Shown piece after piece: positions 1 to 64,000 of a stretch of 64,000 nt of DNA. A program made the position numbers and the translations under genes. The stretch's first letter is position 1, and each line of letters opens with the position of its first letter. The notes below the pieces were generated by a model, which made no database searches, was not told the DNA's origin, and worked only from the letters and a program-made list of their open reading frames with translations. Source of the stretch: Diplonema japonicum (taxonomy: Eukaryota > Protista > Euglenozoa: Diplonemea); assembly GCA_964019335.1 (NCBI GenBank), contig OZ025662.1, positions 124,001-188,000 on the forward strand, written 5' to 3'.

Positions 1-3000
1 ACGACACGCCACACCTGCCTGGGTACAGGTCATACAGGAGGGATCGGTTGACACCGGTGACTGACGGCACTGCGACGAGGGGTGGTGGTATTGTCACGTA
101 TGTCCGCGACGATCTTGCCTCGGAGGAGGTTCCGCACGTACTCCCGGCTGGGGACTGTGTCACTGAGAGACTGGATGTGAGGATCTCCTGCGAGAAGCGT
201 GAGCCGATCACTCTCTCCAACGTTTACCTTACACCGGTAAGCGCGAGCAGAGGCACGAGGGACCCTGAGTACCTGCGGCCTGGCAGCCTTCCCATGGGGA
301 AGAACACAGTCATAGCGGGTGACTTCAATGCTCACCACAGCTCCTGGGACGCCACGGTGACGACGCCGAACGAGAGGGGGAACGTGGTCAGGGACTGGCT
401 GGACACCCACGGGTACTCCGTCTACAACGACCGCAACGAACCGACGAGGGACTCGTCACGACACGTTCTGGACCTGGTTGTGGGGCGCTGCGCGAAGCTT
501 GAGCCGAAGACGCTGGGCACGTGGGGCTCCGATCATAGTCCCGTATCCTTTCACCTGCCTCTTGAGGACGTCTACCGTTCGGAGCGCCCCTTCCCCACCT
601 GGAATTTCAAAAAAGCCAGATGGGATGACTACACTGCTGCTGTTGCCCGCCTGCTTGCTGGTGTTGACACGGCGGCTCCGATTGACTCTGTCACGAAGGG
701 GTTTACACAAGCCCTTTTGACTGCGGCGAACGACCACATTCCCCTCTGTGGGATGCGACGTGGCCCGACCCCCTGGTGGACTGCTGAGCTCGAGGACGCC
801 TTCGAAGAGCGGAACACCCTGCGCGAACTCCTGCTTCAAGAGGCGGACGTGGTGGTGGAGGAGTACAGGGCGAAGGTGAAGGAAGTCAACCGACTCCTTG
901 ACGAGACGAAGCGTGAGGCATGGGGAAGGATGGCGGCCGACCTCAGCCGGAGCAAGGACCTCGGGGCTGCGTTCAGAGCGGTGAAGAAGCTGGACGGCAG
1001 GCACCGAAAGACACACCTTCCTGTACTCGAGGGAAGATTTGTGTCGGACAAGGCGAAGGCCGACCGGCTGGGGGCGCACTTCGCTAAGCTCTACGGCAGG
1101 CGTGGTGACGGGAACTCGAAGGACGCCGCTCCTTCTGCAAGCAGACTCGGGTGTCAAGCCTTCACCGTGGACGACCTCACCCGCGGCCTGAGAAGGATGA
1201 AGACGCGCAGCGCGGCCGGGGAAGACGGAATCTTCTCGGAGATGCTCCTACACCTGAACACGGACTCCCTCGGTGTCCTCCTTCTACTCCTCAATCGCTC
1301 CTGGCTGATGGGTGTCGTCCCCGGTGCCTGGAAGAAGGGAGTGATCGTCCCGGTACCGAAACCTGGAAAAGATGCGACTCTCTTGGCTTCCTACCGGCCG
1401 ATCTGCCTGACCAGCTGCCTCTGCAAGCTGCTGGAGAGGATGATCGAGGAGAGGCTCACGTTTCTTCTTGACGCGGACGGGACGGGAGTCGAGGGACTCC
1501 ACGACAGCCAGGCTGGTTTCAGACGCGGCCGCTCCACGGAGGAGCAGGTGGCAACCCTCACTGAGTGCATGTCGAGGAACAAAGACGATCGACGTCTCTC
1601 GGCCGCTCTGCTGTTCGACTTCTCTTCTGCCTTCGACCTGGTGCCCCATGGTGCCCTGCTGGACAAGATGCGAGGGAAGGGTCTCCCCGAACCCTTCGTG
1701 GAGTGGACGCGGTCCTTTCTATGCGGCCGTACTGCTGCGGTCACGATTGGACGGTCGAGGGGGTCAACGACGAAGGTGCGACGGGGTGTCCCCCAGGGCT
1801 CTGTCTTGGGTCCCATCCTGTACACCATCTACGTCGACGAACTCGCCAGGAGACTGGAGGGACTGGCGGACGTCTCGGTGCTCTACGCCGACGACGTGGC
1901 GGTTGTGATCTCCTCTGGACAAGGGGACGTGGCTGGGCTGGAGCGGAAGGCGCAGGCGGTGGTGGATGCGGTTGAGGACTGGTGCAGGGAGCGTGACATG
2001 CTGCTGAGCACGTCCAAGACGCAGGCAGTCTGCGTCCCCCCCCAGAAACGTCTCGGGGTCTACTTCACTTCGTCACGAGTCCCCCTTCAGCCAGGTGCCT
2101 TCCAGAACCCACTCTTCGGCCTGGGGGTGAACGCCGATGGCACGATCTCCGGGGACCAGGAGCTGGCGGGCCTTCAGGTTGTGGAGGCGGGTGGTGTGCG
2201 GATCCGCTGCGTGCGGGACATGCATGCAGCCGTGCGACGGCCCGACGTGGACTACGTTGCGGCCCGTCCCCTGCCTCTATCTGAACACGCGAGGTACCTT
2301 GGGGTTACGGTGGACTCTGGGCTCACGTTCGGTGAACACGCACAGGACATCCTACGGCGGGCCAGCAAAAGGCTGAGGGTGCTGAAGCTCTTGTCCGGCA
2401 CGTCCTGGGGCAGCAAGAGGGACACTTTGCGGTCTCTCTACGTTACGTACATCCTCCCGCTGCTGCGCTACTGCATGGGGGTCTACTACAGCAGGCTCGA
2501 TGATGTCGGGAGGAAGGACCTGGCTGGGCTTCACCAGGAGGCGGCGGTGCTGATCACGGGCTGCTGGAGTGGCTCCGGAGGGTACAAGCTCCTAGCTGAG
2601 GCAGGACTGCTTCCCCTCGAAAGAATGGCTGAGGGTGCTGCGGCGACGATGACGGCGAAGGCCTTCTGCTGGCAGTCTTCCCCGGTTCACAGGGAGACGG
2701 TCAAGCTGAAGCAGGCGAACAGGCTGGGGTGTGGGTGGCTGCGCTCTGGCTACCAAGCACTGCGTCGATGCGGGTTGGAACCAAAGGTGCACTTCGAGTA
2801 CCTGTCGGCTACGCCCCTGGCGGCCCCGTGGCAGACAGGCATGGTCGACTTCAGGACTGACCTCCCCGGCGGGGTCACGCGATCGTCGCCAGACGCGGAC
2901 AGGCGGAAGGCGGCCGAGGCTGCTCTTGCGGCTCTCCCCCCGGGCATCCATGCCTACACGGATGGCTCGGTTGTACAGGTCGGACAGAAGGCGAAAGGTG

Positions 3001-4381
3001 GCTCTGGGGTTTATCTGCAGCTGCCTCCCCCCCTGACCCCTGTGTCTGTGTGCCATGGCGTCAACGACTTCTGTTCATCTTTTCGGGCAGAGGGCATGGC
3101 TGTGAAAACGGCGCTGGATATGGTGGCTACCCTCCGAAAAACACACCCTTCGCTGGCGAAGTCCCCGCTGTCGATCTGCACCGACTCCCTCTCCCTCGTC
3201 GAGCAGCTGCGAGCTGGCCCAACGCGACAGAGGGAGAAGCTCGACCACCAGACGTGGAGCCGGCTGGTGACCGCGGCGCGCACGCAGGGGACACCGGTGG
3301 TCCTCCAGTTTGTGCCCTCCCACTGTGGGGTGGACGGGAACGAGAAGGCTGACGCTCTGGCCGGGGAGGGAACGAAGCGGAAGCAGGACAGGCCCTCCCT
3401 TGACTACCGATCAGTGAGGGCCCTGGTGCGACGGTGGGTGGTGCGGAGGTCCGCGGAGCTCATAACATCCCTCGCCCACAACTACGCGGTGGCGACCGAG
3501 CTTCGGTCTGCGCACTTCCCCCTTGGCTTCCCCAGACAAGCTGAAACGGTCATCTCGCGGCTGCGGATTGGTCACTCGGCTCTCTTCTTCGGCTTCCTGC
3601 AGACTGCTGGCCCGAACAGGAAGCACAAGGGTGTGCTCCGGTGCCCAGCCTGCCACGCAGCACCGATGTCCAGGGAGCATGTTGTCGGTGGGTGCCCTGT
3701 GATCGGGAGGGGGGCGATCGACACTCCTGCTGGTACTCCCTCCCTAGCCTTCTCCCTGTCGAGACGCGTGACCCAGATCTACGACCTCATTGTTGAGTCT
3801 GGCCTGCTCGCCTGGTCACGCTCCGGACTGTTCACCTCGCCATCATCCCTGGCGTCTACAGACGTCACTGCACCTTCAAACGTGCCGCCCCCTCCTCCGG
3901 TCTCTCTTGACGCCGGTCCCGCGGCCCCCGTGCTGCGCTAAGGGATCGCCCGCGTGTGTGTAAAGTGAAATGTTGTGTTTTCCACTTTCCTTTCCCTTCC
4001 TTTCCCTTCCTTCACCTTCCTCTCACTGTTTCCCATTTCCCCTTTTTTTTATTTTCACACTCACCAATGATTCGCTCAATAGGAGCAATACCTCCCTGGG
4101 GGGCTTTCCGCCGGAGGTTCCAGCCAAAGAAGGACATCCAGCTGGAAGGTAGGCCCCCGTTTTTCTCTCACTTGACTGAGGGAATAATGTAATTCAGCCC
4201 TCTTCGGCTGTCCCAAAGCAGAGCACGGGTTGGTGGGGGACCAGGGCTCCTCCTGCTTGCAGAAGCCTGGTCCTTTGCCCTCCCTATTTCCCCATGGTTT
4301 CCCTTCACCTTTTTTTCCCCTTTTCTCAGGTGTTGCTCTCCATGGCGGCCCTGCATTGGTATTTTGAAAAAAAAAAAAAAA
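1..4381 (+). mobile_element. Non-LTR retrotransposon family A (Ingi/I-group-like), 5' end outside window, 3' UTR and poly(A)
   Basis: Long APE-RT-RNase H ORF, then a ~425-nt 3' UTR ending CATTGGTATTTTG plus poly(A) at 4367-4381. The same 3' end recurs at 11916-12350, 18493-18947 and 26153-26587. Confidence 0.93.
3..3941 (+). CDS. Family A polyprotein: AP endonuclease, reverse transcriptase, RNase H, CCHC knuckle (5'-partial)
   Basis: Frame is open from the window edge. Motifs: GDFNAHH and GSDH (APE); YRPICL, QAGFR, GVPQGSVLGP, YADD, YLG (RT); YTDGS, CTDS, VPSHCGVDGNEKAD (RNase H); CPAC..H..C. Confidence 0.93.
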   Translation, partial: DTPHLPGYRSYRRDRLTPVTDGTATRGGGIVTYVRDDLASEEVPHVLPAGDCVTERLDVRISCEKREPITLSNVYLTPVSASRGTRDPEYLRPGSLPMGKNTVIAGDFNAHHSSWDATVTTPNERGNVVRDWLDTHGYSVYNDRNEPTRDSSRHVLDLVVGRCAKLEPKTLGTWGSDHSPVSFHLPLEDVYRSERPFPTWNFKKARWDDYTAAVARLLAGVDTAAPIDSVTKGFTQALLTAANDHIPLCGMRRGPTPWWTAELEDAFEERNTLRELLLQEADVVVEEYRAKVKEVNRLLDETKREAWGRMAADLSRSKDLGAAFRAVKKLDGRHRKTHLPVLEGRFVSDKAKADRLGAHFAKLYGRRGDGNSKDAAPSASRLGCQAFTVDDLTRGLRRMKTRSAAGEDGIFSEMLLHLNTDSLGVLLLLLNRSWLMGVVPGAWKKGVIVPVPKPGKDATLLASYRPICLTSCLCKLLERMIEERLTFLLDADGTGVEGLHDSQAGFRRGRSTEEQVATLTECMSRNKDDRRLSAALLFDFSSAFDLVPHGALLDKMRGKGLPEPFVEWTRSFLCGRTAAVTIGRSRGSTTKVRRGVPQGSVLGPILYTIYVDELARRLEGLADVSVLYADDVAVVISSGQGDVAGLERKAQAVVDAVEDWCRERDMLLSTSKTQAVCVPPQKRLGVYFTSSRVPLQPGAFQNPLFGLGVNADGTISGDQELAGLQVVEAGGVRIRCVRDMHAAVRRPDVDYVAARPLPLSEHARYLGVTVDSGLTFGEHAQDILRRASKRLRVLKLLSGTSWGSKRDTLRSLYVTYILPLLRYCMGVYYSRLDDVGRKDLAGLHQEAAVLITGCWSGSGGYKLLAEAGLLPLERMAEGAAATMTAKAFCWQSSPVHRETVKLKQANRLGCGWLRSGYQALRRCGLEPKVHFEYLSATPLAAPWQTGMVDFRTDLPGGVTRSSPDADRRKAAEAALAALPPGIHAYTDGSVVQVGQKAKGGSGVYLQLPPPLTPVSVCHGVNDFCSSFRAEGMAVKTALDMVATLRKTHPSLAKSPLSICTDSLSLVEQLRAGPTRQREKLDHQTWSRLVTAARTQGTPVVLQFVPSHCGVDGNEKADALAGEGTKRKQDRPSLDYRSVRALVRRWVVRRSAELITSLAHNYAVATELRSAHFPLGFPRQAETVISRLRIGHSALFFGFLQTAGPNRKHKGVLRCPACHAAPMSREHVVGGCPVIGRGAIDTPAGTPSLAFSLSRRVTQIYDLIVESGLLAWSRSGLFTSPSSLASTDVTAPSNVPPPPPVSLDAGPAAPVLR

Positions 4382-4386
4382 TAATA

Positions 4387-4788
4387 ATGCGTGCCATGAT
4401 GGCCAAGCAGGAGGAGCGGGACGCGAGGGACACCGCCAGAAGAACGGCCCTAAAGGCCAAAAAGGCCCAAACCACCGCCACACCCACAGCCCCGACACCG
4501 TCCAAATTCATCGGACCGGAGCTGGAACCGAACACCCCACAGCAACACCAGCCATCCTCGGGCTCGGAAACGGAGTTGGAAGACACTCCCGCCGGAGCAA
4601 AACCAGGAAGGCGCAGGGGCCAGGAATGGGCCTCTGCAAAGGTGTCGCTGAAGGCAGCGCCCTACGCACCAGGGGGCTCGAAGGGTTCGAAGGGGACAAC
4701 CTCCTCCTCCACCTCGACATCGCCGACACCGAGCACACCGGACACAGCGAAGAAGTCCGGGAAAGGCGGAAAATCAAAGAAGAGGTGA
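4387..4788 (+). CDS. Probable C-terminal remnant of family B ORF1 (basic, low complexity)
   Basis: Same position as ORF1 in B' and C, immediately before the A-rich linker. ETELEDTP resembles QTELPSTP in C ORF1. No ribozyme upstream, so probably truncated. Confidence 0.5.
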   Translation: MRAMMAKQEERDARDTARRTALKAKKAQTTATPTAPTPSKFIGPELEPNTPQQHQPSSGSETELEDTPAGAKPGRRRGQEWASAKVSLKAAPYAPGGSKGSKGTTSSSTSTSPTPSTPDTAKKSGKGGKSKKR

Positions 4789-5106
4789 AAAAGGTGATAA
4801 GTTTTTTCCATTTTACCATAATAGATAAGAAAGAAAAAAAAAAGAAAAAAGAAAGTGTTTCCCTATTAAGCCCCCAACCCCCCAATTCGTCTACAAAAAA
4901 AAAAATAATAAAAAAAAAAAAAAAAAAAAAACCATAAAAAAAAAAACAAAAACAAAAAAAAAAACATAAAGAAAATAAAAGAACAAGAGAAAAAAAAAAA
5001 AACAACAAAAAAAAAATATAAAAATAAAAAAAAAATAATACACGACGACGACGACGACGACGACAACGGGTCACAGCAATGTCATCTCTCTGCGCGAAGG
5101 AAGCTC

Positions 5107-5270
5107 GTACGACTTGGCTACAACTCGCGGCTAAATCCTGGCCGGCCCCGCACGTATAGGGGTGTCCAAACGGGACAAGGCGTTAGTGGTGGCGACGTAA
5201 GGTCTGTTAGGGCCGGCCCCCCCCAAGTCGTACAACCCTATCTTCGAAGACCTGAAGGTAGGGGTGACCA
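5107..5270 (+). ncRNA. Conserved structured RNA upstream of ORF2 (copy in B), function unknown
   Basis: Closing stem GUACGACUUGG/CCAAGUCGUAC, internal GGCCGGCC pairing, two short hairpins and a 10-bp 3' hairpin. Homologues at 13299, 25045 and 33837 show compensatory changes. Confidence 0.75.
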
Positions 5271-5289
5271 CAAAGGCAGAGTGACATAC

Positions 5290-8200
5290 ATGCTGAAACG
5301 ACCCTCGACCACACCGAGAAAGATGCGCAAAGGTTGCGGACCACATGATATGGACATCTTGGCGTGCGGTGACGTCGAGCAGAACCCGGGGCCAGCCGCG
5401 AAAGACGGATGGCTGAAGATAGTCTCGCTGAACGTGAGGTCCCTCAGAGCTAGGAAGGCCGAAATCGAGAAGGCTATCGAAGAAACAGCGCCGGACATCC
5501 TGTGTCTCCAAGAGACACACCTAACATCAGACGATGCGATCCACGGCTGGTTCGAAGGGTACAGAGCTTTCCGAAGAGACAGGACGCGACCGAGAAGGAG
5601 GAATTTCCCCATAAAAGGGGGCGGCTTACTGACTCTCGTGAAAGAAGGCATCAACGCTAGCGGTGTCGAAAGGAAGGAGAAGAAAAATGACGTGACGGAA
5701 AGACTGGACGTCAAAATATACCCGCCAGGTCAAAAGGAGATCCTCCTGGTGAACATCTACCTTCCACCAACATCGCCGTCAGATCCGAGCGATGACAGAC
5801 CGAGCATCGACACCTACTTCAACCCGAACACACTCCCGACAGGGGACAGAACCTTAATCATGGGGGATTTCAACGCCCACCACCCTCTGTGGGACGGGAG
5901 AAGAAAGAAAGAGGACCTCATAGGTGACAAAGTCGCAAAGTGGATGATCGAGAAAGGGATGCGACCCTGGAATGACAAAGCCACACCGACACTATTGAAC
6001 ACAAGAGGTTCCTTATCATCACCGGACCTGGTGATAAGCGGGCCAGACATGGACTCTAGATCCTGGACAACCCTCGATTCATGGGGGTCTGACCACATAC
6101 CCATGTCCATCCGGATAAGAACGAAATACGAAACCGGACCAACCATTAAGAAATTCAGCTTCAAAAAAGCTGACTGGGAGGGGTACAGAAATCATCTGGA
6201 GTACACCCTGAGGCACCTGCAGAGAACAGGAGACCCGGTCAGGCTAAACAAGCAGTTCACTGAAGCAGTCAAGGAGGCCGCCAGGCTCTTCATCCCAAGA
6301 GGGGGAGCGAGAGGCGGGAAAGCGTGGTGGACTGAAGAGCTGACGCAACTGGTTGGAAGAAGAAACGCTCTGAAGAAGGAGATTATGTCGGACATCGGCA
6401 TCCCATCGATAGAACAATGCGAGAGGCTTGGTGAAATCAGCAGGCAAGTGCAGAAACAGATCGATGAAGGGAAGAAAAGAGCGTGGGCCGACTACATGAA
6501 GGAGCTGTCTCAGAAAAAGGACTTGGGACACGCTTTCAGGACGATAAAAACGCTCGATGGCAGGAAGGACAAAGATCCAGTAGCACCACTAATGGCAGGC
6601 GGCAAGCTACACACATCGGCGAAGCAAAAAGCAGACGTCCTTGTGGAGCACTACGCAAAGGCTTTTGCACCCCACCTTAACAAGGACACAAAGAAGATGC
6701 TGGACGGTGAAAACAGGAAGTCCAAAGTGATCAAGGACTTGAGGGACAGGGTCACTTGCCCAGGGATAAGCATGGAGGAACTGAAGCACGCGCTGAGGCA
6801 GTTGAAGAAGGGGAAATCCCCGGGCCCAGACGGTGTCTACAACGAGATGCTGAAACACCTGGGGGGGACGGCCATGGACACATTACTCCATCTGTTCAAT
6901 ATGTCATGGGAGAAGGGAGTGGTACCATCAGACTGGAGGTTCACGCACATAATCCCACTTTACAAAGGAAAGGGCAAGTCAAGAAGTGATCCGGCATCGT
7001 ACAGACCGATATCGCTAACCTCCAACATTTCAAAGACAATGGAGAGGATAGTAAAGATAAGGGTCGACTACCACCAAGACGTGGGAGATGTGAAGAGGGT
7101 GCACAAAATGCAGTCAGGTTTCAGGAAAGGGCGCTCCACAGAAGAGAACGTCCTGCAAGTGACCACGAAACTGAACCGCATCAGAGACGATGAGTTCTGC
7201 GGCGGACTTTTGCTCTTCGACCTGAAAGGAGCCTTCGACACAGTGTGGCACAAGGGTCTAAATGCGAAAATGAGGAGTAATGGCTACCCGCAAAGAATTA
7301 CGGACTGGGTGGCCGCTTTCCTAGACCAGAGGATCGCTGCCGTCAAGGTGAGTGGCGAAACAGGGAAGCACGAACACATAACGGGTGGGGTTCCACAGGG
7401 AACCATCCTTGCCCCAACCCTCTTCTCGATCTACATGGACGACCTCTCAGAGACGTTCGAAAAGGAGGTCATTGATGCCGTGATGTACGCAGACGACATT
7501 GCGGTGGTGCTGCACGAAAAAGACCTGGACAGCTTGAATGGAAAACTGATGAAGATCCTGAGGGTTGTGGAGAGCTGGTGCTCGAGAAACTCGATGGTGA
7601 TCTCCAAGGGAAAGACAGAGTTCCTTCCCGTTGCTGGCATCTCCTATCCGCAGAGAACACTGAAGGGGAAGATCAGAGCAACTTTCAAGACCGGCGAAGA
7701 ACTCGAGGTGGTCGAAAAAACAAAGCTGCTCGGAGTCACCTTCGAGGAGGACATGCTTTTCTCCGAACACTCCAGAGACGTCTTGGAAAGAGGTGAAAGC
7801 AGGGTCAGGCTGCTGAGCTGCCTTGCGGGAACGAGATGGGGTTGCAAGAAGGTGGTGTTGAGGGCTCTATACCTCACATATGTGCAACCAGTCTTCAGAT
7901 ACTGCTTGGGCGTGTACGGGTCATTTCTCCCGAGCGGGAGGAACACGCCCCACGAAGGCATCAAGAAGCTTCAATACAGGGCAGCGGTGAAGATCACAGG
8001 CTGCATCGCGTCATCAGAGACATTCGCGACACTGAACGAAGCGGGGCTGTGGACCCTGGATGCGCTGATCGAACACGACAGCCTGTTGCTCTACGAGTCA
8101 CTGATGAGAAAAGTGGACACCGCCGCATACCAGGCGACTCAGCCTCTGGAGGATCTGACCAGGTACGAGAAGCTCCTACCAAGGAGGACTTGGTCTGACA

Positions 8201-9273
8201 AACAGAGAGAGGCATCGAAAGCCTACAAACTCCCAGAGAGGACGGGCACACCTCACTCGGGCGCCGTCTTCATGAGGAGACTCGCGGTTGCACCCTGGCA
8301 AAGATTCGAGGGGCAACTCGTGCTCTCCCCCTTCCTAGACACGCAGGTGAAAAGGACGGACCCAAAAGAGGTCAGGAAAGAGGCAACAACGAACACCCTG
8401 AACAGGTTATGCGAGAAACACGGCCGGGCATTCTGCATGGTGTTCACAGACGGGTCCGTAAAGGATGGGAAAAACGGAGGCTCGGCCGCCATCCTGCTGC
8501 ACAACGGGTCCGATGCTGCCTACGGGATCAGCGGTGGACTGTATTCGACATCCTACAAATGCGAACTCAGGGCCCTGAGGCTAGGGATCCGACTGGCGAC
8601 AAGACTCTCAGAGAGGAAGCTTGCAAGCCAAGGGATGGTTCTGATATGCACAGATTCGCAGTCGGTGATACGGAAGATGTGCCAGGGACACATGTCGGCA
8701 GCCTCCAAAGATGACTTCGAACTCTGGCAGGAGGTCGCGAGCTTGACAGGCAGAGGCCACAAGCTAATCGTTCAATACGTCCCGAGTCACTGCGGGTACA
8801 AGTGGAACGAGAAGGCGGACCAGAAGGCAAAAGAGGCGAGCGAAAGACTGGCCCACACCCGTGAGACAGACATTGAGGTGGCTAAAACTCTGGTGAGGAA
8901 GCATGTCATCAGAAGCCACCTCCGCCTATGGAAGGATACTGGCGTCACAAAGACGTACAGGGAGCAGTTTGCCGGAAGTTACGAGAAGTTCGAGGAGCTG
9001 GACAGAAAGAAAGAAGTGGCGATCATGAGGCTGAGGGTGGGGAAGAGCCCACTCACTTGCGGATACCTACTCATACCCCCAGTCGAGGAGGTCCCGTGCC
9101 ATCTATGTTCGCAACCCCAGACTCTAAGCCACCTCCTACGGGAATGCCAAGACGGAAAGAGGATCGACCAAAGGAGTCAGATCTTCGGTAGCTCCCTTCC
9201 TTCCCTCAAAGTCCTCCTGTCCACCGACGCCTGTAAGACCGCCCAGCTCTTGGAGCGGCAGGGAACATTGTGA
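5290..9273 (+). CDS. Family B ORF2: 2A-like peptide, APE, RT, RNase H, CCHC (intact)
   Basis: GDVEQNPGP, SLNVRSL, LQET, GDFNAHH, SDH, YRPISL, GVPQG, YADD, FTDGS, VPSHCG..NEKAD, CHLC..H..C. First in-frame ATG is 5290; true start uncertain. Confidence 0.93.
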   Translation: MLKRPSTTPRKMRKGCGPHDMDILACGDVEQNPGPAAKDGWLKIVSLNVRSLRARKAEIEKAIEETAPDILCLQETHLTSDDAIHGWFEGYRAFRRDRTRPRRRNFPIKGGGLLTLVKEGINASGVERKEKKNDVTERLDVKIYPPGQKEILLVNIYLPPTSPSDPSDDRPSIDTYFNPNTLPTGDRTLIMGDFNAHHPLWDGRRKKEDLIGDKVAKWMIEKGMRPWNDKATPTLLNTRGSLSSPDLVISGPDMDSRSWTTLDSWGSDHIPMSIRIRTKYETGPTIKKFSFKKADWEGYRNHLEYTLRHLQRTGDPVRLNKQFTEAVKEAARLFIPRGGARGGKAWWTEELTQLVGRRNALKKEIMSDIGIPSIEQCERLGEISRQVQKQIDEGKKRAWADYMKELSQKKDLGHAFRTIKTLDGRKDKDPVAPLMAGGKLHTSAKQKADVLVEHYAKAFAPHLNKDTKKMLDGENRKSKVIKDLRDRVTCPGISMEELKHALRQLKKGKSPGPDGVYNEMLKHLGGTAMDTLLHLFNMSWEKGVVPSDWRFTHIIPLYKGKGKSRSDPASYRPISLTSNISKTMERIVKIRVDYHQDVGDVKRVHKMQSGFRKGRSTEENVLQVTTKLNRIRDDEFCGGLLLFDLKGAFDTVWHKGLNAKMRSNGYPQRITDWVAAFLDQRIAAVKVSGETGKHEHITGGVPQGTILAPTLFSIYMDDLSETFEKEVIDAVMYADDIAVVLHEKDLDSLNGKLMKILRVVESWCSRNSMVISKGKTEFLPVAGISYPQRTLKGKIRATFKTGEELEVVEKTKLLGVTFEEDMLFSEHSRDVLERGESRVRLLSCLAGTRWGCKKVVLRALYLTYVQPVFRYCLGVYGSFLPSGRNTPHEGIKKLQYRAAVKITGCIASSETFATLNEAGLWTLDALIEHDSLLLYESLMRKVDTAAYQATQPLEDLTRYEKLLPRRTWSDKQREASKAYKLPERTGTPHSGAVFMRRLAVAPWQRFEGQLVLSPFLDTQVKRTDPKEVRKEATTNTLNRLCEKHGRAFCMVFTDGSVKDGKNGGSAAILLHNGSDAAYGISGGLYSTSYKCELRALRLGIRLATRLSERKLASQGMVLICTDSQSVIRKMCQGHMSAASKDDFELWQEVASLTGRGHKLIVQYVPSHCGYKWNEKADQKAKEASERLAHTRETDIEVAKTLVRKHVIRSHLRLWKDTGVTKTYREQFAGSYEKFEELDRKKEVAIMRLRVGKSPLTCGYLLIPPVEEVPCHLCSQPQTLSHLLRECQDGKRIDQRSQIFGSSLPSLKVLLSTDACKTAQLLERQGTL

Positions 9274-9595
9274 AAAAACTTATAAATTATAATATGTTAT
9301 ACTCTCCAAACATTGAGGTCTGAAGTTGTTAAACGACTTCAGACAGCAATTGTTTCTAACTCAATCTCTCGACTCTGGCTTCACTCCTATCCTTTCTTTT
9401 CACCTCCCTCCCCAGTGTCTTCCCTTATTTTCCATTACCAGGCCCCTGTCCCCCGCCCCCAGTGTTATTCAAATTTTTCACTCACCTTTCATATAGAAAG
9501 AAAAAAGAAAAAAAAAAAAGAAAAAAAAGAAGGACAGATGATTCAAGCTTCGGTGTACACAATCGAGCTTGATTTGAATTCCTTTATTTTGAGAA

Positions 9596-9628
<33 letters not shown>

Positions 9629-9930
9629 AAAAAAAAAAAAAAAAAAAAAACTGAAGAACGAAACTTAATTGAATTGAATTTATTGGCTCCCGAAAGCCCA
9701 ACAAGTCCAGCAGACGGTGGAGTTTCACAGTCAGCTGGTTAATTTTTCACAATTGAAACTCCTCCAAAGTTCTTAAAATCTGGGAGGTCGTCTCTTGTTA
9801 CTAGAGGCGGCTAATGCCTCGAGACCCAGGTGCTGCCTGGTGGGTGGGATCGGTTTTATTTTATTATGAAAAGAGCGTGGTGAGGGGGTCCAAGTAATTT
9901 ACTACAGGGAGCAGCGGACCAGGACCCCTC

Positions 9931-12350
9931 AGTGGTGGATGCGGTTGAGGACTGGTGCAGGGAGCGTGACATGCTGCTGAGCACGTCCAAGACGCAGGCA
10001 GTGTGCGTCCCCCCCCCAGAAACGTCTCGGGGTCTACTTCACTTCGTCACGAGTCCCCCTTCAGCCAGGTGCCTTCCAGAACCCACTCTTCGGCCTGGGG
10101 GTGAACGCCGATGGCACGATCTCCGGGGACCAGGAGCTGGCGGGCCTTCAGGTTGTGGAGGCGGGTGGTGTGCGGATCCGCTGCGTGCGGGACATGCATG
10201 CAGCCGTGCGACGGCCCAACGTGGACTACGTTGCGGCCCGTCCCCTGCCTCTGTCTGAACACGCGAGGTACCTTGGGGTTACGGTGGACTCTGGGCTCAC
10301 GTTCGGTGAACACGCACAGGACATCCTACGGCGGGCCAGCAAAAGGCTGAGGGTGCTGAAGCTCTTGTCCGGCACGTCCTGGGGCAGCAAGAGGGACACT
10401 CTGCGGTCTCTCTACGTTACGTACATCCTCCCGCTGCTGCGCTACTGCATGGGGGTCTACTACAGCAGGCTCGATGATGTCGGGAGGAAGGACCTGGCTG
10501 GGCTTCACCAGGAGGCGGCGGTGCTGATCACGGGCTGCTGGAGTGGCTCCGGAGGGTACAAGCTCCTAGCAGAGGCAGGACTGCTTCCCCTCGAAAGAAT
10601 GGCTGAGGGTGCTGCGGCGACGATGACGGCGAAGGCCTTCTGCTGGCAGTCCTCCCCGGTTCACAGGGAGACGGTCAAGCTGAAGCAGGCGAACAGGCTG
10701 GGGTGTGGGTGGCTGCGCTCTGGCTACCAAGCACTGCGTCGATGCGGGTTGGAACCAAAGGTGCACTTCGAGTACCTGTCGGCTACGCCCCTGGCGGCCC
10801 CGTGGCAGACAGGCATGGTCGACTTCAGGACTGACCTCCCCGGCGGGGTCACGCGATCGTCGCCAGACGCGGACAGGCGGAAGGCGGCCGAGGCTGCTCT
10901 TGCGGCTCTCCCCCCGGGCATCCATGCCTACACGGATGGCTCGGTTGTACAGGTCGGACAGAAGGCGAAAGGTGGCTCTGGGGTTTATCTGCAGCTGCCT
11001 CCCCCCCTGACCCCTGTGTCTGTGTGCCATGGCGTCAACGACTTCTGTTCATCTTTTCGGGCAGAGGGCATGGCTGTGAAAACGGCGCTGGATATGGTGG
11101 CTACCCTCCGAAAAACACACCCTTCGCTGGCGAAGTCCCCGCTGTCGATCTGCACCGACTCCCTCTCCCTCGTCGAGCAGCTGCGAGCTGGCCCAACGCG
11201 ACAGAGGGAGAAGCTCGACCACCAGACGTGGAGCCGGCTGGTGACCGCGGCGCGCACGCAGGGGACACCGGTGGTCCTCCAGTTTGTGCCCTCCCACTGT
11301 GGGGTGGACGGGAACGAGAAGGCTGACGCTCTGGCCGGGGAGGGAACGAAGCGGAAGCAGGACAGGCCCTCCCTTGACTACCGATCAGTGAGGGCCCTGG
11401 TGCGACGGTGGGTGGTGCGGAGGTCCGCGGAGCTCATAACATCCCTCGCCCACAACTACGCGGTGGCGACCGAGCTTCGGTCCGCGCACTTCCCCCTTGG
11501 CTTCCCCAGACAAGCTGAAACGGTCATCTCGCGGCTGCGGATTGGTCACTCGGCTCTCTTCTTCGGCTTCCTGCAGACTGCTGGCCCGAACAGGAAGCAC
11601 AAGGGTGTGCTCCGGTGCCCAGCCTGCCACGCAGCACCGATGTCCAGGGAGCATGTTGTCGGTGGGTGCCCTGTGATCGGGAGGGGGGCGATCGACACTC
11701 CTGCTGGTACTCCCTCCCTAGCCTTCTCCCTGTCGAGACGCGTGACCCAGATCTACGACCTCGTTGTTGAGTCTGGCCTGCTCGCCTGGTCACGCTCCGG
11801 ACTGTTCACCTCGCCATCATCCCTGGCGTCTACAGACGTCACTGCACCTTCAAACGTGCCGCCCCCTCCTCCGGTCTCTCTTGACGCCGGTCCCGCGGCC
11901 CCCGTGCTGCGCTAAGGGATCGCCCGCGTGTGTGTAAAGTGAAATGTTGTGTTTTCCACTTTCCTTTCCCTTCCTTCACCTTCCTCTCACTGTTTCCCAT
12001 TTCCCCTTTTTTTTATTTTCACACTCACCAATGATTCGCTCAATAGGAGCAATACCTCCCTGGGGGGCTTTCCGCCGGAGGTTCCAGCCAAAGAAGGACA
12101 TCCAGCTGGAAGGTAGGCCCCCGTTTTTCTCTCACTTGACTGAGGGAATAATGTAATTCAGCCCTCTTCGGCTGTCCCAAAGCAGAGCACGGGTTGGTGG
12201 GGGACCAGGGCTCCTCCTGCTTGCAGAAGCCTGGTCCATTGCCCTCCCTATTTCCCCATGGTTTCCCCTCACCTTTTTTTTCCCTTTTCTCAGGTGTTGC
12301 TCTCCATGGCGGCCCTGCATTGGTATTTTGAAAAAAAAAAAAAAAAAAAA
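9931..12350 (+). mobile_element. 5'-truncated family A copy (RT end, RNase H, 3' UTR, poly(A)) with a +1 C frameshift near 10010
   Basis: Near-identical to 1958-4381. The C-run has 9 C versus 8 in the intact copy. Confidence 0.92.
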
Positions 12351-12353
12351 TGG

Positions 12354-12490
12354 GGTGGGGGGTCTGCGACACATTAAAAACAAATTTAAAAAAAAAAAAA
12401 AAATTTACAAAAATGGACCAGACCAACGCGGACGCCTCCACGAGGCCCCCACTGGACAGCTTGCAGATGCAAGTCGACGAAGCAGCCGCG
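12354..12490 (+). ncRNA. HDV-like self-cleaving ribozyme (B' 5' end)
   Basis: P1 GGUGGGG/CCCCACU, long A-rich J1/2, P2 CGCGG/CCGCG with an internal loop, P3 GCC/GGC, L3 UCCACGA, P1.1 GG, P4 CUUGCA/UGCAAG, J4/2 CGAA. Confidence 0.78.
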
Positions 12491-13084
12491 GAGGAGGTTC
12501 CAGAGTTAAATCTGGACCTCGAGAAGAAGGAGGAGAAGGAAGAAGGGAAGGGGCGTCCAGGGAACTGGGTCATGGGCCCCTTGCCGAAGAAGGTCGACGG
12601 GGAGGGAGCGGCAGAGATTCTCGCCGCAACGATAGCAGGAGAGACGGAAAAGGCCGTCATCCTGAAGACGGCAAATGCCGTCTTTTTACTTTTCTCCGCC
12701 GCCACCCCACCAAAACACACCCAAACGAAGGTGAACGGCCAGATAGCGACGCTACTACCTGCCGTCAAGGTGGTGGACCCCCTCGAGGCAAGAGAGGAAA
12801 AAAAGTGGAAAGGGAAGGGCGGAAAGAAAACAAAAAAAAGCCGCCTCAACAGGTACTCGGTAGATGGATTCTTAGCCCACTACAGGGAAAAGACGGGGTG
12901 GAGCCTCTACAAGGAGGCTGTCGAGGAATGGAAACAAAGAAGGGCTCCACCTCCTCCTTCCGCCCTAAAGTCGAGAGATCCTCAACAACAGCAGAACCCA
13001 GAACACTTAAAGGTTCTGGAAGAGCTACGGGGACAGCAGCAGGTGCTGCAACAACAACTGCAGATGCAACAGCAACAGCTTTAA
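12413..13084 (+). CDS. Family B' ORF1 (223 aa, unknown fold, Q-rich coiled C-terminus)
   Basis: ATG in AAAATG context near the element 5' end; stop just before the A-rich linker; identical copy at 25419-26090. Confidence 0.75.
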   Translation: MDQTNADASTRPPLDSLQMQVDEAAAEEVPELNLDLEKKEEKEEGKGRPGNWVMGPLPKKVDGEGAAEILAATIAGETEKAVILKTANAVFLLFSAATPPKHTQTKVNGQIATLLPAVKVVDPLEAREEKKWKGKGGKKTKKSRLNRYSVDGFLAHYREKTGWSLYKEAVEEWKQRRAPPPPSALKSRDPQQQQNPEHLKVLEELRGQQQVLQQQLQMQQQQL

Positions 13085-13298
13085 TTAAAAAAAAAAAACA
13101 AACAAAAAAAAAAAAAAAAAAACATAAAGAACATAAACGAGCTAAAAAAAAAAAAAAAACAACATCAAAAAAAAAAAAAGAAAAACCAAAAGAAAAAAAG
13201 TTGTCAAAAGAAAAAAGGAGGACAACAACAGCAACAAAAACAACAACAACAACAAGAAGTCTGCAGAACAACACAAGCACTTTGCACAAGAGAAGTAT

Positions 13299-13458
13299 GT
13301 ACGACTTGGCTACTTCCCGCGGTCGAATCCTGGCCGGCCCCAACCGAGGGTGTCCACGGGGGACAAGGCGTTAGTGGTGGCGACGAGAGGTCTGTTAGGG
13401 CCGGCCCCCCCCAAGTCGTACAACCCTATCTTCGAAGACCTGAAGGTAGGGGTGACCA
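13299..13458 (+). ncRNA. Conserved structured RNA upstream of ORF2 (copy in B')
   Basis: Same stems as 5107-5270 with different loop sequences. Confidence 0.75.
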
Positions 13459-13507
13459 CATAGGCAGTGCGTTGTTCTTGCAGTACCGACCTTCGACGGC
13501 CGCTTCA

Positions 13508-16500
13508 ATGAAGAAGAGAAGATCCGGACCACATGGGATGGATATCTTGAGATGCGGCGACGTCGAACAAAACCCGGGGCCAGCCGTTGGTGGGGTGAGG
13601 AACGGGTGGCTCAAGATAGTCTCACTCAACGTAAGGTCCCTCAGAGCTAGGAAGGCCGAAATAGAGAGGGCTATCGATGAAATGGCGCCGGACATCCTGT
13701 GTCTCCAAGAGACACACCTTACATCAGACGATGACATGCATGGATGGTTCGACGGGTACAAAGCCTTTCGGAGGGACAGGACGAGGCCGAGAAGAAGAGG
13801 ATTTCCCATTAAGGGCGGCGGCTTGTTGACACTCGTGAAGGAAGGCATCAGCGCCAGCAGGGTTTCAGCGAAGGAGAGCAGGGACGTGACAGAGAGGCTG
13901 GACGTGAAGATCTACCCACCGGGACAGAAAGAGATTCTCCTAGTGAACATTTACCTCCCACCGACATCACCGTCAGATCCCAGCGATGACAGACCTGCCA
14001 TCGACTCATACTTCAACCCGTACTCACTTCCTACTGGAGACAATACCCTGATCATGGGGGACTTCAACGCCCATCACCCACTGTGGGATGGAAGGAAGAA
14101 AAAAGAAGACCCTATAGGAAGCAAAATCGCAGCGTGGATGGTCGATAAAGGGATGAGACCCTGGAACGACAGATATAAGCCCACACTCCTTAACACAAGA
14201 GGGACACTATCCTCGCCAGACTTGGTTATAAGCGGACCTGACATGGAATCTACATCCTGGACAACCCTAGAGTCATGGGGTTCCGACCACATTCCCATGT
14301 CCATCGAAATCAGAACCAAGTTTGAAGTCAAGACGACAGAAAGGAGATTCTGCTTCAAAAAAGCGGATTGGGCTGGCTTCAGGGATTATCTTGAGCACGC
14401 CCTAAGGCACCTGCAGAGAACAGGTGACCCCGTGAAATTGAACAAACAGTTCACGAACGCGATCAAAGAAGCCGCCAGGCTCTTCATACCGAGAGGTGGA
14501 GCAAGAGGTGGGAAAGCGTGGTGGACAGAAGAACTAACGCAGTTAGTTGCTCAGCGGAACGCTCTGAAAAAGGAGATAATGTCAGACATTGGCATCCCCT
14601 CGACTGAACAGTGCGAAAGACTCGGAGAAATCAGCCGACAAGTGCAGGAACAAATCGTCGTAGGAAAGAAAAGAGCGTGGGCTGAGTACACGAAGGAATT
14701 GTCACAGAAGAAAGACCTGGGGCATGCTTTCAGGACGATAAAGACGCTCGATGGTAGGAAGGGCAAAGAACCTGTGGCGCCGCTGATGGCTGGTGAAAGA
14801 TTACACACCACAGCGACAGAGAAGGCAGACGCACTGGTGGACCACTACGCGGAGGCATTTGCACTGTAACTGAACAAGGACACCAAGAGAATGCTGGAAA
14901 GAGTAGAACGACTAACCAAGGAAAACGGTGGTCGGAATAACAGGACCGAGTGCCCCGATATAAGCATCGACGAATTGAAGTACGCACTGAGGCAACTTAA
15001 AAAGGGGAAGTCCCCAGGCCCTGACGGTGTGTACAACGAGATGTTAAAGCACCTCGGGGAAACGGCCCTGGACGCGATGCTGCATCTCTTCAATATGTCG
15101 TGGGAGAAGGGTGTAGTTCCGTCGGATTGGAAATACACACACATCGTCCCGCTCTTCAAAGGCAAAGGAAAGCTGAAGAGCGAACCGGCATCGTACAGGC
15201 CGATCTCATTAACCTCGGGAATTTCAAAGACAATGGAGAGGATAGTGAAGATCAGGATCGACTACCACCAAGACGTGGGCGATGTAAAGAAGGTTCACAA
15301 AATGCAGTCAGGTTTCAGGAAGGGGCGTTCCACTGAAGAGAACGTCTTGCAGGTTACAACGAAACTAGATCGCATCAGAGGAGACGAGTTCTGCGGGGGT
15401 CTCCTGCTCTTTGACCTGAAAGGGGCTTTTGATACAGTCTGGCATAAAGGCCTGAACGCAAAGCTGAGATACAGCAAGTACCCGCAGAGGATAACGAACT
15501 GGGTCGCTGCCTTCCTGGACCAAAGGGTTGCAGCCGTCAAGGTGGACGGCAAGATAGGGAAACAAAGGCAGATAAAAGGAGGGGTTCCACAGGGGACAAT
15601 CCTGGCTCCGACCCTCTTCTCAATATACATGGACGACCTGTCAGCGATTTTCGCAAAGGAGGGAATTGACGCTGTGATGGGCGCTACTGAGAAGACTGGC
15701 AGGGACGAAGTGGGGTTGCAAGAAAGTGGTAATGAGGGCACTCTACCTCACGTACGTACAGCCAGTTTTCCGTTACTGTCTGGGGGCGTACGGACCTTTC
15801 GTGATAGGCGGGAGGGGCACGTACCACGAAGGAATCCAGAAGCTGCAGTACCGGGCAGCTTTAACGATCACAGGATGTGTAGCGACATCAGAGACATTCG
15901 CTACACTAAACGAGGCTGGCTTGTGGACACTCGATGCGCTGATCGAACACGACAGTTTACTGCTGTACGAGTCCATCATTAGGAAGGAGAACACAGCTGC
16001 CTTTCAAGCTACACAACCCCTGAAGGATCTGACCAGATACGAGGTACTGTTCCCGAAGAAAACATGGTCAGATCGACAAAGGGAAGCAGCCAGGGCCTAC
16101 AAGCTCCCAGAGAGAGCGGCAACACCATTCTCAGGTTATGCCTTTGAGAAGAAGTACAGAGTTACACCTTGGCAGAGATTCGAGGGTAAACTGATACTGG
16201 CCCCCTTCCTCGACATACATGTGAGGAGATCGGACACCAGTGAAGTCAGAAGGAAAGCAACAGAGGACACTCTGAACGGGCTTATCGAGAAGCACGGAAA
16301 AGCCTTCTGCATGATCTTCACAGACGGGTCATTGAAGGACGGCAGGAACGGAGGAGCTGCTGCGATACTGTTGCGAGGGGAGAGAAAAGCTTCGTATGGG
16401 GTCAGCGGTGGATCCTATACGTCATCCTACAGGTGCGAGCAAAGGGCCATAGAGCTGGGGCTGCACCTCGCGACAAACCTCTCGAAGAGAGTGGGCACGA

Positions 16501-17147
16501 GCCAAGAGATGGTCCTTATTTGCACTGATTCGCAGTCGGTAATAAGGAGGATGTGCCAGGGGAACCTGTCCGCTGTCTCTGCAGACGAGTACAAACTGTG
16601 GCACGAGGTAGCGGGGCTTGTAAAGAGAGGCCACAAAGTGGTCATACAGTACGTACCAAGTCACTGCGGATTCAAATGGAACGAGATGGCGGACAAGAAG
16701 GCGAAGGAGACCTGCCGGGCAGTTGCCCACGAACAGAAGACCAGCATAGACATCGTGAAGTCACTGGTCAGAAAAAAGGTACTGGCGAGCCACCTCCTCT
16801 TCTGGAAAAAAACGGGTGTCAAGGAGACATACCGAGAGCTTTTCGCAGGGAATTTCGAGAAGTTTGAAGAGCTAAACAGGGAACAAGAAGTTGCGATCAT
16901 GAGGCTGAGAGTGGGGAAGAGCCCCCTCATAAGCGGGTATCTACTCAATCCCCCAGTCGATGTGGTCACATGCCACCTTTGTTCGATGCCTCAGACGCTG
17001 AGCCACCTCCTGAAAGAATGCCAGGACGATGGTAGAGCTGACCAGAGAAGTCAGATCTTCGGTTCCTCCCTTCCTTCGCTCAAGGCCCTACTGTCAACTG
17101 ACGCCGGGAAAACCGTACAATTCCTGGAACAGCAGGGCCTGTTGTGA
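13508..17147 (+). pseudogene. Family B' ORF2 (2A-APE-RT-RH), disrupted
   Basis: In-frame TAA at 14867-14869 and a deletion/frameshift near 15680 that removes YADD (reads DAVM|GATE). Confidence 0.9.
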
Positions 17148-18000
17148 CCGACCGTGGGATATAATCCCCTTTATAAATTAAATTATATTATATACTTTAC
17201 TTTTTTACTTTTCTTTCAAATTATCCTGAGTTTGAAGATGTACTGTTGTTATACGACTTCAGACAGCAATTGTTTCTAACTCAATCTCTCGACTCTGGCT
17301 TCACTCCTATCCTTTCTTTTCACCTCCCTCCCCAGTGTCTTCCCTTATTTTCCATTACCAGGCCCCTGACCCCCGCCCCCAGTGTTATTCAAATTTTCCA
17401 CTCACCTTTCATTTTGAAAGAAAAAAGAAAAAAAAAAAAAAAAGAAAAAAAAGGACAGATGATTCAAGCTTCGGTGTACACAATCGAGCTTGATTTGAAT
17501 TCCTTTATTTTGAGAAAAAAAAAAAAAAAAAAAAGAAGAAAAAAAAAAAAAAACTGAAGAACGAAACTTAATTGAATTGAATTTATTGGCTCCCGAAAGC
17601 CCAACAAGTCCAGCAGACGGTGGAGTTTCACAGTCAGCTGGTTAATTTTTCACAATTGAAACTCCTCCAAAGTTCTTAAAATCTGGGAGGTCGTCTCTTG
17701 TTACTAGAGGCGGCTAATGCCTCGAGACCCAGGTGCTGCCTGGTGGGTGGGATCGGTTTTATTTTATTATGAAAAGAGCGTGGTGAGGGGGTCCAAGTAA
17801 TTTACTACAGGGAGCAGCGGACCAGGACCCCTCGACCAATGGCTCAGTAACAGAGACTGCTTTTCACGAATCACTTTCAAACACCTCTCTTGGTTTGAAG
17901 TGATGTCCCTTTCCCTTTCCCTTGAATGGTTTTCTCTACTCCCCTTCGATCCTCCCGCCTGGTAGTGGAATATTTATTATTATTATTTAAAAAAAAAATA

Positions 18001-18115
18001 GGTGGGAACGCTTACACGACAATAAAAAAAAAAGAAATGTCTGATAAGCAGAAGGAAGCTGGCACCTCCACGAGGTCCCCACTGGGCGGCGCGAAAGGCG
18101 CCGGCGAAGACCAGC
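18001..18115 (+). ncRNA. HDV-like ribozyme (C 5' end)
   Basis: P1 GGUGGG(A)/(C)CCCACU, P2 GCUGG-C/G-A-CCAGC, P3 ACC/GGU, L3 UCCACGA, P1.1 GG, P4 CGGCGC/GCGCCG, J4/2 CGAA. Confidence 0.85.
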
Positions 18116-18917
18116 CCCCGATAGCCCTGACACTTGACCCCACGCCACCGACCCCAACGACAAGAACTAAATGCCTCTATGTAGACGTAGCTGTGTCCCC
18201 ATCCTGTAGCTGGTCGCAGCTAGCTTCAATTCTCAGCGAGATCAGATGGGGGAAGCTTTTAAGGTTTGACGGCACCATTGGTGCCATCAGAGCTGAAGCC
18301 CCTCCCCCCTCTGTGAAGTTGGAAGTGAAGCTGGGTGAGATCGAGCAGACTGTGCACCTCCTTGTGCAAACGGGGGGTCTGCTGGACTACAGGAGGTCCT
18401 TGCCGGGGGGCAAGACAAAGAGGAAGGCTACGGCGATAGAGTTCCGTAGGTTCTTCGGAAACGCCGGTCCCGCGGCCCCCGTGCTGCGCTAAGGGATCGC
18501 CCGCGTGTGTGTAAAGTGAAATGTTGTGTTTTCCACTTTCCTTTCCCTTCCTTTCCCTTCCTTCACCTTCCTCTCACTGTTTCCCATTTCCCCTTTTTTT
18601 TATTTTCACACTCACCAATGATTCGCTCAATAGGAGCAATACCTCCCTGGGGGGCTTTCCGCCGGAGGTTCCAGCCAAAGAAGGACATCCAGCTGGAAGG
18701 TAGGCCCCCGTTTTTCTCTCACTTGACTGAGGGAAAAATGTAATTCAGCCCTCTTCGGCTGTCCCAAAGCAGAGCACGGGTTGGTGGGTGACCAGGGCTC
18801 CTCCTGCTTGCAGAAGCCTGGTCCATTGCCCTCCCTATTTCCCCATGGTTTCCATTCACCTTTTTTTCCCTTTTCTCAGGTGTTGCTCTCCATGGCGGCC
18901 CTGCATTGGTATTTTGG

Positions 18918-18947
<30 letters not shown>
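18001..18947 (+). mobile_element. Chimeric mini-element: family C 5' end fused to family A 3' end
   Basis: 18001-18462 matches the reverse complement of 35374-34913. From about 18461 it matches the last codons of A (AGPAAPVLR*), its 3' UTR and poly(A). Fusion ORF 18037-18492. Confidence 0.9.
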
Positions 18948-18950
<3 letters not shown>

Positions 18951-19065
18951 GGTTGGGGTACACATAAAAAAAAGAACAACAACATGGTGTGAAGTATCCT
19001 GCGCTGTCCTCCTCGTGGTGGCCCCTGGGACCGCAGGCCAGGGAGGGCTGTGGTGCGAAAGCGCG
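18948..19065 (+). ncRNA. HDV-like ribozyme (D 5' end)
   Basis: P1 GGGGGUU/GGCCCCU, P2 UGCGCU/AGCGCG, L3 UCCUCGU closed by CC/GG, P1.1 GG, P4 ACCGCAG/CUGUGGU, J4/2 CGAA. G1 is the first base after the upstream poly(A). Confidence 0.85.
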
Positions 19066-19209
19066 AAGGCGTGTCGGGGAGGGTGCCGGAACGAAGACGG
19101 TCTGTTTGGCACAAGCCGCTATCGGGGCACCGGTAGCGGGGGTGTAAGACCACTCAGACTCGGTCTGAGCAAAAGGCATTCTCTCCCATCGCGCGGCGTG
19201 TGCGTGGTT

Positions 19210-19688
19210 GCGTGCGGCGGCGACACCCACCGTTCCTGTTCATTCCACCAGCGTCGAGAGGCTGAGACCGATCTCGCGCACAGTGGAGGCCACAGGTTGT
19301 TCCCGGCGCCCTTGTAGCGTTGTCAGTCCTGCCCCAACTGAAAGGCCAGTCAGGACACAGGCTAACTGGGTACAGGTACTCGGACAACGGTGGGGTGAAC
19401 AGGAGCGGTGGGTTGTGGCTGGTGTCGCTGGTGAGTGGCGTACGGTTTGTTTGTGCTGGTTCCGCTGTGTTGTGGTGTGATGCGTGCGGCGGCGTCGCCC
19501 AGTGTTCCAGCGTACCCCATCCGAGAGTCGTGAGGCTGAGACCGGTCTCGCGCGAAGTGGAGGCCACAGTGTTGATCCCGGCGCCCTTCAGGCAATGACC
19601 GCCCTGTCGCAACTGGAAGGCCAGACAGATCGGTAGCCGAACTGGGTACAGACAAACGGATCGACGGTGGGGTGCACGGGGACACTGG
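19210..19688 (+). repeat. Two diverged ~200-bp direct repeats inside element D (19210-19403, 19482-19688)
   Basis: Shared blocks GCGTGCGGCGGCG, GAGGCTGAGACCG, AGTGGAGGCCACAG, TCCCGGCGCCCTT, AACTGGGTACAG, ACGGTGGGGTG. Confidence 0.85.
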
Positions 19689-20307
19689 AAGAGAACTGGT
19701 TGCGGTGGAGGTGCTCTAGTCTGTCTGTGTGGCGTGTGCTGCTGGGAGCGAGGCGTGCTGTGCCGGGCCGGCAAGAAGTAGAAGTAGATTTAAACTTTTT
19801 TAGTAATAGTACTCTCATCCCCCATGTCTTCCCTTTTTATTTTGCCCTGTCGTGCACCCCCAACTTCTTTCTTCCTCTCTGGTTATGTTTTCTTTACAAT
19901 TTTATTTTCCAAAGGCTCCACAGCCCAACAAAACCGGCTGAAGGGGATGCCTCCGTGCCGGTGTGCCTACGAGCACTGACGAGGTACCCCACCCCTTGAA
20001 ATCCCGGAGGTTCGGCCAAAGGGTGCTGTTGTGCAATGCGGGCTGGTGAGATGCCGAGGGACGTTGAAGGTGGGCACAGTTGCGAACGCTGGGAGCCCCC
20101 GGGCCTGCCCACCTCCCGCCTCGGTACGTATGGATAGTTGTGGGAGGGTTTTCTTTAAACTTTTACAAAAAATTTTGTCAACCCCTCTTGTTCCCCCTTT
20201 CACTTGCAGGAGGCCCTTCAGGCCTCCTGCGCCTATCCCTCCCCCCCAGCCTTTAGCTTCGCACGACAGTGGTACATTTATTATTATTTATTATAAAAAA
20301 AAAAGTG

Positions 20308-20379
20308 GGGCGTTTAGCTCAGTGGAAGAGCGCCCGTTTCGCATACGGGAGGTCGAGGGTTCGAACCCCTCAATGTCCA
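20308..20379 (+). tRNA. tRNA-Ala(CGC)
   Basis: Full cloverleaf: GGGCGTT/AATGTCC acceptor with G3:U70, GCTC/GAGC D arm, CCCGT-TTCGCAT-ACGGG, GAGGG-TTCGAAC-CCCTC, discriminator A, TTTT terminator downstream. Confidence 0.97.
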
Positions 20380-20419
20380 CCTTTTACATTTACTCCTTTG
20401 AATTTGAGGGAGGAAAAGG

Positions 20420-20491
20420 TGGACATTGAGGGGTTCGAACCCTCGACCTCCCGTATGCGAAACGGGCGCTCTTCCACTGAGCTAAACGCCC
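20420..20491 (-). tRNA. tRNA-Ala(CGC), identical convergent copy
   Basis: Exact reverse complement of 20308-20379, with its own T-run terminator (AAAA at 20414-20417 on +). Confidence 0.97.
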
Positions 20492-20496
20492 CACTA

Positions 20497-23400
20497 TTTT
20501 TTTTTTAATAATAAATATTCCACTACCAGGCGGGAGGATCGAAGGGGAGTAGAGAAAACCAAAGGGAATGGGACATCACTTCAAACCAAGAGAGGTGTTT
20601 GAAAGTGATTCATGAAAAGCAGTCTCTGTTACTGAGCCATTGGTCGAGGGGTCCTGGTCCGCTGCTCCCTGTAGTAAATTACTTGGACCCCCTCACCACG
20701 CTCTTTTCATAATAAAATAAAACCGATCCCACCCACCAGGCAGCACCTGGGTCTCGAGGCATTAGCCGCCTCTAGTAACAAGAGACGACCTCCCAGACTT
20801 TAAGAACTTTGGAGGAGTTTCAATTGTGAAAAACTAACCAGCTGACTGTGAAACTCCACCGTCTGCTGGACTTGTTGGGCTTTCGGGAGCCAATAAATTC
20901 AATTCAATTAAGTTTCGTTCTACAGTTCTTTTTTTTTTTTTTTATATATATTCTTCTTTTTTTTTTTTTTTTTTCTTTTTTTTTTTTTTTTCTCAAAAAT
21001 AAAGGATTCAAATCAAGCTCGATCGTGTACACCGAAGCTTGAATCATCTGTCCTTCTTTTTTTCTTTTTTTTTTTCTTTTTTCTTTCTATATGAAAGGTG
21101 AGTGAAAATTTTGAATAACACTGGGGGCGGGGGTCAGGGGCCTGGTAATGGAAAATAAGGGAAGACACTGGGGAGGGAGGTGAAAAGAAAGGATAGGAGT
21201 GAAGCCAGAGTCGAGAGATTGAGTTAGAAACAATTGCTGTCTGAAGTCGTATAACAACAGTACAGCTTCAAACTCAGGATAATTTGAGAGAAAAGTATTT
21301 AAGTAAAGTTTAGTTTATAATATAATTTATAAAGGGGATTATATCTCACGGTCGGTCACAACAGGCCCTGCTGTTCCAGGAATTGTACGGTTTTCCCGGC
21401 GTCAGTTGACAGTAGGGCCTTGAGCGAAGGAAGGGAGGAACCGAAGATCTGACTTCTCTGGTCAGCTCTACCATCGTCCTGGCATTCTTTCAGGAGGTGG
21501 CTCAGCGTCTGAGGCATCGAACAAAGGTGGCATGTGACCACATCGGCCGGGGGATTGAGTAGATACCCGCTTATGAGGGGGCTCTTCCCCACTCTCAGCC
21601 TCATGATCGCAACTTCTTGTTCCCTGTTTAACTCTTCAAACTTCTCGAAATTCCCTGCGAAAAGCTCTCGGTATGTCTCCTTGACACCCGTTTTTTTCCA
21701 GAAGAGGAGGTGGTTCGCCAGTACCTTTTTTCTGACCAGTGACTTCACGATGTCTATGCTGGTCTTCTGTTCGTGGGCAACTGCCCGGCAGGTCTCCTTC
21801 GCCTTCTTGTCCGCCATCTCGTTCCATTTGAATCCGCAGTGACTTGGTACGTACTGTATGACCACTTTGTGGCCTCTCTTTACAAGTCCCGCTACCTCGT
21901 GCCACAGTTTGTACTCGTCTGCAGAGACAGCGGACAGGTGCCCCTGGCACATCCTCCTTATTACCGACTGCGAATCAGTGCAAATAAGGACCATCTCTTG
22001 GCTCGTGCCCACTCTCTTCGAGAGGTTTGTCGCGAGGTGCAGCCCCAGCTCTATGGCCCTTTGCTCGCACCTGTAGGATGACGTATAGGATCCACCGCTG
22101 ACCCCATACGAAGCTTTTCTCTCCCCTCGCAACAGTATCGCAGCAGCTCCTCCGTTCCTGCCGTCCTTCAATGACCCGTCTGTGAAGATCATGCAGAAGG
22201 CTTTTCCGTGCTTCTCGATAAGCCCGTTCAGAGTGTCCTCTGTTGCTTTCCTTCTGACTTCACTGGTGTCCGATCTCCTCACATGTATGTCGAGGAAGGG
22301 GGCCAGTATCAGTTTACCCTCGAATCTCTGCCAAGGTGTAACTCTGTACTTCTTCTCAAAGGCATAACCTGAGAATGGTGTTGCCGCTCTCTCTGGGAGC
22401 TTGTAGGCCCTGGCTGCTTCCCTTTGTCGATCTGACCATGTTTTCTTCGGGAACAGTACCTCGTATCTGGTCAGATCCTTCAGGGGTTGTGTAGCTTGAA
22501 AGGCAGCTGTGTTCTCCTTCCTAATGATGGACTCGTACAGCAGTAAACTGTCGTGTTCGATCAGCGCATCGAGTGTCCACAAGCCAGCCTCGTTTAGTGT
22601 AGCGAATGTCTCTGATGTCGCTACACATCCTGTGATCGTTAAAGCTGCCCGGTACTGCAGCTTCTGGATTCCTTCGTGGTACGTGCCCCTCCCGCCTATC
22701 ACGAAAGGTCCGTACGCCCCCAGACAGTAACGGAAAACTGGCTGTACGTACGTGAGGTAGAGTGCCCTCATTACCACTTTCTTGCAACCCCACTTCGTCC
22801 CTGCCAGTCTTCTCAGTAGCGCCCATCACAGCGTCAATTCCCTCCTTTGCGAAAATCGCTGACAGGTCGTCCATGTATATTGAGAAGAGGGTCGGAGCCA
22901 GGATTGTCCCCTGTGGAACCCCTCCTTTTATCTGCCTTTGTTTCCCTATCTTGCCGTCCACCTTGACGGCTGCAACCCTTTGGTCCAGGAAGGCAGCGAC
23001 CCAGTTCGTTATCCTCTGCGGGTACTTGCTGTATCTCAGCTTTGCGTTCAGGCCTTTATGCCAGACTGTATCAAAAGCCCCTTTCAGGTCAAAGAGCAGG
23101 AGACCCCCGCAGAACTCGTCTCCTCTGATGCGATCTAGTTTCGTTGTAACCTGCAAGACGTTCTCTTCAGTGGAACGCCCCTTCCTGAAACCTGACTGCA
23201 TTTTGTGAACCTTCTTTACATCGCCCACGTCTTGGTGGTAGTCGATCCTGATCTTCACTATCCTCTCCATTGTCTTTGAAATTCCCGAGGTTAATGAGAT
23301 CGGCCTGTACGATGCCGGTTCGCTCTTCAGCTTTCCTTTGCCTTTGAAGAGCGGGACGATGTGTGTGTATTTCCAATCCGACGGAACTACACCCTTCTCC

Positions 23401-26152
23401 CACGACATATTGAAGAGATGCAGCATCGCGTCCAGGGCCGTTTCCCCGAGGTGCTTTAACATCTCGTTGTACACACCGTCAGGGCCTGGGGACTTCCCCT
23501 TTTTAAGTTGCCTCAGTGCGTACTTCAATTCGTCGATGCTTATATCGGGGCACTCGGTCCTGTTATTCCGACCACCGTTTTCCTTGGTTAGTCGTTCTAC
23601 TCTTTCCAGCATTCTCTTGGTGTCCTTGTTCAGTTACAGTGCAAATGCCTCCGCGTAGTGGTCCACCAGTGCGTCTGCCTTCTCTGTCGCTGTGGTGTGT
23701 AATCTTTCACCAGCCATCAGCGGCGCCACAGGTTCTTTGCCCTTCCTACCATCGAGCGTCTTTATCGTCCTGAAAGCATGCCCCAGGTCTTTCTTCTGTG
23801 ACAATTCCTTCGTGTACTCAGCCCACGCTCTTTTCTTTCCTACGACGATTTGTTCCTGCACTTGTCGGCTGATTTCTCCGAGTCTTTCGCACTGTTCAGT
23901 CGAGGGGATGCCAATGTCTGACATTATCTCCTTTTTCAGAGCGTTCCGCTGAGCAACTAACTGCGTTAGTTCTTCTGTCCACCACGCTTTCCCACCTCTT
24001 GCTCCACCTCTCGGTATGAAGAGCCTGGCGGCTTCTTTGATCGCGTTCGTGAACTGTTTGTTCAATTTCACGGGGTCACCTGTTCTCTGCAGGTGCCTTA
24101 GGGCGTGCTCAAGATAATCCCTGAAGCCAGCCCAATCCGCTTTTTTGAAGCAGAATCTCCTTTCTGTCGTCTTGACTTCAAACTTGGTTCTGATTTCGAT
24201 GGACATGGGAATGTGGTCGGAACCCCATGACTCTAGGGTTGTCCAGGATGTAGATTCCATGTCAGGTCCGCTTATAACCAAGTCTGGCGAGGATAGTGTC
24301 CCTCTTGTGTTAAGGAGTGTGGGCTTATATCTGTCGTTCCAGGGTCTCATCCCTTTATCGACCATCCACGCTGCGATTTTGCTTCCTATAGGGTCTTCTT
24401 TTTTCTTCCTTCCATCCCACAGTGGGTGATGGGCGTTGAAGTCCCCCATGATCAGGGTATTGTCTCCAGTAGGAAGTGAGTACGGGTTGAAGTATGAGTC
24501 GATGGCAGGTCTGTCATCGCTGGGATCTGACGGTGATGTCGGTGGGAGGTAAATGTTCACTAGGAGAATCTCTTTCTGTCCCGGTGGGTAGATCTTCACG
24601 TCCAGCCTCTCTGTCACGTCCCTGCTCTCCTTCGCTGAAACCCTGCTGGCGCTGATGCCTTCCTTCACGAGTGTCAACAAGCCGCCGCCCTTAATGGGAA
24701 ATCCTCTTCTTCTCGGCCTCGTCCTGTCCCTCCGAAAGGCTTTGTACCCGTCGAACCATCCATGCATGTCATCGTCTGATGTAAGGTGTGTCTCTTGGAG
24801 ACACAGGATGTCCGGCGCCATTTCATCGATAGCCCTCTCTATTTCGGCCTTCCTAGCTCTGAGGGACCTTACGTTGAGTGAGACTATCTTGAGCCACCCG
24901 TTCCTCACCCCACCAACGGCTGGCCCCGGGTTTTGTTCGACGTCGCCGCATCTCAAGATATCCATCCCATGTGGTCCGGATCTTCTCTTCTTCATTGAAG
25001 CGGCCGTCGAAGGTCGGTACTGCAAGAACAACGCACTGCCTATGTGGTCACCCCTACCTTCAGGTCTTCGAAGATAGGGTTGTACGACTTGGGGGGGGCC
25101 GGCCCTAACAGACCTCTCGTCGCCACCACTAACGCCTTGTCCCCCGTGGACACCCTCGGTTGGGGCCGGCCAGGATTCGACCGCGGGAAGTAGCCAAGTC
25201 GTACATACTTCTCTTGTGCAAAGTGCTTGTGTTGTTCTGCAGACTTCTTGTTGTTGTTGTTGTTTTTGTTGCTGTTGTTGTCCTCCTTTTTTCTTTTGAC
25301 AACTTTTTTTCTTTTGGTTTTTCTTTTTTTTTTTTTGATGTTGTTTTTTTTTTTTTTTTAGCTCGTTTATGTTCTTTATGTTTTTTTTTTTTTTTTTTTG
25401 TTTGTTTTTTTTTTTTAATTAAAGCTGTTGCTGTTGCATCTGCAGTTGTTGTTGCAGCACCTGCTGCTGTCCCCGTAGCTCTTCCAGAACCTTTAAGTGT
25501 TCTGGGTTCTGCTGTTGTTGAGGATCTCTCGACTTTAGGGCGGAAGGAGGAGGTGGAGCCCTTCTTTGTTTCCATTCCTCGACAGCCTCCTTGTAGAGGC
25601 TCCACCCCGTCTTTTCCCTGTAGTGGGCTAAGAATCCATCTACCGAGTACCTGTTGAGGCGGCTTTTTTTTGTTTTCTTTCCGCCCTTCCCTTTCCACTT
25701 TTTTTCCTCTCTTGCCTCGAGGGGGTCCACCACCTTGACGGCAGGTAGTAGCGTCGCTATCTGGCCGTTCACCTTCGTTTGGGTGTGTTTTGGTGGGGTG
25801 GCGGCGGAGAAAAGTAAAAAGACGGCATTTGCCGTCTTCAGGATGACGGCCTTTTCCGTCTCTCCTGCTATCGTTGCGGCGAGAATCTCTGCCGCTCCCT
25901 CCCCGTCGACCTTCTTCGGCAAGGGGCCCATGACCCAGTTCCCTGGACGCCCCTTCCCTTCTTCCTTCTCCTCCTTCTTCTCGAGGTCCAGATTTAACTC
26001 TGGAACCTCCTCCGCGGCTGCTTCGTCGACTTGCATCTGCAAGCTGTCCAGTGGGGGCCTCGTGGAGGCGTCCGCGTTGGTCTGGTCCATTTTTGTAAAT
26101 TTTTTTTTTTTTTTTAAATTTGTTTTTAATGTGTCGCAGACCCCCCACCCCA
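20497..26152 (-). mobile_element. Second B' copy (inverted); ORF1 25419-26090, ribozyme 26013-26149, structured RNA 25045-25204, ORF2 pseudogene ending 21356
   Basis: Reverse complement of 12351-17998 with the same stop and deletion. Its poly(A) ends at TAGTG|GGGCGTT of the tRNA. Confidence 0.92.
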
Positions 26153-29029
26153 TTTTTTTTTTTTTTTTTTTTCAAAATACCAATGCAGGGCCGCCATGGA
26201 GAGCAACACCTGAGAAAAGGGAAAAAAAAGGTGAGGGGAAACCATGGGGAAATAGGGAGGGCAATGGACCAGGCTTCTGCAAGCAGGAGGAGCCCTGGTC
26301 CCCCACCAACCCGTGCTCTGCTTTGGGACAGCCGAAGAGGGCTGAATTACATTATTCCCTCAGTCAAGTGAGAGAAAAACGGGGGCCTACCTTCCAGCTG
26401 GATGTCCTTCTTTGGCTGGAACCTCCGGCGGAAAGCCCCCCAGGGAGGTATTGCTCCTATTGAGCGAATCATTGGTGAGTGTGAAAATAAAAAAAAGGGG
26501 AAATGGGAAACAGTGAGAGGAAGGTGAAGGAAGGGAAAGGAAAGTGGAAAACACAACATTTCACTTTACACACACGCGGGCGATCCCTTAGCGCAGCACG
26601 GGGGCCGCGGGACCGGCGTCAAGAGAGACCGGAGGAGGGGGCGGCACGTTTGAAGGTGCAGTGACGTCTGTAGACGCCAGGGATGATGGCGAGGTGAACA
26701 GTCCGGAGCGTGACCAGGCGAGCAGGCCAGACTCAACAACGAGGTCGTAGATCTGGGTCACGCGTCTCGACAGGGAGAAGGCTAGGGAGGGAGTACCAGC
26801 AGGAGTGTCGATCGCCCCCCTCCCGATCACAGGGCACCCACCGACAACATGCTCCCTGGACATCGGTGCTGCGTGGCAGGCTGGGCACCGGAGCACACCC
26901 TTGTGCTTCCTGTTCGGGCCAGCAGTCTGCAGGAAGCCGAAGAAGAGAGCCGAGTGACCAATCCGCAGCCGCGAGATGACCGTTTCAGCTTGTCTGGGGA
27001 AGCCAAGGGGGAAGTGCGCGGACCGAAGCTCGGTCGCCACCGCGTAGTTGTGGGCGAGGGATGTTATGAGCTCCGCGGACCTCCGCACCACCCACCGTCG
27101 CACCAGGGCCCTCACTGATCGGTAGTCAAGGGAGGGCCTGTCCTGCTTCCGCTTCGTTCCCTCCCCGGCCAGAGCGTCAGCCTTCTCGTTCCCGTCCACC
27201 CCACAGTGGGAGGGCACAAACTGGAGGACCACCGGTGTCCCCTGCGTGCGCGCCGCGGTCACCAGCCGGCTCCACGTCTGGTGGTCGAGCTTCTCCCTCT
27301 GTCGCGTTGGGCCAGCTCGCAGCTGCTCGACGAGGGAGAGGGAGTCGGTGCAGATCGACAGCGGGGACTTCGCCAGCGAAGGGTGTGTTTTTCGGAGGGT
27401 AGCCACCATATCCAGCGCCGTTTTCACAGCCATGCCCTCTGCCCGAAAAGATGAACAGAAGTCGTTGACGCCATGGCACACAGACACAGGGGTCAGGGGG
27501 GGAGGCAGCTGCAGATAAACCCCAGAGCCACCTTTCGCCTTCTGTCCGACCTGTACAACCGAGCCATCCGTGTAGGCATGGATGCCCGGGGGGAGAGCCG
27601 CAAGAGCAGCCTCGGCCGCCTTCCGCCTGTCCGCGTCTGGCGACGATCGCGTGACCCCGCCGGGGAGGTCAGTCCTGAAGTCGACCATGCCTGTCTGCCA
27701 CGGGGCCGCCAGGGGCGTAGCCGACAGGTACTCGAAGTGCACCTTTGGTTCCAACCCGCATCGACGCAGTGCTTGGTAGCCAGAGCGCAGCCACCCACAC
27801 CCCAGCCTGTTCGCCTGCTTCAGCTTGACCGTCTCCCTGTGAACCGGGGAGGACTGCCAGCAGAAGGCCTTCGCCGTCATCGTCGCCGCAGCACCCTCAG
27901 CCATTCTTTCGAGGGGAAGCAGTCCTGCCTCTGCTAGGAGCTTGTACCCTCCGGAGCCACTCCAGCAGCCCGTGATCAGCACCGCCGCCTCCTGGTGAAG
28001 CCCAGCCAGGTCCTTCCTCCCGACATCATCGAGCCTGCTGTAGTAGACCCCCATGCAGTAGCGCAGCAGCGGGAGGATGTACGTAACGTAGAGAGACCGC
28101 AGAGTGTCCCTCTTGCTGCCCCAGGACGTGCCGGACAAGAGCTTCAGCACCCTCAGCCTTTTGCTGGCCCGCCGTAGGATGTCCTGTGCGTGTTCACCGA
28201 ACGTGAGCCCAGAGTCCACCGTAACCCCAAGGTACCTCGCGTGTTCAGACAGAGGCAGGGGACGGGCCGCAACGTAGTCCACGTTGGGCCGTCGCACGGC
28301 TGCATGCATGTCCCGCACGCAGCGGATCCGCACACCACCCGCCTCCACAACCTGAAGGCCCGCCAGCTCCTGGTCCCCGGAGATCGTGCCATCGGCGTTC
28401 ACCCCCAGGCCGAAGAGTGGGTTCTGGAAGGCACCTGGCTGAAGGGGGACTCGTGACGAAGTGAAGTAGACCCCGAGACGTTTCTGGGGGGGGGACGCAC
28501 ACTGCCTGCGTCTTGGACGTGCTCAGCAGCATGTCACGCTCCCTGCACCAGTCCTCAACCGCATCCACCACTGCCTGCGCCTTCCGCTCCAGCCCAGCCA
28601 CGTCCAGCCACGTCCCCTTGTCCAGAGGAGATCACGACCGCCACGTCGTCGGCGTAGAGCACCGAGACGTCCGCCAGTCCCTCCAGTCTCCTGGCGAGTT
28701 CGTCGACGTAGATGGTGTACAGGATGGGACCCAAGACAGAGCCCTGGGGGACACCCCGTCTCACCTTTGTCGTTGACCCCCTCGACCGTCCAATCGTGAC
28801 CGCAGCAGTACGGCCGCATAGAAAGGACCGCGTCCACTCCACGAAGGGTTCGGGGAGACCCTTCCCTCGCATCTTGTCCAGCAGGGCACCATGGGGCACC
28901 AGGTCGAAGGCAGAAGAGGAGCATCTCCGAGAAGATTCCGTCTTCCCCGGCCGCGCTGCGCGTCTTCATCCTTCTCAGGCCGCGGGTGAGGTCGTCCACG
29001 GTGAACGCTTGACACCCGAGTCTGCTTGC
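26153..29029 (-). mobile_element. 5'-truncated, internally deleted family A copy
   Basis: Starts at the position equivalent to ~1137. Deletion junction near 28918 (GAGATGCTCCT|CTTCTGCC). Same 9-C frameshift as the 9931 copy. Confidence 0.9.
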
Positions 29030-29068
29030 TATACGCCCGACTATTTTTTTTTTTTATACGCCCCACTA
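29028..29068 (-). repeat. Two target-site remnants TAGTGGGGCGTAT and TAGTCGGGCGTATAGC separated by poly(A)
   Basis: Both match the tRNA-Ala 5' flank and first bases (TAGTGGGGCGTTTAGC) with 1-2 mismatches, and both lie at element junctions. Confidence 0.8.
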
Positions 29069-29927
29069 TTTTTTTTTTAATAATAATAATAATAATATTA
29101 TTTGTTCCACTGCCAGTGGGGGAGACAAAAGGTGGAGAGAAGATAAAGAGGTTTGAAACATCAAAAGTCTGTGTTGCACAGGGTGACATAATTGTGCCTG
29201 GCAAATCACAGGGTGAAGCAAGACGGTATTCAGTAAGGGGAGTGTGTGTATACTTCCTTTCAGATATTCGTTCCATTCTTTCTTGGTCAAAATCTTCTCC
29301 TTTTGTATCGCCTATGGCGCAGTCAGTCTGCCTCTTGGCCCCCTAGTACATTCCTTCGACTGTCCTGCCCATGGCCACCTTTTTTCCTTCCCCCTGGTAG
29401 CGCATCCCCCTCAATAGGAAGGATCGTCTTAAGGATTTCGGGGCGACTCTTGCCTTCGACCGGCCACGAGCCGTCCCCATGCCGGTTTTTGTTTGTCGTT
29501 GGGGCTTGAATAGTTTTTCTTTCTTTCTGTTGTTTATTTATATAGTTTTTTTTTCTTTTTTTTTTATTTTTTTTTTCTTTTTAATTTTTATTTTTTTTTT
29601 CTTTTCAATACACTGTACCGTCTTAAAAGGAGGGAGGGGTTTTTTGGCAGGGAACGAAAATACACTAGGGGAGGGGAGTGAAGGGAGGATTGTTCGAAGC
29701 ACTATTTATTCCTTTTTTTCTTTTTTCTTTTTTTTTTTTCTTTTTTTTCTCTCATTCATTTCATTTCTTTTCTTTTTTCCTTACTCAACACCTTACTTGT
29801 CTCGCTCATGAGCCTAATGCTTTTAATAGAGGAAACTCTACCATCCCACGTAAAATAAAATTTATCTTTCAAAAAATGTTTTTTAAAAATGTTTTAAAAA
29901 TGTCTTAATTTATCTCATGGTCACCCC

Positions 29928-32900
29928 CTACAGCAAGCCAATCTCTTTCAAGAAAGACTCAACTCTAGGGGATTCATCGGTCAGGAGTTCGGTGATGGAG
30001 TGCGAACCCAGGTGCCTCGCCCTCTCCACCTCGGTCCCCCTGCACTCACTCAGAAGATGCGTGAGGTTTTGCACCTCTCCACAGAAAGTGCATTTCACGT
30101 CCACCTCCCTCGCCCCTTCGCGTCTCAGGTATCCCCTGGTGAGCTCGGACTGGCCAGCACGGAGCCTCATTTCCTGTATCTCACCCCTTCTCGAGGCCAA
30201 GCCTCTCAAAGAGTGAAATCGGCCTCCAGTACGTTCTCTGTATGCCTTGTCCTTCCCACTGTCCTCCCACAGTTCCCTCCACTCTTTGTAGATCATTCTC
30301 TTAACGCAGGACTTTGTTGTTCTGTAGTCCGTCAGAGAATAGTGAGTGCCAGCCGTTGTGTGTTCCTTAGCAGCCTTAGAAGCAGCCTCATCCGCTCTCT
30401 CGTTGCCCTCGACACCTACGTGGGCAGGGATGTACTGTATCGTCACCGACAGATTTCTGTCATTCAGTATCCTGATATGCTGCCAGATGAATACCTCGTC
30501 ACAGTAGGTTGCTGACTGAGGGCCTTTTTGTAGGCTCAGGATCAGTGATTGAGAATCAGTGAGCAGTATTAAAGGGATGGTCTTTTTCGTCCGGATGACT
30601 TTCTTCGTCGCCACTGCCGCACCTCTCAAGCCCAGCAGCAATGCTTTGGTTTCCGCTCTGAAAGAGCTGCAGTACTCACCTGCAGACCCCTTCACCACTT
30701 CCTCTTTTCCCCTCACCCTCATCACTGCTGCCGCTCCCCCTCTCCTGTTGTTGGGCGAGGAGCCGTCGGTGTAAATCCTCATGGAATCCTTCGGGAGTGC
30801 TGCGATCGTCCTCAGCGCCACTTCTAGCCTTTTTTCCTTCGGGTCCGAGCGTCTGCTGTCTTCGATCAGATAGGGTCTCAGATCCAACATCAGGTCACGC
30901 CAGGGGGGGATCATGTGGTCTGCTTTAATGGGCGATGGGCCTACCGGGGTGCATTCCCTCTGCGGAGGGTCCAGGTTCTTTGCATCCCTCCTCATCCTCC
31001 CTGCCCAGGTGTCCTCGTCGAGCTCCTCAGCAAGTGCAGCAACACACCCCACTGTGTTGGACTTCCGTATGCATTCCTTGTACAACAGCAGGGTGTCCGT
31101 CTTGACTACTGTGTCCAATTGTTGTAGTCCTGCCTCTACCACTGCTATATGTTTGGAGATCTTCCCAGGGAGCCCTGTGATAAATCTCGCCGCCGTTTCA
31201 TGTAGTTCGTTCAGGTCGTCAAAAAGGTCCTTCCGCAGCGACTTGCCGTAGACCCCCAGGCCGTATCTAGTCAGTGGGAACACGTACGTTAGGTAGATCG
31301 CTCTGAGCATGTCCCTTCTCAACCCACCCTTCTTGCTGGACAGTCTGTACAAGTATCCCAAGCGCCTACACGTCTTGTTTTTGACTTCACCCACGTGAGC
31401 CTCGAAGGACGCGTTAGCGTCTAGCGTGACCCCCAGGTACTTCGCCTTGTCTACCTGTTTCAATCCTGTCCCGTCTCCGAAAGATACCTTCAGTTTCCTC
31501 GAGACTCCGTTGCAAAGGATGTTCGATTTTTCGGGTGCCAGCTGCATCGACCACCTCTCAGCCCACTGTTCCACCAAGTCAACAATCAGTTGTGCCTTTT
31601 TCTCGACCTCCTTGTCCTTCTTGCCTTCGACCACGACCATGATGTCATCTGCATACGTGCAAGCACAAATGCCTCGTTCTTCTAGCACTCTGGTCAGGTC
31701 ATCCACATAGATGGTAAAGAGTAGGGGTGCCAGGACAGTTCCTTGAGGGACTCCCCCCTTAAACTCCCTGGAGACCCCATGTGTGCCTTCCACCTCCACC
31801 GCCACTTTTCTCTTGCTGAGGTAGCTCTTTACCCATCTTGTGTATTCTTCGGGATATCCGTTATTCTCCATCTTTGCTATGAGTCCCTCATGCCACACCG
31901 TGTCGAAGGCCCCCTTAAGGTCCAGAAAGAGCAGACCTCCCCTTTTCCCCGTGTTGTTGTATTTGAAACCCTGTAGAGTTTTCGCAGCGAAGAGTATGTT
32001 CTCTGTGGTTGATCGGCCTCTCATGAAGCCGGATTGTGTCCAGTGTGGTGGGGTTACCTTCCTGGTCTCTTGAAGGTAGACCATCCTGCTTCTCACCACC
32101 CTCTCCATGGCTTTCGCGATGTTGCTCGTCAGGGATATGGGCCTGTAGGAGTCGGCTCTGCTCGGGTCTTTGTTGGGTTTCCTGAGTGGTCTGATTGTTG
32201 TTCTCTTCCACTCCGACGGGACCTTCCCTTCCTTCCAAGAGAGATTGAAGAGATGTTTCAGAACTTCCACTCCTTTTGGCCCCATTTTTTTGAGATATTC
32301 GTTGTAGATGCCGTCGGGTCCCGGGGTTTTTCGTTTCTTTAGCTTCGCGATCTCGCCCAGCACCTCACTCGTCGTGACTGCTTCTGCTTGTTCTTGCTGG
32401 GTCTCTCTTCACCTCGTTTTTTAGGGATTCCAGAGCTTCTCTAGAGGATTGTCCTATTTTCGGTGTACATTTTGCTGCGTAGTGTTCACACAAGGCTGTT
32501 GCTTTCGCCTTGTTACTTGCGTATCTTGTACCGTTCTCCCTGAGAACCGAGACTCCGGGTTTCGTTGCACTCCCGTCAAGCTGCCTTATGAAAGCGAAAG
32601 TGTCTTTGGACGTTTTCTTCCTTCCCAGTTCATCCAGGAAATCTTCGTCCCTCTTTTGTTTAGAGGCTTGTATTAACTCCCTTGTCTCTTTCTGGAGTAA
32701 CCTCACCTCCGCTAAGGCAACCGGATCGTCCTCGCCCTTGCTTACGTACTCCCTTAGTTTGGTGTTCCTTTCCTTTACCTTGCTGTCTATCTCAGGAGTC
32801 CACCACGCCTTAGCAGGTTTCGGCCCTTTTCTAGGTATGCTCTCCCTAGAAGCTGCCATGAGCAGGTCGATGAGTCCCTTACTCACCACCTCCACGTCCT

Positions 32901-33790
32901 TGCTCTTTAGAAGGCATGATGTCCTCTCTTCTACGATAGTCCTGAATTTGCCCCAGTCAGCTTTTTCCCATACCAGCTTCTGGGGCGGTTTTTTCCTTCC
33001 TTCCTTTTGTTGCTGTCCCACTTCCCATTCGTAGAACATGGGAAAGTGGTCGGAACCTATTGAGTCCAGTACCCTCCACGAGCCTGGGTCATACCCCGCG
33101 TCCGTTATCATTATGTCGGTCGTGGTGAAGGTTCCTCTCGTTGAGAAGTGTGTGGGGCACTTTGGTCTGTTGAGTGGCAGCATGTTCGTCCTGACCATCC
33201 ATTTCTCCAGTTCACCACCCTTCAGGTCACTGTTCTTAGCGGTACTGTCCCACATGTCAGAGTGCGCGTTGAAATCACCCGATATCAGCACATCCTGACC
33301 AGAAGGGAGATTGGAGACTGCCAAGTCGCCTTTGACTTTCGTGGACGATGGGGGGCGGTAGATGTTGACCAAGAGCAGTTTTCTTGTTTCGGTGAGTTGT
33401 ACGGATACGTCCAGTCTTTCCGTCCTGTCATCACGTTCTCCTATGAACGTCTGCTCAGCATCCAGGTCTCTCCTGACCGCCGTCACCAGACCACCTCCCC
33501 TCTTCACCTCCCCGTCCTCGTTTAGCACCACCCTGTCTCTCCTGACAGGTTGAAGCCCGGTAGTTCGATTTCATCCTCGTTCTTAGCCATGATTCCTGTA
33601 TCATAACCACATCAAGCTCGAGTTCTTCTCTACTTTTCTCGAGCTCCACCATTTTCCCTCTCACCGAGTGTGCATTCACCGACAACACTCTCAGCTTCGG
33701 GTTGCGTGGCTGATCAGTCTTTATTTTCATGTTAGGACCGGGGTTACTCTCGACGTCTCCGCAGCTTAGGATATCCATTCCATGTGGTCC
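29928..33790 (-). pseudogene. Family C ORF2 (2A-APE-RT-RH-CCHC) split by two frameshifts (~33570, ~32365)
   Basis: GDVESNPGP, SVNAHS, IQES, GDFNAH, GSDH, YRPISL, YADD, YTDGS, IPAHVG..NERAD and CTFC..H..C spread over three ORFs. The frameshifts could be assembly errors. Confidence 0.85.
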
Positions 33791-33836
33791 TGTTCCTCCT
33801 CGTCGTCTGTTCGTGCTCTTGCTTGACTTACCGTAT

Positions 33837-33996
33837 TGGTCACCCCCGCACCCCGGGTTTCGGATGAAGGGTCGTACTACTTGGGGGGGGCCGGCCATAA
33901 CTGACCTATCATCGCCGCCACTAACGCCTTGTCTCGCTTGGACACCCCCGTTCGGGGCCGGCCAGGATTTAGTCGCGTGTTGTAGCCAAGTAGTAC
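33837..33996 (-). ncRNA. Conserved structured RNA upstream of ORF2 (copy in C)
   Basis: Closing stem GUACUACUUGG/CCAAGUAGUAC, a compensatory G-C to U-A change relative to B and B'. Confidence 0.75.
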
Positions 33997-34243
33997 CACG
34001 TCCTCGTCTTCGCTTTCTTCTTCCTTGCTTTCCGCCGTTGTTTTGTTCTCTTCGTTTATTGTTCACTCTTTTGTTTGTGGGGTTGCCTTTTCTTTTTCCC
34101 CTTTCTTGGGCTTTGGCTTTTTTTTTTTTTAAAATCTTTTTTTTGCCCTTTTCTTTTAAGTTCTTTTGGTTGATGCAACACTTTCTTTTTTTTTTTAATC
34201 TTTTTATTTAGTTTTCTGACCTTCACTAAAATCAGGTCTTTCG

Positions 34244-35338
34244 TTAATGAGAGACTTTCTTCTTGGCGTTCAGGGGGGCTGACGGGTTTGAATGAGAGGG
34301 AGTAGTGGCCATGGTGGCTTGGCACGAGGTCGCGTTTCCCACCTTTCTCACAGGTGTGGAGGGGAGTTCAGTTTGGGTGGGTGAGTAGTCGATGCCGGAC
34401 TGAGATTCGTCCGGTCTCTCGTGGCAGTGCGGTGGTGGCTCGGGGCTTGACTCTTCTTCTTCCTCCATCCTATTGCCTCCTGTTGTCAGGAGGAGGAGGA
34501 TTTTATTATACTGGCTCGCACCAGTCTCCGTCAGCCTCCTCTCCATGGCCACCAGCCGCTCCGTCTGCACTGTCGCCATTCTCTCGATGGCTTGTGCCAG
34601 GTTACCAACCTGACCTTCGACCGCTTCCACCTTACCCTGTACCTTCCCCATCTCCTCTTCCTGGGTCTCCATTCTTGACTCCAGGTGCCTCAACATCATT
34701 TCCTCTTCCTCCCCCTTCTCTTCCTTCTCCGCTAGTTTCCTCTCCATCACCTCCAGTCTCTCCATCAGCGCCTTCAGCTGCTCCCCGCTTTCTCCGTCTG
34801 TCGCCTTTTTTTCTTCCTTATCCTTCTTTCTCTTTTCCTTTTTCTCTTCCTCTTTCTGTTTTATGTCCCTGTCCCTGACACCAGCCGCACACCACAGTTC
34901 CCACCAGACACTGTTTCCGAAGAACCTACGGAACTCTATCGCCGTAGCCTTCCTCTTTGTCTTGCCCCCCGGCAAGGACCTCCTGTAGTCCAGCAGACCC
35001 CCCGTTTGCACAAGGAGGTGCACAGTCTGCTCGATCTCACCCAGCTTCACTTCCAACTTCACAGAGGGGGGAGGGGCTTCAGCTCTGATGGCACCAATGG
35101 TGCCGTCAAACCTTAAAAGCTTCCCCCATCTGATCTCGCTGAGAATTGAAGCTAGCTGCGACCAGCTACAGGATGGGGACACAGCTACGTCTACATAGAG
35201 GCATTTAGTTCTTGTCGTTGGGGTCGGTGGCGTGGGGTCAAGTGTCAGGGCTATCGGGGGCTGGTCTTCGCCGGCGCCTTTCGCGCCGCCCAGTGGGGAC
35301 CTCGTGGAGGTGCCAGCTTCCTTCTGCTTATCAGACAT
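34244..35338 (-). CDS. Family C ORF1 (364 aa, coiled-coil-rich, unknown function)
   Basis: ATG after an A-rich leader inside the ribozyme; E/K heptad-rich central part. Confidence 0.78.
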   Translation of the reverse strand: MSDKQKEAGTSTRSPLGGAKGAGEDQPPIALTLDPTPPTPTTRTKCLYVDVAVSPSCSWSQLASILSEIRWGKLLRFDGTIGAIRAEAPPPSVKLEVKLGEIEQTVHLLVQTGGLLDYRRSLPGGKTKRKATAIEFRRFFGNSVWWELWCAAGVRDRDIKQKEEEKKEKRKKDKEEKKATDGESGEQLKALMERLEVMERKLAEKEEKGEEEEMMLRHLESRMETQEEEMGKVQGKVEAVEGQVGNLAQAIERMATVQTERLVAMERRLTETGASQYNKILLLLTTGGNRMEEEEESSPEPPPHCHERPDESQSGIDYSPTQTELPSTPVRKVGNATSCQATMATTPSHSNPSAPLNAKKKVSH

Positions 35339-35374
35339 TTCTTTTTTTTTTATTGTCGTGTAAGCGTTCCCACC
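35260..35374 (-). ncRNA. HDV-like ribozyme (C 5' end, second copy)
   Basis: Reverse complement of 18001-18115. Confidence 0.85.
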
Positions 35375-35376
35375 TA

Positions 35377-36627
35377 TTTTTTTTTTAAATAATAATAATA
35401 AATATTCCACTACCAGGCGGGAGGATCGAAGGGGAGTAGAGAAAACCATTCAAGGGAAAGGGAAAGGGACATCACTTCAAACCAAGAGAGGTGTTTGAAA
35501 GTGATTCGTGAAAAGCAGTCTCTGTTACTGAGCCATTGGTCGAGGGGTCCTGGTCCGCTGCTCCCTGTAGTAAATTACTTGGACCCCCTCACCACGCTCT
35601 TTTCATAATAAAATAAAACCGATCCCACCCACCAGGCAGCACCTGGGTCTCGAGGCATTAGCCGCCTCTAGTAACAAGAGACGACCTCCCAGATTTTAAG
35701 AACTTTGGAGGAGTTTCAATTGTGAAAAATTAACCAGCTGACTGTGAAACTCCACCGTCTGCTGGACTTGTTGGGCTTTCGGGAGCCAATAAATTCAATT
35801 CAATTAAGTTTCGTTCTTCAGTTTTTTTTTTTTTTTTCTCAAAATAAAGGAATTCAAATCAAGCTCGATTGTGTACACCGAAGCTTGAATCATCTGTCCT
35901 TTTTTTTCTTTTTTTTTTTTTTTCTTTTTTCTTTCTATATGAAAGGTGAGTGGAAAATTTGAATAACACTGGGGGCGGGGGACAGGGGCCTGGTAATGGA
36001 AAATAAGGGAAGACACTGGGGAGGGAGGTGAAAAGAAAGGATAGGAGTGAAGCCAGAGTCGAGAGATTGAGTTAGAAACAATTGCTGTCTGAAGTCGTTT
36101 AACAACTTCAGACCTCAATGTTTGGAGAGTATAATATATTATAATTTATAAGTTTTTTCACAATGTTCCCTGCCGCTCCAAGAGCTGGGCGGTCTTACAG
36201 GCGTCGGTGGACAGGAGGACTTTGAGGGAAGGAAGGGAGCTACCGAAGATCTGACTCCTTTGGTCGATCCTCTTTTCGTCTTGGCATTCCCGTAGGAGGT
36301 GGAAGCCGAAGAAGAGAGCGGAGTGCCCTACCCTCAGCCACAAGATGACCATCTCCACTAGCCTGGGGAGGGACTGGGGGAAGCATGCTGCTCAGAGCCC
36401 TGTGGCCCTCGCATATCTCAGGGCCACCTCCCCAACAATGACCACAGACCTCTGCTGAATCTGGCGACAGACCAGGGCCCTGACCGACCTGTAGTCGAGA
36501 GAGGGGCAAGTCAGCTCACGCTTCATGCCCTCCCTGGCCAGCCTGTCTGCTGCCTTGTTGCCAGGAACCCTGCAGTGGGACGGCACAAACTGGAGAATGA
36601 CTGGTGCACCTTGTGCATGTGCCGCGG
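35377..36627 (-). mobile_element. Family B 3' end and full 3' UTR fused to a decayed A-like RNase H fragment
   Basis: 36158-36300 matches the B C-terminus (HLLRECQD..LLERQGTL). 36300-36627 is A-like (LRVGHSALFFGF, PSHC..GNKAAD). Confidence 0.85.
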
Positions 36628-36643
36628 CAGTGTTGGTCCAGAC

Positions 36644-36752
36644 CCTTGAGGGACTCAGGGGACTCTAAGGGACAGGACAGGAGTCCCCTGAAATTTTCAG
36701 GGGTCTGGAGGGGACTCAGGGGACTCAGGGGTCTGGAGGGGACTCAGGGGAC
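36644..36752 (+). repeat. GGGGACTCA-rich repeat block, inverted partner at 45640-45753
   Basis: CCTTGAGGGACTCAGGGGACTCTAAGGGACAGGACAGGAGTCCCCTGAAATTTTCAGGGGTCTGGAGG is present as a near-exact reverse complement 9 kb away. Confidence 0.8.
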
Positions 36753-37021
36753 TCTTGGGACCAAAAAATTTCTTTGTGTTTTTTGTGTCACAAAGGCCCA
36801 AATTTAGGCTGGGGCTTGCATTTTTTTGGCACTTTTGGTTTCAAAGGTTCAAAAAAAGAGGTCCTAGGTTTGGGTGGGATGTGAGGCAAGGCTCATACTA
36901 CCTTGTTGTGACTATGTAAAAAAAAAAAAAAAAAAAAAAAAAAATTAAAAAAAATGTCAGGGGGTTTAGAGACCTGCTTTGAAAAAAATATTAAAAAGAG
37001 GCCTTTGCAAGAAAAGTACAA

Positions 37022-37079
<58 letters not shown>

Positions 37080-37275
37080 AAAAAGGGATGGGCAGTGCTG
37101 GCCAGACTGGTGGTCTGAGGGGTCTGGCCCACAAACCACCCCAACACCCCAAATTTTCGACACACATGATGTATGCAACACAGGGTGCACAACACAGCAC
37201 GTGTTTTATAACATGTACCACTATGTTGCACAGGGAAAAGCAGGTGTCACAATGCACCTCTTGGTGCACAATATA

Positions 37276-37309
<34 letters not shown>

Positions 37310-37477
37310 TTTATCTTCTTTTTCAGGTGGTGGGGATAACATGAAAATATAAGAAAAACATCAGATGTGTTGTTCACTGTTGACCTCCTCATCTGTCATC
37401 ACTGAGCAAACCACACAAGCACAGAATCTTAGTTACCTGGGGCACCCTGGCTGGGGTTGAGCTGAACACCACACACA

Positions 37478-37780
37478 TTAAGGACACAACACAGAATGCA
37501 GAAGAAGCTACAACCCAGCCGTCCAGCCATCGTGATTAAGGAAATGACACGGAACACAAAAAGCTACAACTCGGCCATGGTGATTAAGGACACAATGCAG
37601 AACACAGAAGAAGCTACAACCTGGCCATGGTGGTTAAGGAAATGACATGGAATGCAAGAAGTTACAACCTGGCTGCAGTGATTAAGGGCATGATGTGGAA
37701 TGCAGAAGAAGCTACATCCTGGCCGTGGTGATTAAGGAAACGATGCGGAATGCAGAAGAAGCTACAACTCGGCTGTGGTG
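37478..37780 (+). repeat. Diverged ~49-bp tandem repeat, about 6 units
   Basis: Unit approximately TTAAGGAAATGACACGGAATGCAGAAGAAGCTACAACCTGGCCATGGTGA. Related units at 45880-46440. Confidence 0.8.
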
Positions 37781-38213
37781 CACCCCCTGTAATCAAGTAG
37801 ACAGTTCTTGTGCAGGGTGCTGCCAACACCAGCCTCCTTTAACTCATATATTTATCTCCTTTCTATTATTTTCAGGTGGGGGGGGGATAACACGAAAATA
37901 TGTGCAACAAACAGGCAGTGCAATGCAGGGGTTGAGCTGTACATTGCACATTAGGGGCATGGTGCTGAAAGCAAGGAACCAATCTGTTTACACAGGTTGT
38001 ATAAACATACCCTCCTCTTGTACATATTATTTATTATTTCCCCCCTTTTCTATTACATCCAAATACAACATTTGATGCGGAAAGTAGAAACAACAGCTTG
38101 GCTTAGGTGTGTGATAAAATGTGAGAAGACAAGAAAAAAAGAAGGAAAAAAAAAAAGGTAAACACATCATGTATGTCAAAAAGAAAATCAAGGATTTTTT
38201 CTGACCAACACTG

Positions 38214-38900
38214 GCTGCAGCCACCAGCAGTTCCCAGGTCTCATGGTCAAGCCTCTCCCTCTGCCGCGAAGGACCTGCCCTCAGCTGATCAAGGAGAGAG
38301 CGAGTCGGTACAGATCAACAGCTGGCTGTCTGCCAATGTGGGGTGCTTGCAAGGGCAGCCAGAGCCTCTATGGCCGCCTTCTGCTTATCCACGTCTGGTG
38401 ACGAACGTGTGACCCTGCCAGGAAGGGCTGTTCTGAACTCCACCAGGATCACATGCCATGGTGCTACTTTGGGGGAGGCAGTCAGTAGCTTGAAGGTGTC
38501 ATACTTCCTGAAGCCTTCCTGTGTTGTCCATCCCTGCAGTCCACAGCATTGTAGTGCAAGGATACCTGCATGCAGCCACCCATTGCCTTGGTCATCTGCT
38601 TCTGCTCAAGGACCTCGTGGTGAACTGGGGAGGTCCTCCAGCAGAACAACTTTGCCATCAACACCACCACAGCTCCCTCAGCCATCTGTCAGAGGGGGAG
38701 CAGACCTGCCTCAGCAACAACCTTTGCTGTGCCAACAACCTGAGATCAGCACCACCACTCTCTGGTGGAGCCCAACAAGCTCAGCAGCATGCCCTGTCTC
38801 CCACACCAGCCCTCAACCGTGTCCATCACAGCCTGGGCCCCTCACTCAAGACCAGCCAGGTTGCCCTGCCTGGCTGAGACCACCCCTTCCCTGCTAGCTG
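38214..38900 (-). pseudogene. Decayed family A-like RT-RNase H connection fragment
   Basis: MAEGAVVVLMAKLFCWRTSPVHHEVL aligns with MAEGAAATMTAKAFCWQSSPVHRETV of A; stops and frameshifts present. Confidence 0.75.
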
Positions 38901-38948
38901 CTGGTGACTGTGAGAGTCCTTCCTGGCATTGACATGGAGCACAGTCTC

Positions 38949-39209
38949 CTATCTAGGGCTCATCCTGTAGTTGACATCGACTGCCATCTTCATCAGCAGA
39001 ACTTCCACACAAGATTGAAGCCCCTTCCTTGCTGCAAAGTGAAGCAGGGTTCCCACAAAATCTCCACTATTGTACAGGCCCACTTCAACAGCCAAACAAA
39101 GTAACTTGCTGAGCCTTGTGTCTATCTCACTGCTTGCATTGTGTCTAAGCAGATTGCCTCTTGTGTCAGAGCTCATCATCATTGCAGTTCTCATTGTAGC
39201 CACCTGCAA
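38949..39209 (-). pseudogene. Ankyrin-repeat gene fragment
   Basis: GTLLHFAARKGLQSCVEVLL..AVDVN fits the ankyrin consensus; no extended ORF. Confidence 0.55.
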
Positions 39210-40749
39210 TGCAAAGGCCTGTCAGTGCTTTGTGTTGCTGGAATGAAACAGCTCAAGGATACTCTGGTCTTGGAAGGGTAGATCCTTCACCAACCTTCCA
39301 TCACAGTCAGTTGCCCAGCTCTTCCCCTTCATGGCTGAGGGTGCATGTGGTTGGGCACAACCCAGCCATGACTGTGATTCTGTGCTTTAGTTGTTTTATA
39401 CCCTCCCCTGCCTCTGCTTCTATGCTGGTCATCTCCATGGAGGGAACTGATATTTGCAGCAACACTGTGTTTCTTGTTGTCATTTCCCGTTCTTCTTTTG
39501 TGTTTCCTTCTTACATGTACACCAATAAAATACAGAAATTTATATTTAAAACACCATAAAAACCCATTTCTGCAAACCAAAAAGTTCAGAAAGGTGTTTA
39601 GGTGGAATACACATCTCTAAACTATATTCTGAAGTAAGTAAAAATCCAAAAATTTCAGGGGGGTAACTCATCACTGAGGGTAAAAATTTTTTTTTGAACA
39701 CCCAATTTGGTCCTGAAAATGGAATTCTGAACAGCCAATGGAAAGTTTTGACCCCACTTGGACTGAAATCACTTTAGGAATTTTCCTTAGGGTCTAAATG
39801 GCCACCTGAAAATCACAAAATCAAGTTTTATTTTAGAATGGTATTTTTGGAATTTTGGCCCAATGTTGGGTGATGATAAGCAAAATGCTCCTTGAAGTAG
39901 GTTTCCCAGCTGTGGTTACCTAATCGAATTTTTTTTTTCTTCAAGGAATCAACTTTCTTCCAAAAATTCCAAAAAAGATTTATATCATTCTACCACCTTT
40001 TTACTCACTTTTCAGGAAACACACAATTTCACACATTTGAATTTATTCTTTAGTCTTTTTCTGAACCTATTTAATTTTTAAACCTAATAAAGAAAGTGTA
40101 AATCTCCTAATCAAAACTTTTTAGTCCCAGTGTTACCAAAATGGGTTGAAAATTAAAGTACCCAGCTGTGGTTACTTAATCAAAAAAGAATTTAATAGTC
40201 CATTTAACCTATGTATTCAAACCTTTTACCCTTACTTGGTTTTTTTGTGGAATTTATTTCATTCTTTTAGTTCCTTGCCCAGCAATAGCAGTTGGTCTTT
40301 CCTCTTGGCTGCAATCTCCTTCACCTCCAGTGCTTGCCAACAATAGCAAAGTGTCAGTGGTGGCACCTTCTTCACCTCAATCCTGGGACCTTTCAACCCT
40401 AATATTGCCAGCCATGCCCCCTTTCCACCCAAGGTAGGCTATCAGGTAGTCTTTTCTGACAGATTTGCTGGTTCTATTGGGGTGTCTTGTTGGGTTAGGT
40501 TATTTTTTAAAACAACTTGCCAATAAAGTACAGTAAAAACAGGGGGGGGAAATACAAAGAATGAGAAAGGTAAGTTATAAAGGAAAGAAAAATGACAGAT
40601 GGACCATTACTAGGCCAAGTACAGGTGCCCTTTGTGAAAAAAATCTTTTTTTCTGAGGTAAAATATCACTTTTCAGGTGACAATTTTTTTTGTGAGGAAA
40701 AAAATTCTTTGGGCCCTTTTTTTTTGACCCATGACCATCTAGTGGTGGC

Positions 40750-41340
40750 ATGAAAGCTCAGATGAGCAGTACTGATTCAGACGAGTTCAGGAGTGCCCAA
40801 GGGGACATTCTCACTGATGATGGGACCTCACCTAGCACCAGTAGTGACGAGAAGAGTGAAAATATGCCCTGGACATGGCAACCAGAATGTCTCAGCAGTG
40901 GAGCTCTACTTTGAGCAAGAGGAATCGGGTTTGTGGTGGAAACAATCCAAGGAAAGTCTAGTCAATGGTGGTAACAATCTGAAGAAAACCGACAGAATGT
41001 ACCTAATCTTGCTCCAGTGAAGAAGCAAGTAGGCCCAGGCAGGCCCAAAATGGGTCCAGTCCAGAAACAACTGCCCAGCAAGCACCTGTTCTGAAATGGG
41101 GACCAAGGGGCCCAGGGAAGATGCCAGGCACAACTTCACCAAAGGTCACTGGTCCAAAAAACTGGATGCAGCAAGACAATGGACACACCACATGCGTGTT
41201 TTGGGGGTCTGGGAGCAAACTATCTTCATCTGCAAGGCTTGTAACGTGCATCTGTGCCCAGCTTGCTTTGCAGACTATCACGAACCAGTGGTTTACCCAC
41301 CCCCTCTGGAGGCCCGGCCACACCGAAGAAACGCCTAAGG
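40750..41340 (+). pseudogene. piggyBac-like transposase remnant (C-terminal cysteine-rich domain)
   Basis: H-W...TIFICKACNVHLCPACFADYH resembles the piggyBac CRD, with an acidic Ser-rich stretch upstream. No DDD core and no clear TIRs. Confidence 0.55.
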
Positions 41341-42023
41341 ACCAGCATCTCCAAACACATACCCTTCTCCCCAGGTCGTCATCTGAGCCAAGTCCCAAAA
41401 GCAAAACCCCCCCTAGCACTCCGAGGCCCAAGCGAAAAAAGTAAGGAAGTGTCTAACCTATGGGTGGGGTTTTACAATAAATTTCACTTCAACTCCTTAT
41501 TCTATTCACTTCCCAGGGCCTTTGAGGGGCATCTGGGGGTGTTTTTTGTCCCTCCTGGGTGATGTATTTTCTTTTACACAAGCATCGTTCTATGGTTGCA
41601 TGCTCAAGGATGTTTTAATTTTAGAAAATAAAAAAGTCGATGGTGACCTTTTTTTTGCCCAAAAACCCCCATCCTTTAATGGTTAATATAAATTTCATGA
41701 TTTCTGGCTTTTTCCAGAAAAAAAAATTTGGGGTCAAAAATGGCCAAAAACTAGTTTGGTGCTCCATTTGTTTGTGTGCACGAGTGGAATTTTACCTAAT
41801 AAAATAGCTCATTATGCTGCCATCAACTAGTTTTTAGTCTTGACAATAATATTGTTAAAACAAAAAACTAGTTTGGCACTCCATTTGTTTGTGTGCACAA
41901 GCGGTCCACTTATGAACACCCCCCCTCCCCACTGCATGTCCCTTAGGTCACAGATTCGTCTTAGCGAACCTTGGCCAGGAGTGGGGTAGGCCGCCAGTGT
42001 GCTTGTGCCAAGGAAAAAACATG

Positions 42024-43500
42024 TCACAACCTAGTGTACGCATCCACCGGGTTCTCCCAGGACCTCACATAGAACCCAGACACCTTGCTTTGTGCCTCCT
42101 CTGCGATCTCTCGGCCGGCACAGCATCTCGAGCATGACCTCGTCACCAGAGTAGGCCTTCCGCCAAGCACCAAGAACGACTGGGCATACATCTCCAATTG
42201 AGCAATGGCTGCTCCTGCCAAGGCTTGCTTGGTATACATCCCCACCTGACGTGTTTCTTCCCATCGAGCATTAGCATGCAGCACCACCCCGTCAAGCTGG
42301 CATCCGTGAGGCCTCGAGCCTTACTGTAGGTCGCTCGGCCCACTGCTTCCATTCGTTCTGTCTCAGCTCTTCGAAAGCGGCTCGCAATGCACGTTGCACT
42401 GACACTGGTATTATTATGAGTGTAGTCTAAAAACCCGCTCGACTAGCAGCATCGAGGTCCTTGCCTTTGCACACCCTGACATCCACCTAAGGATGGACTT
42501 GAACCTGAAAAGAGGGAGGGCTACTGCATGAGCTCGCCAAAGTACAAGACCACAGAGCCTCCACTACCTCCGAAGCTGTAGGGGTCTGTCAAACACGAAG
42601 TCCTCCAGTACCGGTTTCAGGGCTTCGATCCACTTGCTGCACATCCTCCATCTCTTGCATTGGAGGTCGAACTCCAGACCCAAGACTCTACCCACCTGTG
42701 ACGGAGCCGACGTCTCGCCAATCACGATGCGGTACCTCCGGCACAGAGCTTCGAACCTGAGCGAAGCCTCCTTCAACGTACCCAGGTCTTTGTCGATGAG
42801 TACGATGTTGTCCAGCCAGACGACAGCCAGAACGGATGAATTTCTCACAGACTTGTTAGCCACACATCTGGCGACGGCTTGACCCAGCTGCGGCGCGGCT
42901 CGGTATCCCATTGCAAGCCGCTGCATCTGCAAGATATTCCCATCCACTCTGAACGAGAAGAAAGGCCACGATTCCTTGTGCAGCTCAAACTGGAAAAACC
43001 ATGATTTGAAATCGTGCTCGATGAAGTAGGCTCCTCGGAACATGGTCTCGACTATCTCACGATAGGAGGGGAAGTTACACGGCGGCAAGGGTAAGTGGCT
43101 CAGACTCTTGTTCAGACCTGAGGATGAAACGCAGCTGTCCAGGCTTTCGCTTTTTAACGCAAAAAGCGCTATGAAAAAATGAACCGGCTCTGCTCCTTGG
43201 GGCTTTCACAGCGATGTTGCCTCCAGTGATCTGACCAACAAGAACAGCCAATCTCGTATTGCGAGGACCAACCTCCTTAGTGCGGCTGCCGATGTGCCGC
43301 CGAAGAAAAGACGGCTTTATCCATTCGAAGTTCTCCCCCAAACAGGGGAAGTCCTCCTGCAACAAGGCAGCATCGAGGGGCTCTAGGGGTGCGCCTGCCA
43401 CATGACCCTCATAGCTCGCTCGAGGAATCCGAGGCACGTCTCCTTCCAGATTCCACCAGTCCCAGTCATAGTCGTACCAGGACAAAACCTCCCAAAAAGT
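42024..43500 (-). pseudogene. RT and RNase H of the YR retroelement (frameshifted)
   Basis: FCVKK..LRFI, DFKSWFFQF, LAMGY, WLDN (RT); TDAS, IAQLE, VRSWENPVDAYTR (DIRS-type RNase H). Confidence 0.78.
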
Positions 43501-43502
43501 AT

Positions 43503-44309
43503 CTAGAGGTTCCTTGAGACGTCGACCGACCCCTTCACGTCCCCCCATGTACCTCGAGAGGTGTAGTGTCTGGTCGACTCGACGCGACGATGCCGACCAA
43601 GTGTCCTCGCGGCCTCCTCCCCTTGGGTCAGGGCGACTTCGTTCAAGGTCGTGTGACAGATGAACCTTGTTGTCACCCCGAGGCTCTGCTTCACGAAGGA
43701 GTTGTAGTCCCCGTAGGAAAGCTCCTGAAACAGCCGGTGTTCGGGCAACCTCGGTTGCGAGTCCATCCACAACAGGAACTTGTCGATCTGTTTGTTCTGT
43801 GAACTTCCTTCACTGCGGACATGGTCGGCACCCAGGCCATCTTGTCCTCGTGCGCGGAGTGGTCCGAGAGTTTTCGACTCAGGGATCGCCGAAGAAGTTG
43901 AAAAGGGGACCTCTCCACCTGGCTGAAGTACGTCATATACTGCAGAGCCGAACTCGGGCTGAGGCGCTTCTCGTCGCGTAGACGCTGCACCCACATCGCA
44001 AAGCACATCTCCTTTGACAGGTGTGGCTGAATCCTCTGGAGTTGCTCACAGAAGGCCTCCGATCTTCGCATCACTGAGAGAAAAGCCTGACCCTTGTAAG
44101 CGGTGGACATCGTCTTTAGCGTGTTCTGCCATAGCTCTGGAACTTCGCTCCCGTCGACAGAGTCCTTCTTGCGGATGGTTCCGCCACGGAGAAGATCGCT
44201 CCATGGGGAATCGGAAAGCGTTATAGTCGTAAGAGAGGAAGGAAGAGAGGGATTTTTTGATTGGGGAAGGAGGGGTTTGGGTTTTGGGGAGAGTGAGGCT
44301 GCGGCTCAC
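43503..44309 (-). pseudogene. Tyrosine recombinase (frameshifted)
   Basis: N-terminal LSPSSALQY helix and C-terminal LGRH..STRHY, matching the H/W...Y end of YRs. The H-x-x-R box is degenerate. Confidence 0.6.
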
Positions 44310-45358
44310 TTTTTTGGAGTCGAGAAACTTCCCAACCTAGTCCTCTTAGGGGTTCCACCTTGTCTGTTTCTCAACCTGTCTGCTTCCCTCTCCCTCTCCC
44401 GATCCTTCTTCAAGACCTCAAGCACGGCCTCCGTAGAGTTCATGTGCTTAAATGTAAGCCATAGCTTTTTATCGGAGAAGTCCTCCCAGTGTGACCCGAA
44501 GAGATACCCCTCGTAAGCGCGGGCCTTCTGAATCCCGAGCCGGAAATTCTGGCCACACTCCGTCAGCACGTGCAGAGCTTCAAGCCGTAGCATGTAACTG
44601 TGCAGCGTCGGAAGTAGATCCTTAGACCATTTGCCTTCCTCGTCGCGAGCTACCCGTAGGTAGTGCCAGATCCTCATAGATTCGTGGCAACCCGCATTGG
44701 CGTCACTCTCCGGCTTGTCCACGAAAGGACCGTAACGCAACGCGATCGCGGACAGGATTGCGTCCACCCCCGAAGGGCAATCCAAGTAGGGGACCCACTC
44801 CACGACCCGCCGAAGATCCAGGTCAAACGGGACCCTGGTCCTCTTCTCCTTGCGCAGAGCCGTTAATTCGGCCTCCAACGCTTCATGCTTCAGGGCCATC
44901 GCGTCGTTCCTCGCCACCATCAGCTGCACCAAACGGCGTACCGTTGGGTCAGCGTGGCTTTCCGCCTCCGTCAGCAAGTCTACCTCAGCGACCCCGCCAG
45001 TGTCCGTCATTTCCTCGCGCTCCTCGTCCTCCCCTTCCGCATGATCTGCCCCCTCGTCGGTGACAACTAAGTCAGCCCCATTGTCAACTTCCCAGCAACA
45101 CGGAGGGCAAACCCAAAGCTCCTCTGAACTCGTGGGCAACTCGAAGCGCACCCGTAGGGCCTTCGTTTTCATTTTTGCCCGTAGGCACTCGGGGTCCCCC
45201 ACGCTCGTGCAATGGTTACCCAGATCATGGGCCCTATCGCATGAGGGGAAGAACACACAGTCGTGACCGTGTTTCGCGGGGGTAGCCGAAGGAGGATATG
45301 TCGATGTCTCGACGTCCGTCCACTTAACCTTCCCTAGTTCGAAGTCGTCCCTTGACAT
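44306..45358 (-). CDS. Gag-like ORF1 of the YR retroelement (Cys/His-rich N-terminus, coiled coil)
   Basis: 350-aa intact ORF starting just after the terminal repeat and overlapping the YR start. Confidence 0.65.
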   Translation of the reverse strand: MSRDDFELGKVKWTDVETSTYPPSATPAKHGHDCVFFPSCDRAHDLGNHCTSVGDPECLRAKMKTKALRVRFELPTSSEELWVCPPCCWEVDNGADLVVTDEGADHAEGEDEEREEMTDTGGVAEVDLLTEAESHADPTVRRLVQLMVARNDAMALKHEALEAELTALRKEKRTRVPFDLDLRRVVEWVPYLDCPSGVDAILSAIALRYGPFVDKPESDANAGCHESMRIWHYLRVARDEEGKWSKDLLPTLHSYMLRLEALHVLTECGQNFRLGIQKARAYEGYLFGSHWEDFSDKKLWLTFKHMNSTEAVLEVLKKDREREREADRLRNRQGGTPKRTRLGSFSTPKK

Positions 45359-45639
45359 TTTCTTTGTTTGTGCGCACGAGCGGAATTTTACCTAATAAAA
45401 TAGCTCATTACGCTGCCATCAACTAGTTTTTAGTCTCGACAATAATATTGTTAAAACAAAAATGACCCCAAGTTTGGGGTCCCCTGGGAAAAAAAAATTT
45501 TTTTTTGGCCAAAAATTTCCAAAAAAGTCTGTTTTGAGGGTGCTAAATGTGTGAGGGTCCCTAGAAAAAAAAATTTTTTTTTGCCCCCCCGCCCCCCTGT
45601 GCCCCCCCACCCCCCGGGTTTTTTCCCATAACAACACTG

Positions 45640-45753
45640 CCTCCAGACCCCTGAGTCCCTTGAGTCCCTCCAGTCCCCTGAGTCCCCTCCAGACCCCTGA
45701 AAATTTCAGGGGACTCCTGTCCTGTCCCTTGGAGTCCCCTGAGTCCCTCAAGG
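45640..45753 (-). repeat. Inverted partner of the 36644 repeat block
   Basis: Direct sequence comparison. Confidence 0.8.
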
Positions 45754-46500
45754 TGTTGTTCGCTATTGACCTCCTCGTCGGTCATACCGATAGCGCCCGA
45801 GTGGAAGAACATAATGCAGATGCTCAGGGTGACAAACAGGCAGCAAACTGCACAAGCGCCGTATCTTGGTTACCTGGGACACTCTGGCTGGGGTTGAGCT
45901 GTACACCACACACATTAAAGACATGACATGGAACGCAGAAGAAGCTACAATTCGGCTGCAGTGCACACCCTGTAATCAAGTAGACAGTTCCTGTGCAGGG
46001 CGCCACCACTTTGATGTGTTGTTCACTGTTGACCTCCTTGTCAGTCATCACATAGTGCCCAAGTGGGAGAACATAATGCAGATGCTCAGGGTGATGAATT
46101 GGCAGCAAACTGCATGAGCTTACCCCGGGTTGCTCCGGCTGGGGTTAAGCTGCACACTGCACACATTAAGGACACAACGCAGAACGCAGAAGCTACAACT
46201 CGGCTGCGGTGCCCCCCTGTATCAAGTTAACAGTTCTTGTGCAGGCGCCACCAACACGACAAACAGGCATTTTCCTCCATCCACTTGGCCGGTCGTCACC
46301 TGTAGCACCCTGAGTGGAAGAACAAATTGCAGATGCTCAGGGCGAGTAAACTACTTAGGGCACCAGCTGGGGTTGAGCTGCACACTGCATACATTAAGGA
46401 CATGACGCGGAACACAGAAGCGGCCGAGGTGCACCCCCTGTCACTGGTCTCCTTTACCTCTTTCATGTTATTGGGTGGTGGGGATTACACAGAAATATGG
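45754..46500 (+). repeat. About three diverged ~250-bp units, related to 37365-37960
   Basis: Recurring GCAGATGCTCAGGG, GCTGGGGTTGAGCTG, CACATTAAGGACA, AGAAGCTACAA. Confidence 0.7.
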
Positions 46501-47029
46501 AAATATAAAGAAGTACAATGTAGGAAACGATAGCTAGGACCCCTATTGTGCCTGCAGTTGCTTGTATGCCAGGTGGTTACAGCAATCAAATCATTCTTCT
46601 TTTTTAAACCCTTAAATGTGAGTATTGGTTTGGAGTAGGGTGGGGTAAAGGGAAAACAGAAATCTCCCCTTTTGGGGAGGCAAGGAGGGGGGGTGAGTGC
46701 TCATACCACTACAAGTATTTGCCAAAAAATAGAAGTGGGTTTTTTACCTCTCTCTGTCTGTTTTTTTTTCTGTCAGGCCTGAGTGTAGTCTCTGCTACAC
46801 CACAACAGAAAGAAGTCCTAAGAAGACAGGATAAGGTGTCTTTCCAGTTTTCTCATTTTTTCCTTCTATTTAATTATTATTCACCCCCTTGCTTCATAAA
46901 CTTGCTGTTTTGTGGTGTTTCAAGCTTTCTTTTTGACTATCTGGAAGTTTTTAGTCTCTATGAACAGGCTGAAAAAAGAAATTGGTCTCTAAAATACTTT
47001 ATTTCAAAGCTCTGAACAGGAACAGCAAA

Positions 47030-47995
47030 ATGACAAGACAATGGTATCTAGTTACAGGGTGCGATAGCGGCTTTGGGGCGCTGACAGTGAAACAGCTTGC
47101 TGAGGTATGCGATTGTCCGTCATAGCAGCTAACACAGAAAGGGTATTCTGTATTTGCAGGGGTGTTGGAACCAACCACACAGTATGAGTCCTTTCAGCGT
47201 GTTGTACCATTGGTGATGGATGTCACAAGCGACCAATCTGTCGACGAAGCTTTCAAGGTAATCAAACTAAAGCTTGGAGATGGCATGCTGAAGGGTGTCG
47301 TAAACAACGCGGGCCTCATGTACGACATCGGTCCTGTGGAATGGATGCCTGTGTCGCATCTCACAAAAATGTTCAAGGTCAACGTGGAAGGAACCGCCCG
47401 TGTGACAAAGGCAGCTATGCCCTACTTGCGCGCCAGCGAGGGAAGAGTAGTGAATTTGGCCAGCATACTGGGAAGACTTACATTCCCACTACAGACATAT
47501 TACAGTGCAACCAAGCATGCTGTAGAAGCCTTTACCGATGGGTTGCGCAGAGAAGTCAAGTCTTTCGGTGTTACCGTGAGCGTTGTGGAGCCAGGTATCT
47601 ACCCTATGACAGGGCTGTATGCTACCTACTACGATGGGTTTGAACGGTGTTGGAACCATGCCACTGACGACGCTCAGAAGGCCTACGGCGAAGAGTACAA
47701 GAAGAAAATGCAGAGGGAACTCACAAAAATACCTGCGTTGCTAGGGAATACTAATGTGAATGATGTTCCCAATGCTGTGGTGCACGCGCTCACAGCTGAT
47801 AAGCCGCTTATCAGGTACAGGTGCGGCTATGACTCGAAATACACGATCCCTATTTTGTCGAGGCTCAATGATCACCTGCTTGACGGCATCCTGAGCCTTC
47901 CTCCAACGGCACAGGCTGGTACAGCCAACTACAACACCAAGTTCAGCTATCTTCTCGCTGCAGGGGCCGCCATGTACGGTCTGGCAAAGCTCTAA
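47030..47995 (+). CDS. Short-chain dehydrogenase/reductase (retinol/17-beta-HSD-like); intron 47105-47137
   Basis: Spliced N-terminus has VTGCDSGFG; also VNNAG and YSATK. Removing the 33-nt GTATG..CAG intron removes a stop. Confidence 0.9.
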
Positions 47996-48235
47996 GTAGT
48001 TCTTACACATGTTTCCCTTTACTCGTTTATTCTTCTTTCGTGCTGCCAAATTGTGGTCAAAAAAATAAAACAGAAAAAGAACAGCCTACCAAACCTGTTA
48101 TCTAACCACAAGGCAGCTCCTATCGACAAACGTCTTCTTTCTTTAAAATAGTAATTTTTTTCTAAAGGGAACAAATTATTTTCAGTGAACAATACAAAAT
48201 AAAAATATATTACAAATAGGACTAGCAACAACAGA

Positions 48236-49930
48236 ATGCCGACGGCAGCAGAAGAAGCATGGGAGCAGCTGTGCAGTGTGGTGCAAGAGAGCCTTTTGGA
48301 GGAAGATCTGGTGTTGATGAGCCTCCCGAACCTCAGGGCACTTCTGAATCATCATGGCTTCACACCCTTGACTGCCGCTAGGGCGGAAGTACAGTGGCAG
48401 GTGCTGCAATCGACACATAGCAGCGTGAAGAAAAAGGATTATGAAGAAAGTATCAAGAGCGGCAGTCCGAGAAGAGGGAGCCTAAGCACGGCAGAAAACA
48501 ACAGCGTGAGGATGCCTTCGGTTGCTGCAACACCCATCCCCCCTCAGGAGACAGAGGACCCAGAATGCCCTCCTTCAGCACAGCCCGATGAGTCACAGCC
48601 CCCTGTGCCGCCGTCTGTGCAGAAATTGAAGCAACCAAGAACAGATTCCCCAAGCAGGGCCTCTCCGAGGAGAGAGCTCGGATCCAAAGAAGGTGTCCCG
48701 GCTCTCAAATCTCTGCGCCCGTTAGACAGATCAAGCCCTGCAAGGTCTTCGTTCCAATACCCTGTCATGCATGATAGAGCCTTTGAGGTGCCGAAGGTTA
48801 TGAAGGGCCCCCACATGTCGCGGCGCACCCCTCTCTCTCCGAGGTCTGCTCTTGTGAGGGATGATGAGTCGGTTAGGACATCGTCGAGGCTCCTCTCCCC
48901 ACGGGGGCAGGCATCGGGGTCGAATCCGAACGAAGTAGGGTACAACGTCAACCCAAAGGTTTCTTCTCTGAGGCCCATGAGCTCGATGGCTGCAGCAGCC
49001 TCAGACCCAAACACTACTTCTCTTGAGAAACAAGCGCAGCCTCCTTTGGGTATAAGGATGTCGTACCACGGTATCGAGTCTCATGATGGTCCGTTGGGCA
49101 CCGGCCCTGAATCGCCTCGCAAACCTCTCGTGAAATACACCACCACTGACAGGATTGCAGCTGCCAGCAACCCTAATGACGTATCGTTCAACCAATCACC
49201 CACAAGGGCACGTGGCAAGGTGTCTGGGACTGCAGCCCCGCCCTCTTCGGCGAACCTCCATGGCGGGAACCCCAATCCGTCGATGATGTCTGCTTCAGAC
49301 ATGAACTTCTTGCCAAGAAAGGGAAAGAGTGACAAGGGGGCCACGACAGAAGAGATTGTGCCAAGTTTCGTGCCAACAACTGGGCCACCAGAACTGGGCG
49401 TTTTCCCCGGCACGCATTCGTGGGAAAACGCACCCACGGCGCAAGTACTACAGAGAAAGAGCATTAACCCAACCAACATCCCCCCTGCGGGCAGATCTGA
49501 TCCGAATGAAATCAATCAGTCGCTTTCTCTGAAGTTCATTGGGGGGAAGGCGCAGGTCAGGGGTCCTACAGAGCAAGGTGTGTCAGACAGTTTGAACGGT
49601 GTCATTAGTGTCCCTCCTCCGCCTACAAGTTGTTCTGGTGCAACGTGTGACCCGAACACGCTTACTGCAAGTCTGTTGGCACATTCGAAAGTGTCGCAAA
49701 AAGGACTGCCTGGTTCGCCAAGAAACACGTGGAGTGGGCCTGCCAATGTAGAAGGGGCTGCGTCCACAAAGACTGGCCGCAGGGTGATGTCCCCGCAAGT
49801 TCGCCAGTTGAGCGATGTCTCCCACAACTTCTACTCTGCCCGCAAGGCCGAGCATCTTGTAAAGCGTCCGTCTTCCAGAGTTAACTCCCCCCGGCGTGAC
49901 TACACCCCGCGCTACGTCCCTTCCGGATAG
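48236..49930 (+). CDS. Hypothetical Pro/Ser-rich protein (564 aa) with repeated DPN/NPN motifs
   Basis: Long ATG-initiated ORF in the gene cluster; no recognised domain. Confidence 0.7.
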   Translation: MPTAAEEAWEQLCSVVQESLLEEDLVLMSLPNLRALLNHHGFTPLTAARAEVQWQVLQSTHSSVKKKDYEESIKSGSPRRGSLSTAENNSVRMPSVAATPIPPQETEDPECPPSAQPDESQPPVPPSVQKLKQPRTDSPSRASPRRELGSKEGVPALKSLRPLDRSSPARSSFQYPVMHDRAFEVPKVMKGPHMSRRTPLSPRSALVRDDESVRTSSRLLSPRGQASGSNPNEVGYNVNPKVSSLRPMSSMAAAASDPNTTSLEKQAQPPLGIRMSYHGIESHDGPLGTGPESPRKPLVKYTTTDRIAAASNPNDVSFNQSPTRARGKVSGTAAPPSSANLHGGNPNPSMMSASDMNFLPRKGKSDKGATTEEIVPSFVPTTGPPELGVFPGTHSWENAPTAQVLQRKSINPTNIPPAGRSDPNEINQSLSLKFIGGKAQVRGPTEQGVSDSLNGVISVPPPPTSCSGATCDPNTLTASLLAHSKVSQKGLPGSPRNTWSGPANVEGAASTKTGRRVMSPQVRQLSDVSHNFYSARKAEHLVKRPSSRVNSPRRDYTPRYVPSG

Positions 49931-50286
49931 CCTGAGAATCCTTTCGTTGTTTTGTAAAGTTTGTATGTAGCCACTTCATCTATATCCGGAGGACCTCAAC
50001 AAAAGAACTTGTAACGGAATCTGTAAGCTCCCCGTCCTGTTGTCCCTGTCCCTTCCATTGTTAAGTCCCTCTCAGATGCCACTTGTATTGATGCACTTGA
50101 AGTTTCTTTGGAGCCCACTACTGCACCCGCTGTACATCAGCATCGGTTCAATTCGGGGTACCCATTGTAGATTCATGCACCTTTAGTGTTGCATGCATGC
50201 TGTTTCATGTCTTCCCATCTGAGTCACCTGTCCCTTTGTTTTCATTTTGATTGATTTACCTTACAACTCTCACTACCCACAGACAA

Positions 50287-52533
50287 ATGAGGCAAGAGCT
50301 CAACACAAGCTGCGGCAGGTTCGAGCTCGAAGGGAACGGCCATAAGTTGACATGGTGCACACATCTACCCTGCAGAGGGGAAGACACCGATGAATTAGTG
50401 AGACCTGCAAAATGTTGGGATATACATAAGCTAGCCCCAAGCCGTGAGGGGTGCTTGGAGTTGGATAGGATGGGGCGGAGGTGCGTCGTGGGGAAAGGTA
50501 GATGGGACATCACCTCCCATCATCTAGCAGAACTCTCACGGCGTGCTGCCACTCGAATTATTCGAGACCGAACACAAATGACAGCAAAAGTACAGACAAA
50601 GACGGACAGAGGCAATGGCTTGTCCCGCAAGCAGTGGATGTGGCACGCCGTCGTTGCTTTAGTTACTGTGCAAAGCCGCCTCTGTTCTGAACAGGTCAAA
50701 CATGCATCCATAAGGAAATTAAGAAAACTCCTATATCCACTGGTGCTCTTATTCATACAAAGACGATCAAAAGAGTACAAAAGCTACAGAACTGCCAACA
50801 TATCTGACATCAGGAAGTACTGCTTCGCAACATGGACGAACGCTTGTTTAGTTACGCACATCATACCACACCTGCAGCAGCACGTCTTTCGAAAAGGTGA
50901 ATATCTCTTCAGAGAAGGCGACCCACAGGTGTTTTTGTATTTAGTGAGTACTGGAGTAGTGGCAACATCATTCACGAAGAAGAAAGACGGTTGTATCGTG
51001 CCGTGTCAGCGCATCGAGCAGTATGGCAGCGTGGGGGACCCGATGATGAGAGATCACGAAGCAAGTCTTTTCAGTGCTGTAGCAATGGAGGATACATGCG
51101 TGTACAGGCTGCGCCTCGATCACTTAAAAAGCGTGTGGGTTTTGCTTTCTAAAGCTGCAAAGCAAGAAATAGAAGAAGTCTCGAGATACTCACGGCTTTT
51201 TAGAATGAGAGAAGAAGGCATCGGTGACAAGACCCTAGCACAGCTGGCACTCTTTGCCCCTATCTTTCAAGGGACCCCCCTCCAGCAAGATAAGCTGAAT
51301 GTTATCAATGCTAGACAACTCCTCAATGACAGCATCCTGCGCGAACTTGCCAGCACAGCGCAGCCGTGCTTACTCGGTGAAGGGACATTACTGCTCGCAA
51401 AAGGTGCGAAGCCAACTGAAGCATTCTTTTTATCGGAGGGAAAAGTCACCAGAAGACTCAAGGTAAAGAAAGAGTGTGTGATGCCGCAACATATTGTAGA
51501 AGTAGCCACTAACCTGCATAATGCGGCGTCGCAAGGCGTGCTGCGGAGGTGCATCAGGAAGTTTTCCCCAAGTAGTAACAAGAAGGAGCTACAGTTGGTG
51601 AAACTCGATAAATGGCTGCAATTCTGTTCGAATGCATACCAAGACAAGATCTTCAAGCTGCTGCTTAGGTACATCAACGAAGAATGCGCAGCGTTGCAGG
51701 AGAGCGACGACGAAGATGGTACTGCTGCTTACGAGACCTCTGTGTCGGCTATACGCCATCCGTCTTGTGACTACACCGTAAGGCTTCTCTTAAACCCTGA
51801 CATGTCCAATGGAGAGTGTCATGACAGGGAAACTCTCAAGAAGCCAGTACAAGCGGAGCTGCTCGAGGCCGATTACACACCCAGTTCATCGTACGAAGAG
51901 GTAGCAAGTTGCATGGAGGGGCCTTGCTGGGTGGCTGACGACCCTCAGCTGTTCCTCGTCGAAGGCTCGACCTACCAAAGTGACATCGTGACAGCATGTT
52001 TGTGTAACGTGTGGAAGCTCAGTATAGAAAATGTGCAAGCAGTGCTGCGAACCAACCCTGTTGTGCTGTGTGGCATACGAGCCATGGTGACAGTTCGCAA
52101 CGATGCTCTTCACACAGATGTTGCGAAATACGTACATGAGCTTGTGCAGTTAGGTTATCATGCTGTTTCTGGCCCCTTGCAAGGGAAGGCTGCACTGAGA
52201 CCTAAAAAGCGGATGCAACCCCACGGCAAGTGTGTCACAAGGTCCCTTCCGGTGACCTTCGAGCCAGGCGATCACGTGCAGACACCTATCAATGTAACAG
52301 GTGTGATCCTTCAGATTGACGCAAAAGGCACATGTTTTGTGAATTTGGATGTCGGATCTTGTGTGGGACGGTGGGGAGCAAAGCGCCTCAGGAAGATACC
52401 TATCCCCAGACGATTGCCCACAAAAAAGCCTGCTTCCAACCTGAATAACTTGCAGCGAAGCTCAGAAGGCGTGAGGATGGGTTACGTGGTGTGGCGGCAC
52501 TCGCGTAAGGCGGGGGAACATTTACACGAGTAG
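50287..52533 (+). CDS. Cyclic-nucleotide-binding domain protein
   Basis: FRKGEYLFREGDP..LYLVSTG, SAVAMEDTCVYRL, and a second degenerate repeat LLAKG..AFFLSEGKV. Confidence 0.75.
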   Translation: MRQELNTSCGRFELEGNGHKLTWCTHLPCRGEDTDELVRPAKCWDIHKLAPSREGCLELDRMGRRCVVGKGRWDITSHHLAELSRRAATRIIRDRTQMTAKVQTKTDRGNGLSRKQWMWHAVVALVTVQSRLCSEQVKHASIRKLRKLLYPLVLLFIQRRSKEYKSYRTANISDIRKYCFATWTNACLVTHIIPHLQQHVFRKGEYLFREGDPQVFLYLVSTGVVATSFTKKKDGCIVPCQRIEQYGSVGDPMMRDHEASLFSAVAMEDTCVYRLRLDHLKSVWVLLSKAAKQEIEEVSRYSRLFRMREEGIGDKTLAQLALFAPIFQGTPLQQDKLNVINARQLLNDSILRELASTAQPCLLGEGTLLLAKGAKPTEAFFLSEGKVTRRLKVKKECVMPQHIVEVATNLHNAASQGVLRRCIRKFSPSSNKKELQLVKLDKWLQFCSNAYQDKIFKLLLRYINEECAALQESDDEDGTAAYETSVSAIRHPSCDYTVRLLLNPDMSNGECHDRETLKKPVQAELLEADYTPSSSYEEVASCMEGPCWVADDPQLFLVEGSTYQSDIVTACLCNVWKLSIENVQAVLRTNPVVLCGIRAMVTVRNDALHTDVAKYVHELVQLGYHAVSGPLQGKAALRPKKRMQPHGKCVTRSLPVTFEPGDHVQTPINVTGVILQIDAKGTCFVNLDVGSCVGRWGAKRLRKIPIPRRLPTKKPASNLNNLQRSSEGVRMGYVVWRHSRKAGEHLHE

Positions 52534-52592
52534 TATTAGCTGTTGCGTTGCTACGGAACTCATCACAGGACACATTTACACAAAAACCAAAT

Positions 52593-52793
52593 ATGCCGTG
52601 CGACCCTTTTGGCATGAACCCTGGTGGCCCCATCGGGTTCAACGACTTGCTGATGAACACACTTTGGAAGGGAGACCCCCCGTGCGCCTCTGCGGCAGGG
52701 AGCTACTGGGACGTCTACGACAGGACAGAGGGCAAGACAGGGTTCAACGATGCCATTTCGAAAGGAAGCACTAAACCTGCAAAGTTGCACTAA
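52593..52793 (+). CDS. Small hypothetical protein (66 aa)
   Basis: ATG after an A/C-rich leader, G/C-ending codons, fills the gap between two genes. Confidence 0.5.
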   Translation: MPCDPFGMNPGGPIGFNDLLMNTLWKGDPPCASAAGSYWDVYDRTEGKTGFNDAISKGSTKPAKLH

Positions 52794-52908
52794 GCAAGAG
52801 GTGAAGATAGTCCCCTTTGCTTTACACTATGAAAGAAAATAAAATAAAAAAAGAATTACTGTATCTTATTCTGACACCTCACTGCATAACAGGACTGCTA
52901 CATACATA

Positions 52909-54259
52909 ATGACACACGAGGAGGAAATGAAGGAGGACGGGGAGACACTCACCAGCGTGCCTATGGAGAGTGTGAAGGAACCCGTACCGCCTTTGTACAC
53001 TAGGCTGAGGTTTGCGATGTACTTGTTGATATCGTTCATCTTATGTCTCGTGGTGAAGGATGGGTTGTGGGGTGCCTTTGAGTGGAGCAGTGCCATCAAA
53101 GGTGGTTGCAGCAACACCGTACAAGTGTCTCCGTCGCCGACCTCCCTGTCTTCTGCCACGGAAGGTCTCACAGGGTACGCGAAGGGCAAGGTGAAGGACG
53201 CTATCTCTGAAACAGTGGTGTCCAAGATGTGCACAGGGCATGAGATGGTTTTCAGGTTCAGCTTCACTTGTGCCATCTTCTACTTGCTGCATGCCATGGT
53301 CCAGATCAAGGAGTGTTGCTGTGTTGATGAGGCACAGAAGAATGACTTCCAAGCAGGCTATTTCGGCATCAAAACTATCATCTTCGTGGTGCTGGTGATC
53401 ATCACCATGTTCATCCCGAATGACTTCTTTCACTTCTACGCACAGCTCTGCGTAGGGGGGAGCGCCATCTTCCTTGTTTTGCAGGTTATCCTGCTCATCG
53501 ACTTTATCTACGGGTGGAATGACTCGTGGGCACGCAAGTCGGAGGACGAGCCGAGGTGGGCAACATACCTCGTGTCGCTGACGATCCTGTTCTACCTTGC
53601 AGGGACAGCCGTCATCGTTGTCATGTTCGTAGAGTTCCTGAAAGACGACTCATGCTTCAGGAACTGGGTGTTCATCACCGCATGTCTTGTGATGGGTATC
53701 CTGTACACAATGCTGTCTGTGCGCATGCCGCATGGGTCCATCTTTGTGTCATCCATAGTGTACTTGTACACTTCAATCATCTGCTTTTCTGCCATCCGTA
53801 ACGGTGATTCATCCTCGTGCAACGGCTTCCCCATGGACAACAGTGGAGGCATCACATGGACATTGGTCGCTACGTCGTGCTTTGTGGGCATCTCGGTAGC
53901 GTGGGCATCTGTCTCCGCGGGATCGCAGAGGCAGGCCATGTCGCTGACGGCAGACGCTGACTACGAGAGCGAAGACTCCAAACAGTCAAAGAACTACCTG
54001 TTCTTCCACTGCGTGATGGTGCTGGGTTCCATGTACATGGCTATGATCCTCACGAACTGGAAGATCAACCCCAACGAGGAGGTATGTCTTTGTTTCTTTA
54101 ACATGATGCACCACGCAGTTGAACGGCCCTGCAATTGCACACGGGGAGGCCATGATGTGGGTGCAGATCTCTTCGGAGTGGCTGGCGACCATCGCATTCA
54201 TCTGGTCGTTGCTGGCACCTGTTTTCTGCTGCAAGGATAGAGACTTCGACCTTGTTTAA
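52909..54259 (+). CDS. Serine incorporator (Serinc/TMS1) family membrane protein; intron 54082-54118
   Basis: LQVILLIDF..WN, NYLFFH, SMYMAMILTNW. Splicing restores MWVQISSEW..WSLLAP..RDF. Confidence 0.9.
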
Positions 54260-54968
54260 GTAGAGCGCCATAATGCCCCTTTCCCTTTTAGCCCCGTCTT
54301 TTTTTTTATTTTCTTTTTTTCTTCTTTTTTGCTTTCATGACCCTTCGCAAACGGGTTACTTATAAAGAGCCGTTTGTTGACACTCCTGTTTCGTAGCTTC
54401 CTCACCCCGCTTGTCTTTGGACTAGCGAATCCCGCTAATTCCACAACTGACTTTTAAGCTACCTTGGTTCTCCCCTCCCCAAAAGAAAACAAGACATGCT
54501 GAGAAAGAAATGTGAGTAATTAAACTAAAAAAAAGCGAAAAAAAAAAGAAGAAGAAAAACTGTAGAAAGAACAAAAGGAGAATTAAAGAAATAAATGGGA
54601 GCAATGTGGTATGCAGACTTCTAAGGACATTCTACACTGTTGTGTGTTGTCCTTTCTTGTCGTTTGTGATGAATAGCTTCGCTTGCCAACCTTGGTCATG
54701 AGCGCCAAGGATGTTCAACAGCCTTAGGAAGGGAACTCAAAAAGGCTTTCCAACACTTTATTGTTTCATAAAAATGAGAAGAAAAAAAAAGAGAATGAAC
54801 AAAGAGATCCCCGTCTCCTTCCACTTCCCCCGTCCACACATTATTTTTTCTCTCTTTTCTTCTTTTTTTTTTTCCATACCCCCCTCATTTCTTTTTCATT
54901 TTTTATTCCCTACCCGTGCCTTTGTGACACCCCAGAGCCCATCCTGTAAACCAACCTTACAACAGGGT

Positions 54969-57305
54969 ATGCCACAGACAGTGGTCAAAGATCATGAGGT
55001 AGCACTATCGAGCAGGGCGGCGGTGGTATGCTGCAGCATGGATAGTGGCATTGTGGTGTTGGGCAGGGGCGACTGTCTTGAAGTTCTGGAGGCTGGTGGG
55101 GTGCTGAGCAGGGAGCGGATGGAAGGGAGGGTCGATGGTGTATGCATTGTACGTGGTGCCATTGTGGTCTGTGCGCTGGAGGCGTACTACATGGACATGT
55201 GCGCGATGTCCGAGCAACACCTTATCGACGTTTCGAACATCACGCAGCTGGACGGGCTCAAGGCAACGGGTGCTTACATTAATGACACAGCCACCTTGGC
55301 TGCGGTGGCGTATAAGTCGCATGTGCTGATCACCTCCCTCCCCAACTGCTCTCACATGGCACTGCTGCAAGGTCACGACGGCGACATCACCGGAGCTTTA
55401 TTCTCGTCCCACCTGCCAGCCACGCTTGTCACCACCTCAGAGGACCGCACCTTCAAAGTCTGGGACTACGAAACGGGCACCGTCACTCATAAGTCCAGCA
55501 TCCTGTCCGCTTACCCTATACGTAGCGTAACGGAGCAGTGCAGCCCGCACAGGCTGCTGCTGGGGCTCGACGACGGGTCCGTCCTCATCGTATCGCCCGA
55601 CGAGGGCTACAAGGAGCTTTTCAAGCTGCATATAAGTTCTTTGTGCAAGAAGTGGGCGGAGAAGATGGACGCGGAAATTGTAAGCGAGACGCAACAGAAC
55701 CAGCTTAAGATCATATCATCGACGCCGCCATGGAAGCAGCAGCAGGTTGCCACCGCACAGCAACCCACCGACACGGACCTTGGACACAGCATCCTGGCTA
55801 TCCGCTACGTGGCCACGCAAAGGCAGTACATTGTTGTCACACAACACGCCATTTTGACCTTAAAGGCCGACTGCTATGAAGTAAACTTTTTGCAACCTGC
55901 AAAGTCCGAGTTGTCATTCACTGTCGCTTGCTTAGACCAGAGTGCCTCTTATGACAAACTGCCTCTCGTTGTTGTCCCTAGCTTTACGCAGACCCTTGCC
56001 TACTACTCCATCATCCTCGACACGGATGCCCTAGTTAAGCCTGCAAAGGTCGAAACAACGGAGCTCTCAGTCTTTCTTAAAACAGATTTACCTCGCAAGT
56101 TTACGACACCATTGGTGCAGAAGGAGGTTCAAAAAAAAGGAGCTTCCGTTGTGTTCCACAAACAAATCAAATCCAGCGGGTATGCTTCCTCTGAGCCGTG
56201 GAGTGTGAAGCAGCAGCGCAAGAAAGCATTGCGGCGGTGCTCGCAGAGTATGAGCCCTAAGACTCTGCAGTGTTATAAAATGACGGATAAGCCACCGTCT
56301 ACCCTACAGGCTCATCACTCTAAGATACTCGGCACACGCCCAGTCCATCACGGGGCGGTGCTGGGTGTCACTTTCACTTCCGATGCCAAACACCTTCTCA
56401 CCTGCTCTGCCGACCGGTCCGTATCGCTGCTGAAGCTTCCCGTCCACAAGCACAACGGCGAAGCGTTTATTTTTAAGGCCCACACAGCTCCCATCACTTG
56501 CTGTGCGGCGACCTACTCCTACGGCGACGGACAGGCCATCCTGTCGGGCAGCCTGGACTCTACTGCCATGCTGTGGAAGCATGGCCGTGAGACGCCTTAT
56601 CTCGTGATACAGAAGCCCTCTGAGATAAAAGGGGTAGCCTTCACAAACATTGACAAGCTGGCTGTTGTTGCTTCGGGCGGGAAAATTGATTTACACAAAT
56701 ATGTCCTGGATTTAGAGGCTGACGACCTGGACAGGTTCTCGAACAGGAGCCTCGAAAGGATGGTTCACTCGATAGCGACACGGAACCAGGTAGTTACGTG
56801 TGTGGCATGTCACAACAGTTTCAACAGCGGCATGATCTTCTACGGTGGCAGCAACAAGGATGTCGGTGTGTACGACTTGGTGAAGGAGACGAACTCGCTG
56901 ACGCTTCCGTCCCCGCACGAGCGTCCTGTGCTGAGGCTGGCAATCCCAAACAACTGTTTTGCTGCATCGCACACTCCCTCCACGTCGGAGCTCTTCGCCA
57001 CGTCTTCACCTGATGGTGTCATCCGGCTCTGGGACCTCCGCACGCCGTCTTCATCTATCAGAGCATACTCCAGCCACCTCAACACTTCCCACGCACTGGG
57101 GCTTTCCTTCTCTCCATGCATGCGGTACCTAGCCTCTGGGTCTGAAGACAGGTGCACTTACCTTTATGACCTAGGCACGGCAAAGCTCATCACCAAGGTG
57201 CACACCCACACTGACGTCGTGTCAGATGTGGCCTTCAACCCCCTGCACCCACAGGCTGCCGCCGTAGGCTTCGATGGGAGCGTTAAGTTTCTAGCTGATA
57301 AGTAG
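54969..57305 (+). CDS. WD40-repeat protein, WDR27-like
   Basis: Multiple GH..WD repeats in two clusters, with a central FHKQIKSSGY motif that I recall as typical of WDR27. Confidence 0.8.
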   Translation: MPQTVVKDHEVALSSRAAVVCCSMDSGIVVLGRGDCLEVLEAGGVLSRERMEGRVDGVCIVRGAIVVCALEAYYMDMCAMSEQHLIDVSNITQLDGLKATGAYINDTATLAAVAYKSHVLITSLPNCSHMALLQGHDGDITGALFSSHLPATLVTTSEDRTFKVWDYETGTVTHKSSILSAYPIRSVTEQCSPHRLLLGLDDGSVLIVSPDEGYKELFKLHISSLCKKWAEKMDAEIVSETQQNQLKIISSTPPWKQQQVATAQQPTDTDLGHSILAIRYVATQRQYIVVTQHAILTLKADCYEVNFLQPAKSELSFTVACLDQSASYDKLPLVVVPSFTQTLAYYSIILDTDALVKPAKVETTELSVFLKTDLPRKFTTPLVQKEVQKKGASVVFHKQIKSSGYASSEPWSVKQQRKKALRRCSQSMSPKTLQCYKMTDKPPSTLQAHHSKILGTRPVHHGAVLGVTFTSDAKHLLTCSADRSVSLLKLPVHKHNGEAFIFKAHTAPITCCAATYSYGDGQAILSGSLDSTAMLWKHGRETPYLVIQKPSEIKGVAFTNIDKLAVVASGGKIDLHKYVLDLEADDLDRFSNRSLERMVHSIATRNQVVTCVACHNSFNSGMIFYGGSNKDVGVYDLVKETNSLTLPSPHERPVLRLAIPNNCFAASHTPSTSELFATSSPDGVIRLWDLRTPSSSIRAYSSHLNTSHALGLSFSPCMRYLASGSEDRCTYLYDLGTAKLITKVHTHTDVVSDVAFNPLHPQAAAVGFDGSVKFLADK

Positions 57306-57376
57306 ATGTTTGATATGCATTTAATTTATATTCTCAAACCACAGCACAATACAGCAACACAGGCATACTACATAAA

Positions 57377-58473
57377 ATGGCAAAACTTGACTTCGAGCAG
57401 GATAAGAATCTGAAGTTCGAGACTTCGCAGAGCGTAGTGCCCATTATCAGCTTTGATGACATGGGTTTGCGCGAGGACTTGCTGAGGGGGCTGTACAGCT
57501 ACGGGTTCGACAAGCCCTCGGCCATTCAACAGAGAGCCATCGTGCCCTTCATCAAGGGAAGAGATCTGATCGCCCAGGCTCAGGCCGGAACAGGGAAAAC
57601 AAGCATGTTCTGCTTGTGCTGCTTGCAGCTGGTGGACGTGAGATCTGCAACGACACAAGTGCTGATCTTGTCGCCTACCCGCGAGCTTGCCGTGCAGTCC
57701 CAGCAGGTGTGCATGACACTGGGGGACTACATGAACGTGTCGTCGCATGCCTGCATCGGTGGGAAGAGTTTGGCTGAGGACATCCGCCGACTGGATGGTG
57801 GCGTGCAGGTGGTCTCCGGTACCCCGGGGCGTGTCTTCGACATGATTAAGCGCCGCAACTTGCAAACAAGGAACATCAAAGTCCTGGTGCTTGATGAGGC
57901 GGACGAAATGCTCGCGGAGGGCTTCAAGGCCCAGATCTACGACATCTACAGGCACCTCCCCCACAGCATACAAGTTGTGCTCGTCTCTCTGACGCTCCCT
58001 CAGGAGGTATGCAAGACAACACACGTTTCACATTTTTTCACAGGTTTTGGAAATGACAACGAACTTCATGACAGACCCCGTGCGCATCTTGGTGAAGAGA
58101 GATGAGCTGACTCTGGATGGGATCAAGCAATACTTCATTGCTGTTGAGAAGGAGTGTTGGAAGTTCGAGACACTCTGCGACCTATACGACACACTCACCA
58201 TCACGCAGGCGGTGATCTTTAGAAACAGGAAGGAGGACGTCGAGCTGCTGACAAGGCAGATGACCAAAGCAAAACACACAGTGCTCTCCATTCATGGCGA
58301 CATGGCGCAGCCCGACCGTGACGCAGTGGTCAGGACCTTCAGGGAAGGCAAAGGGCGTGTGTTGATTGCGACAGACGTGTTCGCGAGGGGCATTGACGTG
58401 GCACAAGTTTCGCTTGTCATTAACTATGACATCCCCAACAGCAGAGAGCAGTACCTGCACAGGTATGAATGCG

Positions 58474-58522
<49 letters not shown>

Positions 58523-58710
58523 CTTGCAGGATCGGTCGTTCGGGCCGTTTCGGGAGGAAGGGTATCGCCATCAACTTTGTGACCAAAGAAGAGAAAGCCA
58601 TTCTGCGTGACATCGAACAGTACTACTCTACCCAGGTATGCACAGCTGCACTGGCCACACCACACCAACAGATCGACGAGATGCCCATGAACATCGGTGA
58701 GATGGCGTAG
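57377..58710 (+). CDS. DEAD-box helicase, eIF4A-III/FAL1-like; introns 58007-58043, 58463-58529, 58636-58671
   Basis: [40 protein letters not shown] after splicing; [21 protein letters not shown] is eIF4A3-type. Confidence 0.9.
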
Positions 58711-58997
58711 TAACCTAACCGCACTGTGGATACCCACGGTGTTCTTATAGCAGAAAGGACAATAAATCAAGTTTAGTACCAGCAGTGTCCGTGTGCACAC
58801 TGGAAAAAAAAAAAAAAAAAAAAGAAGAATAAATAACTTGTCCTTTTCTTTCTTTTCTTTTAAATATCCCTTTTTTTTCAGTGTCTAGTAGCAAGGGCTT
58901 CCACATTTGGATCATAGGGCGCTTTCCGTTTTGACACCTCGATCACCACACAGGCAGGGGATGGACAGTGCGCCGCAGTAGGAAGGTGGCGGTTTCT

Positions 58998-60170
58998 ATG
59001 CCCAATGCAGGACTAGGTGACATCCTAGCCCTGCTGAGCAGGCACCATACGCAAAGTGATGCAGACAGTTTCCTGATTGGCCAGCTGATGCAGGGTAGCT
59101 TCAGCGAAGATGAAGGCGAAAGCGACGGGCTCACGGGGTGTCTGGGCACACTGGTGAAGTATAAAACCATTGATGCATGTGGGGACAAGAAGTATATCTG
59201 TCCTCTCTGCTATGCAGAAGTCCTGAACAAACGGGGCATCAAGCGCACCCCTGCTACGACAGTGGCAAAGCCCAGGTCCTACTTCATGCAGCATTCCGTA
59301 TCCTGCGGGGGGCAGCTCGGTAGGTGCGGCAGTGCGTTGGCACCAGGCGACTGGTATGTGTGCACAACGTGCACCGAGGAGCCGACCATGCTGTGCGGGG
59401 TGTGCTTCCAGAAGGGCGAGCACTCACCTCATGGGTTTAACTTGCTGGAGGAAGAAGACGAAACTGAGGAAACACGTCCACATAGTTATCACACTCCAAC
59501 ATTCCCCCCCCCTCCCCCCCCTCCCCCACCGGCTGAGACAACAGAAGAGTGTTCATTGCAAACCACAGAAAGCACCACACGGTGCTGTTTCCCATTTAAA
59601 CAGTTATTCAAGAAGCGCAACTGTGTCTCAGAAGGCTCTAGCAACGTAGTGGAGATGTCGCCTGTGCCCGAAAGGGAGGAGGCACCCTCGAGCCCTGTTC
59701 ACTCCCCCCCTTCCAGCGCCTGTTCGTCACCAAGGACCACACCGTCGCCGATGTACTTCATCAAACAGCGAGGGGTGCAGAAGCTGGCAAGGCACATGAT
59801 GAGGAAACATCGAGGCAACCAGCGGTCCACAACATGCCCGATTTGTAAGGTGCTGCCCGAGACAAGCCTTGTTGCGCACTTTGAAGCCTACCATTCGAAG
59901 AACATGAAAACCTACTCCTTGTACCTCAACACCACCCCAGCCCCCTCAGAGGTGCTGTATCTCTTGGACCGCCTACAGGCTGCTTACCTTTACACACCAT
60001 CGCAGAAACGCGAGATCCTGGAGCAGAAGAAGGGGACCACCCACTGCTGCCTTTGTTCTGAGGTGCTTGGCACCGTTCCTGTGTCCTTGCTGAAGTGTGG
60101 ACATCTCTGCCATTCTGAGTGCGCTGAAGAGAACGACGCTGGCTGTAGAAGCTGCAGCGAGGAAAGTTGA
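58998..60170 (+). CDS. Zinc-finger protein with ZZ-like, C2HC-like and C-terminal RING-like motifs
   Basis: WYVCTTC..LCGVCF..H..H, CPIC..H..H, CCLC..CGHLCHSEC..C..C. Start codon uncertain. Confidence 0.7.
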   Translation: MPNAGLGDILALLSRHHTQSDADSFLIGQLMQGSFSEDEGESDGLTGCLGTLVKYKTIDACGDKKYICPLCYAEVLNKRGIKRTPATTVAKPRSYFMQHSVSCGGQLGRCGSALAPGDWYVCTTCTEEPTMLCGVCFQKGEHSPHGFNLLEEEDETEETRPHSYHTPTFPPPPPPPPPAETTEECSLQTTESTTRCCFPFKQLFKKRNCVSEGSSNVVEMSPVPEREEAPSSPVHSPPSSACSSPRTTPSPMYFIKQRGVQKLARHMMRKHRGNQRSTTCPICKVLPETSLVAHFEAYHSKNMKTYSLYLNTTPAPSEVLYLLDRLQAAYLYTPSQKREILEQKKGTTHCCLCSEVLGTVPVSLLKCGHLCHSECAEENDAGCRSCSEES

Positions 60171-60416
60171 TATGCCCTAGAAGGCATGTTGCTAGAGGGA
60201 GTGAAAGATTTGTATTCTTTTGCCCCCTCTCCCCTTTCTTCGATGTTGTTCCTGAACTGAGACCTATCCAGGCTGCGGACCACCTTCGAAACAATTCCTT
60301 CCACACTCACAAACCCTGATTTTTTTTTTTTCTTTCTGTCACCCACTTTGTCCTCTTCGTTCCATATTTTACTTTTTTTTTTATGTGTTCAACGCCTCAC
60401 CGCCAGGGTATGGAGG

Positions 60417-60461
<45 letters not shown>

Positions 60462-60695
60462 AAACAAGAAATATACTTTCCCGATCTGTTTAGTAAAGCA
60501 ATACCCCCCCGTTATTTTTATTCTTTTCCCTTGATCCGTCTGTCTTTTTTTTTTGTTTTATTGTTTTTTTTGATTTGTTTTGTGATAACAATTTCAGTTT
60601 GTCAGTCATACCCAGGACCTGCGAGTAATTTTTAGAAAGCAAGCTGTTTAACCGAATAACAAAGGGCTACGAGAAAAAAAAAAAAAAAATCGAGT

Positions 60696-61392
<697 letters not shown>

Positions 61393-62184
61393 CCACACAA
61401 AACAATACACCCCCCCCCCCCCCTTCCGTTTATATATCGCCCTTGCTTTCTCTTTTTTTTTTTAAAAAAAAGAAAGTGTTTTTTTTTTCCCCCCTTCTCT
61501 TTCAGTGTGGAAACTAAACTATTTACAGACGCCGGCAAAAAAAAAAGAAGAAAATGTTACGTTTTTAAGACGAATTTTCCCCCCTTGTTTCCTTTCTTTT
61601 TTTTTTTTGAAATTGAAAGCTAGAAGAAAACGGTAAAAAAGACACATAAAGAAACATCCTACCCTCCCTAAAAATCTAGTTTCACCCCCCCCCCCACTTT
61701 TTACTTTCATTTTCCTCATCCCTATCCTAATCCCCCCCTCCCCTCTTATTTAAATCGCGCTGCTGCTTTTGCTCTTGACCAGCCTGTTGGCTGGTGGTCC
61801 ATTGGGAAATGGTCAAGGGAGGAAATATGATGGAAAAAAAAAAAAAAAAAGGAATGATGGCAAGTGGAGGTTTTTGTATTATACGAAAAAAGAGAGCAGG
61901 ACATTGGAAGGGGTGATGGGGTAGGGAAAAAAAAAGGAGTAAGGAGGGGGGAGAACTGTGAGAAACAATGAATAGAGAGGAAAGGGGGAAAGAGCATTCT
62001 TGCCGTTCCCAAACTCTTCCCCCCCCCTTCTTTCTCTCCCCCCCTCTTTCTCCCCTTTTATTTTTCCTTTCGCAGTAGCTACTTCTACCTTGATAAGTGC
62101 TACGGTTTCTGAGAGGGCAACAGTTTTCTTCTTCTTTTATATCTTCTTTCATTTCTTCTCTGTCACCATTGCTAATGTTTTTTC

Positions 62185-62224
<40 letters not shown>

Positions 62225-62283
62225 TATACAAACCTTTTCAGCAATACACCAACTGCTATCAGAAAAAAAAACAAGAGAAAAAA

Positions 62284-62745
62284 ATGACACCCACCATCCA
62301 CCCCGAGCAACTTATCTCTGTTGCGTCTCAGCTCTTCCAGAAGGTGGCGAACAACGCAAAAGCGCAAAAGCTGAGTCTGTATGACGGTGAGAAGGCGCCT
62401 GGGATCGAGGTGCGGGAGTACATGAAGCGGCTTGTGCGGTACACTGGGTGCGATGTGGACACCATCATCATTGCGATCATCTACATCGACAGGATCTGCA
62501 TCAACGCAGGGATTGCCATCACAGGGAACAACGTGCACAGGCTGCTGCTGGCAGGGTTCGTGGTCGCCATCAAGTGGCGGCAGGACAGGGTCCATGGGAA
62601 CGGCCATTACGCCACAGTAGGCGGTGTCACACGCCAGGAGCTCAACAGGCTCGAGAGGACAGCCCTCAACGACCTCAAATGGGAAACTCATGTCGAAAAA
62701 TCAATTTTTGAAAAATATGAGAAGCGATTGGTGTCAAACTGTTAA
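62284..62745 (+). CDS. P/U-type (PHO80-like) cyclin
   Basis: P.I.V..Y..R, IYIDR, NVHRLLL, YATVGG, ELNRLE. Confidence 0.88.
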   Translation: MTPTIHPEQLISVASQLFQKVANNAKAQKLSLYDGEKAPGIEVREYMKRLVRYTGCDVDTIIIAIIYIDRICINAGIAITGNNVHRLLLAGFVVAIKWRQDRVHGNGHYATVGGVTRQELNRLERTALNDLKWETHVEKSIFEKYEKRLVSNC

Positions 62746-62794
62746 GGGACGAGCTATGTCCCACTGAAAGACATGAAAGAGAACAAACGAACAA

Positions 62795-62843
<49 letters not shown>

Positions 62844-64000
62844 GAACAAAAAAAAATACCCCCTTTCCACCTCCCCCCATCCCGTTCTTCTTCTTCTTTT
62901 TGAGAAAAAAAAGAAGAGAATAAAGAAATAAAAAGGGGGGGAAAAGTATTCCCCCCTTCTATTTTTTAAAAAAAAATCTTTTTTTAAAGCTCATATCATC
63001 CCTGATGAGGGAGAGCAAAACTGAACCGGATCGCAACAACTTCCCATTTTCCCTACTCTACCTTCACTTTTTTTTCTTTCTTTCTTTTCCTTTGTTCCTT
63101 CATATGTTACTGTCTTCCCACACTTTCATTCCTCATTTGTGAGGAACAGTAAACTATAGTCGTTGCATCAGAAAAGACGAAGGGTAGAATAGAAGAGGAA
63201 AAAAAAAAGAATCTTTTTTTTTGTTTTTGTTTTCTCCAAGGCGGTGTGTGCCCCTTGTTTTGGGAAAGTTCCTTTTTTTGTTTTTTTCTTTCTCTCCCAG
63301 GAAGACGGTTTATAGACGTTTCTATATTTGGAAGAGGGAAAAAAAAAAAAAAAAAAAAAAAAAAACTAAAACTATCCCACTTTTTTTTCCTTTCTTTTTT
63401 TTTTCTTACATTTATATTTAATTAGTATCCAATGTGAACGCATTTCTTATGAACATTTTGAAACTATGCCCCCCTCTCAGTTTCTCCCTCCATCCCCCCC
63501 CCCCTCCAGCCACACATACACTACGGAAACCTAAAGATTTAAAGTTGTTTTTCTCTCCTCTCTTTTTCCCTCCTTTATGGTGGGAGAGTGAAAAAAAAAA
63601 AAGAATTTATCTTTCCTATTATGTGAAAGAAAGGAGAACACGAGGAGAAAAAGAAAAACGACCAAAAAAAATCTTACTTAGGTTATAAAAATGAAGTCCA
63701 GAAGTAATAATAAATAAAAGGGCGGGGTCTCACAGCCAAGGCCGGCTTAGCTGCACTGAAATATTGAACATTATTCCTCTTATTGCTTCCCCCTCTTCCA
63801 CCCGTTTCCTACCTACAGAAGAAGCTTCTGAAAGGGACAGTTTGGAAGACTTTTCTAAAAAACCCCCTTTTTTTTTTGTTCTCTTTATTTTTATACATAT
63901 ATCATGATCTGTTTAACTATATGCAAATCAAACTATCTTTTTTGATTAAGCTGCTTCCCCCTCCCCCTCTCCCATTTCTCATATTTTTTTCTTTCCCCCC

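Follow-up and report, generated by a model that had tools for sequence, protein, structure and literature searches.

What is the structured RNA that precedes ORF2 of a Diplonema japonicum non-LTR retrotransposon, and could it explain how the enzymatic ORF of this element is translated? The question arose from a 64,000-nt stretch (the window; contig OZ025662.1, positions 124,001 to 188,000 of the forward strand, assembly GCA_964019335.1, 62.5 Mb), in which a 164-nt segment at 5107-5270(+) lies between ORF1 with its A-rich spacer and ORF2. The initial annotation described this segment as an unidentified covarying RNA structure, present in four places, and proposed that it is either an internal ribosome entry site for ORF2 on an uncapped bicistronic RNA or a new processing ribozyme. 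The observation of a covarying RNA held up and turned out to extend well beyond the window, whereas the functional interpretation was only partly supported. How non-LTR retrotransposons translate ORF2 is a long-standing open question (PMC3894237), which is sharper still in Euglenozoa, where caps arrive only by trans-splicing.

We first examined the surroundings of the element. ORF1 (4387-4788(+), stop TGA at 4786-4788) is of low complexity with a basic C-terminus and matches no Pfam family. It is followed by an A-rich spacer of about 250 nt (4789-5060; AT skew +0.32) that ends in (GAC)7 at about 5041-5066, and the number of (GAC) repeats differs between copies of this family. A (CAA)n repeat occupies the corresponding place, just 5' of the outer helix described below, in a second copy (about 13225-13255). 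ORF2 (5290-9273(+)) encodes an N-terminal 2A-like peptide (GDVEQNPGP, 5338-5394) followed by APE, RT and RNase H domains identified with Pfam, and is 100% identical to a D. japonicum transcriptome ORF (EukProt EP01064). ORF1 and ORF2 share a frame, but eight in-frame stops and about 500 nt separate them, so that ORF2 of this family (A1) cannot be reached by readthrough and needs internal initiation or a separate ORF2 RNA. An exact look-up of ORF1 variants in the protein collection, intended to link ORF1 and ORF2 on one transcript, found none on record. The window also contains a GC-rich LINE (G; ORF 48-3941) whose poly(A) end abuts the 5' end of the A1 copy (about 4389) and, independently, of a copy of family B (about 12352), which suggests targeted head-to-tail insertion.

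A covariance model of the element (R1) hit the window at exactly the four places first reported: 5107-5270(+), 13299-13458(+), 25045-25204(-) and 33837-33996(-). The second and third of these, B and B', are two arms of one 8-kb inverted duplication of nested retroelements (9930-17982 and 20506-28573, 99.1% identity), centred on two facing tRNA-Ala(CGC) genes (20308-20381(+) and 20418-20491(-)), and therefore count once. The fourth belongs to family C and is decayed. R1 did not match 'Element D', an RNA domain placed at 18948-20304. A BLAST search of the genome found 28 copies in three families, A1 (the youngest family; 16 copies, 14 of them identical over the element), B (6 plus 1 truncated) and C (5). 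Between these families the element is 83-89% identical, and it is conserved as an island, since the copy in C is 83% identical while its flanks do not align at all. RNAalifold on these copies gave the 11-bp closing stem and the 3' hairpin with compensatory changes, but on their own the three lineages are thin evidence.

Alignment of copies from the whole genome had been proposed at the outset as the test that could remove the covariation. R1 found further full-length matches, and a second model built from them (R2) found more still, giving about 57 copies in at least seven diverged families: besides A1, B and C, at least 7 copies of D, 3 of E, about 17 of F and 2 of H, as well as fragments; the new weak hits were not read. 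In these families the helices keep pairing with different sequences. The closing stem P1 is GUACGACUUGG/CCAAGUCGUAC in A1, GAGACUCCCCA/UGGGGAGCUCUC in D and GCCAGACUUC/GAAGUCUGG in E, and the P2 hairpin is CGGCU/GGCCG in A1, CUGAG/CUCAG in D and CGGGG/CCCCG in E. When D, E, F and H were included, 94.2% of cells (one sequence at one pair) formed a standard pair, compared to 42-45% for slid controls (41-45% when the 3' partners were slid by 1-3 columns). Thirty of 46 pairs changed on both sides, against 6-10 for the slid controls, and none of 500 shuffles reached the observed values. This alignment is fitted to the model and leans towards it, but two checks do not depend on it. Single-sequence folding of A1, B, D, E and F recovered P1 and P7 each time and P2-P4 in most, and P7 with its compensatory changes also appeared on a plain MAFFT alignment of the seven families, although RNAalifold on that alignment recovered only P7 and parts of P2-P4 because P1 was misaligned. 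G-U pairs are frequent, which places the structure on the sense RNA.

The anatomy of the core agreed in most respects with the initial annotation. P1 (5107-5117 and 5223-5233) is the 11-bp closing stem with a G-C to U-A swap, and 9 of its 11 pairs change on both sides across families. It is followed by J1/2 (5118-5127), a conserved CUACAAC-like single strand, and by the P2 hairpin (5128-5144; loop AAAUCCU). The P3 hairpin (5145-5163) has a freely varying loop of 4-12 nt, including a 4-nt indel between A1 and B/C, and P4 (5164-5176) is a GUCC...GGAC hairpin; two hairpins with variable loops and a near-invariant AAGGCGUUAGUGG had been claimed and were confirmed. J4/5 (5177-5200) carries the conserved GGCG-NN-AGU and a local hairpin, with AGU and G..G(C/U) invariant across seven families, while its inner pairing is ambiguous. 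The P6 hairpin (5201-5214; GGUCU/GGGCC) shows a U-G to A-U double change in C and is GGUUU/AAACU in D; it is absent in E and F, where a GGAGG/CCUCC hairpin takes its place. The 10-bp 3' hairpin P7 (5236-5263) was likewise confirmed: 7 of 9 pairs change on both sides, with two double swaps in C and four pair-keeping changes in one further genomic copy (L016). The GUGACCA tail also held, as part of a conserved single strand GUGA(A/C)C(A/G)-NAN-RGGCA (5264-5277). Invariant nucleotides are concentrated in GGGNGUCC (the P3/P4 junction), GGCG..AGU (J4/5), RA-CC before P7, the P7 loop A-R-(A/U)-CC and the tail GGGUGA(A/C)C...RGGCA. The 200-300-nt A-rich linker is real, but is limited to A1, B and C and is absent from D, E and F.

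Three points required correction. A helix between two GGCCGGCC strands, GGCCGGCC:GGCCGGCC, had been proposed, but it is possible only in A1, B and C, appearing in the MFE of B. In D-H the first half is the 3' strand of hairpin P2, whose loop AAAUCC is conserved, and in D the second half sits by hairpin P6, which includes the second GGCCGGCC in A1. The structure is also larger than described, as sequences 13-25 nt upstream of P1 pair with sequences starting 2-7 nt after the tail to form a long outer helix, P0 (5061-5093 with 5275-5308 in A1). The P0 duplex energy is -30.5 kcal/mol in A1 (shuffles, -16.1 ± 3.2), -24.1 in B, -25.0 in E and -53.7 in F, each beyond at least 99% of shuffles, while D is marginal and C shows nothing significant. 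The P0 sequences of A1, E and F are unrelated to each other. P0 is present in both the MFE and the centroid of A1, the B copy with its own P0 spans 13258-13487(+), and whole-domain z-scores are -2.8 (A1), -2.7 (B) and -5.6 (F). P0 and P1 are joined by a purine-rich strand, J0/1 (5094-5106), with an AAGAAGG-like strand also in B, E and F. In A1 the 3' strand of P0 contains the ORF2 AUG (5290-5292), 20 nt after the tail. Finally, the claim that a frame-changing loop length plus a TAA in B show the constraint to be on the RNA was half right. The frame continuous with the EN-RT ORF has no stop inside the element in A1, B, C, E and F, but the peptides are unrelated between B and E/F, and the 5' third of A1 is read in another frame because of the 4-nt loop insertion. 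Selection therefore acts on the RNA, although the element is translated through in E and F, and perhaps also in B, where a single TAA separates ORF1 and ORF2 (13082-13084). In B, E and F (for the latter two, extracted loci L034 and L037) ORF1 and the EN-RT ORF are in one frame separated by a single stop codon, making them candidates for readthrough, whereas A1 and C share the frame but have 6-8 stops.

We next examined the contexts in which the element occurs, which comprise three kinds of retroelement. In the 2A-APE-RT-RNH LINEs (A1, B and C) the order is ORF1, stop, A-rich spacer, element, 2A, APE-RT-RNH. The 2A motif, D(V/I)ExNPGP directly before the downstream protein, is present as GDVEQNPGP in A1 and B and GDVESNPGP in C, 70-125 nt after the element, while the NPGRP and NLPGP strings encoded inside the element lack it. 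In the OTU-APE-RT LINEs (E and F), ORF1 and one in-frame stop are followed by a single ORF that reads OTU protease, element, APE and RT, with no AUG between the element and the APE catalytic Asn. The same ORF, running uncut through the element in F, is present in the D. japonicum transcriptome (P0090; OTU-APE-RT LINE at locus L048:4666-9507(-)). A 46%-identical relative (P0092) starts instead with an N-terminal 2A (GDIETNPGP), and a D. papillatum relative (P0094), whose DNA was not examined, is annotated as R2-like. In D the element lies about 300 nt from the repeat's 5' end and about 490 nt before the start codon of a 2152-aa ORF (L047:715-7173(-)), with short upstream AUGs in between. This ORF has an N-terminal GIY-YIG-like region and an RT, both below Pfam cut-offs, and GIY-YIG/RT neighbours in the protein atlas; it may be a Penelope-like element with the endonuclease in front, but this assignment is tentative. 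The surroundings of H are non-coding. A metagenome scan with a three-box pattern gave 69 hits, none of which was confirmed by R2, so they are chance matches and the element is known from one genome only.

A match to an existing Rfam family, named beforehand as an outcome that would overturn the proposal, was not found. A scan of the window at the Rfam 15 gathering thresholds returned only two tRNAs, and relaxed scans (E<=10 on 4700-5500, E<=1 on the D, E, F and H loci) gave only chance hits far below cut-off. The element is not tRNA-like, as ARAGORN found only the two tRNA-Ala genes and no tRNA-clan hit fell on the element at E<=10. It does not fit the nested double pseudoknot of an HDV-like ribozyme, in which P1 starts at the cleavage site and upstream sequence is not part of the fold, since here the GGCCGGCC strands are enclosed by P1 and P0 and are local hairpin strands in other families, with no RF00094-type hit. 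Nor does it fit a hammerhead, whose three-way junction has CUGANGA, GAA and a UH cleavage site as joining strands; the P0/P1/P7 junction strands are 13-25 nt purine-rich, then RA, then GUGA(A/C)C...GGCA, in neither the order nor the sequences of a hammerhead. It is not removed as an intron, because the F transcript ORF retains it in frame and the frame is kept open in five families. For the dicistrovirus IGR IRES, with three pseudoknots and PKI directly before a non-AUG first codon, no pseudoknot was supported by the seven families, but the column-pair complementarity search for tertiary pairs gave only noise with so few families; together with a distance to the coding start that varies from 20 nt to about 490 nt, this leaves the comparison unsettled. 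Resemblances to tRNA A and B boxes (wrong order), the SRP Alu domain, a K-turn and the sarcin-ricin loop, and a J4/5-to-tail pairing (not kept in C-F), were dropped as chance or unsupported.

We believe that the element is the core of a modular, sense-strand RNA domain of about 230-280 nt, in which P0 carries a three-way junction with one multi-helix arm closed by P1 (P2, P3, P4 and P5/P6), the other arm being P7 followed by the single-stranded tail. Most likely, at a probability of only about 0.35, it is a cap- and spliced-leader-independent translation element, working like an IRES or a plant-virus CITE, which would bind the small ribosomal subunit or an initiation factor so that unspliced, uncapped retroelement RNA can express the enzymatic ORF. 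In A1 this would mean initiation at AUG 5290, with the 2A peptide trimming the N-terminus. The fold, its covariation, its distribution and its contexts are what the analysis demonstrated, whereas the binding partner and the effect on translation are our inference from context; neither stimulation of translation nor 40S or eIF binding was assayed, and there were no RNA-end, ribosome or SL data. In diplonemids essentially all mRNAs get their 5' end by SL trans-splicing of polycistronic RNA (PMC10161547), so that a full-length retroelement RNA has no ordinary cap. This reading would explain the constant placement 5' of the EN-RT part in three unrelated element types, the AUG inside P0 in A1, and the 2A that follows in A1, B and C, in keeping with the published idea that N-terminal 2A tidies up ORF2 products whose initiation is unconventional (PMC3894237). 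It would also explain the sharing of one module among unrelated carriers, as CITEs are exchanged between unrelated viruses and work at variable positions (PMC5712577). However, the element is not specific to an ORF1-ORF2 spacer, and its position within a continuous ORF in E/F and far from the AUG in D mean that a simple start-codon-positioning IRES cannot explain all contexts; these positions are easier to reconcile with a CITE-like recruiter or with a host-factor site unrelated to initiation. It resembles no known IRES or CITE model. The only rRNA complementarity we saw, between the P2 loop AUCCU (within 5133-5139) and the conserved 18S 3'-terminal AGGAU, is 5 nt long and is not kept in E and H; the tail GGUGA(A/C)C (5261-5268) resembles the top of 18S helix 45, but the 18S rRNA of this genome was not read.

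A binding platform for a host protein or RNP, serving export, stability, protection from exonuclease or RNAi, localisation or assembly of the retrotransposition particle independently of where translation starts, is less likely but fits every context equally well, including the 5' UTR of D and non-coding H. The conserved nucleotides are mostly junction strands and two apical loops, as in protein-recognised RNAs, and the unrelated proteins of the carriers point to a host partner. The R2 5' protein-binding motif is a precedent for a structured RNA inside the 5' coding region that binds protein. There is no candidate partner, however, and this view explains neither the constant placement immediately 5' of the EN-RT part nor how A1 ORF2 is translated. 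A new class of self-cleaving ribozyme, or a host endonuclease site, cutting beside the EN-RT part is slightly less likely again, although ribozymes (HDV-like, hammerhead) are the known example of one RNA module shared by unrelated retroelements. The fold is large, with a three-way junction and invariant junction nucleotides, and in A1, B and C cleavage would leave an ORF1 RNA ending in an encoded A-rich tail and a separate ORF2 RNA. Cleavage was not assayed, but in F it would sever an ORF that is continuous in the transcriptome, and no genomic copies begin at the element and no truncated copies cluster there: 15 of about 17 F copies and all the long A1 copies span it. Both observations argue against efficient cleavage but do not exclude partial cleavage, and no Rfam ribozyme family scores even at E<=10.

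That ORF2 mRNA might simply be made by SL trans-splicing, with the element dispensable, had also been raised in advance as a reason to discard the proposal. A further reading is that the element is a structured 3' splice region, in which J1/2 (CUACAAC) would act as the branch site, and the folded arms would bring it close to the conserved (A/U/C)AG|GCA after the tail (seen in A1, B, D, E and F), where the spliced leader would be added to make a capped ORF2 mRNA. SL-headed retrocopies are common in this genome, so retroelement RNAs do get trans-spliced: the 3' half of the SL occurs 233 times, mostly followed by unrelated sequence. At least 16 copies belong to one family that begins SL|GCAGGTTGTTTT, of which a decayed member lies at 40517-40533(-) in the window. 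However, no SL is joined to the A1 ORF2 start within 30 nt, and the 16 of 25 SL|GCAG joins whose downstream sequence was examined belong to another repeat family. The sequencing runs examined were Logan contigs, none on record as RNA and two (contigs of 64-101 kb) looking like DNA, and showed no ends, joints or SL at the element. There is no pyrimidine tract, the F transcript ORF reads through, and far more structure is conserved than spacing would need, so that we consider this reading very unlikely. The absence of any RNA function, with conservation due to coding constraint or recent recombination between families, might be suggested by the open ORF2 frame and the 83-89% identity of A1, B and C, but is contradicted by the unrelated peptides and by P1, P2, P7 and P0, which keep pairing with entirely different sequences. 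We consider it somewhat less likely than not that the domain is a new structural class of ribosome- or initiation-factor-recruiting RNA passed between LINE and Penelope-like retroelements, letting uncapped, non-trans-spliced RNA be translated in an organism where every normal mRNA depends on a spliced leader; a new class of self-cleaving ribozyme is the equally novel alternative. Either would be an example of RNA-module exchange between retroelements comparable to IRES and CITE exchange between viruses, and the natural compensatory variants make the question directly testable.

Among known systems, plant-virus CITEs such as the BTE likewise have helices radiating from a hub on a long basal helix, are functionally independent modules found in unrelated carriers, work at variable distance from the start codon (PMC5712577), and carry a short loop box complementary to the 18S 3' end (GAUCCU in the BTE, AUCCU here). 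The Diplonema element has no sequence or model match to them, lies 5' of or inside the ORF rather than in a 3' UTR, has no identified 5'-3' kissing partner, and is carried by a retrotransposon of a trans-splicing protist. Viral IRESs (dicistrovirus IGR, HCV-like) are also compact multi-helix RNAs before an ORF on an RNA without a usable cap, exchanged horizontally between carriers, and the start codon lies in a helix next to the domain, as in A1; here no pseudoknots have been demonstrated, the distance to the start codon is not fixed, the element is inside an ORF in E/F, and there is no Rfam IRES hit. The HDV-like and hammerhead ribozymes of R2, L1Tc (Pr77) and Penelope-like elements are single RNA modules shared by unrelated retroelements, and L1Tc also combines a 5' RNA element with an N-terminal 2A before APE-RT-RNH (PMC3894237), but the present element is internal rather than at the 5' end, about 2-3 times larger, of different topology, and without evidence of cleavage. 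The mouse L1 A-rich intergenic IRES, and the SART1 stop-start with a downstream structure (PMC3894237), share an A-rich spacer and/or RNA structure between ORF1 and ORF2; those are element-specific and small, whereas this is a large covarying fold shared across element classes and present also where there is no spacer. The R2 5' protein-binding RNA, a pseudoknot within the ORF, is likewise a conserved structure overlapping translated sequence near the start of the enzymatic ORF, but it binds its own protein, whereas here the carriers encode unrelated proteins.
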